A DNA stretch of 64,000 nucleotides from Squalus acanthias (Eukaryota). The stretch's first letter is position 1. Each line of letters starts with the position of its first letter. The notes under the pieces are model-generated. The model was not told where the DNA came from, did not search any database, and saw only the letters and a program-made list of their open reading frames with translations. A program made the translations under genes and the position numbers. This document shows positions 1 through 64,000 of this stretch, piece by piece. The stretch is taken from assembly GCA_030390025.1 (NCBI GenBank), contig CM059436.1, positions 30,380,001 through 30,444,000 of the forward strand, in the 5' to 3' direction.

Positions 1-569
1 AATTCTTTTAAAATGACAGTATTGGAAGAAGACTAACCTAATGCACTATATACCAAATCTTCATTGAGAACTAAAATTATACTAGGATTACAGTTTTTTT
101 TTGACCTAACTGTCAAAGCTTTATTTTATTTCCAGTCTCTGCCATCTATTCACAACTGTGATATCAGTGATTTTTTTTTCTCGGAATTGAGTTACTGTGG
201 TGAAAATTGGCCTTGCATCACAGGACTAATATCTAGATTTATTTTCTTTTGGAGAAGTAAACTGAATACAGCAGTAACCTGAAGCCATTTTAGCTGCTGT
301 GATTTTGAAAAACTTCAAATGAATGGAGCATGTAGTAAACCTGTTCCGAGTTCCTCTCCCAAGACGCTTTGATACCACAAAAATCTGATCTTGCTCAGTG
401 AATAGCTTTTGGTAGGTTATGTACTTTCTTATGAATTCCTCTGTTAGCCCTTAGAATTCGATCTTTACTATCAGCCACTTTGTAAATTTAAAATGCAATG
501 TTGGGTGATAATTGAAATGTTGACTTTTTTGGGGGGGGTGGGGGGAAAGAGGAGTTGGTAGAAGAGTGT

Positions 570-753
570 AACCCTCTCCCACAAAGTAGATGCTAGCTCA
601 ATTAATGATTTTAAATCTGAGATAGATTTTGGTTAGCCAAGGGTGTTGAGGGATTTGGAGCCAAGATGGAGTTGAATGCAGATCAGCCATGATCTCATTG
701 AATGGTGGAACAGGCTTGAGATGCTGAATGGCCTACTCTTGTTCCTATGTTCA
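570..753 (+). mobile_element. CR1/HER1-type LINE 3' terminal fragment
   Basis: Ends in GATCAGCCATGATCTCATTGAATGGTGGAACAGGCTTGAG...GGCCTACTCTTGTTCCTATG, the same tail as the CR1 copies ending at ~7300 and ~35400. Confidence 0.75.
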
Positions 754-1839
754 ATCATGACACACATCTCTGCATGGAAAGAGGTGCCATTTTGCTGTGT
801 TTACCCCATCACACTGTAATGCTACAGTACAAAACGTTTGTATGATTAAAACACTGTTGCATTCCTTTGTGGAATATTGTACTATACTGCAAAACAGTAT
901 TATGGTGGAATCTGTTTATAATAAAATGGCAGCAACATGGCATGGTATAAACCTATAACGGATAAAGGTACTTGCCCTTTTTTCTGTTTTGAAGGATTCT
1001 GTTGCTTCTGGAAAAGCTTAACTGGACGGCAGCATGACTTTAAGCAGGCCTTTATCTCATTGTTTAGAGAGAATCTTTTTATTGTACAGTTTAGTAGAAA
1101 TCAGATTTCTGCTTGTAATCTGTTTTATCAGATACCCTGTGACACCAGTCATGTCCTTATGATCTGTTGGTTATGTTAATGATATCTAAAAATGCTAGTT
1201 CTACATGAGACATTAACATTTGTACAAATACAGCTTTAAAGTTGCACTTCCATAGGCTAGTTTGCACATGCACAATTCAGCTTGTTGAGTTGGTCAGCAG
1301 CTGATTACATGATTAAAGTGGTGTTGAGTGTAGTTACGGTCCATATAGTGTTCCATTTATACTAAAGTATACGTTCTAGTTTTGCCTATTTGTATTAATG
1401 GGTGGGAGTTGAGCCAATTCGACTGATACAATGGCAGTAATACAAGCAAGGGTCTGTGTTTAAATTGAAATTTATCATCTGCTTTCAGTACTTAATATTA
1501 TCTTGATATGACCAGATTTAACTTTTCCAAATTTGAAGGGTTTTTTGTATAATGAAGAGAAATGAAATTGGTTGTATTGTCAGCTCTGGTCATTTCATCT
1601 ATTCAGTGCTATGTGTAAAAACTTGGAAGAGGTAATGCCACCGGTTTTGTGTGCAACTTCCCAAATCAAAATCAATGTTCTGTATGTTCCCTATTTTATA
1701 TACGAGCAGATTTATCCATTGTATGCCCTAAACCATTACTGGATCAGCACACTGTACCACTGTTCCATTTAACATAACTCTCTTTATTCCTTATCCTCAC
1801 TAATTATTTTTTGTCTTTCCACATTGAAATGTGGATAGA

Positions 1840-4196
1840 CAATCTCCCAACCTCCCCTGTCACACCGGCAGGACAGACCCACCAGAGGTGGTGGCACAGT
1901 GGGGAGGGTGTGGCCCTGGGAGTCCTCAATATTGACTCTGGACGCCATGAAGTCTGAGTGTAGCAAGGGCACAGAATGGGGGGACTTCAATGCCTATCGC
2001 CAAGAGTGACTCGGTAGCACCACTACTGACTGAGCTGGCAGAGTCCTGAATGAAATAGCTGGCAGTTTAGGCCTGCAGCAGGTAAGAGAACCAACACGAG
2101 GGAAAAGCCTACTTGACCTCGTCCTCACCAATTTACCTGTCGCATGCTTCTGTCCACGAGAATATTGGTAGCAGCGACCACCGCACAGTCCTTGTGGAGA
2201 CCAAGTCCCGTCTTCGCACTGAGGATACCCTTCATAGTGTTGTGTGGCGCTACCGCTGTGCTAAATGTGATGGATGCCAGTTTTGATCTGTTCTGAATCT
2301 GAGGTGCTGTGGGCCATCAGCAGCAGCAGAATTGTATTCCACCACAATCTGTAACCTCATGGCCTGGCATAGCCATCAGGCCAAGGGACTAACCCTGGTT
2401 CATGAGTGCAGAAGAGCATGCCAGGAGCAGCACCAGACATATTTAAAAATGAAGTGCCAACCTGGAGAAGCTGCAACACGACTATGTGCATGATGAACAG
2501 TGGAAACCGCATGCTATAGACAGAGCTAAGCGATTCCCACAACCAATGGATCAGATCAAAGCTCTGCAGCCCTGCCACATCCAATCATGAATGGTGGTAG
2601 ACCATTAAACAGCTAACGGGAGGAGGAAGCTCCATGAATATTCCCATCATCAATGATGGCGGAGCCCAGCACGTGAGTGCAAAAGACAAGGCAGAAGCGT
2701 TTGCAACCATCTTCAGCCAGAAGTGCTGAGTGGTTGATCCATCTTTGCCTCCTCCTGAGGTTCTCACCATCACAGAAGCCAGTTTTCAGCCAATTCGATT
2801 CACTCCACGTGTTATCAAAAAACAGCTTGAGCGTACTGGATACAGCTAAGTGTATGGGCCCCGACAGCATCCCGGCTGTCGTGCTGAAGACTTGTGCTCC
2901 GGAACTAGCCAAGCTGTTCCAGTACAGCTACAACACTGGCATCTATCCGACAATGTGGAAAACTGCCCAGGTATGTCCTGTCCACAAAAAGCAGGGCAAA
3001 TCCAACACGGCCAATTACCACCCCATCACTCTACTCTCAATCATCAGCAAAGTGATGGAAGGTGTCGTCGACAGTGCTATCAAGCGGCACTTACTCACCA
3101 ATAACCTGCTCACTATTGCCCAGTTTGGGTTCTGCCAAGACCACTCTGCTCCCGACCTCATTACAGCCTTGGTCCAAACATGGACAAAAGAGCTGAATTC
3201 AGAGGTGAGGAGAGTGACTGTCCCTGACATCAAGGCAGCATTTGACAGTGTGGTATCAAGGAGCCCTAGTAATATTGAAGTCAATGGGAATTGGGGGTGG
3301 GGGGAGCTCTCCACTGGCTGGAGTCATACCTAGAACAAAGGAAGGTGGTTGGAGGCCAATCATCTCAGCCCCAGTACATCGCTGCAGGAGTTCCTCAAGG
3401 CAGTTTCCCAGGCCCAAACATCTTCAGCTGATTCATCGATGACCTTTCCTCCATCATAGGGTCAGAAGTGGGATGCTTGCAGTGTTCAGTTTCATTCGCA
3501 ACTCCTCAGATAATGAAGCAGTCCATGCTTGCATGCAGCAAGACCGAGATGACATTCAGGCTTGGCTGATGAGTGGCAAGTAACATTTGCGCCACACAAG
3601 TGCCAGGCAATGACTATCTCCAACAAGAGAGTCTAACCACCTCCCCTTGACATTCAACAGCATTGCCATCGCCGAATCCCCCACCATCAACATCCTGGGG
3701 GTCAGCATTGACCAGAATCCTACAAGAGCAGGTCAGAGGCTGTGTATTCTGTGACGAGCAGCCTGCTTGATTGGCAGCCCATCCACTCACATTCACATTA
3801 AACATTCACTCCCTCTGCCACTGGCTCACTGTAGCTACAGTGTGTACCATCTACAAGATGCACTGCAACTACTCAAGGCTTCTACGACAGCACCTCCGAA
3901 ATCCGCGACCTCTGCTACCTATAAGGTCAAGGGCAGCAAGCGCATGGGAACACCACCTCACGTTCCCCTCCAAGTCTCTCTCCATCCTGACTTGGAAATA
4001 TATCGCTGTTCCTTCATCGTCGCTGGGTCAAAATCCTGGAACTCCCTCCCTAACAGCACTATGGGAGTACCTTCACCACAAGGACTGCAGCGGTTCAAGA
4101 AGGCAGCTCACCACCACCTTGAAGGTAATCAGGAATGGACAATAAATGCTGGCCTTGCCAGCGATGCCCACATCACTGAACGAATAAAAAAAAAAA
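1840..4196 (+). mobile_element. 5'-truncated, frameshifted CR1-group LINE (endonuclease remnant, RT, polyA tail)
   Basis: ORF 2677-3333 contains RT motifs (GPDSIPAVVLKTCAPEL, NYHPITLLSIISKVME, QFGF, DIKAAFD). The element ends with AATAAA and an A-run at 4186-4196. Confidence 0.85.
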
Positions 4197-5074
4197 CGCA
4201 TTTGCCAGCTATTGACTTACCTAAAATATGTAAATCTTTTGTATGTGGTTGTATTGCTCCTCATTATTTGCCCTGCCTGCTATTTCTAGTATTATCTGTA
4301 AACTTAGATTAACAGTACTCCCTATGGCGATAGATATTTAAGATTCCACTATATGAGAATGGGAGGCAAGTGGTTATTCTCAGCAGACCTTTGTCCTACT
4401 GGCAACAATTAGCTGGTGCTGTACAACTGATCCACATCTGATCTGCCAGCTCACAACTCCAGTGGATCCACTTGTGATTTAAGCTGCCCAATCCACACAC
4501 ACACTCCCCTATCTCAACTGTGGACACCCAGGCTACAGGGGCCCAGCCCAATGACCGTATCCAGTCACTTTCTGCAATCTCATTGGCATCCTCTGCAGTA
4601 CTGATCTCAGTGGAGCTGCTGTTTGTTTTTTAAAATCAGTATAGAATCAGTCTGTTAAATGTGCTCCTCTTGACCAGTCTTACAGCTGGTGTTATAGGTG
4701 GGTGCTTGGGGGAAACTGTGAGCAGGCTGAGTGCAGTGTCGAGCTTATCTTGCTGCTGGGAACAATGGTGAGCACTGCTAGAGAGTACAGATGGACAGAG
4801 AACCGGAGTGTTCAAAGCCACAGTAGACAGTGTAGTTTTGGGGATTTTTGATTATCTGCCAGACTGTACCTGCCATTATGGCAGTTGATTGACAGTTGCA
4901 TATTTAAAAACAAGGTTCTCAACACTAACCCCCTAGATTACCCTTCTGTAATATCTTTCCAGCCTGCAAAGATCCACTTGAACTATCCACTGGTTACTTC
5001 TTGGCTAATTTTCCATTTGAATGTCCTACTTTTGCATCCTGTTCCATGACTTCATTACCTTCGCCATTGATTGG

Positions 5075-5340
5075 CAATGTGAAACCTTGCTGGAAAGCTT
5101 TCTGAAATCCAAGTGTTTGATCAGCTGTTTCCCTTAGTTGCCATGTTGCTAATATTTTGAAAAAAACCTGCAACAGATTAGTTTAAACACGACCTCACTT
5201 TCCTGAATCAATGTGACTGTTCTTTAAGTTATGCTTTACTAAGTGTTCACCCACTACATCTCTCATATTTCAGTTTTTCTAGATCAGAACTTAAACTTGA
5301 CAGTTAATATTTTTCAGGTACATGTCTTGATGCTTTTTTT
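5075..5340 (-). mobile_element. highly decayed CR1 RT fragment
   Basis: GCTTTCTGAAATCCAAG and CAACAGATTAGTTTAAACACGACC resemble the reverse complement of the CR1 'LDFQKAF' and 'SCLTNL' coding region. Confidence 0.4.
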
Positions 5341-5584
5341 TTTTTAAAGTGGTATTTAATCAGGTTTTCTCTCTAGTTTTCCAGCACTGATTTGGGAGGA
5401 TGAATTGAGTGATGCATGGTCAGATTTTGTTAAAGTGCAACAGACAGGTTAAAGAAGCAAATTGGCATGAGCTGAAGTACCATGAAGCAAGCTTATTAGA
5501 CTAACCCTAGTAGAGTGTTAGAAATTTTGGGTTCGGCACATATTTTCTCTCTGCTTTTTTTCCTTTCTAGCCTCTGTCTCCTTT

Positions 5585-7308
5585 ACAGTCAGATGGGAGA
5601 ATTTATAATGGGGAATGAGGCAATGGCAGAGAAATTAAATAAATACTTTTTCTGTCTTCAGAGGAAGACAGAAAAAAACTCCCAGAAGTACGAGAAAACC
5701 AAGTGTGGCAAGAATGAGGAACTTAAAGAAATTATTAGTAAAAAAAACACTACTAGCAAAATTAATGGGACTAAAAGTCGATAAATACCAAGGACCGGAT
5801 GACCTACATCCTAGGGTTTTGAAAGAGGTGGCCATTGGGATAGTGGACACATTAGTTGTCATCTTTCAAAATTCCATAGATTCTAGAACGGTTCCTGCAG
5901 ATTGGAGGATAGCAAATGTAACCCTGCTATTTAAGAAAGGAGGGAGAGAGAAAACAGGGAACTACAGACCTGTTAGCCTCATCAGTAGTTGGGAAAATGC
6001 TGGAATCTATTTTAAAGGATGCAATAACTGGGCACTTAGAAACTAATAGTAAGATTGGGCAGAGTCAACATGGATTTATGAAAGGGAAATCCTGTTTGAC
6101 AAACCTATTGGAGTTCTTTGAGGATGTAACTAGTGGAGTAGACAAAGGGGAACCGGTAGATGTGGTGTATTTGGATTTTCAGAAGGCCTTCGATAAGGTC
6201 CCACAAGAGGTTGGTGAACAAAATTAGGGCACATGGCATTGGGGGTAATATACTAGCATGGATTGAGAATTGGTTAACAGACAGAAAACAAAGAGCAAGG
6301 ATAAACGGGTCTTTTTCAGGATGGCAGGCTGTGACTAGGGGGTACCGCAAGGATCGGTGCTTGGGCCCCAGCTATTCACAATCTATATCAATGATTTGGA
6401 TGAGGGGACTAAATGTAACATTTCCAAATTTGCTGATGATACAAAGCTAGGTGTCAGTTGCGAAGAGGATGTGAAGAGGCTTCAAGGGGATCTCGACAGG
6501 CTCAGTGAGTGGGCGAGAACATGGCAGATGGAATATAATGTGGATAAATGTGAAGTTATCCACTTTGGTAGAAAAAACAAAGGCAGAGTATTTCCTAAAT
6601 GGTGAAAGATTGGGGAATGCAGATGCTGAAAGGGACCTGGGTGTCCTTGTACATGAGTTACTGAAAGTGAATGTGCAGGTGCAGCAAGCCATTAGGAAGG
6701 CAAATAGTATGCTGGCCTTCATTACAAGAGGATTTGAGTACAGGAGTAAAGAAGTCTTACTCCAATTATATAGGGCCTTGGTGAGACCACACCTGGAGTA
6801 CTGTGTACAATTTTGGTCTCCTTACCTAAGGAAGGATATACTTGCCATAGAGTGGGTGCAACGACGGTTCACAAGATCGAGTCCTGGGGTGGTGGGACTG
6901 TCGTATAAAGGGATTGAGTAAACTAGGCCTATATTCTCTTGAATTCAGAAGAATGAGAGGGATCTCATTGAAGCATACAAAATTATTACAGGGCTTGATG
7001 GGATGGATGCTGGGAGAATGTTTCCCTTGGCTGGGGAGTCTAGAACGCGAGGCCACAGCCTCCGGCTAAATGGTAGGCCATTTAGGACTGAGATGAGAAG
7101 AAATTTCTTCAGAGGGTGGTGAATCTTTGGAATTCTCTACCCCAGAGGGCTGTGGAGGCTCAGTCATTGGGTATATTCAGAACAGAAGTCAATAGATTTC
7201 TGATATGGCGATAGGGACAGTGGATGGAGTTGAGGTAGAAGATCAGCCATGATCTCATTGAATGGCGGAGCAAGCTCGAATGGCCTACTCCTGCTCCTAT
7301 TTCTTATT
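5585..7308 (+). mobile_element. CR1 (HER1-like) LINE, 5'-truncated, ORF2 frameshifted
   Basis: Consecutive ORF pieces [66 protein letters not shown], followed by a typical CR1 3' tail. Confidence 0.92.
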
Positions 7309-7311
7309 CAT

Positions 7312-9117
7312 TCCCTCCCTCCTTCATCCCCCCCCTTCTCCCTTCTCCCCCCACCCTTCTCTCTCTCTCCCCCCCCCCCCTCTCTCCCCCCCTTCTCTCT
7401 CTCCCCCCCTTCTCTCTCTCTCTCCCCCCTTCTCTCTCTCCCCCCCTTCTCTCTCTCCCCCCCTTCTCTCTCTCCCCCCCTTCTCTCTCTCCCCCCCTTC
7501 TCTCTCTCCCCCCCTTCTCTCTCTCCCCCCCTTCTCTCTCTCCCCCCCTTCTCTCTCTCNNNNNNNNNNNNNNNNNNNNNNNNNNNNNNNNNNNNNNNNN
7601 NNNNNNNNNNNNNNNNNNNNNNNNNNNNNNNNNNNNNNNNNNNNNNNNNNNNNNNNNNNNNNNNNNNNNNNNNNNNNNNNNNNNNNNNNNNNNNNNNNNN
7701 NNNNNNNNNNNNNNNNNNNNNNNNNNNNNNNNNNNNNNNNNNNNNNNNNNNNNNNNNNNNNNNNNNNNNNNNNNNNNNNNNNNNNNNNNNNNNNNNNNNN
7801 NNNNNNNNNNNNNNNNNNNNNNNNNNNNNNNNNNNNNNNNNNNNNNNNNNNNNNNNNNNNNNNNNNNNNNNNNNNNNNNNNNNNNNNNNNNNNNNNNNNN
7901 NNNNNNNNNNNNNNNNNNNNNNNNNNNNNNNNNNNNNNNNNNNNNNCTCTCCCCCCCTTCTTCTCTCTCTCCCCNNNNNNNNNNNNNNNNNNNNNNNNNN
8001 NNNNNNNNNNNNNNNNNNNNNNNNNNNNNNNNNNNNNNNNNNNNNNNNNNNNNNNNNNNNNNNNNNNNNNNNNNNNNNNNNNNNNNNNNNNNNNNNNNNN
8101 NNNNNNNNNNNNNNNNNNNNNNNNNNNNNNNNNNNNNNNNNNNNNNNNNNNNNNNNNNNNNNNNNNNNNNCCTTCTTCTCTCTCTCCCCCCTTCTTCTCT
8201 CTCTCCCCCCCTTCTTCTCTCTCTCCCCCCCTTCTTCTCTCTCTCCCCCCCTTCTTCTCTCTCTCCCCCCCTTCTTCTCTCTCTCCCCCCCTTCTTCTCT
8301 CTCTCCCCCCCTTCTTCTCTCTCTCCCCCCCTTCTTCTCTCTCTCCCCCCCTTCTTCTCTCTCTCCCCCCCTTCTTCTCTCTCTCCCCCCCTTCTTCTCT
8401 CTCTCCCCCCCTTCTTCTCTCTCTCCCCCCCTTCTTCTCTCTCTCCCCCCCTTCTTCTCTCTCTCCCCCCCTTCTTCTCTCTCTCCCCCCCTTCTTCTCT
8501 CTCTCCCCCCCTTCTTCTCTCTCTCCCCCCCTTCTTCTCTCTCTCCCCCCCTTCTTCTCTCTCTCCCCCCCTTCTTCTCTCTCTCCCCCCCTTCTTCTCT
8601 CTCTCCCCCCCTTCTTCTCTCTCTCCCCCCCTTCTTCTCTCTCTCCCCCCCTTCTTCTCTCTCTCCCCCCCTTCTTCTCTCTCTCCCCCCCTTCTTCTCT
8701 CTCTCCCCCCCTTCTTCTCTCTCTCCCCCCCTTCTTCTCTCTCTCCCCCCCTTCTTCTCTCTCTCCCCCCCTTCTTCTCTCTCTCCCCCCCTTCTTCTCT
8801 CTCTCCCCCCCTTCTTCTCTCTCTCCCCCCCTTCTTCTCTCTCTCCCCCCCTTCTTCTCTCTCTCCCCCCCTTCTTCTCTCTCTCCCCCCCTTCTTCTCT
8901 CTCTCCCCCCCTTCTTCTCTCTCTCCCCCCCTTCTTCTCTCTCTCCCCCCCTTCTTCTCTCTCTCCCCCCCTTCTTCTCTCTCTCCCCCCCTTCTTCTCT
9001 CTCTCCCCCCCTTCTTCTCTCTCTCCCCCCCTTCTTCTCTCTCTCCCCCCCTTCTTCTCTCTCTCCCCCCCTTCTCCCCTCCCCCCTCCCCCCTCTTTCT
9101 CCCCCCCCCTCCCCCCG
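7312..9117. repeat. pure pyrimidine minisatellite: 17-bp (TTCTCTCTCTCCCCCCC)n then 20-bp (TTCTTCTCTCTCTCCCCCCC)n, with assembly gaps
   Basis: About 44 perfect 20-mer copies at ~8190-9070; 17-mer copies at ~7420-7559; N runs at 7560-7946 and 7975-8170. Confidence 0.97.
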
Positions 9118-10548
9118 ATATTGTAGCACTGATCACTTTGTAAGCAGTCTTCAGTCATATGCACTCTGTTTGCCTGTACTGCCAATTATCTAATTAAACA
9201 GTAATGTAATCTGGGTGTATAATGATGCATTCTCCTTGTCATAGGAACTGGACATCATGTTCTATGCGTGTGTCCTTGTATGTACTTCCTCAGTCTTCCA
9301 GTAGGTGGAATTGATGAACGCTCTGCTAAGATCATGTCAATGTAAAATTAAGGAGTTGGTTCATTTTGCAGGGAGCAGTGATTAGGTTAGTAATTTCACC
9401 TTTTTTTAACTTCCATAATTCTTCCTGTAACATGCATTGCTATCCCAAATAGCAAGCTGAATGCTTTCTTTTAGATTTATTCTTTCTTTCTGGTCAGTTT
9501 CTAAAACTGGCTATATCTTCGCTCAAGCTTGTACCCTGTCATTTGCAGCCTTTGGACCTGACTTCCCCACATGTGGATCATTGTTCTGCTGTTCCCTGAA
9601 GTTGGGGGCTTTCCTAATCCCTCCTCTTGTCTAGTGATTGGCCAGTAGAGCTGCCAATCAAGCCTGCAACCCCACACTTTCCCTTTCTCCTCTTCCCCTC
9701 TTTCTCTGCCCCCCCCCCCCCCCCAACCCTTGAACTCACCCCTAAAATGTGAATGTTTGGGAGCATTTGAAACAATACCCACTCCCCTACTGTTCTCACT
9801 TATAGTTATTATTTCAATGACTTACTCATTACCATATCAATCTGTCTTTGTTCCAATGTGTGGCTCTGAGGAGGATTCCTAATTTTGATCTTTTTAATTT
9901 TAAAATCAACACCAACATTAATCATTTCCAAATCCTTTTCCATGGAAATAGTCAAAAAACCCAATTTATGACTGTGTAGATGGAGCAATAAACTACTGAA
10001 ATATGGGCTTGCTGGGGTGCAACAAGTTTTTTTTGACAGTGGTCATCTTGGGTTAATTTGAAATCCCTTTCTGAACAAGAATGTATTCCTGAGATTGTCT
10101 TTGTAATTTTTGAATAAATTGTTCTATTTTAATATTGATATACATTTTAAACTTGTATTAATGAAATGTTGTACCTGCCTAAGTGTTCACACTGGCTTCA
10201 CAAAAGATAGAGTGCCTAAATAGCTGGCAATATATTGTGCTGAGTATACATAACATTTTAAATTTTCAAGAGACTATATTAGTGCAATCCTTTGTAGCTC
10301 AGACACATCCCAAAGAAACATATACGTAACTTTTTTTTTTAAATTTGAAGTATGTGCATTCTGAGCATGTGCTGCTTGCAGAATTTCCCAGCATTGAAAT
10401 TGTCTGAATTGATATCCCCTCTGTGAAGATGAGAGTTGTGTTGCTTTTTCCAAAAGTCTACAAAAAGCAACCACTGCTGAAATGCAAAGTTGTTCTGACT
10501 TTTGAAAACTGATTCTTTTGATTTCAGTACCACTTGCATGTTTGTACT

Positions 10549-10810
10549 TCACGTGACATTGGGGATTTTTTAAATTAAGCCTGTTTCAGTGTTTAAAATG
10601 TTTACCACAATTGACTTCAAATGTATTTTTACATGAAATACTTGTTTCAAATATAAATTCTTTGCCAAAATTCAGCGTTTCCATGAGAAACGATAATGAC
10701 GTCGTGAACTTAACTGAAGTTAACTCAGTGAAAACTTTGTACTTGTAAAAAAAAAATGCATCTCCATTGCTGACGCAATCTCTCAGCAACGATTCCACTT
10801 TTTCCTGGAA
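10549..10810. promoter_or_regulatory. candidate intronic enhancer motif cluster (E-box, CRE-like, STAT/GAS)
   Basis: TCACGTGAC 10549-10557, TGACGTCG 10697-10704, TGACGCAA 10771-10778 and TTCCTGGAA 10802-10810 in non-repetitive DNA 2 kb upstream of the SOCS5 coding exon. Motif evidence only. Confidence 0.3.
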
Positions 10811-12249
10811 GAATTCTGTTTGGCACCTTGCAATTACTCTGAAGCATTGCAGACGAAGAATGTGGTCAGCATGTTGGAAAAATAACCCGTGTCTACATGG
10901 TATCCATAGTTCAACAAACAAAAGACTGTAGTGGGGTATTGCATCTAAATTTTGATTCCAGCCGACAAATCATTGGGGAAAGTATTATGTAACCAAGTAT
11001 CATGAATAATGTATGACCTCAGTGTGGTGGTTTTTTGTGTTAAATCTCCCGGCACGTCCGCTATAGGTGTTGCACAGTGAAATCGATCAACTTTCTATGT
11101 CCTTGAAATTGTACAAGACAGTTGACGAAAGCCATGGGTAAATTGAGTAATTTCATTTGTTTATTTGCCGTTCTATACTGTTTGGAATTCCATTTATTGA
11201 GTGCTCAACTGTCTCGAATTGTAGGTCATTTGAAACTTGGGTGATGTTTGATTTACACTGATGTATGAGACCCAGGTGTTCCCATATAAAAATATCTCGC
11301 ATCCTGTTTTAAGCTGGTGACTGTTTTTGTCTGCAATTTGAGATGCCAAAAATGAAGAAGCTAGCACAATGAAAAATGTACTTCTGAAATAAAGATGCTG
11401 CACTTTCAAGCAAAGTACAGTTTAGGATTAAAACATTTTGAATGGCCATGTCTTAAGTTAGTTCCATTGTGAATGGATGACTATTGCAGACATGTATTTC
11501 GACAGGGCTGTCATGGTAACTATAGATGAAGGGTGCATTGTAGGAAAGATAATCTAAATTATTTCTTTGTTTAATGAGCCATACTAAATGATACGGTATT
11601 GCAGTGTATGCATATCGGGAGCAACTATGCATTTTCTTTTTACACACTTGAAGTACAACTCCGTGGCAAATTTTACAATACAGTAAGACCACCTTTATCG
11701 CTGTAGGGAGCTAGCCAGTCACTGAGCTAAATTGCCATGTTATCTCTAACTCGCATGTTGTAAATTGTCTTGGGGCTAAGCTATCTGTTAATCAGCATGC
11801 CATTTGCTTTAGTTGGTTGGTTCGGTAGTAGCTGAATATTTGGAACTACCAATCATGTATAGAAGCATTGCTTCAAAAGGAGGCTGAGTTTAGCTGAAGG
11901 AAGGCTTTTTGGAAAAAGAATGTGTACTGTGGCTAAAGTTACAGGAGATGTTTTCATTTTGAAGGTTTTATCCAAAAGTTGAGCTGTGCACACTCATGTT
12001 TCTCTCACTTCAGAATATCAATTTTAGCGTGATTTGGGTATTGTGACCGAGTTGGGCAATGATCTGGAGTTGTAATTTAGTTTGTGACATTTGTTGGCTT
12101 ATGAACGTATTGAAATTGGCCTCCTGAAGGCCATGTGTTTTTATAAACTACTTTCACAGGCCAGTCACATTGCCAGTGAGTTAGTTTTACAAAATGCAAG
12201 TGAGTGCTCCGGTACGTCCAGTCCCTAGCTGCCTTTTCTAGTAGTTCAA

Positions 12250-12500
12250 GCAGATGTAAAAGCTCTCATTGTACTATTTGAAGAGGAGCAGGGAACTCTC
12301 CTGGTGTCTTGACCAATGTCCCTTTCTCAACCAACATAACTAGAAACAGATTAACTGGCCATTCCTCTCATTTTCATTTTATTGGATCTTGCTGTTTACA
12401 AGTTGGTGGCCATGTTTGCATTTCAAAAGTAATTGACTGTGGAGCAGTTTTGGGAGTTCTTGTGATTTGATGCAGCTCCAAATGAATGCAATTATTTTTT
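12250..12500 (+). mobile_element. Deu-domain SINE (SacSINE1-like) fragment
   Basis: ACTATTTGAAGAGGAGCAGGGAACTCTCCTGGTGTCTTGACCAATG...GATCTTGCTGT...TTCAAAAGTAATTG core is shared with copies at 18155, 29205, 36965 and 44855. Confidence 0.65.
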
Positions 12501-12810
12501 CACTCGTGACTTAATGTTTGCACAGCCAATGTAGAAGTATTGGGAGAATTTACTGGGACTTGGCATTGTTTGTCTTGATGAAATCTATTATCTATGTGCT
12601 TTTATTAGTGAACAGGCTTGGAGAGTTGAAATTCAAATATGCAAATTATAAATACATGGAAAATTACTTTGTCCAAGAAACCTGTAACAGTTGGTAAAAT
12701 TTTATTTTGATATATAATCTAAACCGCTCTTAATTTCTGGTTTATTTAAGCTGTGATGCCAGATTGGATATAGTTTTATTTCTGAACTCTTATTGCTCAG
12801 TTTGTCTTTA

Positions 12811-12833
12811 ATATTCTTTTCTTGTATCCTTAG
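12811..12833 (+). promoter_or_regulatory. SOCS5: 3' splice acceptor of the SOCS5 coding exon
   Basis: Polypyrimidine tract ATTCTTTTCTTGTATCCTTAG, leaving 15 nt of exon before the ATG. Vertebrate SOCS5 has an upstream non-coding exon and the whole CDS in the last exon. Confidence 0.8.
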
Positions 12834-12848
12834 ATACGTGTTTAACCT

Positions 12849-14462
12849 ATGGATAAAGTTGGAAAGATGTGGAGCAATTTAAAATACAGATGTCAGAACC
12901 TTTTTGTTAATGAAGGTGGAGGCCGAAGTGAAAATGACTTGAACTATCCGAGCTGTTCTGTTGGTAAAAACTCAAGTGTACATGTTAGTAATCTGCCTCA
13001 GCACGGTTTAAGAAGTCCAGTAAATAGACATGGAGCTATAGCATTGGTTACAGACACGTGTCTAAACACAGACCGAAGAAATGGAAACTGTGTTTCTGAC
13101 ATCCCAGAGATTGTTGAAGCTGATTTAGATAAAGAGAACGAAAATTTGGCTGCTGCACCAGAGTCTCATCTTGTTCGAAGAGACTCTTACTCCCGCCATG
13201 CTCCATGGGGTGGGAAGAAGAAACACTCTTGCTCTACAAAAACGCAAATGTCGTTTGAAACAGATAAACGCTTTAGTAGGACACGGTCTGGGCTACAGAG
13301 ACGGGAAAGACGATATGGTGTAAGTTCCATACATGATATGGATAATTTGTCTAATCGGACTATGACACGGCCGTCTATGCGCCAGCGTTTCCAAGAAACA
13401 GTAGGACTATGTTTTCCATTACGAACACATAATAAACAGTCAAAGAGCTTATTCTCAAGCAGGAGAAAAATTTTACTCTCTGAACTGATGCTTGAAAAAT
13501 GTCCCTTTCCAGCTGGGTCAGACCTAGCCCAGAAATGGCATCTTATTAAGCAACACACTGCTCCTGTGAGCTCGCAGTCAGCTTGCTGGCTTGAGACATT
13601 TGATCCTACTTTTGTTTCGACAGAAGACGAAGAAGATCGACTTCGGGAAAGAAGGCGACTCAGCATTGAAGAAGGGGTTGATCCTCCTCCCAATGCCCTG
13701 ATACACACTTTCGAAGCCACTGCACAAATTAATCAAACATACAAGCTGGGACCAAAGTTAGCACCTGGGATGAGTGAGCTCTCTGGTGACAATCGTGCAA
13801 TGACAAATGGAGACTGGGACTCCGAAGAGGACACAACGACTCTCTGTCTCCAGGCACGCAGGCAGAAACCGCGGCAGGTGCCAGGAGAAAACCTCGGTCA
13901 CTCTGCCAGACCTGGGCCCTGGAAAGTGCACACGCAAATTGATTACATTCATTGCCTGGTGCCAGACTTGCTTCAGATTACAAGTAACCCTTGTTACTGG
14001 GGAGTGATGGACCGTTACGAAGCTGAGGCTCTCCTTGATGGCAAGCCTGAAGGCACCTTTTTACTCAGGGACTCCGCGCAAGAGGACTATCTGTTCTCCG
14101 TGAGCTTCCGCCGTTATAACCGCTCCTTGCACGCCAGGATCGAACAGTGGAATCATAATTTTAGTTTTGATGCCCATGACCCCTGTGTTTTTCACTCCTC
14201 CACAGTAACAGGCCTTCTGGAACATTATAAGGATCCCAGCTCGTGCATGTTTTTTGAACCTTTGCTTACTGTTCCACTGACCAGGACACTTCCTTTCAGC
14301 CTGCAGTACATCTGCCGTGCAGCCATCTGCAGCTGTACAACATATGATGGAATAGATGCACTTCCACTGCCCCCGCCTCTACAAGAGTATCTGAAAGAGT
14401 ACCACTACAAACAGAAAGTAAGGGTGCGATGGTTAGAACGAGAACCAGCAAAGGTCAAATGA
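12849..14462 (+). CDS. SOCS5: Suppressor of cytokine signaling 5 (537 aa; JAK-interaction region, SH2 domain, SOCS box), single coding exon
   Basis: N-terminus [19 protein letters not shown]; [32 protein letters not shown]; SH2 [28 protein letters not shown]; SOCS box [12 protein letters not shown]...[14 protein letters not shown]; C-terminus [14 protein letters not shown]. All match recalled vertebrate SOCS5. Confidence 0.98.
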
Positions 14463-15519
14463 GGATTGCACCCAACAGTCCTTGGCTCTTTTTTAATTGC
14501 TGACTCTCCAGGCACATGGGACATTGTGATAGTTGCAAATTTATTCAGAAAGAATGAATTCTTTCTGAATTATTCAAGGCTTGAATTGACTTACAATGTG
14601 TGGTTTCTCTTTTTGCAGCTTCCTTTTCAGGTACTTGAGCACTTCGTGGTGTCTGTGATTTTCAGTGGATACTGCAGGTCCATCTACAGATTAACGTGCA
14701 TGTATTTATTATGTTGCCGTTTAGGGATTTGCTAGGTATTGTCATTGTCTGTGTGCAGGGTATGGTCAAAAAGGAATAATTAATTTAGGGCAACTATGGA
14801 GCTCTGTAGGATTGATGCAGAAGCTGTACATAGTGTGCACATTTACGGTAGAATTTTGGAAATCATGTGGTGGAATTCAAATCAAATTTTAGTAAGAGAC
14901 CATCATTTTGGAGATTAAACACCACTTTTGTGTTGGATTACCATCCTGGCATTTAACCTGGATGATTTTGGCCTGACTAGAAGGATTTTTTTTTTGTTTG
15001 GATGTCTGCAAAGTAGTGTTCCTTTTTTTAAAAAAAAATAGTCGAGTGATTTCAAGATGGTGGTCGGGTGCCACTGACCCTGGAGGTTACTGCCTTGAAA
15101 CCATTTCCAAGCAATAGCTTTTGGAGGGGATGGGGCAGCTTCCATTTTGTTCTTTCCTTAGTGGCAGGTGTCATGACCGACCTTGGCTAAGATGCTCCTT
15201 GCAGTTTTTGCACAACATCCTCCAGTGAAAAGTTAATGATTGACAATGACAGTGACCAACTATAGATTATCACTCAATGGATATTATTTTCTGATGAGTG
15301 CCATTTTGGTTGCCTAATATAAAATCTGTATTAACAGTATAGGAAATCCAATTATCTCCTTGTAATTGTATCTGAGATTGCAGCAGAGGATTCTGTAAAT
15401 TGAGTTTAGAAATCCAGATTAAAGCATACCAGTAGTTTTTAAACAAAGTCTGTGAGCAGGAATCCAGGCGAGCAATTGTGCAGTTGGAGTATAACTGTTT
15501 TGGCAATTAAAAGTGAGTA

Positions 15520-15730
15520 TAGGACCAGAGAACATACATTTAAACAAGTGACAAGTACATTTTAAAACTGATTAGGAAGAACTTCAATGCCCAAGGGTTA
15601 TGAATGTTTGGAATAATTTGCCAGATAAGGGAATAGATACAAGAATACGAGGGACTCCTAAAACTGCAGCTGGGTGCTATGTTAAGGTAGCGGAGGGGTG
15701 AGCTTCGATGGGCAGACTTCACTTATGTTT
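15520..15730 (+). mobile_element. old CR1 3' fragment
   Basis: GGACCAGAGAACATAC...ATTAGGAAGAACTTC...AGGGTTATGAATGTTTGGAATAATTTGCC resembles the CR1 ORF2 end (RNFFTQRVVNLWN). Confidence 0.5.
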
Positions 15731-18154
15731 TGATTATAAGTAGGAAATTGGATGCCCAGGTAACTTTTCTATGGTTGCCGTTGCCCTATTCTAGCAGTAG
15801 TTTCTATGTTATTGATATGTTCTCTGTCTCAAAAGGCCACAATGTCAACAATATCACGACTAGTGTTTATTCAATTGAGGCATCACAGAACACAGGCTAA
15901 TGAATAATCTTTCTGCTCTCTTTTCCTGTGCAAGTGAATTTCCCCTCAAATATAGGCACTTAGTACCACTGTTGATAAATATGGGGCCACTTCCAAATAT
16001 ATGGTGGTCAGGGAGTAAGGTCAAGAATTGTTCATATTTTTATTAATTAGTTACATGGAATTTTAGGTGGCTAATGAAGACCGTACCATGTGTTTTGCAG
16101 TGAGTTTGATGCATTTTTAAAGTGACCGTTAGATTATTTGGGACCCAAGACCGGCCATAATTGGAATTTCAAACATGGACTAAGCATTTTAGTGTTTAAA
16201 AACATCTAGTGAAGGGACTGTGTGTCATTTAATTTTAACTTTATAAAGGTGAAAACTACAATGCTCACCACATATTGGTTGGCTTTTGTTTTGATTAGCC
16301 CACATTGTCACAACAGGGCCAGTTTCACTTTTATTTCAAATGATAATAGAATCACCCTGGAGAGTGTTTATACTTCCATGTTCTTTTCGGATTAAAACTT
16401 TTCTTAAAATAGCCAGTACTCAGAAGGATTTTTTAAAAAGTCTTTACGTAATAGTTCCAAAAAGAATTAACTGGCATTTCATAAACCTAGCCTTGTTTTT
16501 ATCATACAAATGAAATAGCTGCAACACTGACCAGAAGCTCAATAGTTGCTCTATAAAATGCTGAGAGATTCTCACCTGCTTTTTGCTAACATAGCCATGC
16601 TCAGCAGCTATTGCAATTTTGGCTGTGAGCAGCCCATTCCTGTCCAAGATTAGCTCATTTGGTCCTGCGTGTACTGCAGCTTGTATAACTAACATACCAG
16701 GCTCTGCTTCCTTCTGTGGCAAAGGAAAAAGCAACATTTAGCAGAGTTGTAGTAGAGAAAACGCACTCGAACAGTTATTTTGTTGAACCGGATTGTTTGT
16801 TTTGTATTCAAAATCTTAGATGTGCAACCAGGATTTTAGTTTTTAATTGTTTCAATGACTGCTTGAGACATCTGAAGGTGCCAATTTAAGCAATTCAATA
16901 TACACTGGAAACTTCAGATTCAGGGTTTCCAGGTCAAGTAAATAATATGTGAAATCAGTTTCAAAAACTAAACATCAATTGTTTTATTCCATATTTTAGT
17001 TTTCAATATTAATCTCCTTTGGCAAGGCTTGCTCTAATAGTACACTAGTATTTTTCTACTGTGTGCTGTGCAAGTATATCCTGGAAAATCCTCAACCAAC
17101 CTAATATCCTTTTATAAGAATTGCATGCTTATTTTTGTGATCTATTATCAACAAGTGCTGTGAAAGCTGAAATACAGCTTTATCGCATCAAAATACTTTC
17201 AAATTAGTTTCTTTCAACATCTAACTAAGCTATTCAGTAAACTTGTAAATACTCCTGTTCACATTTATTATAATCTGTTCTAATAGTTAGTGTAAAAGTC
17301 TAATTCTTGCCATACGTATGAACAGATCATGTAGATGGTTTAATGTCTTATTAAATGTGTAGAAGCTGCACATTTAAGCTGTAACCATTTGTATCACCAG
17401 CATAGTTAGCCTCCCAAAATTGTATATATCCAACTGCATCTGGTTTTTATTCATTTCTGTGCCTGCAGAAGATTATTAAACAAATCTGCCTAATAACCAT
17501 CTTTATGTTGTGCCCTAGTGATGCATATTCCAAATTATAGAATTGGTTCAACTGTGTAAATAATTGGTTCTCTTCAGAGTGTCTAATTGTTAATTGATGT
17601 AAGTCTCTGATCAACACTACTTGTTGCACCTAATTCACAACTTAAAGGTGCTTTTGAAAGCAATAATTTGTTTAAAGAACATGCCTGGCAGATGTTCTGT
17701 AATGATCCTGAAACTTGAAGCATTATATGCTATGTACTATTTTTCCAGCTAAAAGGAATCTGATTTGACAGATTCTCAATTTCTGGATGACCTTTTTACT
17801 CAGGTTATTGGGGGAGGTATGGGGACGAGAGTAGGGTCCAGAACCCTTATCTAGAATTAACAATTAACTTTTTTTCTCCCAAACTGTTTAAATATGGTCA
17901 GATTCTTGACTTTTAGGAAAAAAGATAAATCTGGAAGGAAGTTTTTGTACAGATCTTTCATCAACTGAGATATCAGCTGAAATAGAAATTTAAAATGAAA
18001 GCATTTTGGTTCTTATTTAAACCTCATGTACAAATAGGGTATTTGTCATCCAAAGAGGAAAATCAATGTAGGATATTGTTTTATTAAGTGAATTTTGCCC
18101 TTTGTGGTTAGAATAATCTCCTTAAGGTGCTGTACTTCAGATAAGTTAACTCAA

Positions 18155-18430
18155 GATGTGTGCCTGTTCAGATGGATATCACAGATTCTATGGCATTATT
18201 CAAAGAAGTGGGAATTCTCCTGGTGTCCTTACCATGTCTTCCTCATTCCATACCATCTGAACCAGATTAACTGCTCATTGATCTCCTGGGTGTTTGTGAA
18301 ATGGTGCTGATACAGAATGGCTGCAGTATTTGCCTGTGCATGTCACTGCACTTCAAGAAGCAATTCATTGCATAAATGCTTTGAGACATTTTGACATGAA
18401 AGGCATTATAAATACAAGTATTTACTTTTC
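18155..18430 (+). mobile_element. Deu-domain SINE fragment within the putative 3'UTR
   Basis: GCCTGTTCAGATGGAT...ATGGCATTATTCAAAGAAG...TTCTCCTGGTGTCC...TGCACTTCAAGAAG...ATAAATACAAG aligns with the 44855 copy. Confidence 0.6.
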
Positions 18431-21228
18431 ATCTGCAGTGTTCTTGTACCATTTCCACCAATCCTATCTTGAGTAGTGGTCTATTGGGGCCTGTGCCAGT
18501 TAAATCCCACTGTGGCTTCCAACTGGTGTATGTTCCTGACTTTAAAAAAAAATTAGGTAGTTGACAATGGATCTTTTCTAATAGACTCTTGACATGTCTT
18601 CTGTGCCTTCATTATTGCACAATTTTTCAGAGCTTGAAGCTCTTATTTTATATGAAAGTTGAACAAATGAGAGATAATTTGTTGACCTATCATAATTTAA
18701 GTAAGGGGTGTTTCCATATATTTAGCTTCACAGACTGAGCTCCCTCCCAGCTTGCTCCGTGTCCCTGCAAGGTCCTTTCACTATTTTATGTTTCAGTGCT
18801 CCTGTTACTTTTGCGTCTCCAAGCTGCTTGGCCCAGAGCAACAACTTGTATACATCATAGGGGGGTGGAGATGATGTGACCATCCAAGGCACAAATTTCT
18901 AATGACATTGTACCAATTGATTCTCCTAGTGGAATAATAGTGTCCTGTAGGTATATGGAAACTGAATTGCATTTGAACACTACAATGACTCCTGCTAAAA
19001 TTAGGCAAGATTATGCTCAACAAAGACTCAAACCTAATTTTCTACAGGAACTGATTTCAATAAATTCAAGTTGAGATTTTGGCCAAAACTGCATCTTGTA
19101 TCAATTAAATAGCTCTTTATGACCTAAAGGTAAACAATTCCTGTAAAATCAAAACAAAATTGTTCCAGTCTATGTTTTGCACTTTATTGTGTGTTTTACA
19201 TTAGACCATTTTACTAGCTGTTTTAAAGAGATTGTGTCCTATTTTGTTTGCTTATCTAGGTTTTATAAATGTATTTTATGGATTCTGAATCAAAATTAAT
19301 TCAGAAATTGATTTAATACAGTTGTATGGATCCAGAACTATGCTAATTTCCATGAAAATTTGCCTTCCTATTTGAATAAATTATGAAAATCTCAGTACCT
19401 CAAATTTTACAAAGGATTATAAAATGTTAATGGTAGTTTTCACGTTAGTGTAATTCTGTGATTTTAATATTACCTTGGGTGGTGGGGGCCAGGGAGGGCA
19501 GAGGGGAAGGAGGAGAATCTGGATTCAATATTGAGCTAACACACTAACCTTTCACCTCAATCAAGCCCAGAATAATTGGATGAAAATATATATCCTGCTT
19601 TTAATGACCTTTGTAAACTTAGAATTTGGGCAGTCTCCAACCCAGTTCCCAATGAACATTGGTCTACAGCACAAAGCAGCTCCTGAACTGGCATGCATAC
19701 ACTCTGGCCATAAGGATGGCTGGTGTGGGAATTGGAATTGTCACAGTTATGAATTTAACCCCCAGCAAAATATTACACCAGTGGTGCTTTCAATTCAATT
19801 TTTGTAACTTTCATCAGACACCTTAACTGAAGAACCTTTGGTCCTCATGCTATGTTGGTTCTTTTATGCTTGTGAAAGAAAAATGGCACAACTTACTGTC
19901 TTTGGTGCCATTTCTCCTGAACTGTGTTAAAGTCTGCTGTATATGGACTATCAAAATGAATGCTGTCTCTTTCAGTGCCAGTAGGTGGGGAGAAAATGTT
20001 GTCTTACAGCTTTCATCCCTTTTTTGTGTGCTGTGGACTAGTTTCCTTAGTGGATTCTAAAGCACTTTGCACGATTTCTAAACCTATATAAATATTGGGT
20101 TCATTGTTTATTCCTTGGTTTATTTTTCTTCTGGACAACCTGATGATGAACAGACTGTAGAGATTCTGAAGACGCAAGCTAGAACATTGATTTCATTGTT
20201 TTTAAGAGGAGGAACCAAAGCTTAGTGGAGAAGGTTCTAATCTCTGAATTTTTTAAGACTTATCTAAAAATAAAATATTGCACCACACATTTGAGCAGCA
20301 ATACATGGCTCGACTCATGGTGTTTAAGCTTGTAGCAAACTGTTCACGTATTTAGTTTGTTTAAGAAATTGAAAGCTGGATCATCTTTCTAATGTGCTTT
20401 ATTTTTGGAAGACCATTTTTGAGCAAGATGGTAAAAAGGTCCATTTGTTATAGCAATTGACACTTAACATATGTAGTACATTCATGGTTTTGGCCTCTTT
20501 CTGTTTTATGATTGTTGGATACACTTTTTTTCCAGAATGTTAGTTTTTTTTTAAATGTTAAAAGAAAATGTAGAGTTTTTTTTTGTGTGGACACTATGAC
20601 TTGTGGCATGGGAACCCATATTATATGGTAGTATACCTGGTCACTTATTTCTAAGTGTGCTTTATATTGTATTGAAGTTCTTTGAATGTGCTGTCAAACA
20701 GTATTTTTGCAGCTTAGCTGAAAGCAATTATTTGCATATATGTTCTTCAACCCCTCAAACAAATAAATTTGTGCACTTTGAGATTTTTAAAAATCTACTT
20801 TTGCGGGGGAAGTGTGTGCGTGCCTATTGGCATATCAAATGCTTTGATGTAAGCTAATTGCTATAGGTATGTAAAGTAATTAATGCTTTGTTTATAACCA
20901 AATGTTAGTGCTTCTGAATTTTAAAAGCCTGGCTACATTTGTTTTTCTGAGATCCAGCTTTTAGCTATGTGGCCAATATTTATTGTAATATGTATTCTGT
21001 TATACTCTTAACAAGTAAATGCCTGTTTAGGGTATTGTTTACGTTGCATATAAAAATAATCTCTGATTCTGTTAGCTGTAAATTAATGCTCATTCTGACA
21101 TGTACAATACAATTTAGTTGTAGCATCTGTCTCTTCACTTTGCTATAGTATTGCAACTACCCTTCTCTTACTTTCCACCCTGCAGGCTTCCTTGGTGTCC
21201 TCACTCCGGCTTCATTGTCTTAATATGG

Positions 21229-21234
21229 AATAAA
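21229..21234 (+). terminator. SOCS5: candidate distal poly(A) signal of SOCS5
   Basis: AATAAA followed about 25-50 nt later by GTATTTGTGCTTTTTTT. Confidence 0.5.
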
Positions 21235-22435
21235 GACTACACACACACTAAATGCCTTCGTATTTGTGCTTTTTTTCCCCCCTTTTGATCAGTGTATAGT
21301 ATCAAAACTAGAGTGTTTTTTCTGTATTAAGAGTTGCATCGTTAAATCCAGGGAAATTTTGCAAATCCAGTTTCTGATTTTTGTTTCATGCTAGCTGAAA
21401 ATTTTTAACCAAATAAAGGTAGTAAACCATGCAATTTACATCATCTTGTAATTGCTTAACCTGAGCACAGAATCCCTAATTCTGCATTCTTTGCACACAG
21501 CATGTTTATAGCTTAGCTTGATCAGTCGAGCGTGCGCACATGCATATACGTCATTGCGATGTTGCAAATAGGCAGTGCTTTATCATGTACTCTTGTGTCG
21601 CGTAAAGCCTCTGACCTCGTGCTATATTTCTCAGGTAAAGATTCTGCTCCTCGTGTTGGATGTTTCATAAAGTTTGGAACAAAGTTATCTTCCTCTACAT
21701 TGGCAAGCTTGGGCAGCCAGATTATCAAGCGGTTTGTTCTGCACTGTTTGGTTTATTCTGGTTTTTCTTTTTCAGATTTACCAGCAGCCTCCATGTCAAG
21801 GCCAGTCGACATGAGGTGATGAGAATCTAGAAAATATGTGGTCATGTGAGAAGTATAGCTGCGGTCCCTATAGACTATCGCTCCAATCTGGTTTCCACTT
21901 CAGGTATTCCATAGTCTCCCAAACTATACCCCAATTTCTAAAATAGGAGAAATTGAATATGTTCATACTATTCAGGCAGTGTGCCCAGGGGGGGTTAGCG
22001 AGCTACCATCAAACTAAAAGCTTCATACTGCATATGGGAATGCTGCTGGATGTTTCTCCAGTTTCGAGGGGGAAAGTCGTCAGTATAAGGTACTCCTTTT
22101 TTGGCATCTAAATACACCTAGGATTCTTACAGACTTGTGCATCTCGGAATGCAACTTCTACGTGCCTATCCATACCTAGATGATTGGCTCTGATTCGTAC
22201 CTTTTTAATTTGTCTTTAATTTCTTCCTGCATTTCCTTTCCATTGTTTTGCAGTCAGTAATGTTACTCCCCAGTTGTGTGTTCAATTCCCTAGCTGTTCC
22301 ACAGCTCAAGCTAAAGGACCACCTTTCTTTAACTTCTTGTAGTGCCATGTTTCCAATTAATGCCCCTTTCCCTCTTTTAAAAAAAAAATGCACAAGTCTA
22401 TTGTGAATCCTGACCCAGTTGTACCACTTTCAATT

Positions 22436-24262
22436 AAGAACATAACCAGAAATAGGAGCTAGAGTAGGCCATTTGGCCCTTCGAGCCTGCTCCGCCACTC
22501 AACCAGATCATGGCTGATCTACTTCATCTCCACCTTCCCGCACTATCCCCATATCCCTTAATTCCCTTTGTTCCCAAAAATGTATCGACCTCTGTCTTGA
22601 ATATACTCAACAACTGAGCATCCACAGCTCTCTGGGGTAGCGAATTCCAAAGATTCACAACCCTTTGAGTGAAGAAATTTCTCCTCATTTCAGTCCTGAA
22701 TGGCCTACATCTTATTCTGTGACTGACCCGTGTTCTAGATTCCCCAGCTAGGGGAAACATTTTCCTAGCATTAACGTTGTCAAGCCCCTTAAGAATTTTA
22801 TGTTTCAATTAGATCACCTCTCATTCTTCTAAACTCTAGGGAATATAGGCCTAGTCTACTCAATCTCTCCTCATAGGGCAATCCCCTCATCCCAGGAACT
22901 AGTCTAGTGAACCTTCGCTGCACTCCCTCTAAGGCAAGTATGTTTTTCCTTGGGTAAGGGGACCAGAACTGTACACAGTACTCCAGGTGTGGCCTCACCA
23001 ATACCCTGTATAATTGTAGTAAGACTTCTTTACTCTTATACTCTAATCCCTTTGTAACAAAACCAACATACCATTTGCTTTCCTAATTGCTTGCTGTACC
23101 TGCATGTTAACTTTCTGATTCATGTACAAGGACACCCAGGTCCCTCTGAGTGCAAACATTTCCCAGCCTCTCTCCATTTCAGAAAATATTCTGCTTTTTT
23201 GTTTTTCCTGCCAAAGTGGATAACTTCACACTTCCCTACATTGTATTCCATTTACCATGTTCTTGCCCACTCAGTCAACTTGTCTATATCTCTCTGCAGC
23301 CTCTTTGTATCCTCCTCACAGCTTACTTTCCCACCAAACTTTGTATCATCAGCAAACTTGGATACGTCACTCAGTCCCTTCATCTAAGTCATCAATATAG
23401 ATTGTAAATAGCTGAGGCTCAAGCACTGATCCTTGCGGTACCCTGCTAGTTACAGCCTGCCAACCTGAAAAAGTCCTGTTTATTCCTACTGTTTTCTGTC
23501 CATTAACCAATCCTCAATCCATGCTAATATATTACCCCTAATACCATGAGTCCTAATTTTGTGTAATAACCTCTTGTGTGGCACCTTTATTGAATGCTTT
23601 TTGAAAATCCAAATACACTACATCCACTGGTTCCCCCCCCCCCCCCCCCTCTTATCCATCCTGCTAGCTACATCTTCAAAAAACTACAGATTTGTCAAAC
23701 ACAATTTCCCTTTCATAAAACCATGTTGACTCTGCCTAATCATATTAGGATTTTCTAGATTCTAGCATTTTGCCTACCACTGATGTCAGGCTAACTGGCC
23801 TTTTTTTCTCTTCCTCCTTTCTTAAATAGCGGTAGAATGTTTGCTACCTTCCAATCCTTGGGGGCTGTTCTAGAATCTAGGGAATTCTGGAAGATTAATA
23901 CTAGTGCATCCACTATCTCTGCAGCTACCTCTTTTTTTTTTAATACCCTAGGATGCAGGTCGTCCGGTCCAGCGGATTTGCCGCCACTTAGTCCCATTAA
24001 TTTCTCCAGCACTATGTCTTTACTTATACTGATTTCTTTAAGTTCCTCATTCTCTCTAGACCCTTGGTTCCCCATTATTTCCAGAATGTTTTTTGTGTAT
24101 CTTCTACTGTGAATACAGATACAAAGTATTTGTTTAATGTCTCTGCTATTTCCTTTATTGCCAATTATAATTTCTCTTGTCTTTGCCTCTAATGTGCCCA
24201 CGTTTACTTTCACTAATCTCTTCCTATTTACATACCTATAGAAACGTTTGCAATCTGGCTCT
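22436..24262 (-). mobile_element. CR1 (HER1-like) LINE, 5'-truncated
   Basis: Minus-strand ORFs [25 protein letters not shown] and RRNFFTQRVVNLWNSLPQ; reverse-complemented tail at 22436-22520. Confidence 0.92.
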
Positions 24263-24404
24263 TGATACAATGTCAGTTTCCTATTTTAATCAATGACTAG
24301 TGCCCAATTTCTGATTTCCCTTAATTTTAACTTTCCATATTATATTTGACTGCCTTTCCACCCCTTTTTTTGCTCCCTTGTTTATCTGTATTGTCCCCCC
24401 CCTC

Positions 24405-24830
24405 CTAATCTGCCGTCATCACCCCCCTCAAAAACAACCCTTGACCCCTCCGTCCTTGCAAGCTATCACCCTATCTCCAACCTCCCTTTCCCCTCAAATC
24501 CTTGAATGCGTTGTCACCTCCCAAATCTATGCCCACCTTTCCCAGAACTCCTTGTTTGAATCCCTCCAATCAGGTAACGGCCACCCGCCACACTACCAAA
24601 ACGGCTTTTACCAAGGTCACAAGTGACATCCTAATTGACTACGACAAAGGTAAACTATCCCTTCTCGTCCTGCCGATCTCTCTGCAGCCTTTGACACGTT
24701 GACCACACAATTCTGCTCCAACGCCTCTCCACCGTTGTCCAGCTAGGTGGGACTGCACTCACCTGGTTCCATTGCTATCTTTCCAGCCGTAACTATAGAA
24801 TCACCTTCAATGGCTTCTCTTCCCGCTCCA
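24405..24830 (+). mobile_element. L2-clade LINE RT fragment
   Basis: Reads across frameshifts as LDPSVLASYHPISNLPF...QIYAHLSQNSLFESLQSG...TAFTKVTSDIL...LSAAFD(T)VDH, typical L2 RT. Confidence 0.75.
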
Positions 24831-25064
24831 TGGGATTGGAATAGTGAGGGAGAGGAAGGCAAGTGGGTGTGAGATTTTGCACCTGCTCCATTTTGTTCCT
24901 TATCCTGGCATGTTGGCAACAACAAAATATTTGGGACTCCATTATGGTTATAGAAGAAACTCTATTACTTTCACGGTCTATTCGCACACTGTTCCTGTAC
25001 TTAACTTTCTTTCCCTTGGCTAGCCACGTGCTCCACTGCACCTGGGGGGTTTCCTGAACTGATT

Positions 25065-25283
25065 ACTGAGACAAGTGTCTGCCTCTGGGTCAGAAGGTTA
25101 TAGGTTCAGGCTGCAATCCAGAGCCTTTAACATGTCAAGGCTAACACATCAGTGTAATACTGAGGGAGTGCTGCACCAGCAGAGATACTACCGTTCACAT
25201 GAGACATTAAACTAAGGACCTGTCTGACTCCTCGGGTGGATGTAAATTGATGCAGCGTTTCCCTACATTACAACAGTGACTAC
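25065..25283 (+). mobile_element. Deu-domain SINE, 5' part (split by CR1; 3' part at 28008-28097)
   Basis: tRNA-like head GCCTCTGGGTCAGAAGGTTATAGGTTCAGG. It breaks at CAACAGTGACTAC and resumes as TGACTGCACCTCAAAAGTGCTTAATTGACTG, continuous with the intact copy at 45125-45165. Confidence 0.7.
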
Positions 25284-25957
25284 CTGACTAATTGAATTTT
25301 TTTTGATGAAGTAACAGAGAAGGTTGATTAAGGGAATGCAGTGGATGTTTTCTATATGGATGTTAAAGCGTTTGACAAAGTACCACATAAAAGGCTGGTT
25401 AACAAAGTTGAGGCTCGTGGAATAGGCAGGTCAGTGTCAGCTTGGATAAGGAATTGGCTTAAGGACAGAAAACAGCGAGTTGTGGTAAATGGTTGTTTTT
25501 CAGGCTGGAGGATGGTAGACAGTGGTGTTCCCCAAGGGTCAGTGTTAGGACCACTGCTTTTTTATATATGTAAATGACTGATATTGGAATACAGAGTACA
25601 ATTTCAAAATTTGCCAATGACACCAATCTTGGAGGTGTGGCAAACAGTGAGGATGATACCAATCAACTGCAACAGGACATAGATAGGCTAGCAGAATGGG
25701 CAGACAAGTGGCAGATGGAATTTAATAGAGAAGTGTGAGGTGATGCATTTTGGCAGAAGGGATAGGGAGAGGCAATATGGCACAATTCTAAACCGTGTGC
25801 AGGGACAGAGGGACCTGGGCGTTCATGTGCATAGATCTTTGAAAGTGGCAGGACATATCGAGAGAGTAGTTAGCAAAGCATATGGGATCTTGGGCTTCAT
25901 AAATAGATGTGAGAAGTCGCACAAAACCAGGTTATAGTCCAACAGTTTTATTTGAAA

Positions 25958-25994
25958 TCACAAGCTTTCGGAGCGCTGCTTCTTCGTCAAGTGA
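25958..25994 (-). ncRNA. minimal hammerhead ribozyme, mutated copy (left PLE arm)
   Basis: Reverse strand reads UCAC-UUGACGA-A-GAAGC-AGC-GCUCC-GAAAGCUU-GUGA: a C3U core change and one stem II mismatch relative to the right copy. Confidence 0.65.
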
Positions 25995-27266
25995 AGTGAA
26001 GAGATGTATATCGGCACAGCATATATAGTCAGAGAACACTGCCAGACGATTACAGTTAATCTTTCTAACTGCCCTTCATCGCACCTTGGCAGAGAGACAA
26101 TCACTGCAATCAAAGGCGTGAATGGTGTTCAAACAGGTCAGTCAGGAAAACATTACATCAAAGACAATGTGGCAGATGCTGGGGTCTGTATGGAAAACAC
26201 ACAACTTTTTTTGCTGGAAATCACAGCAGGTCCGGCCACATCGGTGTAGAGAGAACAAGCCAACGACGACTCGAGTCTGGATGACTCTACGTCAGGTGGG
26301 GCTACATATAAGCGTGACATGAACCCAAGATCCTGGTTGAGGCCGTCCTCATGGGTGCGGAACTTGGCCATCAGTTTCTGCTAGACAATTTTGCGTTGTG
26401 TGTCTCGAAGGCCGCCTTGGAGAACGCTTACCCGAAGATCGGAGGCTGAATGTCCTTGACTGCTGAAGTGTTCCCCTACTGGGAGGGAACACTCCTGCCT
26501 GGCGATTGTTGCGCGGTGTCCGTTCATACATTGTCGCAGTGTCTGCATGGTCTCGCCGATGTACCATGCTCCGGGCATCCTTTCCTGCAACGTATGAGGT
26601 AGACAACGTTGGCAGAGGTACATGGTACATACTCATGTGACTCGGCCAACATCGTCTACCTCATACGTTGCAGGAAAGGATGCCCGGAGCATGGTACATC
26701 GGCGAGACCATGCAGACACTGCGACAACGTATGAACGGACACCGTGCAACAATCGCCAGGCAGGAGTGTTCCCTCCCAGTCGGGGAACACTTCAGCAGTC
26801 AAGGACATTCAGCCTCCGATCTTCGGGTAAGCGTTCTCCAAGGCGGCCTTCGAGACACACGACAACGCAAAATTGTCTAGCAGAAACTGATGGCCAAGTT
26901 CCGCACCCATGAGGACGGCCTCAACCAGGATCTTGGGTTCATGTCACGCTTATATGTAGCCCCACCTGACGTAGAGTCATCCAGACTCAAGTCGTCGTTG
27001 GCTTGTTCTCTCTACACCGATGTGGCCGGACCTGCTGTGATTTCCAGCAAAAAAAGTTTTGTGTTTTCCATACAGACCCCAGCATCTGCCACATTGTCTT
27101 TGATGTAATGTTTTCCTGACTGACCTGTTTGAACACCATTCACGCCTTTGATTGCCGTGATTGTCTCTCTGCCGAGGTGTGATGAAGGGCAGTTAGAAAG
27201 ATTAACTGTAATCGTCTGCCAGTGTTCTCTGACTATATATGCTGTGCCGATATACATCTCTTCACT

Positions 27267-27303
27267 TCACCTGACGAAGGAGCAGCGCTCCGAAAGCTTG
27301 TGA
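27267..27303 (+). ncRNA. minimal type I hammerhead ribozyme in the PLE pLTR
   Basis: UCAC-CUGACGA-A-GGAGC-AGC-GCUCC-GAAA-GCUU-GUGA: intact CUGANGA/GAAA core, 4-bp stem I, 5-bp stem II and palindromic AGCU stem III. AATAAA follows at 27309-27314. Confidence 0.8.
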
Positions 27304-28338
27304 TTTCAAATAAAACTGTTGGACTATAACCTGGTGTTGTGCGACTTCTCGCATTTGTCCACCCCAGTCCAACACCGGCATCTCTACATCATTTATAAAT
27401 GGAGGTATTGAGTACAAAAGCAGGGAAGTTATGCTGAACCTTTATAAAGCTGTGGTTAGGCCACAACTAGAGTACTGAGTCCAGTTCTGGTCACTACACT
27501 TTAGGAAGGATGTGAAGGTCCTTGAGAGGGTGCAGAGGAGATTTACCAGAATGGTTCCAGGGATGAGGTATTTTAGCTACAAGGTTAGGTTGGAGAAGCT
27601 GGGGTTGTTTTCCTTGGAGCAAAGGAGGTTGAGGGGAGACTTGATAGAGGTGTACAAGATTATGCCTGGTTTGGATAAGGTAGACGGAGAAAGGTTGTTC
27701 CTATTAGCTGATGGTACAAGGACTAGGACACAGATTTAAGGTTTTGGGCAAGAGATACAGGGGGCATGTGAGGAAAAACTTTTTTTTACACAGCGAGTGG
27801 TAATGACCTGGAACTCGCTGCCGACGATGGCGGTGGAAGCAGAGATGATCAATGATTTCAAAAGGAAATTGGATAGGCACTTGAAGGAAATAAACATGCA
27901 GGGCTACGGGGATAGAGCAGGGGAATGGGACTGACTGGAATGCTCTACGGAGAGCTGGCATGGACTCAATGGGCTGAATGGCCTCCTTCTGTGCCGTAAT
28001 GACTCTATGACTGCACCTCAAAAGTGCTTAATTGACTGAAGCCTTTTGGGCTGTCCTGTGGTTGTGAAAAGCACTATACAAATGCAGATTCTTTCTCTGC
28101 TTCTAGGGACCCTTCCTTCTTCCACATAATGTGGAATATGTAATTGTTTCTCAAGCTCAGTATCTTATGATCGAGGAATTCCAACCTCCATTCCAGACAA
28201 ATTCCTTATACCCAGCCTTCTCACTTTGGGCTCTCAACACAATTCAAAAGATACAGCAGTGTGAAAGTTATACTAGTAATGCTTTATTGTTCACACAGAC
28301 CAGTTCTTGAACATGCCAATGAGCAAAGGCAGGAACTT

Positions 28339-28515
28339 CAACAAAAACTTGCATTTATATAGCGCATTTTAAGGTAGGAAAACATCCCAAGGTGCTTCAT
28401 AGGAGCGTAATCAGACAAAAAGCTAGGTCATAGATGTAGGTTTTAATGGTGGGGTGAAGGGAGTGGGGGCCATGGAGGAATGCAGAGTTCATGGAGGGTT
28501 GTAGGGCTGGAGGAA
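28339..28515 (-). mobile_element. L2 LINE 3' end fragment
   Basis: CAACAAAAACTTGCATTTATATAGCGC...CATCCCAAGGTGCTTCA matches the L2 ends at 39911 and 52675. Confidence 0.65.
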
Positions 28516-29204
28516 ATCGTGCCTCACAGGAATCATCCTTCGCAAAGATGGGGGTCAAACACTGCAGCTGATCCTAAAGACCATCTAGTTCTCTAGAGTA
28601 TCTCACCTGCAAATGTTTGTGTTTTACAAAAAGTAAAGTGGGAATGGACTGCCTATGCAGGCTGAGAGGCAGAACTGGCCAAATGCAATGCAGACCTTTC
28701 CTACGACACTGCAGATAGTTAGTGCCAGATCCTGCAGCATATAAAGCCCAAGGCCTGCACTGTAGCACCATTTGATCTGATATTTACCAGATATGGATTA
28801 CCTATTGATCTCTTAAACCCACACCCACTCCTCCCATGAAAATAACTGCACCTGTAGGGGTAAATTAATGGGTGGGGTTATTTGCAGAATAAAGATCATC
28901 CTACAAGATGTGCAAGTTTCTTCCATGAACTGTGGGAGCATACCAAACTGGTACAATTTAGGAGGGAAGACTAATGTTTAATAAATGGCATAAGGATTAC
29001 ATTTGGCAGTCTTACAGATACTATCAATTGAAAAGCAGTTGAGATGTCCAGTACCTTTAACCTGTATCCATGGTCTCTAAAGTAACTTTGCCTTTTTAGA
29101 ATACCAAATCAAATACAACTGACCTACAATGTTGTCTAATTTACTTGCAAGCCAAAACTAACACAATAATTATGGTTTTCCATGTACGATAATTACAGGG
29201 GTTG

Positions 29205-31085
29205 ACTGGGATGATAACGTGCCTCTGAGGCAGAAGGTTGTTGGCCCAAACCCCACTTCAGGACTTATTTACATAATATAGGCTGTGTAATGCTGAGGGA
29301 AAGTTGCATTGTTCAAGTTGCCAACTTTTAAATGAGTCTGCCCAATCAAGTGGATGGATGAGATCTTTCAGCACTATTTGAAGAGCAGTTGTCGCTATCC
29401 TAGCCAATATTCCTTCTTGTAAGTCAGAATCAGATAACTATAGGTCTGTCGATTTAACTTCCATTATCGGCAAGTTGCTAGAAGGCATTATTAGAGATGT
29501 TGTATGATTGTCTTGAAAGAAATGGGGCAATTAGCGAATCACAGCATAGCTTCTTGAAAAGCAGGTGCTGTCTCCAATTTGATTGAATTTTATTTTTAAG
29601 GAATTTACCAAGTTGGTAGATGATTGAAGCCCATGAATTGTGTATCTAGATTTTTCAACGTCTTTGGGGAAAAAATGCTGCACCGAAGGCTAAGTAAGGT
29701 CTCTTTTGGGATTGGCGGCAGATCTTGGGTTGGATAACAAATTGATTGCATTCACTTAGACTGAGAATAATTAATAGTCATGACTCTGTGTGGGGACTAG
29801 TCATTAGTGGAGTCCTGTAGGGATCGGTGTTGGGGCCGTTGCTGCTCTTTTTATTAATATGGATAAAGGCATTGAGGGAATAATATACAATTTTGTGGAT
29901 GATGCAGATATGTGGGATTTGGGACCTTGGGTGGAAAAAAAAATACTTTGGCAGATCAAGATATCATGGGTGAATGGGCTAGTGTCTGGCAGATGTCTTT
30001 CAATATAGACAAGTGGAGTGTGATGCTATTGGGCAGGAGCAATTCCAAGCATGAACACACACTATGCAAGGTTGTGAGCTCGAGGTTGCTGAGGGGATAA
30101 GGACAGAGGGGTTGTAGTTCGTGAATCATTGTTTGGAAAGTGAATAGGGTTTACAGATGTATAGCTAGGATAATGAAATAGAAAATTAGAAGTCCAATCC
30201 TTTTCTTGTACAAGGCTTGGTCTGGTTGCATGTAGAATGTTGTGTTCTGTTTTGGTCCCCTCCACGTGGGTGAATATCAAGGCCCTGGAAAAAGTTCAGA
30301 GGCAGGCCACTCGATTTGGTACCTAGCTTAAGGGCCTTTACTTATAAGAACAGGCTTGGAGAACTAGGACTTTATTTACTTTGGAGAAGAGTAGACTTTG
30401 AGGGAATGTGATTGAGATCTTTAAAAAATAATGAGGCTTGGATTGTCCCGTTGGATAGGTTATTTGGGATCGATAGGTAGAGAAGGACTATAGGGCATGA
30501 GTACAAGTTACAAAAGCATAGAATTGGGTTAGTATGTTGGGAAGTAATTTTCATAGAGTTTGTGATCTCTGGAATAGGTTGCCCGAGTCTGGTGCATTTG
30601 GATTTCCTGCAGGTATTCAAAATGGACCTGGACAAAAGTTCCTGAGAGTGGAAGATATTTCAAATTTGACGGTAGGTGGGTTAATGGGGACTAGTGATAC
30701 CATTCAGCGTGGTCTCTTGGAGCTTGACTAGGATTGCGAAACCTCCAGGATTGTCCTGGAGTCTCCAGGAATTAAAGCTTAATCTCCTGGGCACTGCGCC
30801 AAGAAACCCAGGAGAGAAATCACTGGAGAATTGTTTTCATGGGGTTTATCATGCACCATGTTGTGATGGGGAGGTTTAATGGAGCAGCTAGTCTTTTCCT
30901 GTCCTTTTTTTCTTTTAACCAACACCAAAATAGATTGACTCGTCAATCATCTCGGTTCCTGTTTATGGGACAATGCTGCACGCAAGTGGCTGCCACATTT
31001 ATTTGTATAAGTGACTGAACAGTGGAGATGAAGTACAACCTGAAAATGTGATGAGGTGCTTTAACGTTTCAAGATTTTTTTTTCC
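29205..31085 (+). mobile_element. Deu-domain SINE (29205-29420 and 30915-31085) split by an old decayed CR1 (~29425-30905)
   Basis: SINE head GCCTCTGAGGCAGAAGGTTG to CCTAGCCAATATTCC resumes as AACCAACACCAAAATAGATTGACT. The intervening DNA has decayed CR1 RT motifs (AACTATAGGTCTGTC, GGATCGGTGTTGGGGCCG, TTTGTGGATGAT). Confidence 0.65.
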
Positions 31086-33940
31086 ATGACCAGGATTTGG
31101 AAAAAGTTACTTTTAACACTGGATTTTTAAGCCAAATGTGTATTCTAACTATCTTTCTTTTTTTAAAAAAAAGATGGTGCTTAATGTCCTAAATGGAACT
31201 TTTTTCCCCCCAGGAGGCTAAACTAAACATTTGTTAGCTTGTCTGGGTAATTGAAAAAACATATCGCCCATTGTGTTGGAAAACCCTTTGTTGTCAGTCT
31301 GTTTGGGCAGTAGAGGTGAAGAGAGACACAGATAACACAAGCAGTCTGACTTTTGGAAATGGGATGCTGCACAGATGATCAGGCTGCAAAAGACTGCCTT
31401 GGACTGTAGGACAGAATAGAGGAGTTGGTCTGTTGAGTCATGCAAGATGACCCACTGGTGTGTGTTAATGCCATGTGTTCATTATTACACGAGTCAATTG
31501 AACCAAGTGAATCTGATGATTTATTTACCACGGAATAAACCACATCTTATTTCAACTTGGCTGTTTGAGAGATTGAAGAAATACACATACAAAAAACACA
31601 CTCATCCAGTTTAGGTTACAATGGTTCCATTTTTACATTCTTTCTTCTCCCCCAATCCCCACCAGTGTACAAGTACATATAGGGCAGTGTGTCAACTCCC
31701 GTAAAGGAAAGACAGTCAGACCACTTGGGCAAATAACTGATGCCGCTGAACCTGCAAAGATATCCACAGCAGACCCAAATTTGTAAGAGTGCTATATACA
31801 TGCAAATACTTAAACACATGACTGTTTCACAGTAGATATTATAATGATGCTCTTCATTTGGGAGCAGGGAAGTTGTGGTTTTCCTATATTCATATAGACT
31901 TTCCATTTGGTAGCCAAAATGATTGCTATAAGTTTTTAAAAAATCAACTAGATTGTCACTCAAATGTCAACTATTAACATTTCATATCTTCCATCTGTTG
32001 ATCATCCATCATTATCCTTCTAATCAGTGACTGTTGCTTGCAATGAAGGAGGAGATTTGATTAAAATAGTCCCTCTATTCCCATAAAACCAACAATCAAG
32101 TGTAGTAGCGAGCATTCCTGCAAGCTGGGCCGATCACTGGTTTATAGAAGCAGCTTTGACATTCTGCAAGCACCATGTGTCTTGGCTCGACCTCTGGTCT
32201 GCAGTAGTACAGCTGGGATTGGTTAGAGTCCTCATAACTGGTGCACAACTGGAAAAGCCCTAGATTGGAGGGGAGGAGAGTGCCAGGTTGAATTGAGGGG
32301 ATAGATGACCAGTGTGAACTGGGGAGGGTTGGAGGAGAGTGATGGGATGGGAAGTTGGATGGGGTACAGTTTCTGCGAACTGGGCAGGAGATTGGATTTT
32401 GGCAAGTGACTGAGGTAACTTTTTGAGAAGTGATGTGCTGGTTGGTCTGTTGATCTAAATGTCACTTTGTTTTTCCTTTTTAGAGTGCAAAATTTGTCAT
32501 AATTATCAAAATTTGCACAAGCCAAGATTGTACCTTCACGATTTGGATTTCCATCTCCGGGTTTTTATGTATTTTTTCTCCTGCCATACAAGTGAAGGCA
32601 TAGCGAGTATACCACAAGCTTAAGTTACAAAACCTATGCGACTATTTGTTTTCACACACCAGAGGCTTATAATCAGGGTTGTGTTTGACTTGTCAGCATT
32701 TTAGGGGATGTGTCAACTTTTACTAGTTTTCTAGATTGGCTTGTATGTTTCTTGGGCTTGTTAAGTTCATAATTGGGAGGAGCAAAGGACAGAGGGTTTG
32801 TTCCTCCTGGCGCCAGTATGCGGCAGCCCCGTGGCCCATTCATCTTCTGATGCTTTAATGACTGAGTTCTGTTCACTTCGTTGCAAGCAAGTTTTCTATG
32901 GTTGGTTGGCAGTGCAGTACTCAGTGCATTTTGCACTATACCCACTTCTCCAATTGCCAGTTAAAGAATGTAATGCATTCTACTAAAAAAAATGCTAAAT
33001 TAAGTGTCAAAAATGAAAAATTGAGACCATGCCCCTAGATGTACAGTATACCTACTTCTAAAATTGCTGCTACACTATTGTCCTCTGTTGATCAAAGTGA
33101 GTGGAATGCAGGAAAATAATAGAGAAATCCTGTTGAGGCAAGGCTGGAAGAGAGATGGATGGTTGTTGGCAAAGCGTTGTGAGCCTATAAAACGATGCTT
33201 TAATTCACCACATATAACATCACGAGAAATGTACTAGTTTAATATAATGCAAGGATTGCTTCTCGGTATATGCATGCATACCCTGTGACAAGGGTGCCAC
33301 AATAAAACATTTAGCTGTCCTTGCAATTCATATTTTTACATCCCTTCCAGGTGGGTGACAGAAAAACTGAAGATTTTTTCCAAGAAATGATGGTGGTATC
33401 CAGACTTCCGAAGTATTTCTATTCATGCAGCCTCCTGCTGATCTCTGGTCTTTTTTTCAAATTGGGATGAGATCTAGTAAAGTTCAGACAAGGGCTCCAA
33501 TTCCTCCAGAGTAGGAGTCATGGGAAATGTGCATAAAGAAACAGGAATTAAATACAGGAAATGCTCTAAATGTATATGGCCTTTTAACAGGAACACTGGG
33601 TGAGCTTTGTGCACAAACAGCTTACCTAGGTTCACTTGACTACTGCTCAAATTCCTGCTATAGCCAGGCATTGGGTGCAAGCTAATGTGAATAATATTGG
33701 CCAGACTGTTAAGCTGCTCAAACAATTAATCATGCTATTTGTTGGACACAGGAGCCAGGATAGCTAGCCAGAGTATTGTACTGAACCACTTCACATGGTT
33801 AAGTATCTTGGGTTTTCTTGTAATACTTACAGGAAAAGTTGGCAGGCTGCCCTTTTGAGAATGAGATGGCAGGAAAACTGAATAGTTTTAAAAGCACCAA
33901 TGAAGTCTGGTTTCTGTTGATATTGCTGGGTGGAGACAAT

Positions 33941-34620
33941 TGGCTGGATTTTCATAGGGCCGTGGAGGCGGGTTTGGCGGGTTAAAATTGCGAAAAGTGG
34001 CGGGCGGACCTGATCCCATCTCCATTCCGCCTCCACACAATTTTGATAAAATTGTGTGCGGTGTTCCCGACTCCGTCCCGCCTAAAGAGGCGGGAGAGGC
34101 CATTAAAGCCCTTAACAAGCCCTAAATTGGCTCTGTAATGCCATTTTGAAACGTTTTAGCTAGTTTAACCCTTTTCCCACGTGAAGCATGCCTGATGTGA
34201 AACATGCCAGTGAAACCTGGTGGGAGCACAAGTGGATAGCTGACTATCAGCTGCAGGTCCACTATTACAACGGAGATGTGATGAAGGTAGTAGCCTGGCC
34301 TTTGCTGTGAGAGGTCTCTTGCTCTCTCACTCTCTCACTCTCTGTCTGTCCGTCCCCTGCTGCTCATTTTGCATCCAGGTCCACTCACAGCAAAGGCCAG
34401 GCAGTCTCTGAAGACCTTCAATGCAGCAGCAATGATGACATCATCAGAGGCGACTTTCAGACTGAAACCACTAATTGGTTCATGGGTTCCCACATGCTGG
34501 AACTCAATTGCCCAATTAGGTGAAAATTGCATCAATCTCCCACATCTAATTGCAGTCGGGTGGATAACACGAAATGCGGATGACACGACCCCAACCCGCC
34601 CCAGTATCAAAATCCAGCCC
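33941..34620. mobile_element. non-autonomous DNA transposon (PIF/Harbinger-like MITE)
   Basis: Terminal inverted repeats GGCTGGATTTT (33942) and AAAATCCAGCC (ending 34619), GC-rich GGCGGG/CCCGCC subterminal motifs, flanks AAT / ATT. Confidence 0.6.
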
Positions 34621-35109
34621 ATTGTGATAAATTTTTGTTTTTAATATTGGGTGCAGAACTTCATGTGCTGGGAGCACATATCAGAAAACTGGATGCATGC
34701 TGCCAGTAACTTTCCGCCCATTAAAATGAATGGAAGGAAATTTGTGCACTGCCCGCAAGGAATGGAAAATTGTGGGTAGCGTGCACCAAATGTGCTAAGA
34801 GAATAACCATCATTTTCACTGCCTTGTTTCTTGTGAATCATCCATGTTATAAGGGGAAACAACATGGCTAGGTGTACACCCTGTGCTACCTGAGAAAAGC
34901 TGCCACTAATGACAAGTGCACATAAATTGGTAACACACCCTGCTAACATTGGATCAAAGGACTCTCCTGTGATATACTCCAATTTCAAAGTGGAAGTACA
35001 AGCCTTGGCGGATATGTTGTTCAGGCTTGTGTTCCTATATGGGTTTAAGCAATCCAAGAAGCTTGTGAAGCTGTAGGCTCTTCAAATTTAAGACCTTTGA
35101 TTCTAGACA

Positions 35110-35401
35110 GATGCTTCACTTGTCTAGAACCAGGGGTCACAGTCTCGGAATAAAGGGTACTGAGATGAGAAATTTCTTCACTCAGAGGATGGTTAATCTT
35201 TGGAATTTTCTACCCCAGATGGCTGTGGAGGCTCAGTCATTGAGTATATTCAAGATCGATAGATTTTTGGATATTAAGGGAATCAAGGGATATGAGGATA
35301 GTGCAGGAAAGTGGAGATGAGGTAGATCAGCCATGATCTTATTGAATGGCGGAGCAGGCTCGAGGGGCCAAATGGCCTACTCCAGCTCCTATTTCTTATG
35401 T
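35110..35401 (+). mobile_element. CR1/HER1 3' fragment
   Basis: RNFFTQRMVNLWNFLPQ plus the canonical tail. Confidence 0.85.
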
Positions 35402-35792
35402 CTCAGCACCCTCTATCTTCTTTGGACATAAATAGGGTGATTCTGAAGTCCATTTGTAGAGTTTCCCCCCCCCCCCCGGAAGATTATTTGAGTTTTACTT
35501 GATTCAGAAAATTAGCCTACCTGAGTTGTATCCACTGTTTTGCATTCCAGCATGTTACATCAGAGTGGCAGGACATACCTCACAGAAACCAGGGTTTTGA
35601 CAAAGAAGGGCACGTGATCTAACTTTCAATATAGTTTTGTAACCTGTATTTATTATTGGTAAATCTTTAGTTCACAGATCTGTTCCCCTTTTTTTAATTT
35701 TCAAAAATAATAATGACCTCCTGAAAAAGCTATTAAAATTTGGTTTGGTTTTGAGAGCCTAACTTTTTAATTCTATCAACTTGATGTATCTT

Positions 35793-36395
35793 AAGAAATT
35801 AGGACATAGGAACAGGAGTAGGCCATTTAGCCCCTTGTGTCTGTTCTGCTGTTCAATGAGATCATGGCTGATCTGTGACCTAACTCCATATACTTGCCCC
35901 ATATCCCTTATAACCTTTGGTTAACAAAAATCTATCAATCTCAGATTTAAAGTTAACAATTGACCCCACATCAACTGCCATTTGCGGAAGAGTTCCAAAC
36001 TTCTACCACCGTTTGTGTGTAGAAGTGTTTCCTGAAAGGCCTGGCTCTAACATTTAGGCTATGTCCTAGTCCTAGACTCCCCAACTAGCGGAAAAAGTTC
36101 TCTCTATCTGCTCTATCTGTTCCCTTAATATCTTGAAAACTTCGATCAAATCGCCCCTTAACCTTTTAAATTCCAGGGAATCAAACCCTAGCTTATGTAA
36201 TCTCTCATTGTAATTTAACCCTTGAAGTCCAACTATCATTTTGGAAAATCTATGCTGCACTCCCGCCAAGGCCAATATATATTTCCTAAGGTGTGGTGCT
36301 CCGAACTGAACACAGTACTCCAGGTGTGGTCTAACTAGGGCTTTGTACAGCTGTAGCATAACTTCTACCCCCTTGTATTCTAGTCCTCCAGATAT
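35793..36395 (-). mobile_element. CR1 3' fragment
   Basis: Minus [22 protein letters not shown]...RLRGDLIEVFKIL plus the reverse-complemented tail. Confidence 0.88.
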
Positions 36396-36964
36396 ACACA
36401 GACGTTGTCAGCTGACAGCTGAGCATAGTGGCAGGGTTATCAGTCACAGAACAACGCCAATGTGCAACGTCTGTGGCTTATAGCTCTACTGAGCCACTTT
36501 ACAGCCAGGGAAGTAAGTGCTGAAAAATAAATATACATGTTTTGCCAATCTGTTTTATAAATAGAATACACAAGGAGGTAGGAGATCTATGGTTTGTATA
36601 GAATAAAGGGCACTTGTCATGATTGATATAACTGGCTCGTTTGTGTTGTATGCAGTATGTTGCCATTGCCATTTTATTTTCTGTGGTATCAATCTCTGTG
36701 TATCATCTATGTACACTGAGATATTCATACCAGGGAAAGCATTATGGTGTAGGGAGGATCCCTGAATCCATCAGTAAGATTGATGTCTTAGAAAATAGCT
36801 GAGGAAAACTTTGACTCAATCGCAATGTTTTTGAAGAATGTAAATTATACAGTGCAGCATTAAGTATCCAGATTGACTTAGCAAGTCTGCTGCTAATGTC
36901 AGGTTATACCGGGTCAGATGGTGTGGTCATCTGCAGCAAATACTTAATGAGCAACTTTTGCAGT

Positions 36965-37210
36965 TACTCGGGTAGCATTCTCGCCTGAGTCAGAAGGTTG
37001 TGGGTTCAAGTCCCACTTCAGGGACTTGAGCACTTAATCTGGGGTGACACTCCGGTGCAGTGCTGAACTGCTGGAGGTGGTACCTTTCGGATGGGACATT
37101 AAACAGAGGTTATGTCTGCCCTCTTGGGTGGATGTAAAAAAATCCCACAGCACTATTTTGAAGAGCAGGGGAGTTCTCTTTCTGGTGTCCTGGCCAATAT
37201 TTATCCCTCA
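36965..37210 (+). mobile_element. Deu-domain SINE 5' portion
   Basis: GGTAGCATTCTCGCCTGAGTCAGAAGGTTGTGGGTTCAAGTCCC (B-box) followed by the Deu-like core. Confidence 0.7.
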
Positions 37211-37689
37211 AGGAAGCAAATCCTGGCAATACATCAAAAGATGTGCAATGTTGTGATGACTCAGACTAAATTGTACCTAGGATCATAAGCGATTATAAAT
37301 CAGGTTACTCTTGACAGTCCAAAGGTGTCATTTAACAATGATAAAAATCTCAAATTAGAGACTAGTATTGAAATCTCAGTACCTTTTAAAATATATTATA
37401 ATTAAACAAGTATAGGCCCCATGCCAGTGGCGACATGTTTAAATTACACAGCAACTCTTAAATCGGCTTACTAAGAACATCACAGGTTTAATTCATTGGA
37501 ACAGTATGGATGAAAAAGGTCTAAAGGGAAAAAAAATAGGCCAATACAGTTTCTCATTGAAGTCTGGTTTAAACTGTTATGTTCCTTTTAGGCAATTAGT
37601 GTATGTATTTTTTTACCACAGTAATTTTCAGTGTTTTTAAAAAAAAATAGTTACTTGGAAAGAGTCTTTTTGATTGCCTGTGAGGATAC

Positions 37690-38125
37690 TGGTTTTTTTT
37701 TTACAGTAAGGAAATGCATGCATTGGTGGCAGTACAGAAAATAGCAGCCAAGCTGATACCTAACTTAAGGCCTATGAGTTGTAAGGAAAGGTTGAAGAGC
37801 ATAGAATTCATTTTAGGGAAGAGAAGGCACAAGGAGATATTATTCATGATGCTAATCAACATAAATTGAACACCAATTAATATGCTCCAAGATTGTCGCA
37901 TGCAAACCAGGGAACATTGTTTCAAGCTTGGGAGAGGGAAGAGGCAGAAACACTTTAGCTGAACATGTGCAGTGGGCTACACAAGGAGGCAATGGTGACC
38001 GATAATGTGATAACATGTAAGGGAGAATTGAGTAGATATTAGTGAGTTGGTACTTGAGAGGTATTGCATTTGGGGGCCAACCAGATAGATTGGGTAATCT
38101 TTTCTGCTTAACTTTGTATTCCTAT
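37690..38125 (+). mobile_element. old decayed CR1 3' fragment
   Basis: GCATTGGTGGCAGTACAGAAAATAGCAGCCAAGCTGATACC...GAAAGGTTG...AGAAGGCACAAGGAGAT resembles ALE.VQRRATKLIP...ERL...RRLRGD. Confidence 0.5.
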
Positions 38126-38657
38126 GTATGTGTAATCTTGTCAGTTTCCTAATGCTTGATCAAATGCCTCATAATTCTAATAGACTTTTATTTCTGCATG
38201 AGTCTTTAGTATAATCCAGCCTACTACCTGGTCTATACAACTGAATCATTCAGTGACTTCTCGCTCTTGAAGTTGTTTCTATTGGTGGCAGTGAAAGACA
38301 TGACCATGGCCAATTTGCCTGGCTCTATCTACTGCATCTGTCCAAGCAGTTTGGCACAATTAAGTAGAGAACAATGTGGGATGGAAGAAGCTTTATTTTT
38401 TTATCATTATTTTGTTTTTGACACTAACTTCATTTTCTTCAACTAGGTTAAGTAAAGGAGCAATTTCTGTTGAAACCACTTGGCAATTGATGTATGCAAA
38501 TTTGCTGCCATGAATTTTAATGTAATGCTCTGCCCTTTCTCACCCTGCCCCCACCCCCAAAAAAAACAGCTTTTATACTGGTGGGTTAATTGATGTTACA
38601 ACAATTTATTCTGTTTATTCCAAATGGTCAAATTGCACTGTTTATGACATGGGGGCA

Positions 38658-38800
38658 GATGTTTCTAGACACAAAAGACATCGAGGGGTATGGGGAGAGA
38701 GCGGGAATATGGTATTGAGATAGAGGATCAGCCATGAACATATTGAATGGCGGAGCAGGCTCAAAGGGCCGAATGGCCCACTCCTCCTATTTTTCTATGT
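38658..38800 (+). mobile_element. CR1/HER1 3' tail
   Basis: GGATCAGCCATGAACATATTGAATGGCGGAGCAGGCTCAAAGGGCCGAATGGCC. Confidence 0.75.
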
Positions 38801-39910
38801 GTACATAACCACTTGTGTTCATCATTCAACTTCCTATAGCTGATGATATAGTGACATCTCCTTTATTAAATGGAGTACTGAATACACAAGAAGTTCATGA
38901 TGTTTGATTAAAATTAACCAAGTTTAAAATTTCACTTGAACGGTACTGGAGGGCAGTTGGTACCTTTCATAAACTTTAGATAATGTGGCAAACAACAATT
39001 GGCATTCACACACAACCTGTGACACTGCAGGGAATTCTCCTGTGCACATTGTATGTATACTATATAACGCAAGCACAAGTTGGTACTGTATTACATGTTT
39101 TGTCTACAAATTTTGGCAGATATGGGGAGGAGGGCATAATTTTTTTTTAGAAATAAGAGCAGTACAAGTAAGTTGTGGAACAACAACAAATGCTAAAATT
39201 AGCTAAGGTGAAGAGAATGGAGATGAGACGAAGAGCAGAGAGCGAATAACATTGAAACAGAGTCCGATGCAATGTAACAGAGATCAAGGAACAGACATTT
39301 CAGAAAACACCCAAAGAACAGAGCCAGGTTGAAAGAGGCATTAAATTTCCATTGAGGTTCTCAAGCTTGTCTGTTGTAATTTTGGTGGAAATCTGTGGCA
39401 GCTCTGGAGAAGCCATGAGGGTGAATTTCTGCAGGGGTCTCCTGGTCATCCACCACAATTAGAAGGAATAAAAAGGAATATGAAAAATGTAGGAGGTTTG
39501 GCAAAGTGAGGAGGACGATAAAAGACTTCAGGAAAACATACAAGTTAGCAGAACGGGCAGACAGGTGGCCGAGCCAATTTAATGCTCATATGTTTGAGGT
39601 AATGTATTTTGGGAGGGAAGAAAGGAACCAGGAATGGGAGTACACACTTAATAGTAAGGCATGGAAGGGTGTAGATGAACAGAAAGACCTTGAGGGTTCA
39701 AATACATAATTCCCTGAAAGTCAGAGCACAAGTAGATAAAGCTATTTAAAAAAGCCCAATGGCATTTTGGGTTTTATAAATAGAGGTATAGAGTATAAGG
39801 CTAAAGAAATAATTAAATTTATGCAAGCCTTTGGTTAGGCTGCAGTTAAAGTACTGTGTGGACTTTTGGGCACTTTATTATAGAAAGGACATTAAAACCA
39901 TAGAAAGTGT

Positions 39911-40617
39911 ACAACAACAACTTGCATTTATATAGCGCCATTAACATAGTAAAACGTCCCAAGGCACTTCACATGAGCATTATCAAACACAATTTGACAC
40001 CGAGCCATATCAGGAGATATTGGGACAGATGACCAAAAGCTTGGTCTGAGAGGTTTTAAGGAGAGGGGTGGAAAGGTTTAAGGAGGGAATTCCAGAGCTT
40101 GGGGCCTTGGCAGCTGAAGGCATGGCCGCCAATGGTGTGGAGCAATTAAAATCAGGAATGCGCAAGAGGCCGGAATTGTAGGGACGCAAAGATCTTGGAG
40201 GGTTGTAGGGCTGGAGGAGGTTACAGAGATGGGGAGGGGCAAGGCCATGGAGGGATTTGATAACTAGGATGAGCATTTTAAAATTGAGACGTTGCATGAC
40301 CAGGAGCTGATGTAGGTCAGCGAGCACAGGGGTGATGAGTGAACGGCACTTGGTATTGAGTTAGAATACAGGCAGCAGAGTTTTGGATGAGCTCAAATTT
40401 AAGGAGGGTGGCAGATGGGAGGGCAGCCAGGAGAGTGTTGGAATAGTCAAGTCTAGAGGTAACAAAGGCATGGATGAGGGTTTCAGCAGTAGATGAGCTG
40501 AGGCAGGGACGGAGTTGGGCAATGTTACGGAGGTGGAAATAGGCGGTCTTGGTGATGGAGCAGATATGTGGTCAGAAGCTCATTCCGGGGTCAAATATGA
40601 CACCAAGGTTGCGAACA
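39911..40617 (-). mobile_element. L2 LINE 3' portion
   Basis: Minus ORF LADLHQLLVMQRLNFKMLILVIKSLHGLAPPHLCNLLQPYNPPRSLR (L2 ORF2 C-terminus) and a (TTG)n-type tail. Confidence 0.85.
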
Positions 40618-40771
40618 TAGATTCACCAAAATAATACCTGGGATGGGACACTATAATTATGAGGAGAGACTTGAAATGCTAGCAGTATTTCCACTAGAGC
40701 ATAGAAGGCTAAGAGGAGATTTGATAGAGGTTTTCAAAATTGAAAGGTTTTGATGGAGTGAATAGGGAAAT

Positions 40772-41547
40772 ACTGAGGATTTTGTGAATGGAGGCGGGAC
40801 TGCTGCTTGTCGGGTCGATGTCCCGCCTCCATCGATTTGTGGCCAACCCACGCTATTTCCCCTTGATTTGGCTTAGCAGGCCAATTAAGGGAAAGCCAGT
40901 TGCATAGCACGTCAACGTATGACGTTTCATCTGTCAAATTTTTGACATGAATTTTCATCGTTTGACAGCTCTGTGAAGCTGTCAAACAGTGACAATCTCT
41001 GCAGTTTGATGAGGTCTTGCATACAAGACCTCATCAACCTTCTTTTACAGAATTGAGATGTTTGTATCTGAGAATGCAACGGCCATCTCTCATCTGCAAC
41101 ACGGAGGTGCGAGACTCTCCACATAGAAACCGACTGAAGCCTGCAGGAAGAAACAAAGGTAAGTACACTTTTAAAAACACTTGGCACTTACCTCAGATAC
41201 TCACCTCTACACTCTTGCACCCATCACTTACCTTCACACCACACTTTTGCACCCCCCCGACCCCCGCAGACCCAGTACTCGCCTCGCTGAACTGACTGGT
41301 TTTGGAGCCTTCGGGAAGCCTGCACTTGAGGGCAAAAAGGGGATAATCCTATTTTCTGCCTGTTAACTACCTGTTAAAAGGCAGTTAATAGGCTTTAATC
41401 CCTTCCCGCCTCCAAGGAGCCGGGACCCGGCGCAGGACGGCAACCTGCCTCCTGGGAAGATGGCATGGAGGCGGGTTTGCCACCCGCCCCCAAAATCTGC
41501 CATTTTCCCGGCAGTCCCGCCTCCCCAGGGCTGGCAAAATCGCCCCC
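40772..41547. mobile_element. Harbinger-like MITE
   Basis: Perfect 14-bp inverted repeat GGAGGCGGGACTGC (40790-40803) / GCAGTCCCGCCTCC (41511-41524); right end CAAAATCGCCCCC; interrupts a CR1. Confidence 0.6.
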
Positions 41548-42563
41548 AAGATTTCCTTTGGTTGGAGAGTCAGTGATGGGGAGGGGGTTATCAATTTAAA
41601 AGTATTGCACAGTGAATAATTGGAGAAACTTTTTTACACTGAGGGTTGTTGGAACATAGAATTATTAGCCAAAGCGAGTTGTTGAGTCCGAGGCAAGTGT
41701 AAAATTGGATAAATATTTAAAACCGGAAGATAAAAGGCTAGGGAAATAGCAGGATAGTGGGATTCATATTGCATTGTTTTAGTCAAGAGCTGGCACAGAC
41801 ATGATTAGCAGAATGCCCTCGTTTTGTGCTGTAAACTTCTATTGGCTCTGCGGCTGTCTGTGCTGTCGGTCAGCAATTGGTGTGTGGTATGGGGGTAGCA
41901 CCCTAAAAGGGAGAAAAATAATTTAAAGAATTGGGGAAAAGCAAACATCGTTTGTACATTTTGAAAATAATGAAGGTTGGTGTCTCTTGTTGACACCTAT
42001 AGCAGGGACCTGTTTTCAAAAAGTTGGTCAAACAGGAAATGTTAATTTGGCTAATTTTATATAACAGCAGTTCTGACCAAATATAGAATGAATATTCTCA
42101 AAAGAATGCATGTTTCAAAACCGCATGTTAAAGAAACTTTCAATACTAAATCAGTTCCTGGGGAACAATGGTTGGCCAGAGGCTATTTTTATGAGGTTGC
42201 TGTAGGGCAAAAAAAGGAATGGTTTAATATACTAATTATGAAAAGAAGCAGTTGCTATACATTTAATCACTATGATCATTCTAAATTTTACATATATAAA
42301 TTTGTTTGAAAGTTTTTATTGTTCATTTAATCGTCAATATTCTTTAAATATACTAGTAAACTGCTTTATATTCTGTCTACTTTTTCATTAACATTAGCAA
42401 TTGAGGGAATAAACACCCAAATGTTACTTGCATTTAGAATCTGTGAGCAACACACAGGAGGATAAACCAGTTAAAGAAGTTAAAGCAGAAAAGTAGAAGA
42501 GCAGAATATTTAGGGAATTGGGAAGAAGAATGGGAGAAGCAATGACTGAGCAAGCAGAATTAA

Positions 42564-42750
42564 AGGGCTGGTTTTTAACACTTCCTATTGGGTGGGAAGC
42601 GGGTGGCGGCAGCAGGTGGCCCGCTTGTCTTACGCCCCGCCTGATTTTCCCTTCCATCGGGTGGGGTGTAAAACCGGAGACAGTCCCCCCACCTCCCCAC
42701 CCACCCCAGTGGGAACAGTACAAATTGACTCCGGTATTTAAAATTTCTTA
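42564..42750. mobile_element. MITE fragment related to the 33941 family
   Basis: Starts GGGCTGGTTTTT with GGCGGG/CCCGCC motifs. Confidence 0.4.
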
Positions 42751-44261
42751 AATTTTACTTTTGTAGTTTAGATTTATTAGTAAAAAAACTATTTTTGACA
42801 TTTCACGTGATTGCTGAAATATTAATGTTTGTTTCAGTGTAACAATGCACGAGTTGAAAGCTTACAAAACAAACTGGTCCAGAAAAAATTCTCTAGTCCG
42901 GCCTTCCTCTTTAGAACATTTCAATGATGTAAAAAAATTCTCATAATATATATCGTCTGCAAATATATCCATAATGAGTTAGATGGATTGGGTTCCTATC
43001 ATCTAATCAAAACAACAGAGGTAACCACAATTTATAATGTTTTAATTTATTAAAGCTAATCTTTGGTATTTTAGTGAAAGTATGGTTTAAACAAATATTT
43101 CCCCTCCCACCATATGGGTTGAATAAAATAGGCAAGTGTCACCACGCACAGCCTTCCTGAACCCAGCTTAACATTGCCTATTGCAGACTTTACTCCTTAG
43201 AGAAGCTCTCCTAATCCTACCAGACGACACACTTTGTGATGTCTGGAGCAGCAGGAATTTCTGTCAGCAGCTGTACTGCTGGTCACTGTGTGCCATTTCT
43301 GTATTTGCAGAGAAGGTTTAAAAAAAAAATCCTCACTTGCCACACTGCCAACTTCCTGCATGGCTAATTTGGCCTTTTTTTCTGTTTTAAATAAAGAGTC
43401 CAAACTGTCCTGTTTCAATTTTCTTAATTCTACATTCACCAGCTGCATAAAATTTGAGCCTCCTGCTACCTTTCCTTCCTCTTATCTTCCGGTGTTTAGT
43501 ACAGCACCATCTGCGGCACATACAGGATGTGAAAAGTTTAGCAGAAATGAAAGCAATACCTAAGCAATATCATAAATCAAAATGATCAAGATCTCTAAAT
43601 ATCATCAGGTTAAATATCCAATGCTTACCATTCAAGGACCCAGATTTTTGTGGGATGTAAGAGAGTGGGAATGAATTGGTGAGTTATGTAGAAGATCTGG
43701 AATGTAGATGAGGATTTGGCACAAAAGAGAATGTAGGCAGGATCCGTGGCAAAATGAGGAAAACTGAATAAGATCTAGCCTGAGATAGAATTCAGTATGA
43801 GATATGGAATGTAACGGTGATAAATGTGAAATGGAAGGTATGATTGTGATATTAAATGTAAGATTCAGTGTGAGATGTGCTTCATGGGAGTGCTATTATC
43901 CCAATAATTTCTTAAATGGTGGTCGGAGTATAATTTAGCTTTTTGTAGTTCAGCATCAATTGTGTGGTATACATGAATTGTATGTTTTATACGGAACATT
44001 ACTTCATATTGCTTCCTTACTTTGCCAGCTGTGCACATAACTTTAACCTTCAAAAACTCATTTCTGTGTTTCCCTTTAACGCTTGTATTGACATCTTATT
44101 TGAAATCATTTTTGTTGTCTTTTTCTTCCAGGGATATTTTTTCATCCTGTTACGCAGGGAGCACTTGACCAGGTCAGGTTTTCCAAGCCCCTTGGGCACC
44201 TTCAGAATCTTTCACTGTTCGTACAAATAGAGGCAGACACCCTGCTGACCTCCAAGTCAAA

Positions 44262-44395
44262 TGCTGATATAAAATCAGAAAAGGCTAGAAAATGCACAGC
44301 TGCTCAGACCGCACCTGAAAGCAAAAAGTTTCAGGTAGAACCCTTCATCACAAAGGTCTGAGGAAAGTTCCCAACCAAAACAATAACTTTTTTTA
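44262..44395. mobile_element. decayed short inverted PLE-pLTR remnant with hammerhead-like core
   Basis: Minus strand 44326-44351 reads GUGAUGA-AGG-GUUCUA-CCU-GAAACUU; a degenerate plus-strand counterpart CTGAGGA...CCAAAAC follows. Confidence 0.4.
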
Positions 44396-44854
44396 GAGGC
44401 AGATTTAAGGAACATGCTATGAGCTTTATAAAGGCACTAATATGCTGCTCTTTAATACTTTAGTTACACTTTAGTATAGAGGGAAATTAGTTTACAAAAT
44501 ATTCTGTGTGAAGAAAGGACATTTTTATTTTCAATGAAAATTTATAGTTAGTGAAACTAACTGAATATTATCCAGAAACAAACACACTTTAAATAACTTC
44601 CTCATAATGAACAAAGAATATTTTCTGAACCTTCCACAAGCTATAAATATCGCCACCCCCATTAATTATTTTTCCTAAGTTGTATAAATATAGAATAGCG
44701 TGAGAATACAAAACTGCAATCTAATTGAGTTCAGATGATGTAATGAAGCCTGAGAGCAAAGTTTGAGAAAATATGCAGTTGCTTTTATATTTCAGTGCCA
44801 GTTTTAGGAGAGGGCTAATATAGCAGTCTCCTGGTGGCACTATTCCCTATCAGT

Positions 44855-45200
44855 TGTCAGCCATGGCTCAGTGGTAGCACTCTCGCCTTGAAGTCAGAAG
44901 GTTGTGGGTTCAAGTCTCACTCTAGAGACGTGAGCACAAAATCTGGGCTGACACTCTGAGGTGGCGTCTTTCGGTTAAGACAGTAACCCGAGGCCCTGTC
45001 TGCCCCCTCAGGTGGACGTAAAAGATCCCATGGCACTATTGTGAAGAAGACATGGGGAGTTATCAGTGTGATATCACTATCACATCGTTGTTTGTGGTAC
45101 CTTGCTCTGTGCAAATTGGCTGCCGTGACTACACTTCAAAAGTACTTCATTGGCTGTAAAGCGCTTTAGGATGTTCTGAAAGGCGCAATATAAATTTCTT
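44855..45200 (+). mobile_element. near full-length Deu-domain SINE (SacSINE1-like)
   Basis: A-box TGGCTCAGTGG, B-box GGTTCAAGTC, Deu-like core and L2-like 3' tail AAGGCGCAATATAAAT. Confidence 0.8.
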
Positions 45201-45542
45201 ATTTCCCCTTCTACCCACTGTTGTTCCTCATTATGCACCAGGCAGAAAAAGATGGCATATCCGTTCGCAGCTCTTGAAACCCATGGGAAAAAAAAAGCCT
45301 CCACTACTACCGGACAAGGGGGTCGGCAAGTCTGTGTTACTATCAGCAGTCCTGCGAGAGAATTTGCCATCAATTGTAGTTTGTAAATATAAAGTTGGCT
45401 TAAAATTATCAGCATTGTAGTACGAAAGGAAAGAAATCTGAAATAGAATTGACAATGTTGGGCATACAGCAGGACAGCCAGTGTTCGAAAGGGAAAGACA
45501 AGTTAACATTTCAGGTGAGACCCAGAGTCAGAACGATCGTGT

Positions 45543-45782
45543 TGTGGCGGATCGCCACCTAAAACGGGCATAATCCACTCTTCCGTCTGTGGACAAATTT
45601 CCAGCACCTTCCCTTTATGGCACCTTACCTTTAAGGCAGGAGGGGGGCGGGGCCTCAGGTTTTACCCAGAGAATTCTGGGAGCTTTTCGGTTCTGCCATT
45701 TTGTGCCATGCTGTGATTAAAAAGTCTCTTGTTTAACACAAATGGATTCAGCCTTAATTCGTGTTTCGCGGCAGCCTCAACA
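45543..45782 (+). repeat. 5' LTR (240 bp)
   Basis: TGTGGCGG...CCTCAACA; differs from the 3' LTR by one substitution and one 1-bp indel in a G run. Confidence 0.96.
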
Positions 45783-45783
45783 T

Positions 45784-45797
45784 TGGTGACCCCGACG
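45784..45797 (+). promoter_or_regulatory. primer-binding site complementary to the tRNA-Trp 3' end
   Basis: TGGTGACCCCGACG is the first 14 nt of the tRNA-Trp PBS TGGTGACCCCGACGTGAT. Confidence 0.9.
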
Positions 45798-45822
45798 CTC
45801 AGGACGTATTCCGAGCACTGCA

Positions 45823-48800
45823 ATGGCGGACACGAACGCAGTTTCCGTGAAACTGCCGGAGTTTTGGGAAAACCAGCCCGAAGTCTGGTTTCTCCAAGCT
45901 GAATCTCGCTTCCGGCTGCAAAATATCACCGCAGATGGGACGAAGTACGACTATCTCGTCACATCACTCGGTAGCACTGCAGTTTCCAAGGTTTGGACAA
46001 CGCTGCAGAACCCACCAGAGGAAGGCAAGTATGCACATCTTAGGACAGCGCTCCTTAAAAAATTTACGGCCTCGGCATATCAGCGAAACTGCCACCTCCT
46101 CGACCTTCTAGGCCTCGGTGATGCCTCACCGTCAGACCTCCTCTCCCACATGCTCTCCCTCACCGACGAGAGCCCACCCGGATCCCTCTTCCGCATGCTG
46201 TTCATCCGCCAGCTCCCTCTCAGCATCCGCCCAGCGATCGTGGCGTCCGGCCTCACGAACCTGGAAGCCCTGGCCGATGAGGCCGACAAGCGGCTGTCCG
46301 CTCACTCCAGCCGCGACGTCACTCCGGACCTGGCAGCCAATGCCTGGGCGTGTCCCTCACCGGCCAGCACGCAGCCACAAGGGCCTGTCACCAGGCCCAC
46401 GGGGCCTTCACGCCCCACTAACCCGGGCCACTGTTACTACCACGCACGGTTCGGCGCCAGGGCACAACGGTGCACACCTCCCTGCTCTTTCAAGTCCGCC
46501 CCCGCGATGGCCATGGGCCACGCGGGCTCCCTGCTGTTCGTCACGGATGACAAAACCGGCCGCCGGTTCCTGTGCGACACTGGGGCTCAGCACAGCATCA
46601 TCCCGGCCTCCTCCCTCGACATCCAAAAGGGCGAACGAGGACCGGCGCTGGCTGCTGCTAACGGCTTGGAAATCCGGACGTATGGCACCCGGACAGTCAC
46701 CCTCGACCTCGCTGGTCACCGCTACCGATGGGAGGTCATCACTGCCAAGGTGCTCTCCCCCCTCATCGGCGCAGATTTCCTGTGCGCCCACGGCCTACTG
46801 GTAGACATCCCTCGTCACCGCCTCGTGGACATGAACACCATGTCCCCTATCCTGGGCGCCATGGCTCCCCGTCAACCCGCCGACATGGCGTCACAGTGCC
46901 ACGCCCGGGCCACGGATGACTACTCAGCACTCCTGGCCGAATTCCCGGCCCTTACCAATCCGATCTTCTCCGCGGAGGCCGCCAAACACGGGGTGGAACA
47001 CTTCATCCCCACCACAGGCCCCCCAGTGTACGCCCACGCCCGCAGGCTGGACCCGGCCAAACTGGAGATCGCGCGGACCGAGTTTGCCACCATGGAACAG
47101 CTCAGCATCATCCGCCGCTCCAACAGTCCCTGGGCCTCCCCACTCCACATCGCCCCCAAACCAGGCGGAGGTTGGCGCCCCTGCGGGGATTACCGCCGCC
47201 TCAATGACGCCACCACCCCTGATCGGTACCCCGTGCCGCACATTCAGGACTTCTCGGCTAGACTGGCCGGCCGCTCAGTCTTTTCCAAGGTCGGCCTGGT
47301 GCGCGGCTACCACCAAGTCCCCGTCCACCCCGCAGACGTCCCCAAGACGGCCGTAATCACCCCCTTCGGCCTGTTCGAGTTCCTGCGGATGCCCTTCGGC
47401 CTCAAAAACGCAGCCCAGGCATTCCAACAGCTCGTGGACTCGGTCCTTCGGGACCTGAAGTTCCTGTTCGTCTACCTGGACGACATCCTGGTAGCCAGTT
47501 CCTCCAAGCAGGAACACCTCGAACACCTTCGCATCCAGTTCGGGCGCTTCAGCGACCACGGGCTCATCCTCAGCCCAGCCAAATGCCAGTTCGGCCTGGA
47601 CAAGATCGACTTCCTCGGCCACCACATCACCCATGCTGGGGCCATTCCCCTGCCCACCAAGGTGCAGGCCATCCAACAATTTCCCCGCCCCACCACCATC
47701 AAAGGCCTCCAGGAGTTCCTCGGGATGGTGAATTTCTATAACCGCTTCATCCCCAAAGCGGCGTCCCTCATGAGGCCCCTGTATGAAGCCCTCCGGGGCA
47801 GGAGCGGCAAGATGGCGGTCGAATAGACGGCAGACGCGTCTGCCGCCTTCGATTCCACCAAGACCGCGCTCGCCAATGCCACCCTGCTCGCGCACCCACG
47901 GCCCAATGCCAGGGTAGCGCTCACCACGGACGCCTCCGACCACGCGGTCGGCGCTGTGTATGAGCAGTGGGTCGACGGCGCCTGGCAACCACTTGCCTTC
48001 TTCAGCCGCCAACTATGCCCCCCGGAGGTCAAGTACAGCACCTTCGACCGCGAGCTCCTCGCGCTGTTCCTGGCGGTCCGCCATTTCCGGTTTTTGCTTG
48101 AGGGCCACCCCTTCACTGCATTTGTCGACCACAAGCTCTGACATTCGCAATGGCAAAGACAACCGACCCCTGGTCCGCCAGGCAGCAGCGCCAGCTCGCG
48201 GCAGTGTCCGAGTTCACCACGGACATCCAACACGTCTCCGGTCGAGACAATGTGGTAGCCCACTGCCTCTCCCGCCCCGCCATCCACGCTGCACACCTAG
48301 CAGTTGACTACGCTCAACTCGCAGCAGACCAGATCACCGACCCTGACCTGCTCTCCGCACCCACCAACCTACCAGGGCTACGCCTGGCCGACGTCCGACG
48401 TCGCCTGTGGCCCGACCGCTGTCACGGTCAAGTGCGACATATCCCTATGTCAACCTCGGCCCGTAGTCCCAGCGTCCTGGTGCCGCCGGGTATTTGACGT
48501 TCTCCACAACCTCTCCCACCCCGGCACCCGCGCATCCATCAAATTGGTAGCCAACCGCTTCGTCTGGTGAGGCCTTCGCAAGGATGTGCGTACTTGGGCC
48601 AACTCCTGCCTAGCCTGCCAACGGCTAAGGTACAGCAACACACGAAAGCACCCCTCGAGGAGTTTACCGTCCCCTCGCGGAGATTCGACCACATCCACGT
48701 GGACATCGTCGGGCCCCTGCCGCCGTCGCAAGGCCACACGCACTTGCTGACCATCGTTGACCGCACCACACGCTGGCCTGAGGCAATTCCACTGACCTCT

Positions 48801-49628
48801 ACCACCACCGCCGACATCGCCAGAGCCTTCGTCAGCACCTGGGTCGCACGGTTCGGCGTCCCCTCCGACATGACGTCGGACAGAGGTCCGCAATTTACCT
48901 CTGAACTCTGGACCGCCGTTGCACGCAATCTCGGGGTGACCATTCACCGCACCACAGCGTACCACCCCCAAGCCAACGGACTGTGTGAGCGGTTCCACAG
49001 ATCCTTGAAGGCATCTCTTCGAGCCAGCCTCCAAGACGGCACCTAGACCGACCGACTTCCGTGGGTCCTCCTCGGCCTGCGCACCGCGGTTAAAGAAGAC
49101 CTCCACGCATTGGCAGCAGAGCTCGTGTACGGTCAGCCGCTGCGCGTACCCGGCGAGGTCCTGCCCACCGCCACGACACCCTGGTCAGCCGACCAGCAAC
49201 GCCACGACTTCGTCTCACCGACGCTGCAGTTCGCCCCGGTGCCCATTGCCCGACACGGCGAATCCACCTCACACGTCCCACTAAGCCTGCACCAGGCACG
49301 GTTTGTTTTCGTCCGGCATGACGCCCACCGCGGACCCCTTCAACCCCCGTACGATGGGCCCTACAAGGTGCTACAGGCTGGGGACAAATTTTTCACCCTG
49401 CAAGTGGGCGACAGGACCGAAAAAGTGTCGGTTGACCGACTCAAGCCAGCACACTCGGAGCCCGGTGAGCAGGTCCCTGTAGCTCGTCCACCTCCACGCG
49501 GCCGACCTGCCCTCAAGCCGGTTCACCCGGCTGCTCCACGCCCGGCTGTTCCACGTCCACCGGCGTCCTACAAGAGCCGCTCCGGCCGGCCCATCAGACC
49601 GCCGCACCGTCTCGTCCACACCTCCTAA
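45823..49628 (+). pseudogene. gag-pol polyprotein, disrupted
   Basis: Open 45823-47826 (gag, protease LCDTGA, RT YLDD). RNase H (TDASD, YSTFDRELLA) and integrase (HVDIVGP, SDRGPQFTS, ERFHRSLK, GPY) follow in broken frames. Stops at 47824, 48568 and 49044; frameshifts near 48138, ~48400 and ~48620. Confidence 0.93.
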
Positions 49629-49637
49629 GCGGATTCT

Positions 49638-49645
49638 GGGGGGAG
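49638..49645 (+). promoter_or_regulatory. polypurine tract
   Basis: GGGGGGAG ending 3 nt before the 3' LTR. Confidence 0.8.
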
Positions 49646-49648
49646 CTG

Positions 49649-49887
49649 TGTGGCGGATCGCCACCTAAAACGGGCATAATCCACTCTTCCGTCTGTGGAC
49701 AAATTTCCAGCACCTTCCCTTTAAGGCACCTTACCTTTAAGGCAGGAGGGGGCGGGGCCTCAGGTTTTACCCAGAGAATTCTGGGAGCTTTTCGGTTCTG
49801 CCATTTTGTGCCATGCTGTGATTAAAAAGTCTCTTGTTTAACACAAATGGATTCAGCCTTAATTCGTGTTTCGCGGCAGCCTCAACA
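49649..49887 (+). repeat. 3' LTR (239 bp)
   Basis: Near-identical direct repeat of 45543-45782. Confidence 0.96.
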
Positions 49888-52194
49888 GTGTCCTATAAAG
49901 GGACTTTCTCCCTGACCATGTCAGTTTCATTGAAGGTTCCCACTCAAATGTTAACCCACCTTTTCAGATGTTATCTAGCCTGTATATTTCTAGCTTTTTT
50001 TTTGTTTTTATTATTAGCATCTTAAGCCCAAGTTTAGACGTCAGCCGTGAACTTATTTCCACCCACCTAGCAGTTATTAGATGAGGGGTCTGTTTTTTGG
50101 TTAGTTTTGGTGAAGTACATCTTAATACAGGGCCAACTATCCATGGGCTCGTGGTCTTGATAAGCAGTGATGTTCACTTAAGAGGTCACTTGCCTGCCAC
50201 ATCATCTTAGCAAGTCTATGGGCAATTGAGTCCAGTATATATTAGTGATGGTAGTGGATGTTTTAAATGAATTACGAGACAGTAATCTAATCGAGGTGTA
50301 CAGATGATGTCATTCACTGCAAGAGGAAAGCACAAGCAGTTTATAACAGTCATCTGAACCCACAGATTGGGTTACTGTCTCAGATTCACTGACTGGAATC
50401 ATGTATTATTTATAATATTTAGTTAAAAGATAAGTTGGGTACAAGGGAGAGGACTTTCAGTGTAAAGTATCCTCCCAAATGAGGAAAGTTACTTAAAAAA
50501 AAAATCATCTTTATAGTAGCCATCATTGCAGAGAGTATTTTAAATTCAGTGAACTTCCTGTTCATAACACTGTCATTTCAAGACAATAGAGTCACAACAG
50601 GGCTGCTCTATTGATATCAACTACTTGATAAATGGTTCCCTAAGGAGCAATGCAGATGGTCTTGGAAGCTACTCAGAGGGTATGCTGCAGACTGCAGTAC
50701 TGGCCAAGTATTGCTACATAGACCTTGCCAGCGGGAGCCAGAAATGGAGCCGGTCCCAGATGGAGCCTGTAGCTGACATCAGCTGAGCAAACTCCCTGGA
50801 GAGCTTGGAGATCCTGTATGGTGGGATCCAAGGAGGAGAGAGCATACAGAATTAAAAATAAAATAGGACACTATATTGACAACGTGCATACTTGACTAAA
50901 TATGGCGGAAACAACACCTACTAGAGACTGCAGATAGGTTAGAAATCCATCTCAAACCATCTGTTCTTGATTTGATATATACAGAATAAAGTCAATTTGA
51001 CTTTTTTCTTTTATTGAGATGCTGAATATGAATATTTGAGAAGCAGATCATGCATGTGATGGAGGCATTGATGAGCTCTGGAAAGTAAATGACAACAGGC
51101 AATGCAAATGATTTTTTTTCAAAGCATACAAGAATATAAGTATGCTGCTATTAGATTTAATAATGCAATACATAGTTACATAATATTAAAGCTTATGTTA
51201 AGTCAATAGTCGTTTTAGTGAAAAGATCTCCCAGGGGTGAAATGAGACTTTGTGCACAATGTGATCAAATGCAAATGAATGTTTTTTTGCCTTTTTTTTT
51301 TATATGCTTGCAGGATGCAGCGCTACTCTGCATGCTTTCAGATGTGTTAAGGTGCAGTTTGGGGGGAAAAAAAAACACACAACTGAGTTGACAGTTGGAA
51401 AGCACCAGCAAGATTCCTGCTCAACTAGCAGAATACCACTTAACCAGTATATAGCACCAGTGGGTGATTGTTGGCACACAGGCAGCACTGTCTTGGGCTG
51501 CCATACTCTGACAGCACAGGTACCTCTGACAACTCACTGCTGCCATTGTGATGGAATTTTGATGAGCTATTCCCACTTCAAATGTCGCGTCTCCTATGGT
51601 TGTAGCTGCAGCCCTGTGGTTTTCTGCCTCTTCAGAGACTTCTCACTCTTTAGGCCACAGATCACAATGCCCTCTGCACTTTATTATCGCCACTCCTGAA
51701 TGTACAATGATAGCAGTGAAAAGCCCGGGGCCCTAAAATCCACAAGCTGTGATCCCGGCAGTTGCACTGGGTTCGTGTCCAATGGCAGAAAGTGGGAGGG
51801 CACTTCATTTGCACAGCACAAGCAGACAGGTGCTCGCACCAGTGCGAACGCATCTCAGGCACCCAGCAGCCCTGCACTACCGGGAAATTCCAGTGTCCAC
51901 CTGGGGGTGGGGCTACGAGTCTTTTCTCTCCCACCCCCCCCCCCACCCCCCCACCCCACAAACCCAGATAAATCTTTTTATGGCATACTTACAAAAGAGG
52001 CCAATGCCAACATTTTTTTGAAGATAAAAGTCTCCCCCATCTTTGTATGTCCAAGCCAATAGCCTGGAGCCCCCGGTGAGGCCCAACTTGTGCCCTTGTG
52101 GAGACCGATATGCCCCATCTCACTGAGCATACCAACTTCCAGACATTCATTCAGGTCTCATATGGGCTGGGGTAGCAGGAACTGCCAGCGTAGT

Positions 52195-52400
52195 GAGTCC
52201 CAAAACATTTCACAGCCAATTAAGTTCTTTTTAGAAGTGTGATCGCTATTATAATGTAGGGGAACGTGGCAGCCAACTTGCGCACAGCCACAAACAGCAC
52301 TGAGACAAATGACCAGATAATCTGTTTTAGTGATGTTGATTGAGAGATAAGTTCCTGAGGGGGCAGACAGGGCCTCAGTTTAGCGTCTCATCCAAATAAT
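52195..52400 (-). mobile_element. Deu-domain SINE fragment
   Basis: CACAGCCAATTAAGTTCTTTTTAGAAGTGTG...GGCAGCCAACTTGCGCACAGC...CCTGAGGGGGCAGACAGGGCCTC is the reverse complement of parts of the 44855 copy. Confidence 0.65.
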
Positions 52401-52674
52401 GGTGGAGAGCTGCGCAGGAATTACCTGCTTACCCTTTCAGCTGCTGCTAGTATACACCACGAGTGAAAATGGGGGTGCGAAATAACTGCCCGTCCATTCG
52501 AAAAGCAAATAGTTTGCAACTATGCACTTTTTCTGTCCTTTTTTTGATAATACAACTATTGGAAATTTGGGTATGATTGTATTTTAAGACATAATAGCTT
52601 CATGTCCCACTGCACTCCCATTGTAAGTATTTCTTTTCATATGTTATGTGAGGCCACTGGGTTTCAGTTTTAAA

Positions 52675-53280
52675 TAACGTATATTTATATAGCGCTTTTA
52701 ACGTAATAAGACGTCCCAAGGTGCTTTACCGGAGCATTATCAAAAAAATGTTTTTGACACCGAGCCATATAAGGAGACGTTAGGGCAGATGACTGAAAGC
52801 TTGGTCAAAGAGGCAGATTTTAAGGAGCATCTTGCAGGAGGAAAGAGAAATGAGAAGGCAGCGAGATTTAGGGAGGGAATTCCAGAGCTTAGGACCTAGG
52901 CATCAGAATCACAGAATCCCAGAATCCCAGAGTGCAGATAGAGGCCATTTCGGCCCATCGAGCCTGCACCGACATATATCCCACCCTATCCCCGTAACCC
53001 CACGTATTTAATCCCCCTAACACTAAGGGTCAATTTATCATAGCCAAATCAACCTAACCCACACATCTTTGGACTGTGGGAGGAAACCGGAGCACCCGGA
53101 GGAAACCCACGCAGACACGGGGAGAATGTGCAAACTCCACACAGACAGTCACCGGATTCGAACCTGGGTCCCTGGCGCTGTGAGGCAACAGTGCTAACCA
53201 CTATGCCACCGTGCTGCCCCAGCTGAAGGCACGGCCACCAATGGTGGAGGAATTAAAATCGGATGTTCAAAAGGCCAGGA
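52675..53280 (-). mobile_element. L2 LINE 3' fragment interrupted by an HE1 SINE
   Basis: Aligns with 39911-40170; breaks at GGACCTAGGCA and resumes at CAGCTGAAGGCACGGCC. Confidence 0.8.
52903..53219 (-). mobile_element. HE1-like V-SINE (tRNA head, V domain, CR1 tail)
   Basis: Minus strand has A-box TGGCATAGTGG, B-box GGTTCGAATCC, V-domain TGTGTGGAGTTTGCACATTCTCCCCGTGTCTGCGTGGGTTTCCTCCGGGTGCTCCGGTTTCCTCCCACAGTCC, and a tail with GGATTCTG repeats. Confidence 0.9.
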
Positions 53281-56200
53281 AAACAAACTGAATTGCGGAA
53301 TATGATCCCAAAACACTAATAAAAAAAAATCTGAAATCTAATATATGAAGGAATTTCTTATTCAGCCGTTTTGAAGCAGTGGGTTTGGCCATAGGCTTTT
53401 ATTGAGTTGCATATTGTTTTTTGATTTGTCCGCCTTTGAGTTTTGTAGGTTGGCATGCATGATTTGTATATTTTAAAAAGGTGCTGGTTGCATCTTGTAC
53501 GCTATTTGAGATGTTACTGCATAAGAAGACATTAGTCCTTGTCGTCTTCATCTTGAGGTAAAATGATTTCAGGTGAGGAGAAAGCATGCAAGTGCCTTAC
53601 TGCATTTACAATCCCATGTGCTGTCTCCTCCGTCTGGGGAGCAATGTGAGTGGCAGCATATGGGATGTGCTGAATAAGTCATCCAAAAACTATAAACCTA
53701 GTCATGTTTTATTTATATTTTAAAAATATCTCTCATAATTTCCATTAAACTATACTATAGATTAGAGCTAAAACTTTGTTGTACTTGAAGAATTATTAAT
53801 AAAACTATCTAATTTTCTTTTTTGTAATTTCTGGTCTTTCAAGACATTTTGAGGTTGTATTTCCCCCTCTGACTAAACTGGCTGCTTTGCTTCCATCCTG
53901 CAACATAACCAGAGAGCGGTCAGGAGAGCGACTACTTGCTAGTGGATACCAAGGTGCCTTGTAGTGTGTAATGGAGAAACTCTATTGGCAGATGATTGCA
54001 TCATGATTTATAATGAGGGGAAAATACAAATCCCTTTAGTATGTTTAATGGCCTCATACCTTTCAAAGAAAAGGTTCTGAGCAGCCTACTTGTACTGTAA
54101 GCAATACCCTTTTAAAATCCTGAATGATTAAATATTTTGGTAGATTCTATTCCCTTGCAGACTCCACACAAATATTCAGACATATGCACATTTATTTTGA
54201 CCATGGTCATTTGCAGCAGCTATTTTGAAGTATAAATATATTCCCTCAGTGATGCGGCAGAGCAGCTTGGAATATCATAGTGAGGAGCAGTGCGTGCGAT
54301 CATTTTTAATCAGGGTTACGGTGAGGTTACAGTAAAGATGCAGCTTAATCTGTTCCAAATATATCTCTCTGTGTAGACTTGTCATAAGCGGTTTGATTAA
54401 AATAGTATCCAAGTTCTCACTTAAGATCCTACTGTGTAAAATTAGCAGTTGGCTGCCCTTTAGATAAACTTGGAGGGGGGGAAGGGCTAATTTTTCAATT
54501 TTATTTGTTTAAAATGAAAAGATATTTGAAATCTTACATCTGCTAAAGAATATTCCAGGTTTACACAATTTTGCATTAAGATTTCATCTGCAGTGATTGA
54601 CACAGACAAAAGATTTAACAGTTTTGATTGTACAATGTCTGTAATCCTTAGTCTCCTTGAGCAGCTGCACATTTTGGAATCCTAAGTGAGTGAACAGAAC
54701 AGAGAACAAATATAGACAAATTACTCCCAATGTCTCAAATGATGAAAGTGTTCAAAGGGTGAGCCACAATGAGTTTCCTTTTGTAGCGCAAGTGATTGCT
54801 TGAAATCAGAAGGTCACCGGTTCGAGTCTCTCGATTGCTTGTCACTTGGGTTTACTTGCCTCCGGTTGAGCAGCTTTTGGAAGTTCTCAGCTGAGCCATC
54901 TCATGATTCGAAGCAATTTACCTCTGAGCTTGGCCCAGGGCAGTTTAGAACATTAACACGAAGATTATTTGGCTTAATTCTACTCAAATCATGCTTCCTG
55001 TTTTCACAGAATGATATACTGGTTGCTGAAAAGTCGTCTGTGGGAAATTTTCCAATGTGGGGTCCCCTTTCTTGACATCAGAGTGGCCCTAATCACCAAA
55101 TTACACCTTGGTCCTTCCGTCTACTCCTCTGGTACCTTCTCCTTCAAACACCTCACCTTGTTTCTCCCTCTACTTTAAAAATCCTTGGTGTCTACTGCAT
55201 CCCAGGTCCCACCCTGAGCTTCTCACCGAGGTATCCTCGCTCCTTTGCTCCTTCAGTCTCTATACTGAGTGGTTCCTCATCACTCTCAATCTCAGCTACC
55301 ACTGCCCTTCTGCCCTCCTTAAACCTCTCCTACCCATATTCACAGCCACCTGCTTGACCTTGCCATTTCATCTGACGTCTCTACTCCCATGGTCTCAATC
55401 ACAAACAAAACCATCTCTTATCACATCCTTGTATCCCTCACCACCCATATTTTCATACCCCTTTCCAACCCCACTTCATTTTGCATCTCTCCCTGGGAAA
55501 AAAAGCTTACTTGTATCTGGACCTAAGGGGCGGGAATCAAAAATTGAATGCAAGTAAAATTTAAAGGGTGAAGTTAATTAAGTGGCTGTGTCACAACAGG
55601 GGGACAAAAATTCTGAAATCCTTTGCAAACCCTCAAGAGGCATCTCAACCCATTAGCAGCAGTCAAAGAGGTGGCACACAAAACTGAAGGGAAAGGAAAC
55701 CCTAGGTGCGGGCATGAGGCTATAGGCAAGTGACAGAACAGCCCAGTACCCATAGTCCCCGTTTGATTGCTGCTAAAGTCGAGGTGGTTGTGAGAAGAGT
55801 TGTCCTGTGTGCCACTCTATGATACCATCCCCATTGGTCAACATTACACCATGCCTGCAAGGAAGTGCACCCAAGTTTCAGGCCGTAGCTGACTATTACC
55901 GTCACTGCATATGCCAGCCACATGCTGCATGGTAGCTATGCATATCCTTGCAGCAATGGCACAGCTCTGCATCTAGCTCCTTGCTGGCCAACATCCTGAA
56001 AAGACCGTTCCCCATGGTAGCATTTTAGCAGTTCACGCAATGAGGCTACATTGGTTCTTGATCATGCTGATGTACCTTCTTTTATGCGTTGCCTCTAAGC
56101 GCAAGACATATTGTGGTTGGGGTGTTTCTGCTGCAGCATCGAACATAACACTTATAAGGCATTGAGGGTCTGTTGTTGCAGCTTTCTTTGGGAAGAGACG

Positions 56201-57559
56201 CCTTCACCAGCACTACGTCTGCCGAAGTGAGGTAATTTCACCTCTGTCTACAGATGAGGGTATGCAGGTAGCAGTGAGCAGCACAGAGCACCTCTCATAC
56301 AGCCTGACCTGCCTGGCATCTTCCAAACATGTCAGCTTGGGGGAGTCCCATTGAGACTGCATAGCCGAGGACTAGATTGGGTTTGACTATGATTCTCTTG
56401 CCATGAATATATGAAGAATGGCCACTTTGACGAGGTACCAGTGGACAACTATACCCTGGTATAAATCTACATCTTCAGAAGAGCAGAGAAAATTGAAGGG
56501 TAATAAAATGTTTTTACAAGTTCCTTGCTGCTTAGTGAACAGGACTTGCTTTGATTTTGCTTAAATGAGCATTTTCCTTACCAAATTACTTGGCCATTAT
56601 CCTAGAAAGGGTTAAAATATGCCGTTAATGTAGAGAGGATAAATAATTAGAGTAGGTGAAAGCTACAGCACACCATAAAGGTTTGGAGGCAGCAAGAAAG
56701 CGAAGACAGGAGCAATGTATGGAAATAAGCACAATGATGATGCAAGCTGCGGAGTTGATGGAGCTGATTCCTCTGCTGCTTGAGGGCACAGTTGCCAGAG
56801 TGAACCTGAAGTGCGATAATTAAATATTTTGCAGTTGTAATTTATAACTACATTAGACTGAAAAGAAACAATACTGTATATTTAAGTCATCAGATGCCTG
56901 GAGGACAAAGAAACCTGATCCGTCTGCCTCACAAAGTGCAGTAAGATGTCATTTATTATATTTCACTATTTTGACATGAGAATTCTCATTATTGGCTCAT
57001 CATAAAGCTACATATTCTTTACTGGATTAACCTAACACAAGGACTGCACTAATTGACCAAGTATGCCTGTGTCCTCTTTTGGGGAGTGATTCATCCATTT
57101 TACACACCTTTTTTCCCTCTAACAGGTAGGCGAGGCTGAAAATGAATTTATATTCACCTTAGAAGATTTTTGATCTTCTAGCATGCAATATACTCAAATT
57201 ATTACATTGTTTTGTAAATGTACATGCTAGTAATGTTTTTTCTTAAAATTGTAATTCTGCAGAAAGTTGTGAACCTAAATTCTTCCAAGTACACACTGGC
57301 AAGGGGCAATATTGGAAAATCATGGGCCCTTCGCCCACCGTTTTCTGTCCATTGATTTAGTTCCCTGTAATTTTCTGTTACTTGCTGGTGGCAGGCAAGG
57401 TTGCTCACCACCAATGCATATTTGGAAAATTAGCCCCATGCTGTATGAGGTATCCACTTCCAAGCATCATATCACAGAGAAGGTGACTGAAAGGTGGATT
57501 CAGAAGGAGAAGATCCTGCTTTTCCAATCGCCCTTACTTATTTGAGGAAGTGACATTCC

Positions 57560-57918
57560 AAGTGGATTGTGGAAAGTCCTCCAACTGTTGTATCCTCATG
57601 TCCAAAAACCATGTGACAAGGTGCCACAAGCAAAGGCTGCTACTAAATTTAAGAGTAGTGAGTAATCAAGATACATTTTGGAATGGATAATCAATTGGCT
57701 AAAGGGTAGGAAGCAGTGAGAATCCATAACAAAAGTTATGTACGGTGGGGGGAAATACTGAATGGATTCAGACCAAGAAACTATTATTTCTAATTAAATT
57801 ATAACTTGGACTCTCAACCTCACTGCAAACTGCTCAAATTTCCAGATGATGCAAACTAGGAGAATAATTCCATTACTAAAATATGCAGGTGATAGAACAG
57901 TGGCAAATTAAATTTAAT
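57560..57918 (+). mobile_element. highly decayed CR1 RT fragment
   Basis: GACAAGGTGCCACA (DKVP), TGGATAATCAATTGGCT, AAATTTCCAGATGATGCAAACTAGG (KFADDTKL-like). Confidence 0.5.
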
Positions 57919-58443
57919 GGGGACGAAATTGGGTGCCTTTGCGCCTCCTGTTAGCACCCCCGGGGGGCACTAATGGGATGCAAATGGCTTTGCGACCGGG
58001 CGTGGCGCTGACATCGACTCCTGCCATATTCGGCGGGAGTTTTGCGGCAGCGCTATGGCGTTGCGCCCCAATATCCTTCGCTCGGAGATCATGACGTCAT
58101 TGGCCTGTTAGCGCCCCTGGGCCCGAAATTGACTTCCGCCCCCTGCAGCAGCGCCGGTCGAAAACACCGACAGCTGCAGCAGGCGTGCATCGGGCGGCCG
58201 GCCACTTCGGGGGCAATGATTAAAGGTGAGGTGGCCGAGGTAAGTATAAAAAAAACGACCTTTCTTGTTCCAGTTTTTTTTGCGCTCCAAGAAGGAAGTG
58301 GAGTGCTTTATTTAGCGCTCCACTTCCTTCTTGGAGCGCAAACGGCGAATTTTTCAAAAGTTTGAAATCATTAGCGCCTGGCACTAACTTTTCAAACTTT
58401 TAAAAATTAGCCCCCAACTGGGGCAATAGTGAATTTCTCCCCC
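57919..58443. mobile_element. PIF/Harbinger-like MITE with 3-bp TSD
   Basis: TIRs GGGGACGAAATT / AATTTCTCCCCC (10/12), TSD AAT at 57916-57918 and 58444-58446, CpG-rich interior. Confidence 0.7.
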
Positions 58444-59143
58444 AATATACCCCTTAGATGTTCCTGGTGCCTGCCTGAAATGAGTGTTGCTCCCATTGCC
58501 TATGTAAGTGACTGGCTTAATGCTCATATCAGGCCCCTTTGATAAATTGGATTGCGTCTGACCACAGCATGTGCCCTGCTGTTTCCTCTGGCCTTGAAGC
58601 AGCCAAGCTAGCGGTCATTAAAAGAGCTGCTGGCGGCAGCTTTCAAAAAGGTAAGTAAAAAATCTCCCTCCCAAACCACTCTCCCTCTTTACACCCCTAC
58701 CTACCTTTATAAGACTTCTCAAAACAGATCTCTTCGACAAAGTTTTTGGGCACGTCTCCTAACCCTCCCAAAACAGCTTGGTACGTGCTCCTTTTCTCCT
58801 CTGTGAAACACCTTGGAATGTTTTTCTAAGTTAAAGTTGTAATAAAGGATGAAAGGCAGCATTACTGAAATGATCTATGTATTTTAAAGTGTCCATCTGC
58901 AGATAAGAATAAAAGATTACTTTTTTGGTTAATTCTACTCCAAAAATTACTAATATATGACACAGATGAAAATTGTTTGTAAAATTATATTTAAGTATAC
59001 ATAGACATTACCTCCTCTCTTAGGAATTTTCTTTTTAAAATTATGATAATTATAGATAACTCCTAAAGATTGAAAAGAGTTGAGAGTGACTCTTCATCGC
59101 CTATCCTTTTAAAACCATTTTCTGTAAGCCCAGGGGCCATATT

Positions 59144-59574
59144 ACATAGAAACATAGAATCTAGGAGCAGGAGTAGGCCATTCGGCCCGTCGAGCCTGCT
59201 CCACCATTCAATACGATCATGGCTGATCATCCAAATCCAGTACCCTGTCCCCTGCTTTAATCCCCACAGTACACATATCCCACCCTACCCCCGTAACCCC
59301 ACGTATTTAATTCCCCCTAACATATCCCATCCTATCCCCATAACCCCACATATTTAATCCCCCCCTAACACTAAGGGTCAATTTATCATAGCCAAATCAA
59401 CCTAACCTGCACATTTTTGGACTGTGGGAGGAAACCGGAGCACCCGGAGGAAACCCACGCAGACACGGGGAGAATGTGCAAACTCCACACAGACAGTCAC
59501 CCGAGGTCAGATTCGAACCCGGGTCCCTGGCGCTGTGAAACACCAGTGCTAACCACTATGCCACCGTGTTGCCC
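59144..59574 (-). mobile_element. HE1-like V-SINE with internal 47-bp duplication and HER1-type tail
   Basis: Same head and V domain as the 52903 copy; tandem copies at 59274-59320 and 59321-59368; 3' end matches the CR1 tail GATCAGCCATGATC...GGCCTACTCCTGCTCCT. Confidence 0.88.
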
Positions 59575-59794
59575 TTGGGTTTATGAACAACTGTATGAAT
59601 TGAATTAAGAATAATATCAGTTCTTTGTGTACCAATTCATCAGTGCAAGTCTCTGTTTAGGTTTGAACAAGCAGCAGCATTAGCCTGTATTTCTGTTGGT
59701 GCACTAAAATGTTTTTAATTAGTAGTTAAGATAATCATACGATATTTTTCAATTTAAATCGATAAGACGCAATAAGAATATAATTAAGCTTGCC

Positions 59795-60185
59795 TGATGG
59801 CCTAGTAGTAAAGGCACTGCTCAGTGTAATGCTAAACCAGATAGACATGAAGATCCCAGGCTCAACTCCTGGACTGTACTGACTTAGCTGATCTCAGCTG
59901 GAGCGCCAATGGGCTAGGGAGGGAGGAAACAACTCAGCCAGTGTTCTAACAGCTGATGGCTATCCAGTGACCCCTGCTGGAAAGGGCACATATATGGACA
60001 TGAGGTGAGAGCAGGATCCCGCTCACTTGTTATTCCCTTGACAGTTGAATATCCTGTCGGCAATTAATGTATAGGTTCACCTATGGAGAATGGCCAAGTG
60101 GGTGAGATATAGGAGGGCTGCTAGTGCCCATGGAACTATACCCCAGCAAGAGTCAGCAGCTACAGGAGTAAACTGAATAAAAAGT
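59795..60185 (+). mobile_element. old tRNA-headed SINE family (unnamed here); related copies at 61545-61893 (-) and 56365-56495 (+, partial)
   Basis: Shared motifs TTAGCTGATCTCAGCT, AGAATGGCCA(A/C)(G/T)TG and AACTATACCC across the copies, with a pol III-like head. Confidence 0.55.
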
Positions 60186-62584
60186 AATCAACAAAAAAAG
60201 TACCAGTAATCATCAGACAAAAGCGAAGCAAAAAATATTCTTCACAGCAACATCTGACTAGCTTTAAATAAAACACACTAAGCCGTGGATTGTCACAGTG
60301 CATACCTTAGTAGAAGCAATAACGATGTAGCTGAATTAAAAATAGCTTTACAAGAACCATGGAAACCACGCAGCCCTATTCCAAACTATTTAAAATTCCT
60401 AGGATTCTTATCATGCATGCCAGCAATAAAAGGATTCCTGAGCACTGGGTTCTGATCTGATTGACTTTTAATGGTTTTTACACTGATCTCACTTCTGTGT
60501 GTGTCGTAAAGTTATGCTGGTTGAAGAAATGATGTGGGTATTGTCAAATAGACAAATATGTATATGTAACTTAAACACTCATAATTTCCATTGTGGACCT
60601 ACTGATGATCCCTGATTTCTGCCTTCCCAGAATTTGGGAGGGGTCAGTGGCCGGACTAAGCAGCAGGTGGAAGTCCTGGCCCACCACACTTCCAGCCTCT
60701 CAAAAGTGTCTGAAATTACTACCCTTCTATCTCTTTTAAGGCAACTATATTTCCACCATTCTACTTTCTCTTTGTCTCCCAGCACTACGTACTACCTATG
60801 CCTGAGAGGGTGGGTGGTGGACCTGGTCCAAGGCCCTTCCCAAAACTGGGGGAAGAGCACAGGAATTGCCGGAGGTGTTTCATACCCTGATTTTTCCTCC
60901 CCAGCTAATATTGGTAAACCAGCATGTGGGGGGACTATGTGCAGAAACCTGTACCCCACTATTGCACAGTGTAGTACTTGCGTGCTTCAGCACTCTGTGC
61001 CACTGCATGACCCTTCTATCCCTTATCTATTTGTCACCTTTTCAGTTGTATCCGGCCAAGCCACTAGATAATTATTTAATTGCTGCTGTGTATGTAACAC
61101 CTAAAAGCCTGGCTTATTATCTTGGTTGAACCTTGGCTGTGTACAGCTCATGCTAGTATCAGTCGGCTAACTATAGCCTGACACTGTTAGATTGTTCTGA
61201 AGATGGCTAATTTATTCTGAATGTATTTGTGAATCTAAATTCTGTTTATTTAAGCTCCTGTTATAGGGTAGGAATAGAGAAAAAAATGCATTCAGGAAGT
61301 TCCATTCTCCTGATAATTTATCCTTGCAGAGTTCACTACCAAAAACAAAATTTATGACTGGGTCTTCAGTTTTTCTTTCTCAGTCCACATACATATAAAA
61401 TCAAAAAATATCAATGCTTTGAAGGAATTCTAAACTGAGTTTTGACAGCTAATTCTGAACTGGACCAATTTAGATATATTTGAACAGTAAGAGTTCTAAC
61501 AACGTTTAGAGAATGCAGATGGGATTTTAATTGGATGCCTTCCCACCTCTCTTGTGCTGAGGCATCGTTCTATAGCTACCAATCACTGTCGTACCTTACT
61601 CAAGTGCCCATTCTTCATCTGTAAGCTTAGGCAAGGATCGTTGGCATCACAGCCCAAACCCAACGTGGTTCTCATCCAACATTCACACTTACACTTTCCC
61701 TAGGATTTGCTGGGTAGTGATCGGGGTGGCAACTCTGGTTGATTTTTCCTCCTCCTAGCTCAGGGGCACTGAGGCCAATTGTTACATTCCTAGCTGAGAT
61801 CAACTAACTCAGCATACCTGTCAATAGCAGCTAGGATCTTCCTGATATATGTGGTTGAGTTCCTAGGCTGTCCACCTACCAACTGAGCCATCAAGAAGAA
61901 GACTATCTCTTTAAGACACTTAAATGCACTTACATATTTGAATTATTTCCTATTTATTGTCTGTTCTGCGCATGTCTGCCGCCATTACAATATCCTATTT
62001 ACTATTCAGTTATTACTGTTTACATGTGAAAAATAGTAAACAACTGAAATTTAGTTGAAGTATTTTTTATGTGGTGATGTAATAGTAACAGTGGTGGATT
62101 CCGCTAAGAAGTAACTTCAGGAACTATTTTGCAGTCTTTACAAGCAATGGGCTTATTTCACACTTTCTCATAAAACTGTCTGCAATTCTTGCATTTTATA
62201 CGAAGCTGGGATGTACCCTGAATTCCATGGGAAGTCTTTGGATTTCCCGAACTCTATGGCATAATCCTGTGATACAAATTAAATTTTGTGGAAGTCTGTT
62301 TATAGATTACCTAAATTTGACAGGAGGCTCTTTTCAAATTAACCTGAATTGTATAGAAAATTGTTTGTTTATTAGGACTGACCTAACCTAACACCTAATT
62401 TACAACACTATTGTATAATTTATAACACGTGTTAATCGCCACTAATCTGCTTAAAACACAAGTTTGTTATATTGGACTCCTTTTATATGGTGCAGCAATT
62501 TTATCAACCATTCTTACATGTAGTTCCTAACGCTCCTAGCAAATTTAGTCCGTCAAATGAAAATAGTTTTAATATAAAAAATAC

Positions 62585-63012
62585 TTAATAATATGAATGA
62601 ACCTTTAGGACGTGGTTCAAATCCATCACTGACTAATGGGAGCAAAGCCTCTTCTGTCTGTTGTTGTCAGGGTCCTATGTAGAATGAGTTTAGGCAGCTT
62701 CAATCTAGTTTCTCAATCCAGTAATGGCTTCACAGCACAAAATTGCCTCTGGTTTGACACTAAATTGGCAGTGTCACTCAGAGAGGTCACAGGATTGCTG
62801 ACCTGTGAAATGGAAAAATGTGTGTCGTAGGGCATTCCACAGATTGAGGCACCATGTTAGAGCAGAGTTAATGAAGCTTTACTTTGCACTTAGCCATCGT
62901 ATACCTGACCTAGGAGTGCTAGATGTTGGCACTGGATGCACACAATGGAAAATGGTTTCTTCAATAGCACTCACATCCTTCACCTTGATAAGCACAAAAT
63001 TTGCACAAAAAG
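62585..63012 (+). mobile_element. LF-SINE-like ancient SINE
   Basis: Ordered motifs GGTTCAAATCCA, CCTATGTAGAATGAGTT, CACAGCACAAAA, CACTAAATTGGCA, CAGAGAGG, TTGAGGCAC, TATACCTG, CACCTTGATAAGCACAAAATT resemble the LF-SINE consensus as recalled. Confidence 0.6.
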
Positions 63013-63187
63013 AAATGAGTAAATAATGCATGCATTATACATTATATAAATTAGAATATACCCAGGATGGGTTAAAAGCAGTGATTCTATCTCAGAGGTC
63101 AGATGTCATTCATAAAGATATCTGTATTGATATCTTTATCCTGAGTTGGAATTACCAGCTTATAAGTGACCCTCCTGGAAGCTATTT

Positions 63188-63210
63188 TTATATATATATA
63201 TATATATATA
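63188..63210. repeat. (TA)n microsatellite
   Basis: TATATATATATATATATATATA run. Confidence 0.9.
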
Positions 63211-63749
63211 AATAATGTCTTTTGCACCTCACAAAATAAGATCAGATCTTTACAAGTTTACTCATTGGCAAGGCATGTGGATATTCTGCATCTGTTTAGA
63301 GCTGGGTACACTCTCCTAATAAGAAATGCTGGCAGAACTCACAGTTCTTGTACAAAGAGTTTCATAATTTTTTCCAGATTGTAGTACAATTTCCCTTGTG
63401 GTGTATCGTTTACTTGTAATGTAATCTATCAGTAGTGTGCATTTTAACATTAACATTCAATCTGGTACATGATGTTACAATTCAGGCTTTATCCCAACAC
63501 TTGCTCTCATGTTACATGGCATTTCCATAAGGAGACTGAGTCTCTTATGAAGCAAAACCTGCTTCTTATTCGCTGCCATGTATGGGATAGTGTGCTCAAG
63601 TTTAATAGTTAATCTCTAATCACAATGCATACTCACTGAAGAGGAAGTGGGCTGCCCACCACATTTTCTTGTCACTTCAGAAGGTGGAAAAATAGCAATG
63701 TATACAGGCTAAGTCTACTTGGTGAGATTTATTTACATATATAATAATA

Positions 63750-64000
63750 CATAGTACAGAAACTCTTGTTTAACCGGCACCTAAATATCCGGAATTCTCT
63801 CTTAACCGGCAAAAATCATCCTCCGAAAACTCCTCTCAAATAACCGGCAATGTTGCCGAGTCCGAGTCTGAGTCTCCCGCAAACGCCGAGTACTCCGAAA
63901 CTCCTCTCAAATAACCGGCAATGTTGCCGAGTCCGAGTCTCCCGTGAACGCCGAGTTAGTCAGTGGGGCTAGTTCTCCAAAGTGCCACTACTCGGCCTCC
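63750..64000. mobile_element. probable Tc1/mariner (pogo/Tigger-like) element end with internal tandem repeats, cut by the window edge
   Basis: Repeated TAACCGGCA / TATCCGGAA subterminal motifs. A ~65-72-bp unit CTCCGAAA(A)CTCCTCTCAAATAACCGGCAATGTTGCCGAGTCCGAGTCT...CGCCGAGT occurs at 63821-63892 and 63893-63956. Confidence 0.45.

What the first reader, a model, noticed from the sequence alone, without database searches (positions are those of the whole stretch)
25896..27403. 1.48-kb Penelope palindrome: both arms share the same frameshift and stop, and only one carries the 37-nt tail
Seen: two ~710-bp inverted arms with a ~23-nt spacer (26618-26640), differing only by scattered substitutions and a 3-nt indel. 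Both arms have the same 1-nt frameshift inside the GIY-YIG motif (CRKGCP/AWYIGET) and the same TAG (KIV*QKL). Only the right arm has the extension 27355-27391. A 12-bp imperfect TSD flanks the whole unit, pointing to one insertion event. Known: PLEs encode a GIY-YIG nuclease, often insert with an inverted 5'-truncated copy, and have an optional short 3' tail. Inference: both arms were copied from one already defective template, by fold-back or template switching, and mobilised in trans. Arm divergence would date the insertion, and any transcript across it would fold into ~700 bp of dsRNA, a potential endo-siRNA source against the family.
Basis: partly seen in the sequence, partly recalled or inferred. 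Interest (0 to 1): 0.75.

Follow-up and report, generated by a model that had tools for sequence, protein, structure and literature searches.

The report
Dead Penelope-like retrotransposon inverted double insertion
A broken jumping gene of the Penelope-like class was inserted as two mirror-image copies in a single event into another dead repeat in a shark-like genome; this is a well-described arrangement for the class, useful as a clean fossil of how it copies itself but not a new kind of element.

Summary
The palindrome is real: arms 25907-26617 (-) and 26641-27354 (+), 16 substitutions and one 3-nt gap in 714 columns, 11 of 16 at CpG, so genomic and aged, not a read artefact. Both arms share the frameshift, the stop and a third lesion; only the right arm has the 37-nt tail; a 9-12-bp duplication of a LINE host flanks the unit. 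It is the 3' end of a shark Penelope-like element, probably Neptune-type (closest named relative 93%). Corrections: the 'spacer' is in-frame endonuclease sequence holding an in-register inner stem, and each arm carries a minimal hammerhead motif, the left one damaged. Best reading: one insertion in trans from an already defective RNA, both target ends primed at the two start sites that bound the tail and joined at the hairpin; fold-back of one cDNA is a close rival. Inverted copy, one-sided tail, junction palindromes and siRNAs from inverted copies are all published for this class; 4 of 27 testable relatives show similar junctions. Transcription is unshown. New member of a known kind; interest 0.25.

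The parts
25284..25907 (+). Host LINE (CR1-type; that label is recalled), reverse-transcriptase 3' region, left of the insertion; decayed
   Evidence: RVT_1 at 25332-25574, E 1.1e-10; tblastn to avian RT-domain proteins; CpG o/e 0.25
25896..25907 (+). Left copy of the target-site duplication (12 bp; or 9 bp, 25899-25907)
   Evidence: host frame continues across the site when one copy is discounted
25907..26617 (-). Left arm: inverted 5'-truncated copy, no tail, lacks one codon, 7 private CpG losses
25958..25994 (-). Damaged mirror copy of the minimal hammerhead (core C3 position changed at 25990, helix II mismatch at 25981)
26616..26642 (+). Head-to-head junction: 5' end of the right arm with an inner imperfect stem in register with the palindrome (7 of 9 pairs, 9-nt loop 26625-26633)
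26618..26959 (+). 3' part of the GIY-YIG endonuclease coding region, broken at 26683-26688 (frameshift), 26878-26880 (stop) and 26950-26951 (extra base)
26641..27354 (+). Right arm, paired part; 4 private CpG losses
26960..27354 (+). 3' non-coding region / pseudo-LTR
   Evidence: downstream of the family stop position; conserved in a catshark record through the ribozyme and tail (P0033)
27267..27303 (+). Minimal type I hammerhead motif: helix I 4 bp, both core boxes, one bulged base, helix II 5 bp, palindromic helix III, predicted cut after 27299
   Evidence: only descriptor hit in the window, 3 hits in 200 simulated windows; helices I and II form in the fold; not found by Rfam
27300..27395 (+). 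Stem-loop in which the tail pairs back on the pseudo-LTR; the left arm ends at the 3' foot of its apical hairpin
   Evidence: -23.2 kcal/mol, z -2.8, 2 of 200 shuffles as stable
27355..27391 (+). 37-nt tail, right arm only, 68% A+C
   Evidence: two relatives end at about the same point (P0013, P0033)
27392..27403 (+). Right copy of the target-site duplication (12 bp with 2 mismatches; or three junction bases plus 9 bp with 1 mismatch)
27404..27900 (+). Host LINE, continuation right of the insertion
   Evidence: CpG o/e 0.29

Best explanation
This is a dead-on-arrival insertion of a shark Penelope-like retroelement (probably Neptune-type) into an older LINE. An RNA from a copy whose endonuclease gene already carried three lesions was picked up in trans by intact RT-endonuclease protein (inferred). 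The enzyme nicked both strands of an AT-rich target 9-12 nt apart (duplication shown; cut inferred). Both 3' ends primed reverse transcription: the right end at the distal start site, giving the tail, the left end at the proximal site 37 nt further 5', giving no tail (ends shown; priming inferred from the anole element). The two cDNAs stopped within about 25 nt of each other in the endonuclease region and were joined by pairing at a short hairpin encoded in the template (hairpin shown; its use inferred). The arms were then near-identical and have since drifted apart by 2.25%, mostly by CpG decay (shown). The unit encodes no working protein and most likely does nothing; it would make long double-stranded RNA only if read through.
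For: Single event: host LINE protein continues across the site with an offset of exactly one residue in 111 of 111 alignment pairs from 85 of 120 proteins once 12 nt are discounted (frame check). One defective template: three lesions and two residue changes shared by both arms and absent from relatives (Ile in 31 of 32, Met in 0; Arg in 24 of 29, Gln in 0), 0 of 201 relatives end at the stop. Birth as a pair: CpG losses split 7 left / 4 right and differences are evenly spread (longest identical run 129, null mean 137, P 0.52); arms keep CpG o/e 0.76-0.83 against 0.25-0.29 in the host LINE. Two start sites: PMC11167929 reports that the anole enzyme cleaves and extends both strands, starts at two sites that bound the tail, and starts 111-118 nt into an ORF whose ribozyme cut lies at +26, i.e. 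85-92 nt after the cut (subtraction mine); here the tail ends 92-93 nt after the predicted cut. Relatives show antisense-to-sense junctions with unequal ends, offsets of about 330, 570 and -60 nt for P0005, P0013 and P0059 (4 of 27 testable proteins, shuffle P 0.003-0.007), as two separately truncated cDNAs would give. Junction stem: 34 of 16,932 position pairs in the arm (0.2%) reach 7 of 9 pairs.
Against: The sequence cannot separate two primed cDNAs from one folded-back cDNA; ends only about 25 nt apart and automatically shared lesions are simpler under fold-back, and PMC3846280 reads junction palindromes as self-priming. The junction stem is weak: 4.8% of end positions have some register as good, and 24% of 27-mers fold as stably as DNA (-2.6 kcal/mol). 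The proximal boundary (27354) was not shown to be family-wide; one relative (P0033) and one inverted relative (P0013) support only the distal end. The frameshift sits in a C run that slipped independently in P0025, so it alone is weak evidence. The duplication mismatches exceed expectation. The anole data are from the Poseidon clade; this family looks Neptune-type. The junctions in relatives are read from predicted proteins only, without their DNA.
Confidence: 0.45

Rival explanations
1. Same single insertion in trans, but the second arm was made by fold-back: one cDNA primed at the right end snapped back on the hairpin at 26616-26642 and was copied on itself, and the product was resolved at the tail boundary by the endonuclease or by priming from the left target end.
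For: Truncation points about 25 nt apart and an in-register 7-of-9 stem; all template lesions shared by construction; self-priming proposed in PMC3846280 and endonuclease resolution of the tail in PMC8557442; P0059 shows another near-symmetric junction.
Against: Needs a second reason for stopping exactly one tail-length short; relatives with offsets of 330 and 570 nt would need very large loops; the DNA hairpin is only -2.6 kcal/mol.
Confidence: 0.35
2. The lesions mark a non-autonomous subfamily that spread in trans; the two arms may come from two different RNAs of that subfamily, so sharing says nothing about one template.
For: High CpG retention with three lesions in 340 nt suits a lineage passed through repeated retrotransposition better than a long-dead copy; non-autonomous Penelope-like derivatives are described (PMC8557442; preprint 10.64898/2026.07.22.740005).
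Against: No fetched relative carries the stop (0 of 201) and only 1 an equivalent frameshift, with an intact Glu and a different sequence; these are predicted proteins, mostly of other species, and biased towards open frames, so the test is weak.
Confidence: 0.1
3. The insertion is older than the arms suggest: lesions arose after insertion in one arm and were copied to the other by gene conversion or replication template switching across the palindrome.
For: The duplication, which lies outside the arms, has 2 mismatches in 12 (P 0.004-0.029); lesion density in the element (3 in 0.34 kb) is not lower than in the host LINE (several stops and frameshifts in 1.1 kb); the stop arose in a CpG context like three private transversions.
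Against: Differences are uniform along the arms, which needs one whole-arm event; CpG o/e of the arms is three times that of the host, though the starting values of the two families are unknown; the mismatches are explained by a 9-bp duplication plus junction bases.
Confidence: 0.07
4. The palindrome is a sequencing or assembly artefact (fold-back read).
For: Inverted Penelope-like structures trouble assemblies (PMC8557442); the window has two N gaps elsewhere.
Against: 8 of 10 transitions between the arms are CpG transitions against 2.7 expected (P 0.00075), in both arms; a target duplication and a continuous host frame flank the unit; the flanks are not mirrored.
Confidence: 0.01

Closest known systems
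Inverted-repeat insertions of endonuclease-containing Penelope-like elements, e.g. Pen2a_Av and Pen2 derivative of Adineta vaga (PMC3846280; passages and Discussion seen) and the general scheme in PMC8557442 (passages)
   Same: Inverted 5'-truncated copy adjacent to the direct copy, 30-40-nt tail at one end only, 9-10-bp target duplication around the whole unit, defective ORF, palindrome at the junction, insertion into a LINE, mobilisation in trans.
   Different: Here both copies are truncated inside the endonuclease region and are almost equal in length, giving a 1.45-kb near-perfect palindrome; shared private lesions were not described in the passages seen.
Poseidon element of Anolis carolinensis, PAc (PMC11167929; parts 1-2 of 4 of the text read; supplementary PDFs gave only figure letters)
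   Same: Hammerhead motif upstream of an AC-rich stem-loop; tail as the stretch between two start sites; distance from ribozyme cut to distal end 85-92 nt there, 92-93 nt here; AT-rich target.
   Different: Different clade by the linker motif; in PAc the ORF starts inside the ribozyme, which could not be shown here; no activity data for the shark family.
Shark Penelope-like ORFs: Heptranchias perlo P0019 (93% over 96% of the query), Scyliorhinus torazame P0021 (90%)
   Same: Same family at the protein level; same C-terminal end.
   Different: They are open across all three broken sites; P0019 retains the RT domain and the linker zinc-finger motif that this copy has lost by truncation.
Minimal type I hammerheads of Penelope-like elements (PMC4209133; parts 1-2 of 4 read)
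   Same: Short helix I, bulge before helix II, G10.1-C11.1 pair, palindromic helix III; the paper also notes pairs of motifs on opposite strands 100-700 bp apart.
   Different: No tandem partner on the same strand, the mirror copy is damaged, and the two motifs are about 1.3 kb apart.
Twin priming in L1 5' inversions (recalled, not read; search listed 3 papers, none on Penelope-like twin priming by title or abstract start)
   Same: Both target ends prime, cDNAs joined by microhomology, duplication around the unit.
   Different: In L1 the inverted part is a different, upstream stretch of the RNA; here the same 3' stretch is present twice.
siRNA-producing inverted Penelope copies in Drosophila (PMC3681739; passages)
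   Same: Long inverted repeat able to form double-stranded RNA.
   Different: There siRNAs were mapped to the inverted regions; here no transcript or small RNA is known.

Membership tests
Penelope-like elements, endonuclease-containing | C-terminal GIY-YIG endonuclease with two cysteines inside the motif (CCHH type) | tested here: met
   Motif present but frameshifted; 93% to a shark RT-endonuclease ORF; Pfam GIY-YIG weak on the fragment (E 0.056) and above cut-off in relative P0004
Penelope-like elements, endonuclease-containing | RT domain in the same ORF | tested here: inconclusive
   Absent from this 5'-truncated copy; present with the DKG motif in closest relative P0019
Penelope-like elements, endonuclease-containing | Pseudo-LTR with hammerhead motif | tested here: met
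   27267-27303; 1 hit in the window, 3 in 200 simulated windows; Rfam does not report it
Penelope-like elements, endonuclease-containing | Optional 30-40-nt tail at one end | tested here: met
   37 nt, right arm only; similar distal end in P0013 and P0033
Penelope-like elements, endonuclease-containing | Inverted 5'-truncated copy, head to head, with target duplication round the unit | tested here: met
Neptune/Nematis clades | CX2-5CxxC motif in the RT-endonuclease linker | tested here: inconclusive
   Region lost from this copy; present in 23 of 32 relatives long enough to show it, including P0019; definition from PMC8557442
Neptune/Nematis clades | RT phylogeny with named reference elements | not testable with these tools
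   No named reference set was available and this copy has no RT
Penelope/Poseidon clade in the strict sense | Absence of the linker zinc-finger motif | tested here: not met
   Closest relatives carry the motif, so 'Penelope' holds only in the wide sense
Minimal type I hammerhead ribozyme | Core boxes, bulge, G10.1-C11.1, palindromic helix III, helix I | tested here: met
   Right arm; left arm fails at C3
Minimal type I hammerhead ribozyme | Second copy on the same strand for dimeric cleavage | tested here: not met
   One hit per 64 kb, none tandem
Minimal type I hammerhead ribozyme | Self-cleavage | not testable with these tools
   Needs an assay
L1-type twin-primed 5' inversion | Inverted segment is a non-overlapping upstream part of the element (recalled) | tested here: not met
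   The same 711-nt stretch is duplicated
Hairpin-RNA / endo-siRNA locus | Capacity to form long duplex RNA | tested here: met
   706-707 pairs, 8-9 helices of 21 bp or more, about -1450 kcal/mol
Hairpin-RNA / endo-siRNA locus | Transcription across both arms and small-RNA production | not testable with these tools
   No expression data; no host exon found around it
MicroRNA precursor | Match to a curated family at its gathering score | tested here: not met
   Best 57.5 bits against a threshold of 90, a generic hairpin match at the apex; 0 hits at gathering

The most novel reading that the evidence does not exclude
The locus is a complete fossil of an undescribed step in Penelope-like replication: a dimeric enzyme primes both target ends on one RNA, one at each of the two start sites that bound the tail, and seals the two cDNAs at a hairpin encoded in the template. 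Because the arms share private lesions, shark genomes may hold many such self-dated palindromes that would let the origin of the class's inverted structures, described as undefined in PMC8557442, be tested by counting ends, offsets and junction hairpins.
Probability: 0.3. Interest if true: 0.55.

Novelty: new member of a known kind. Interest (0 to 1): 0.25.

Why it matters
As a single locus it matters little: it is one dead copy in a configuration that is standard for Penelope-like elements. Its value is as an unusually readable example. Target duplication, both start-site ends, ribozyme, junction hairpin and shared lesions are all intact, so it constrains how the inverted form arises (one template, made at insertion) and suggests a simple genome-wide test of two competing mechanisms. 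It also shows a 1.45-kb near-perfect palindrome persisting in a vertebrate genome for a long time: the non-CpG divergence (5 of 631) equals about 2-13 million generations at the epaulette-shark rate of 7e-10, a rough figure borrowed from another species.

Tried and rejected
Other nucleotide copies of the family: none in the window, none by a 24-nt pattern in bacterial and archaeal genomes, none in phage records; so lesion frequency, the proximal tail boundary and the junction position in the source genome stayed unchecked. The exact-sequence cluster look-up could not be made, and viral and metagenome contig collections stayed unchecked. Rfam found no ribozyme; its microRNA matches at the apex are below threshold and rejected. 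Host gene around the unit: 237 of 317 open frames of 55 residues or more were scanned against Pfam; only RVT_1 passed a curated cut-off or came near it, four other weak matches were below cut-off; short exons would be missed. Bacterial promoter scan and tRNA scan were uninformative. Lesion density against the host LINE did not discriminate insertion-time from later lesions. Where the family ORF starts relative to the tail could not be found. In the search for inverted junctions among relatives 39 of 66 proteins had no non-family N-terminal part and were not testable, and in P0062 about 35 unexplained residues lie between the antisense match and the sense part. Literature searches for a description of this shark family or its palindromes listed none by title or abstract start; most listed papers were not opened, subscription papers are not in the library, and a supplementary sequence file and figure legends of PMC11167929 could not be read, which may bear on the exact start-site positions. 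PMC6431247 (passages) added nothing. No structure prediction was run: the fragment is broken and its family is clear.
Full report
Observation. The palindrome is in the sequence as described. The arms are 25907-26617 on the minus strand and 26641-27354 on the plus strand. They differ by 16 substitutions in 711 paired columns (2.25%) and one 3-nt gap, which the left arm lost. Both arms change frame inside the GIY-YIG motif (26683-26688 and mirror) and both have TAG (26878-26880 and mirror) where 35 of 37 matching relatives have Glu. A third shared lesion, an extra base at 26950-26951, displaces the family stop position. The 37-nt stretch 27355-27391 is on the right only. A 12-bp imperfect duplication flanks the unit.

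Not an artefact. Eleven of the 16 substitutions fall in the 80 CpG columns and 5 in the other 631; 8 of 10 transitions are CpG transitions against 2.7 expected (P 0.00075), 7 CpG losses in the left arm and 4 in the right. That is the pattern of two methylated genomic copies ageing side by side. The flanks are two halves of one LINE reverse-transcriptase region: the frame continues across the empty site, and 85 of 120 related proteins hit both sides, with all 111 alignment pairs adjacent once 12 nt are discounted. The hits are avian RT-domain proteins; the name CR1 is recalled.

Identity. The coding part matches shark proteins: 93% to a Heptranchias perlo RT-endonuclease ORF and 90% to one of Scyliorhinus torazame. 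The species of the window was not determined. The closest relatives carry the CX2-5CxxC linker motif (23 of 32 long enough) that PMC8557442 gives for Neptune and Nematis and not for Penelope/Poseidon (passages), so the family is probably Neptune-type; this copy has lost that region. Among 201 fetched relatives, 83 cross the frameshift site in frame, one (P0025) has an equivalent frameshift with an otherwise different sequence, and none ends at the stop. These are predicted proteins biased to open frames, so this does not exclude a defective subfamily in the source genome; no nucleotide copies were reachable (could not be made).

The 'spacer' is the 5' end of the right arm, in frame with the endonuclease and matching relatives. 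It holds an inner stem in the register of the palindrome, 7 of 9 pairs, reached by 34 of 16,932 position pairs in the arm; but 4.8% of end positions have some register as good and the DNA hairpin is weak. A minimal hammerhead motif lies at 27267-27303 with the features listed in PMC4209133 (parts 1-2 of 4 read); it is the only descriptor hit in the window against 3 in 200 simulated windows, its fold is not more stable than shuffles (z -0.74) and Rfam does not report it. The left copy has a changed core C3 position. Downstream, 27300-27395 folds into a stem-loop (z -2.8) in which the tail pairs back, and the left arm ends at the foot of its apical hairpin. The tail ends 92-93 nt after the predicted cut; in the anole element reverse transcription starts 85-92 nt after the cut and the tail is the stretch between two start sites (PMC11167929; subtraction mine).

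Relatives show the same habit. Of 66 relatives from the first two searches, 27 had a non-family N-terminal part; in 4 of these it matches the antisense strand of the arm (shuffle P 0.003-0.007). P0013 has the antisense tail, ending at the same codon as here, joined to sense endonuclease about 570 nt away; P0005 has an offset of about 330 nt; P0059 is near-symmetric; P0062 is less clear. P0033 leaves the element at about the same distal end. Their DNA was not seen.

Mechanism. Shown: one target duplication, one broken template sequence in both arms, two different 3' ends one tail apart, two 5' ends about 25 nt apart at a hairpin, even divergence since. Inferred: mobilisation in trans, staggered nicks, and the way the second arm was made. 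I favour priming from both target ends at the two start sites with joining at the hairpin (0.45), because the anole enzyme extends both strands and the left end falls one tail-length short, and because offsets in relatives vary widely. Fold-back of one cDNA is nearly as good (0.35) and is the published reading of junction palindromes (PMC3846280). A defective subfamily with two templates (0.10) and later conversion between arms (0.07) remain. The main result against the simple picture is the duplication: 2 mismatches in 12 bp have P 0.029 at the arm rate and 0.004 at the non-CpG rate. A 9-bp duplication with one mismatch plus three junction bases removes most of that. Against conversion, differences are evenly spread (P 0.52) and the arms keep CpG o/e 0.76-0.83 against 0.25-0.29 in the host, although the families' starting values are unknown; lesion density did not discriminate.

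Age and function. Non-CpG divergence of 0.79% (CI 0.26-1.84%) is about 2-13 million generations at the rate in PMC10587355 (passages), a rough figure. A transcript across the unit would fold into about 706 pairs, but none is known: the nearest coding region is a SOCS-family gene ending at 14462, 11.4 kb upstream on the plus strand, and 237 of 317 open frames scanned showed no other host domain. siRNAs from inverted Penelope copies are already reported in Drosophila (PMC3681739, passages).

Comparison and verdict. An inverted 5'-truncated copy, a one-sided 30-40-nt tail, a 9-10-bp duplication round the unit, defective ORFs, junction palindromes, insertion into a LINE and mobilisation in trans are all described for this class (PMC8557442; PMC3846280), as are opposite-strand ribozyme pairs. 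Searches listed no paper on this shark family's palindromes or on two-end priming in Penelope-like elements, judged by titles and abstract starts; a preprint notes Penelope-like elements and retrozymes in one cartilaginous fish (passages). The finding is a new member of a known kind. Interest 0.25; the boldest open reading, a readable fossil of two-end priming that makes the origin of the inverted form testable, has probability 0.3 and would deserve 0.55.

Noticed in passing
window 12846-14462 (+): Single-exon-like open frame of 538 residues with SOCS, SH2 and SOCS-box domains; resembles SOCS4/5 (label recalled).
   Followed up: partly
window 45543-49890 (+): LTR retrotransposon with 243/242-nt LTRs differing by two substitutions and one gap, protease-like, RT and integrase domains in the order recalled for Gypsy; broken into several frames; CpG o/e 0.89.
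   Followed up: partly
window 7312-9116: CT-rich satellite, 20-bp unit in 47 copies at 98% (8171-9110), beside two N gaps (7560-7946, 7975-8170).
   Followed up: no
window 5597-7304 and 22448-24176: Two LINE 3' regions in opposite orientation, 75% identical over 1.8 kb, on either side of the SOCS gene; further fragments near 35164-36400, 39486-39889.
   Followed up: no
window 25981-25990 (-): Two of the five non-CpG differences between the arms fall within 10 nt inside the left hammerhead copy; small numbers, probably chance.
   Followed up: partly
window 26105, 26477, 26614: All three CpG transversions between the arms are in the left arm, and the shared stop also lies in a CpG context.
   Followed up: no
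proteins P0020, P0029, P0032, P0033, P0043, P0052, P0055, P0056, P0059 and others: Many annotated shark host-gene isoforms contain pieces of this element's endonuclease, pseudo-LTR or inverted junction; exonisation or annotation error, not resolved.
   Followed up: partly
window 52976-53219 and 59322-59574: A 250-bp dispersed repeat pair at 92% identity, unclassified.
   Followed up: no

Follow-up and report, generated by a model that had tools for sequence, protein, structure and literature searches.

A minimal hammerhead ribozyme motif lies close to an AATAAA hexamer in the window (the whole 64-kb stretch of DNA analysed here), within the pLTR of a Penelope-like element (PLE), and an altered second copy lies on the opposite strand. 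The question raised by this locus is whether the motif is a working self-processing RNA module that comes with its own mutant control, as a sequence-only reading had proposed. Our results make it likely that we are dealing with a standard PLE terminal-repeat hammerhead in a dead, 5'-truncated insertion, one that likely arose by fold-back of a cDNA.

The hammerhead motif

The two copies of the motif are located as follows:

27267..27303, plus strand: minimal type I hammerhead motif, intact (descriptor match; fit to the published consensus)
25958..25994, minus strand: second copy, altered by C3U (25990) and by an A.C mismatch at 25981 in stem II (arm comparison)

Every part of the intact motif named in the earlier reading was found at its place, including the AATAAA that starts at 27309. 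Stem I pairs TCAC (27267-70) with GTGA (27300-03), and the core CTGACGA (27271-77) is followed by an extra A at 27278. Stem II counts 5 bp (GGAGC 27279-83 with GCTCC 27287-91) around the 3-nt loop AGC. After GAAA (27292-95) the sequence continues with GCTT (27296-99), yielding a loopless palindromic AGCU and the triplet CUU, with the predicted cut after U17 (27299/27300). The G10.1-C11.1 pair consists of G27279 and C27291, and A27278 stands between positions 9 and 10.1. The motif lies in the pLTR, about 310 nt past an endonuclease remnant.

The min-HHR consensus in Fig. S3 of Cervera 2014 (PMC4209133) reads CUGANGAH, G10.1-C11.1 and GAAAN-palindrome-NUH. The motif fits it, in agreement with the earlier statement that PLE pLTRs carry minimal type I hammerheads with a palindromic stem III. 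By our own count U17 is present in 24 of the 56 rows of that figure, and its turtle row runs GCUU and then AAUAAA.

A strict-core descriptor gives a single match in the window, the right-arm motif, and a similar descriptor (stem I and stem II of at least 4 each) gives none on either strand when the window is simulated 100 times with a first-order Markov model. Rfam shows no hammerhead match, whether in 20000-36000 (E <= 5) or in 27220-27400 (E <= 10), and no Rfam 15 covariance model reached its gathering score, which places the motif outside the curated hammerhead families. The assignment therefore rests on the published descriptor and the context. Two other candidates were rejected: a relaxed-descriptor match at 55026, which is non-canonical, and sub-threshold Rfam microRNA matches, which are a product of the palindrome centre.

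A palindromic insertion in a LINE

Both copies belong to a palindrome of 1.48 kb inserted in a LINE, which we take to be of the CR1 type by its motifs. The parts of the locus are:

25300..25907 (start approximate), plus strand: host LINE upstream of the insertion, with a decayed RT (Pfam RVT_1 at 25338-25571, E=1.1e-10)
25896..25907, plus strand: left target-site duplication (TSD), 12 bp, AT-rich (a paralogous LINE has the 12-mer once, at 39773-39784)
25907..26617, minus strand: inverted copy (left arm), 711 nt (against the right arm, 26641-27354)
26618..26640, no strand: palindrome centre, 23 nt, small native hairpin ACATG/CATGT (folding)
26616..27391, plus strand: direct copy, a 5'-truncated PLE with the end of the GIY-YIG endonuclease and the pLTR (family sequence diverges before 26616)
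26616..26960, plus strand: endonuclease remnant (93% identity to protein P0005 over 88 aa)
27355..27391, plus strand: one-sided tail of 37 bp, at the right end (accumulation of family ends behind 27349 and 27392)
27392..27403, plus strand: right TSD, with 2 mismatches to the left one
27392..27960 (end approximate), plus strand: host LINE after the insertion (alignment with other LINEs in the window, in the same register as the left part)

The arms differ by 16 substitutions and one 3-nt gap (711 vs 714 nt). The two copies overlap by 2 nt at 26616-26617; about 25 nt separate their 5' truncations, and the fold of the centre is in register. An inverted 5'-truncated copy, a one-sided tail and a TSD, all of them traits of endonuclease-positive PLEs, are present. 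Pfam gave no match for two pieces of the LINE part at 27392..27960.

The endonuclease remnant has three lesions, all common to both arms: frameshifts near 26682 and near 26951 and, between them, a stop at 26878. At 26878 the family sense base accounts for 98%, 95.5% and 100% of the depth in runs of other species, and 22 of the 23 matched proteins have Glu at this position. We regard the insertion as dead and the motif as likely doing nothing where it stands; a role at the locus is highly improbable.

Placement of the element

The remnant shows VVYLIRC...WYIGET and the His positions of the GIY-YIG endonuclease alignment (conserved C, C, H, H), and a 61-aa piece of it reaches E=0.034 against Pfam GIY-YIG, under the cut-off. 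Its named close relatives are shark proteins, the best at 97% and 93% identity, in line with the earlier attribution to a shark genome. One of these relatives, the shark protein P0005, bears an RT (RVT_1 E=5.2e-9); the window copy is truncated before this domain.

Protein-based scans yielded one locus among 585 candidate stretches in metagenomes (L001), one among 37 in prokaryote genomes (L002) and none among 14 candidate stretches in viral contigs. The exact 23-nt pLTR pattern was present in 0 stretches of the viral contigs and 0 of the metagenome contigs. L001 is a metagenome contig with a PLE that is 61% identical at the protein level. Most close relatives have a CX4CxxC linker, and L001 has one of the general form CX2-5CxxC; the window copy starts after it. 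A CX2-5CxxC linker before the endonuclease marks Neptune/Nematis PLEs (PMC8557442), and the linker of the relatives suggests that the family may be of this type rather than Poseidon.

L002 (912-1271) is a PLE endonuclease, 68% identical to the shark family, on a 1.3-kb contig in the assembly of a bacterial gill symbiont of a bivalve. It ends 33 nt after the protein match and consequently has no pLTR. The contig is likely host DNA in a bacterial assembly, and the identity may perhaps hint at related bivalve and shark PLEs and at horizontal transfer. A literature search on Penelope, shark, Neptune and transposable elements together returned a single paper, apparently on molluscs.

Conservation among family copies

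Four of 21 runs, all from other species, were aligned to the right arm (14,078, 51,813, 20 and 2,635 records). Among 20 runs the word share of the locus is 0.44 at best, and 0.05-0.20 for X15-X20, of which X15 was the one aligned. Run X15 (2,635 contigs) is RNA only by guess, and its contigs come without ends or strand; X21 holds 20 reads. Depth differences between runs were not taken as copy numbers.

Among the 40 listed of 118 difference rows, none falls in 27255-27341; 18 are in the 295 noncoding nt of 26960-27254, 18 are coding and 4 lie in 27342-27353. For these 40 of 118 rows the depletion amounts to P=0.08 over the 48 nt of the earlier reading and P=0.009 over 87 nt, a span chosen post hoc, and the rows beyond them possibly hold minor variants of the motif or even a majority one. 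The variants that are seen in the motif concern N7 (N7=G) or loop II, or turn a stem II pair into a wobble. L001 retains the core, the extra A and GAAAGCUU. Its outer stem I pair is A-U where the right-arm motif has U-A, its stem II differs, and its hammerhead is situated about 270 nt past the endonuclease. The earlier reading had staked the motif in part on conservation of its core and stems among family copies, and both are indeed kept in the listed rows (40 of 118) and in L001. Covariation, with pairs compared across three sequences and a single distant one (L001), would add anecdotal support. An origin of U17 by CpG decay was considered and dropped, since U17 also occurs in L001 and in the 24 published rows.

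The left-arm copy

Inside the motif the left arm differs at two places only, equivalent to 27271 (C3U) and 27280 (G to A) in the right arm, and its U3 makes it fail the core feature CUGANGA ... GAAA. Both changes described earlier, C3U and a broken stem II pair, are thus present, and the left copy is the derived one. Two changes in 37 nt are, however, in line with the 17 events found over 714 nt (2.4% arm divergence; P=0.22), and likely represent later neutral decay.

The description of this copy as a natural mutant control does not survive in that form: its changes are expected from arm divergence and are confounded, and a published representative combines U3 with G8. This is the Saccoglossus family representative in Fig. 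S3 of PMC4209133; the pair documented in PMC3088659 is U3-A8 only. We found no measured rate for a U3.G8 core in the literature and no demonstration that C3U alone is null. The left copy can probably still be used as a negative control, though with its two changes confounded.

Promoter elements, poly(A) hexamer and downstream hairpin

The motif is surrounded by the following elements:

27235..27241, plus strand: TATA-like box of the pLTR (sequence; L001 has TATATAAA at 947-954, the equivalent place)
26020-26026, minus strand: left-arm copy of the TATA-like box (sequence)
27262..27268, plus strand: TCACTTC, resembling an initiator (+1 predicted at A27264, 3 nt upstream of stem I)
27309..27314, plus strand: AATAAA hexamer, putative poly(A) signal (sequence)
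25947-25952, minus strand: left-arm copy of AATAAA (sequence)
27317..27374, plus strand: downstream hairpin with a 9-bp outer helix (folding z; kept in L001)

The TCACTTC at 27262-27268 presumably corresponds to the Inr consensus. Its TCACT is found in L001 as well, and three contig joints of organism A lie at 27264/27265. A TCACT initiator has been described for PLEs (PMC3846280). A cluster of 91 X6 contigs with loose ends before 27266 was rejected as proof of the start site: with a median loose length of 15 nt, the cluster may come from an indel further upstream.

The hairpin has a folding z of -3.28 in the right arm and -2.44 in L001, where 0/300 and 4/300 shuffles, respectively, fold as well. 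L001 retains all 9 outer pairs, 2 of them as G.U. With its function inferred from PMC11167929, the hairpin is likely the region where reverse transcription would start. TATA, TCACT/Inr, hammerhead and hairpin follow in the same order in L001, an unplaced PLE in which this compact cassette spans positions 947-1083 and contains no poly(A) hexamer.

A poly(A) site calls for a conserved hexamer with ends 10-30 nt downstream. A GT-rich run does follow AATAAA. L001, however, keeps the hammerhead without AATAAA or ATTAAA, and the ends of family copies, which have mixed flanks, lie 35 and 78 nt beyond the hexamer (19 of the 1,091 loose-end rows are listed). The link that had been drawn between hammerhead and polyadenylation finds no support here.

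Origin of the palindrome

In the 19 of 1,091 loose-end rows that are listed, ends with long mixed flanks lie behind 27392 (85 contigs of X1, 18 of X15 and 4 reads of X21) and behind 27349 (256 contigs of X6). These family end sites match the right end of the insertion exactly and the end of the left arm (27354) within 5 nt. They resemble the two internal RT start sites that define the tail in PAc, the Poseidon PLE of Anolis carolinensis (Frangieh et al. 2024, PMC11167929). Both arms extend through the cut site and beyond AATAAA. Since they start downstream of the hexamer and cross the cut site, the template had neither ended at the hexamer nor been left cut; an uncut read-through RNA and a re-ligated circle both fit.

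In active family members, transcription would start near +1 (27264), the ribozyme would cut slowly, probably only with a partner RNA or PLE protein, and reverse transcription would start internally at two downstream sites, near 27349-54 and 27391. For the window copy, reverse transcription would have set out from the far site and proceeded through the hammerhead, on uncut or re-ligated RNA, to 26616. The cDNA end would then have folded back on the native hairpin, with the 2-nt overlap, and been self-copied to the near site, producing the arms and the tail. The template probably came from a copy that was defective beforehand and was mobilised in trans, a point on which we are only moderately confident. 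The locus itself, a dead insertion of a very abundant family, matters little; it would make a tidy example of a PLE insertion copied from RNA that was uncut at the hammerhead and did not end at the nearby AATAAA.

A less probable course, though one to be taken seriously, is that the insertion is older than the arm divergence suggests and that post-insertion gene conversion spread the shared lesions. Ten substitutions (3 of the CpG-decay type) and 2 indels are common to the arms and absent from the majority in organisms A and B; among the listed rows in which at least 80% of the depth in both A and B differs from the right arm, 10 concern both arms and 5 are private to the right arm. Moreover, the finding of 2 mismatches in the 12-bp TSD has P=0.03 against 2.4% arm divergence if both aged together, and leans weakly towards later arm-to-arm conversion; the mismatches give a likelihood ratio for an older age of about 4 (or 2 for a 9-bp TSD). 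The differences between the arms are, however, spread without an obvious converted tract (by eye), some shared letters may be subfamily letters of the host species, and defective copies moved in trans have been described (PMC3846280). The lesions common to both arms would allow trans-mobilisation and arm-to-arm conversion to be told apart by a simple test in the genome.

Fold-back, though hard to tell apart at this locus from double priming, is also preferred over it. In double priming a dimeric PLE protein would have primed both nicked strands from two RT start sites, with the cDNAs joined at their far ends. In favour of the latter, the PLE protein of the anole can cleave both strands and extend them, and it is a predicted dimer (PMC11167929); the two ends of the palindrome also match two start sites. 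Two independent cDNAs would nevertheless hardly be expected to end about 25 nt from each other, in register with the native hairpin, unless the RNA ended there, and we consider this reading rather improbable. Palindromes can be chimeric, but an assembly artefact is hardly conceivable for arms that differ at 17 places, with a tail on one of them only and a TSD, confirmed by an empty paralogous site, framing the unit.

Activity of the hammerhead

With arms that span the cut site, a template that was uncut or re-ligated and an element that is dead, the proposed self-processing module finds no support at this locus. The two copies lie on opposite strands and, as stated before, cannot dimerise in cis; partners in trans would be plentiful. 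It had also been argued that a read-through RNA would sequester the active copy. This holds for a read-through RNA, in which the whole motif is paired bar one mismatch, but each arm has its own outward TATA/Inr, and an RNA from the right-arm start (27264) would not contain the other arm.

A nearest-neighbour model, which ignores the tertiary energy of the core, gives -20.7 kcal/mol for the active dimer, -23.2 for two monomers and -30.5 for a dimer with swapped stem II strands, and the order is identical for the left arm and L001. The unfavourable modelled dimer fits the low published activity: the monomer tested was inactive and dimers were weakly active (PMC4209133). In PAc, cleavage occurs with protein only, insertion is independent of cleavage and no RNA ends are seen at the cut site (PMC11167929). 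In our judgement, C3/G8-dependent cleavage in vitro would probably be measurable once a partner or protein is present.

The motif might also be conserved for a non-catalytic reason (protein binding, a promoter-proximal element or transcript folding) and never cut appreciably. Low activity even as dimers (PMC4209133), a hammerhead that is dispensable for insertion in vitro (PMC11167929) and the modelled dimer energy are consistent with this. Yet the catalytic positions are all retained, whereas N7, loop II and the identity of the stems show variation in L001 and among the run variants, and the anole motif cut in a C3/G8-dependent manner with protein present (PMC11167929), which leaves the non-catalytic explanation improbable. 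Much less likely still is a right-arm copy that works here as a self-processing module coupled to the poly(A) signal, with the left copy silenced. The motif is intact, TATA/Inr lies upstream with AATAAA and the GT-rich run downstream, and the family is present in X15, the 2,635-contig run guessed to be RNA. On the other hand, the element is dead and has no partner in cis, the modelled active dimer is less stable than both monomers and swapped dimer, AATAAA is missing from L001 with copies ending beyond the hexamer, and the 19 listed of 1,091 loose-end rows include no cluster at 27300, which is touched by one joint.

For the family as a whole, we tentatively put forward, while rather doubtful of it ourselves, that the pLTR is a fixed four-part cassette of TATA, a start 7-8 nt before C3, hammerhead and RT-start hairpin. 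Its parts are retained between sharks and the 61%-identical relative L001. If this were true, the ribozyme would come first in the transcript, and its cleavage would remove the cap together with a leader of 36 nt, switching the RNA from translation to circularisation or reverse transcription, a concrete job for a PLE hammerhead. We found no published tie of the start site to the start of the hammerhead in the open literature. The segment 27264-27392 would in any case be a compact substrate for studying what PLE hammerheads do. In X1 and X6 this segment shows joints or ends at 27264/27265 and many short rearranged joints between hammerhead and tail, a pattern that suggests there may be many very short family copies made of the cassette alone.

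Comparison with known systems

Most elements of the locus have precedents: opposite-strand hammerhead pairs, tails, TATA/Inr and palindromic junctions are already published. The PLE min-HHRs of PMC4209133 share with the window motif the core, the nucleotide after A9, G10.1-C11.1, a 4-bp helix I, the loopless palindromic 15.2-16.2, U17, the AU-rich 3' flank and the place in the pLTR. Opposite-strand pairs occur there too, at about 100-700 bp, whereas the window copies are 1.27 kb apart. A 5'-truncated PLE that bears a further min-HHR on the opposite strand, as found here, is depicted in Fig. S4A of that study. The window stem II (5 bp, 3-nt loop) is shorter than in most rows of that study, and the words 'Shark' and 'Callorhinchus' are absent from its supplement file 2. 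A 2026 preprint lists one chondrichthyan among the species sampled for retrozymes.

Arkhipova et al. 2013 (PMC3846280) and Craig et al. 2021 (PMC8557442) describe inverted 5'-truncated copies with a one-sided 30-40-bp tail and a short TSD, a TATA about 20 bp before TCACT, a palindromic self-priming junction, a non-LTR target and defective derivatives, all similar to the insertion in the window. Unlike those cases, the insert in the window is as a whole a single near-perfect palindrome, and its 711/714-bp arms contain coding sequence and have three lesions in common. PAc (PMC11167929) resembles the window element in its hammerhead upstream of a stem-loop that holds two copy ends, its AT-rich target and its uncut RNA template, and differs from it in that relatives of the window element carry the CX4CxxC linker. 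Penelope of Drosophila virilis (Schostak et al. 2008, PMC2377424) likewise has a pLTR promoter, and large inverted terminal repeats are common. Its promoter is internal and TATA-less, with an intron, whereas the window element, in which no intron is seen, has a TATA-like box about 30 nt upstream of its predicted start.

Other features of the window

A young LTR retrotransposon occupies 45543-49890 (plus strand), with direct repeats of about 350 bp that are 97-99% identical, a gag-protease-RT frame of 678 aa (45790-47826) and more pol pieces as far as 49628. By its motifs we take it to be of the Ty3/Gypsy type. Eleven kb upstream of the PLE insertion, a single-exon ORF of 538 aa (12846-14462, plus strand) looks to us like SOCS5, with an SH2 domain and a SOCS box. 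At 7234-9193 there is a C/T-rich low-complexity tandem array of 17-20-nt units with N gaps, and at 34293-34402 a 22-nt inverted repeat (95%) encloses a 66-nt pyrimidine-rich spacer, for which Rfam gave no match. Finally, 53013-53219 and 59361-59574 are short repeat copies, 92-97% identical and with a tRNA-like stretch, which likely represent a young SINE.
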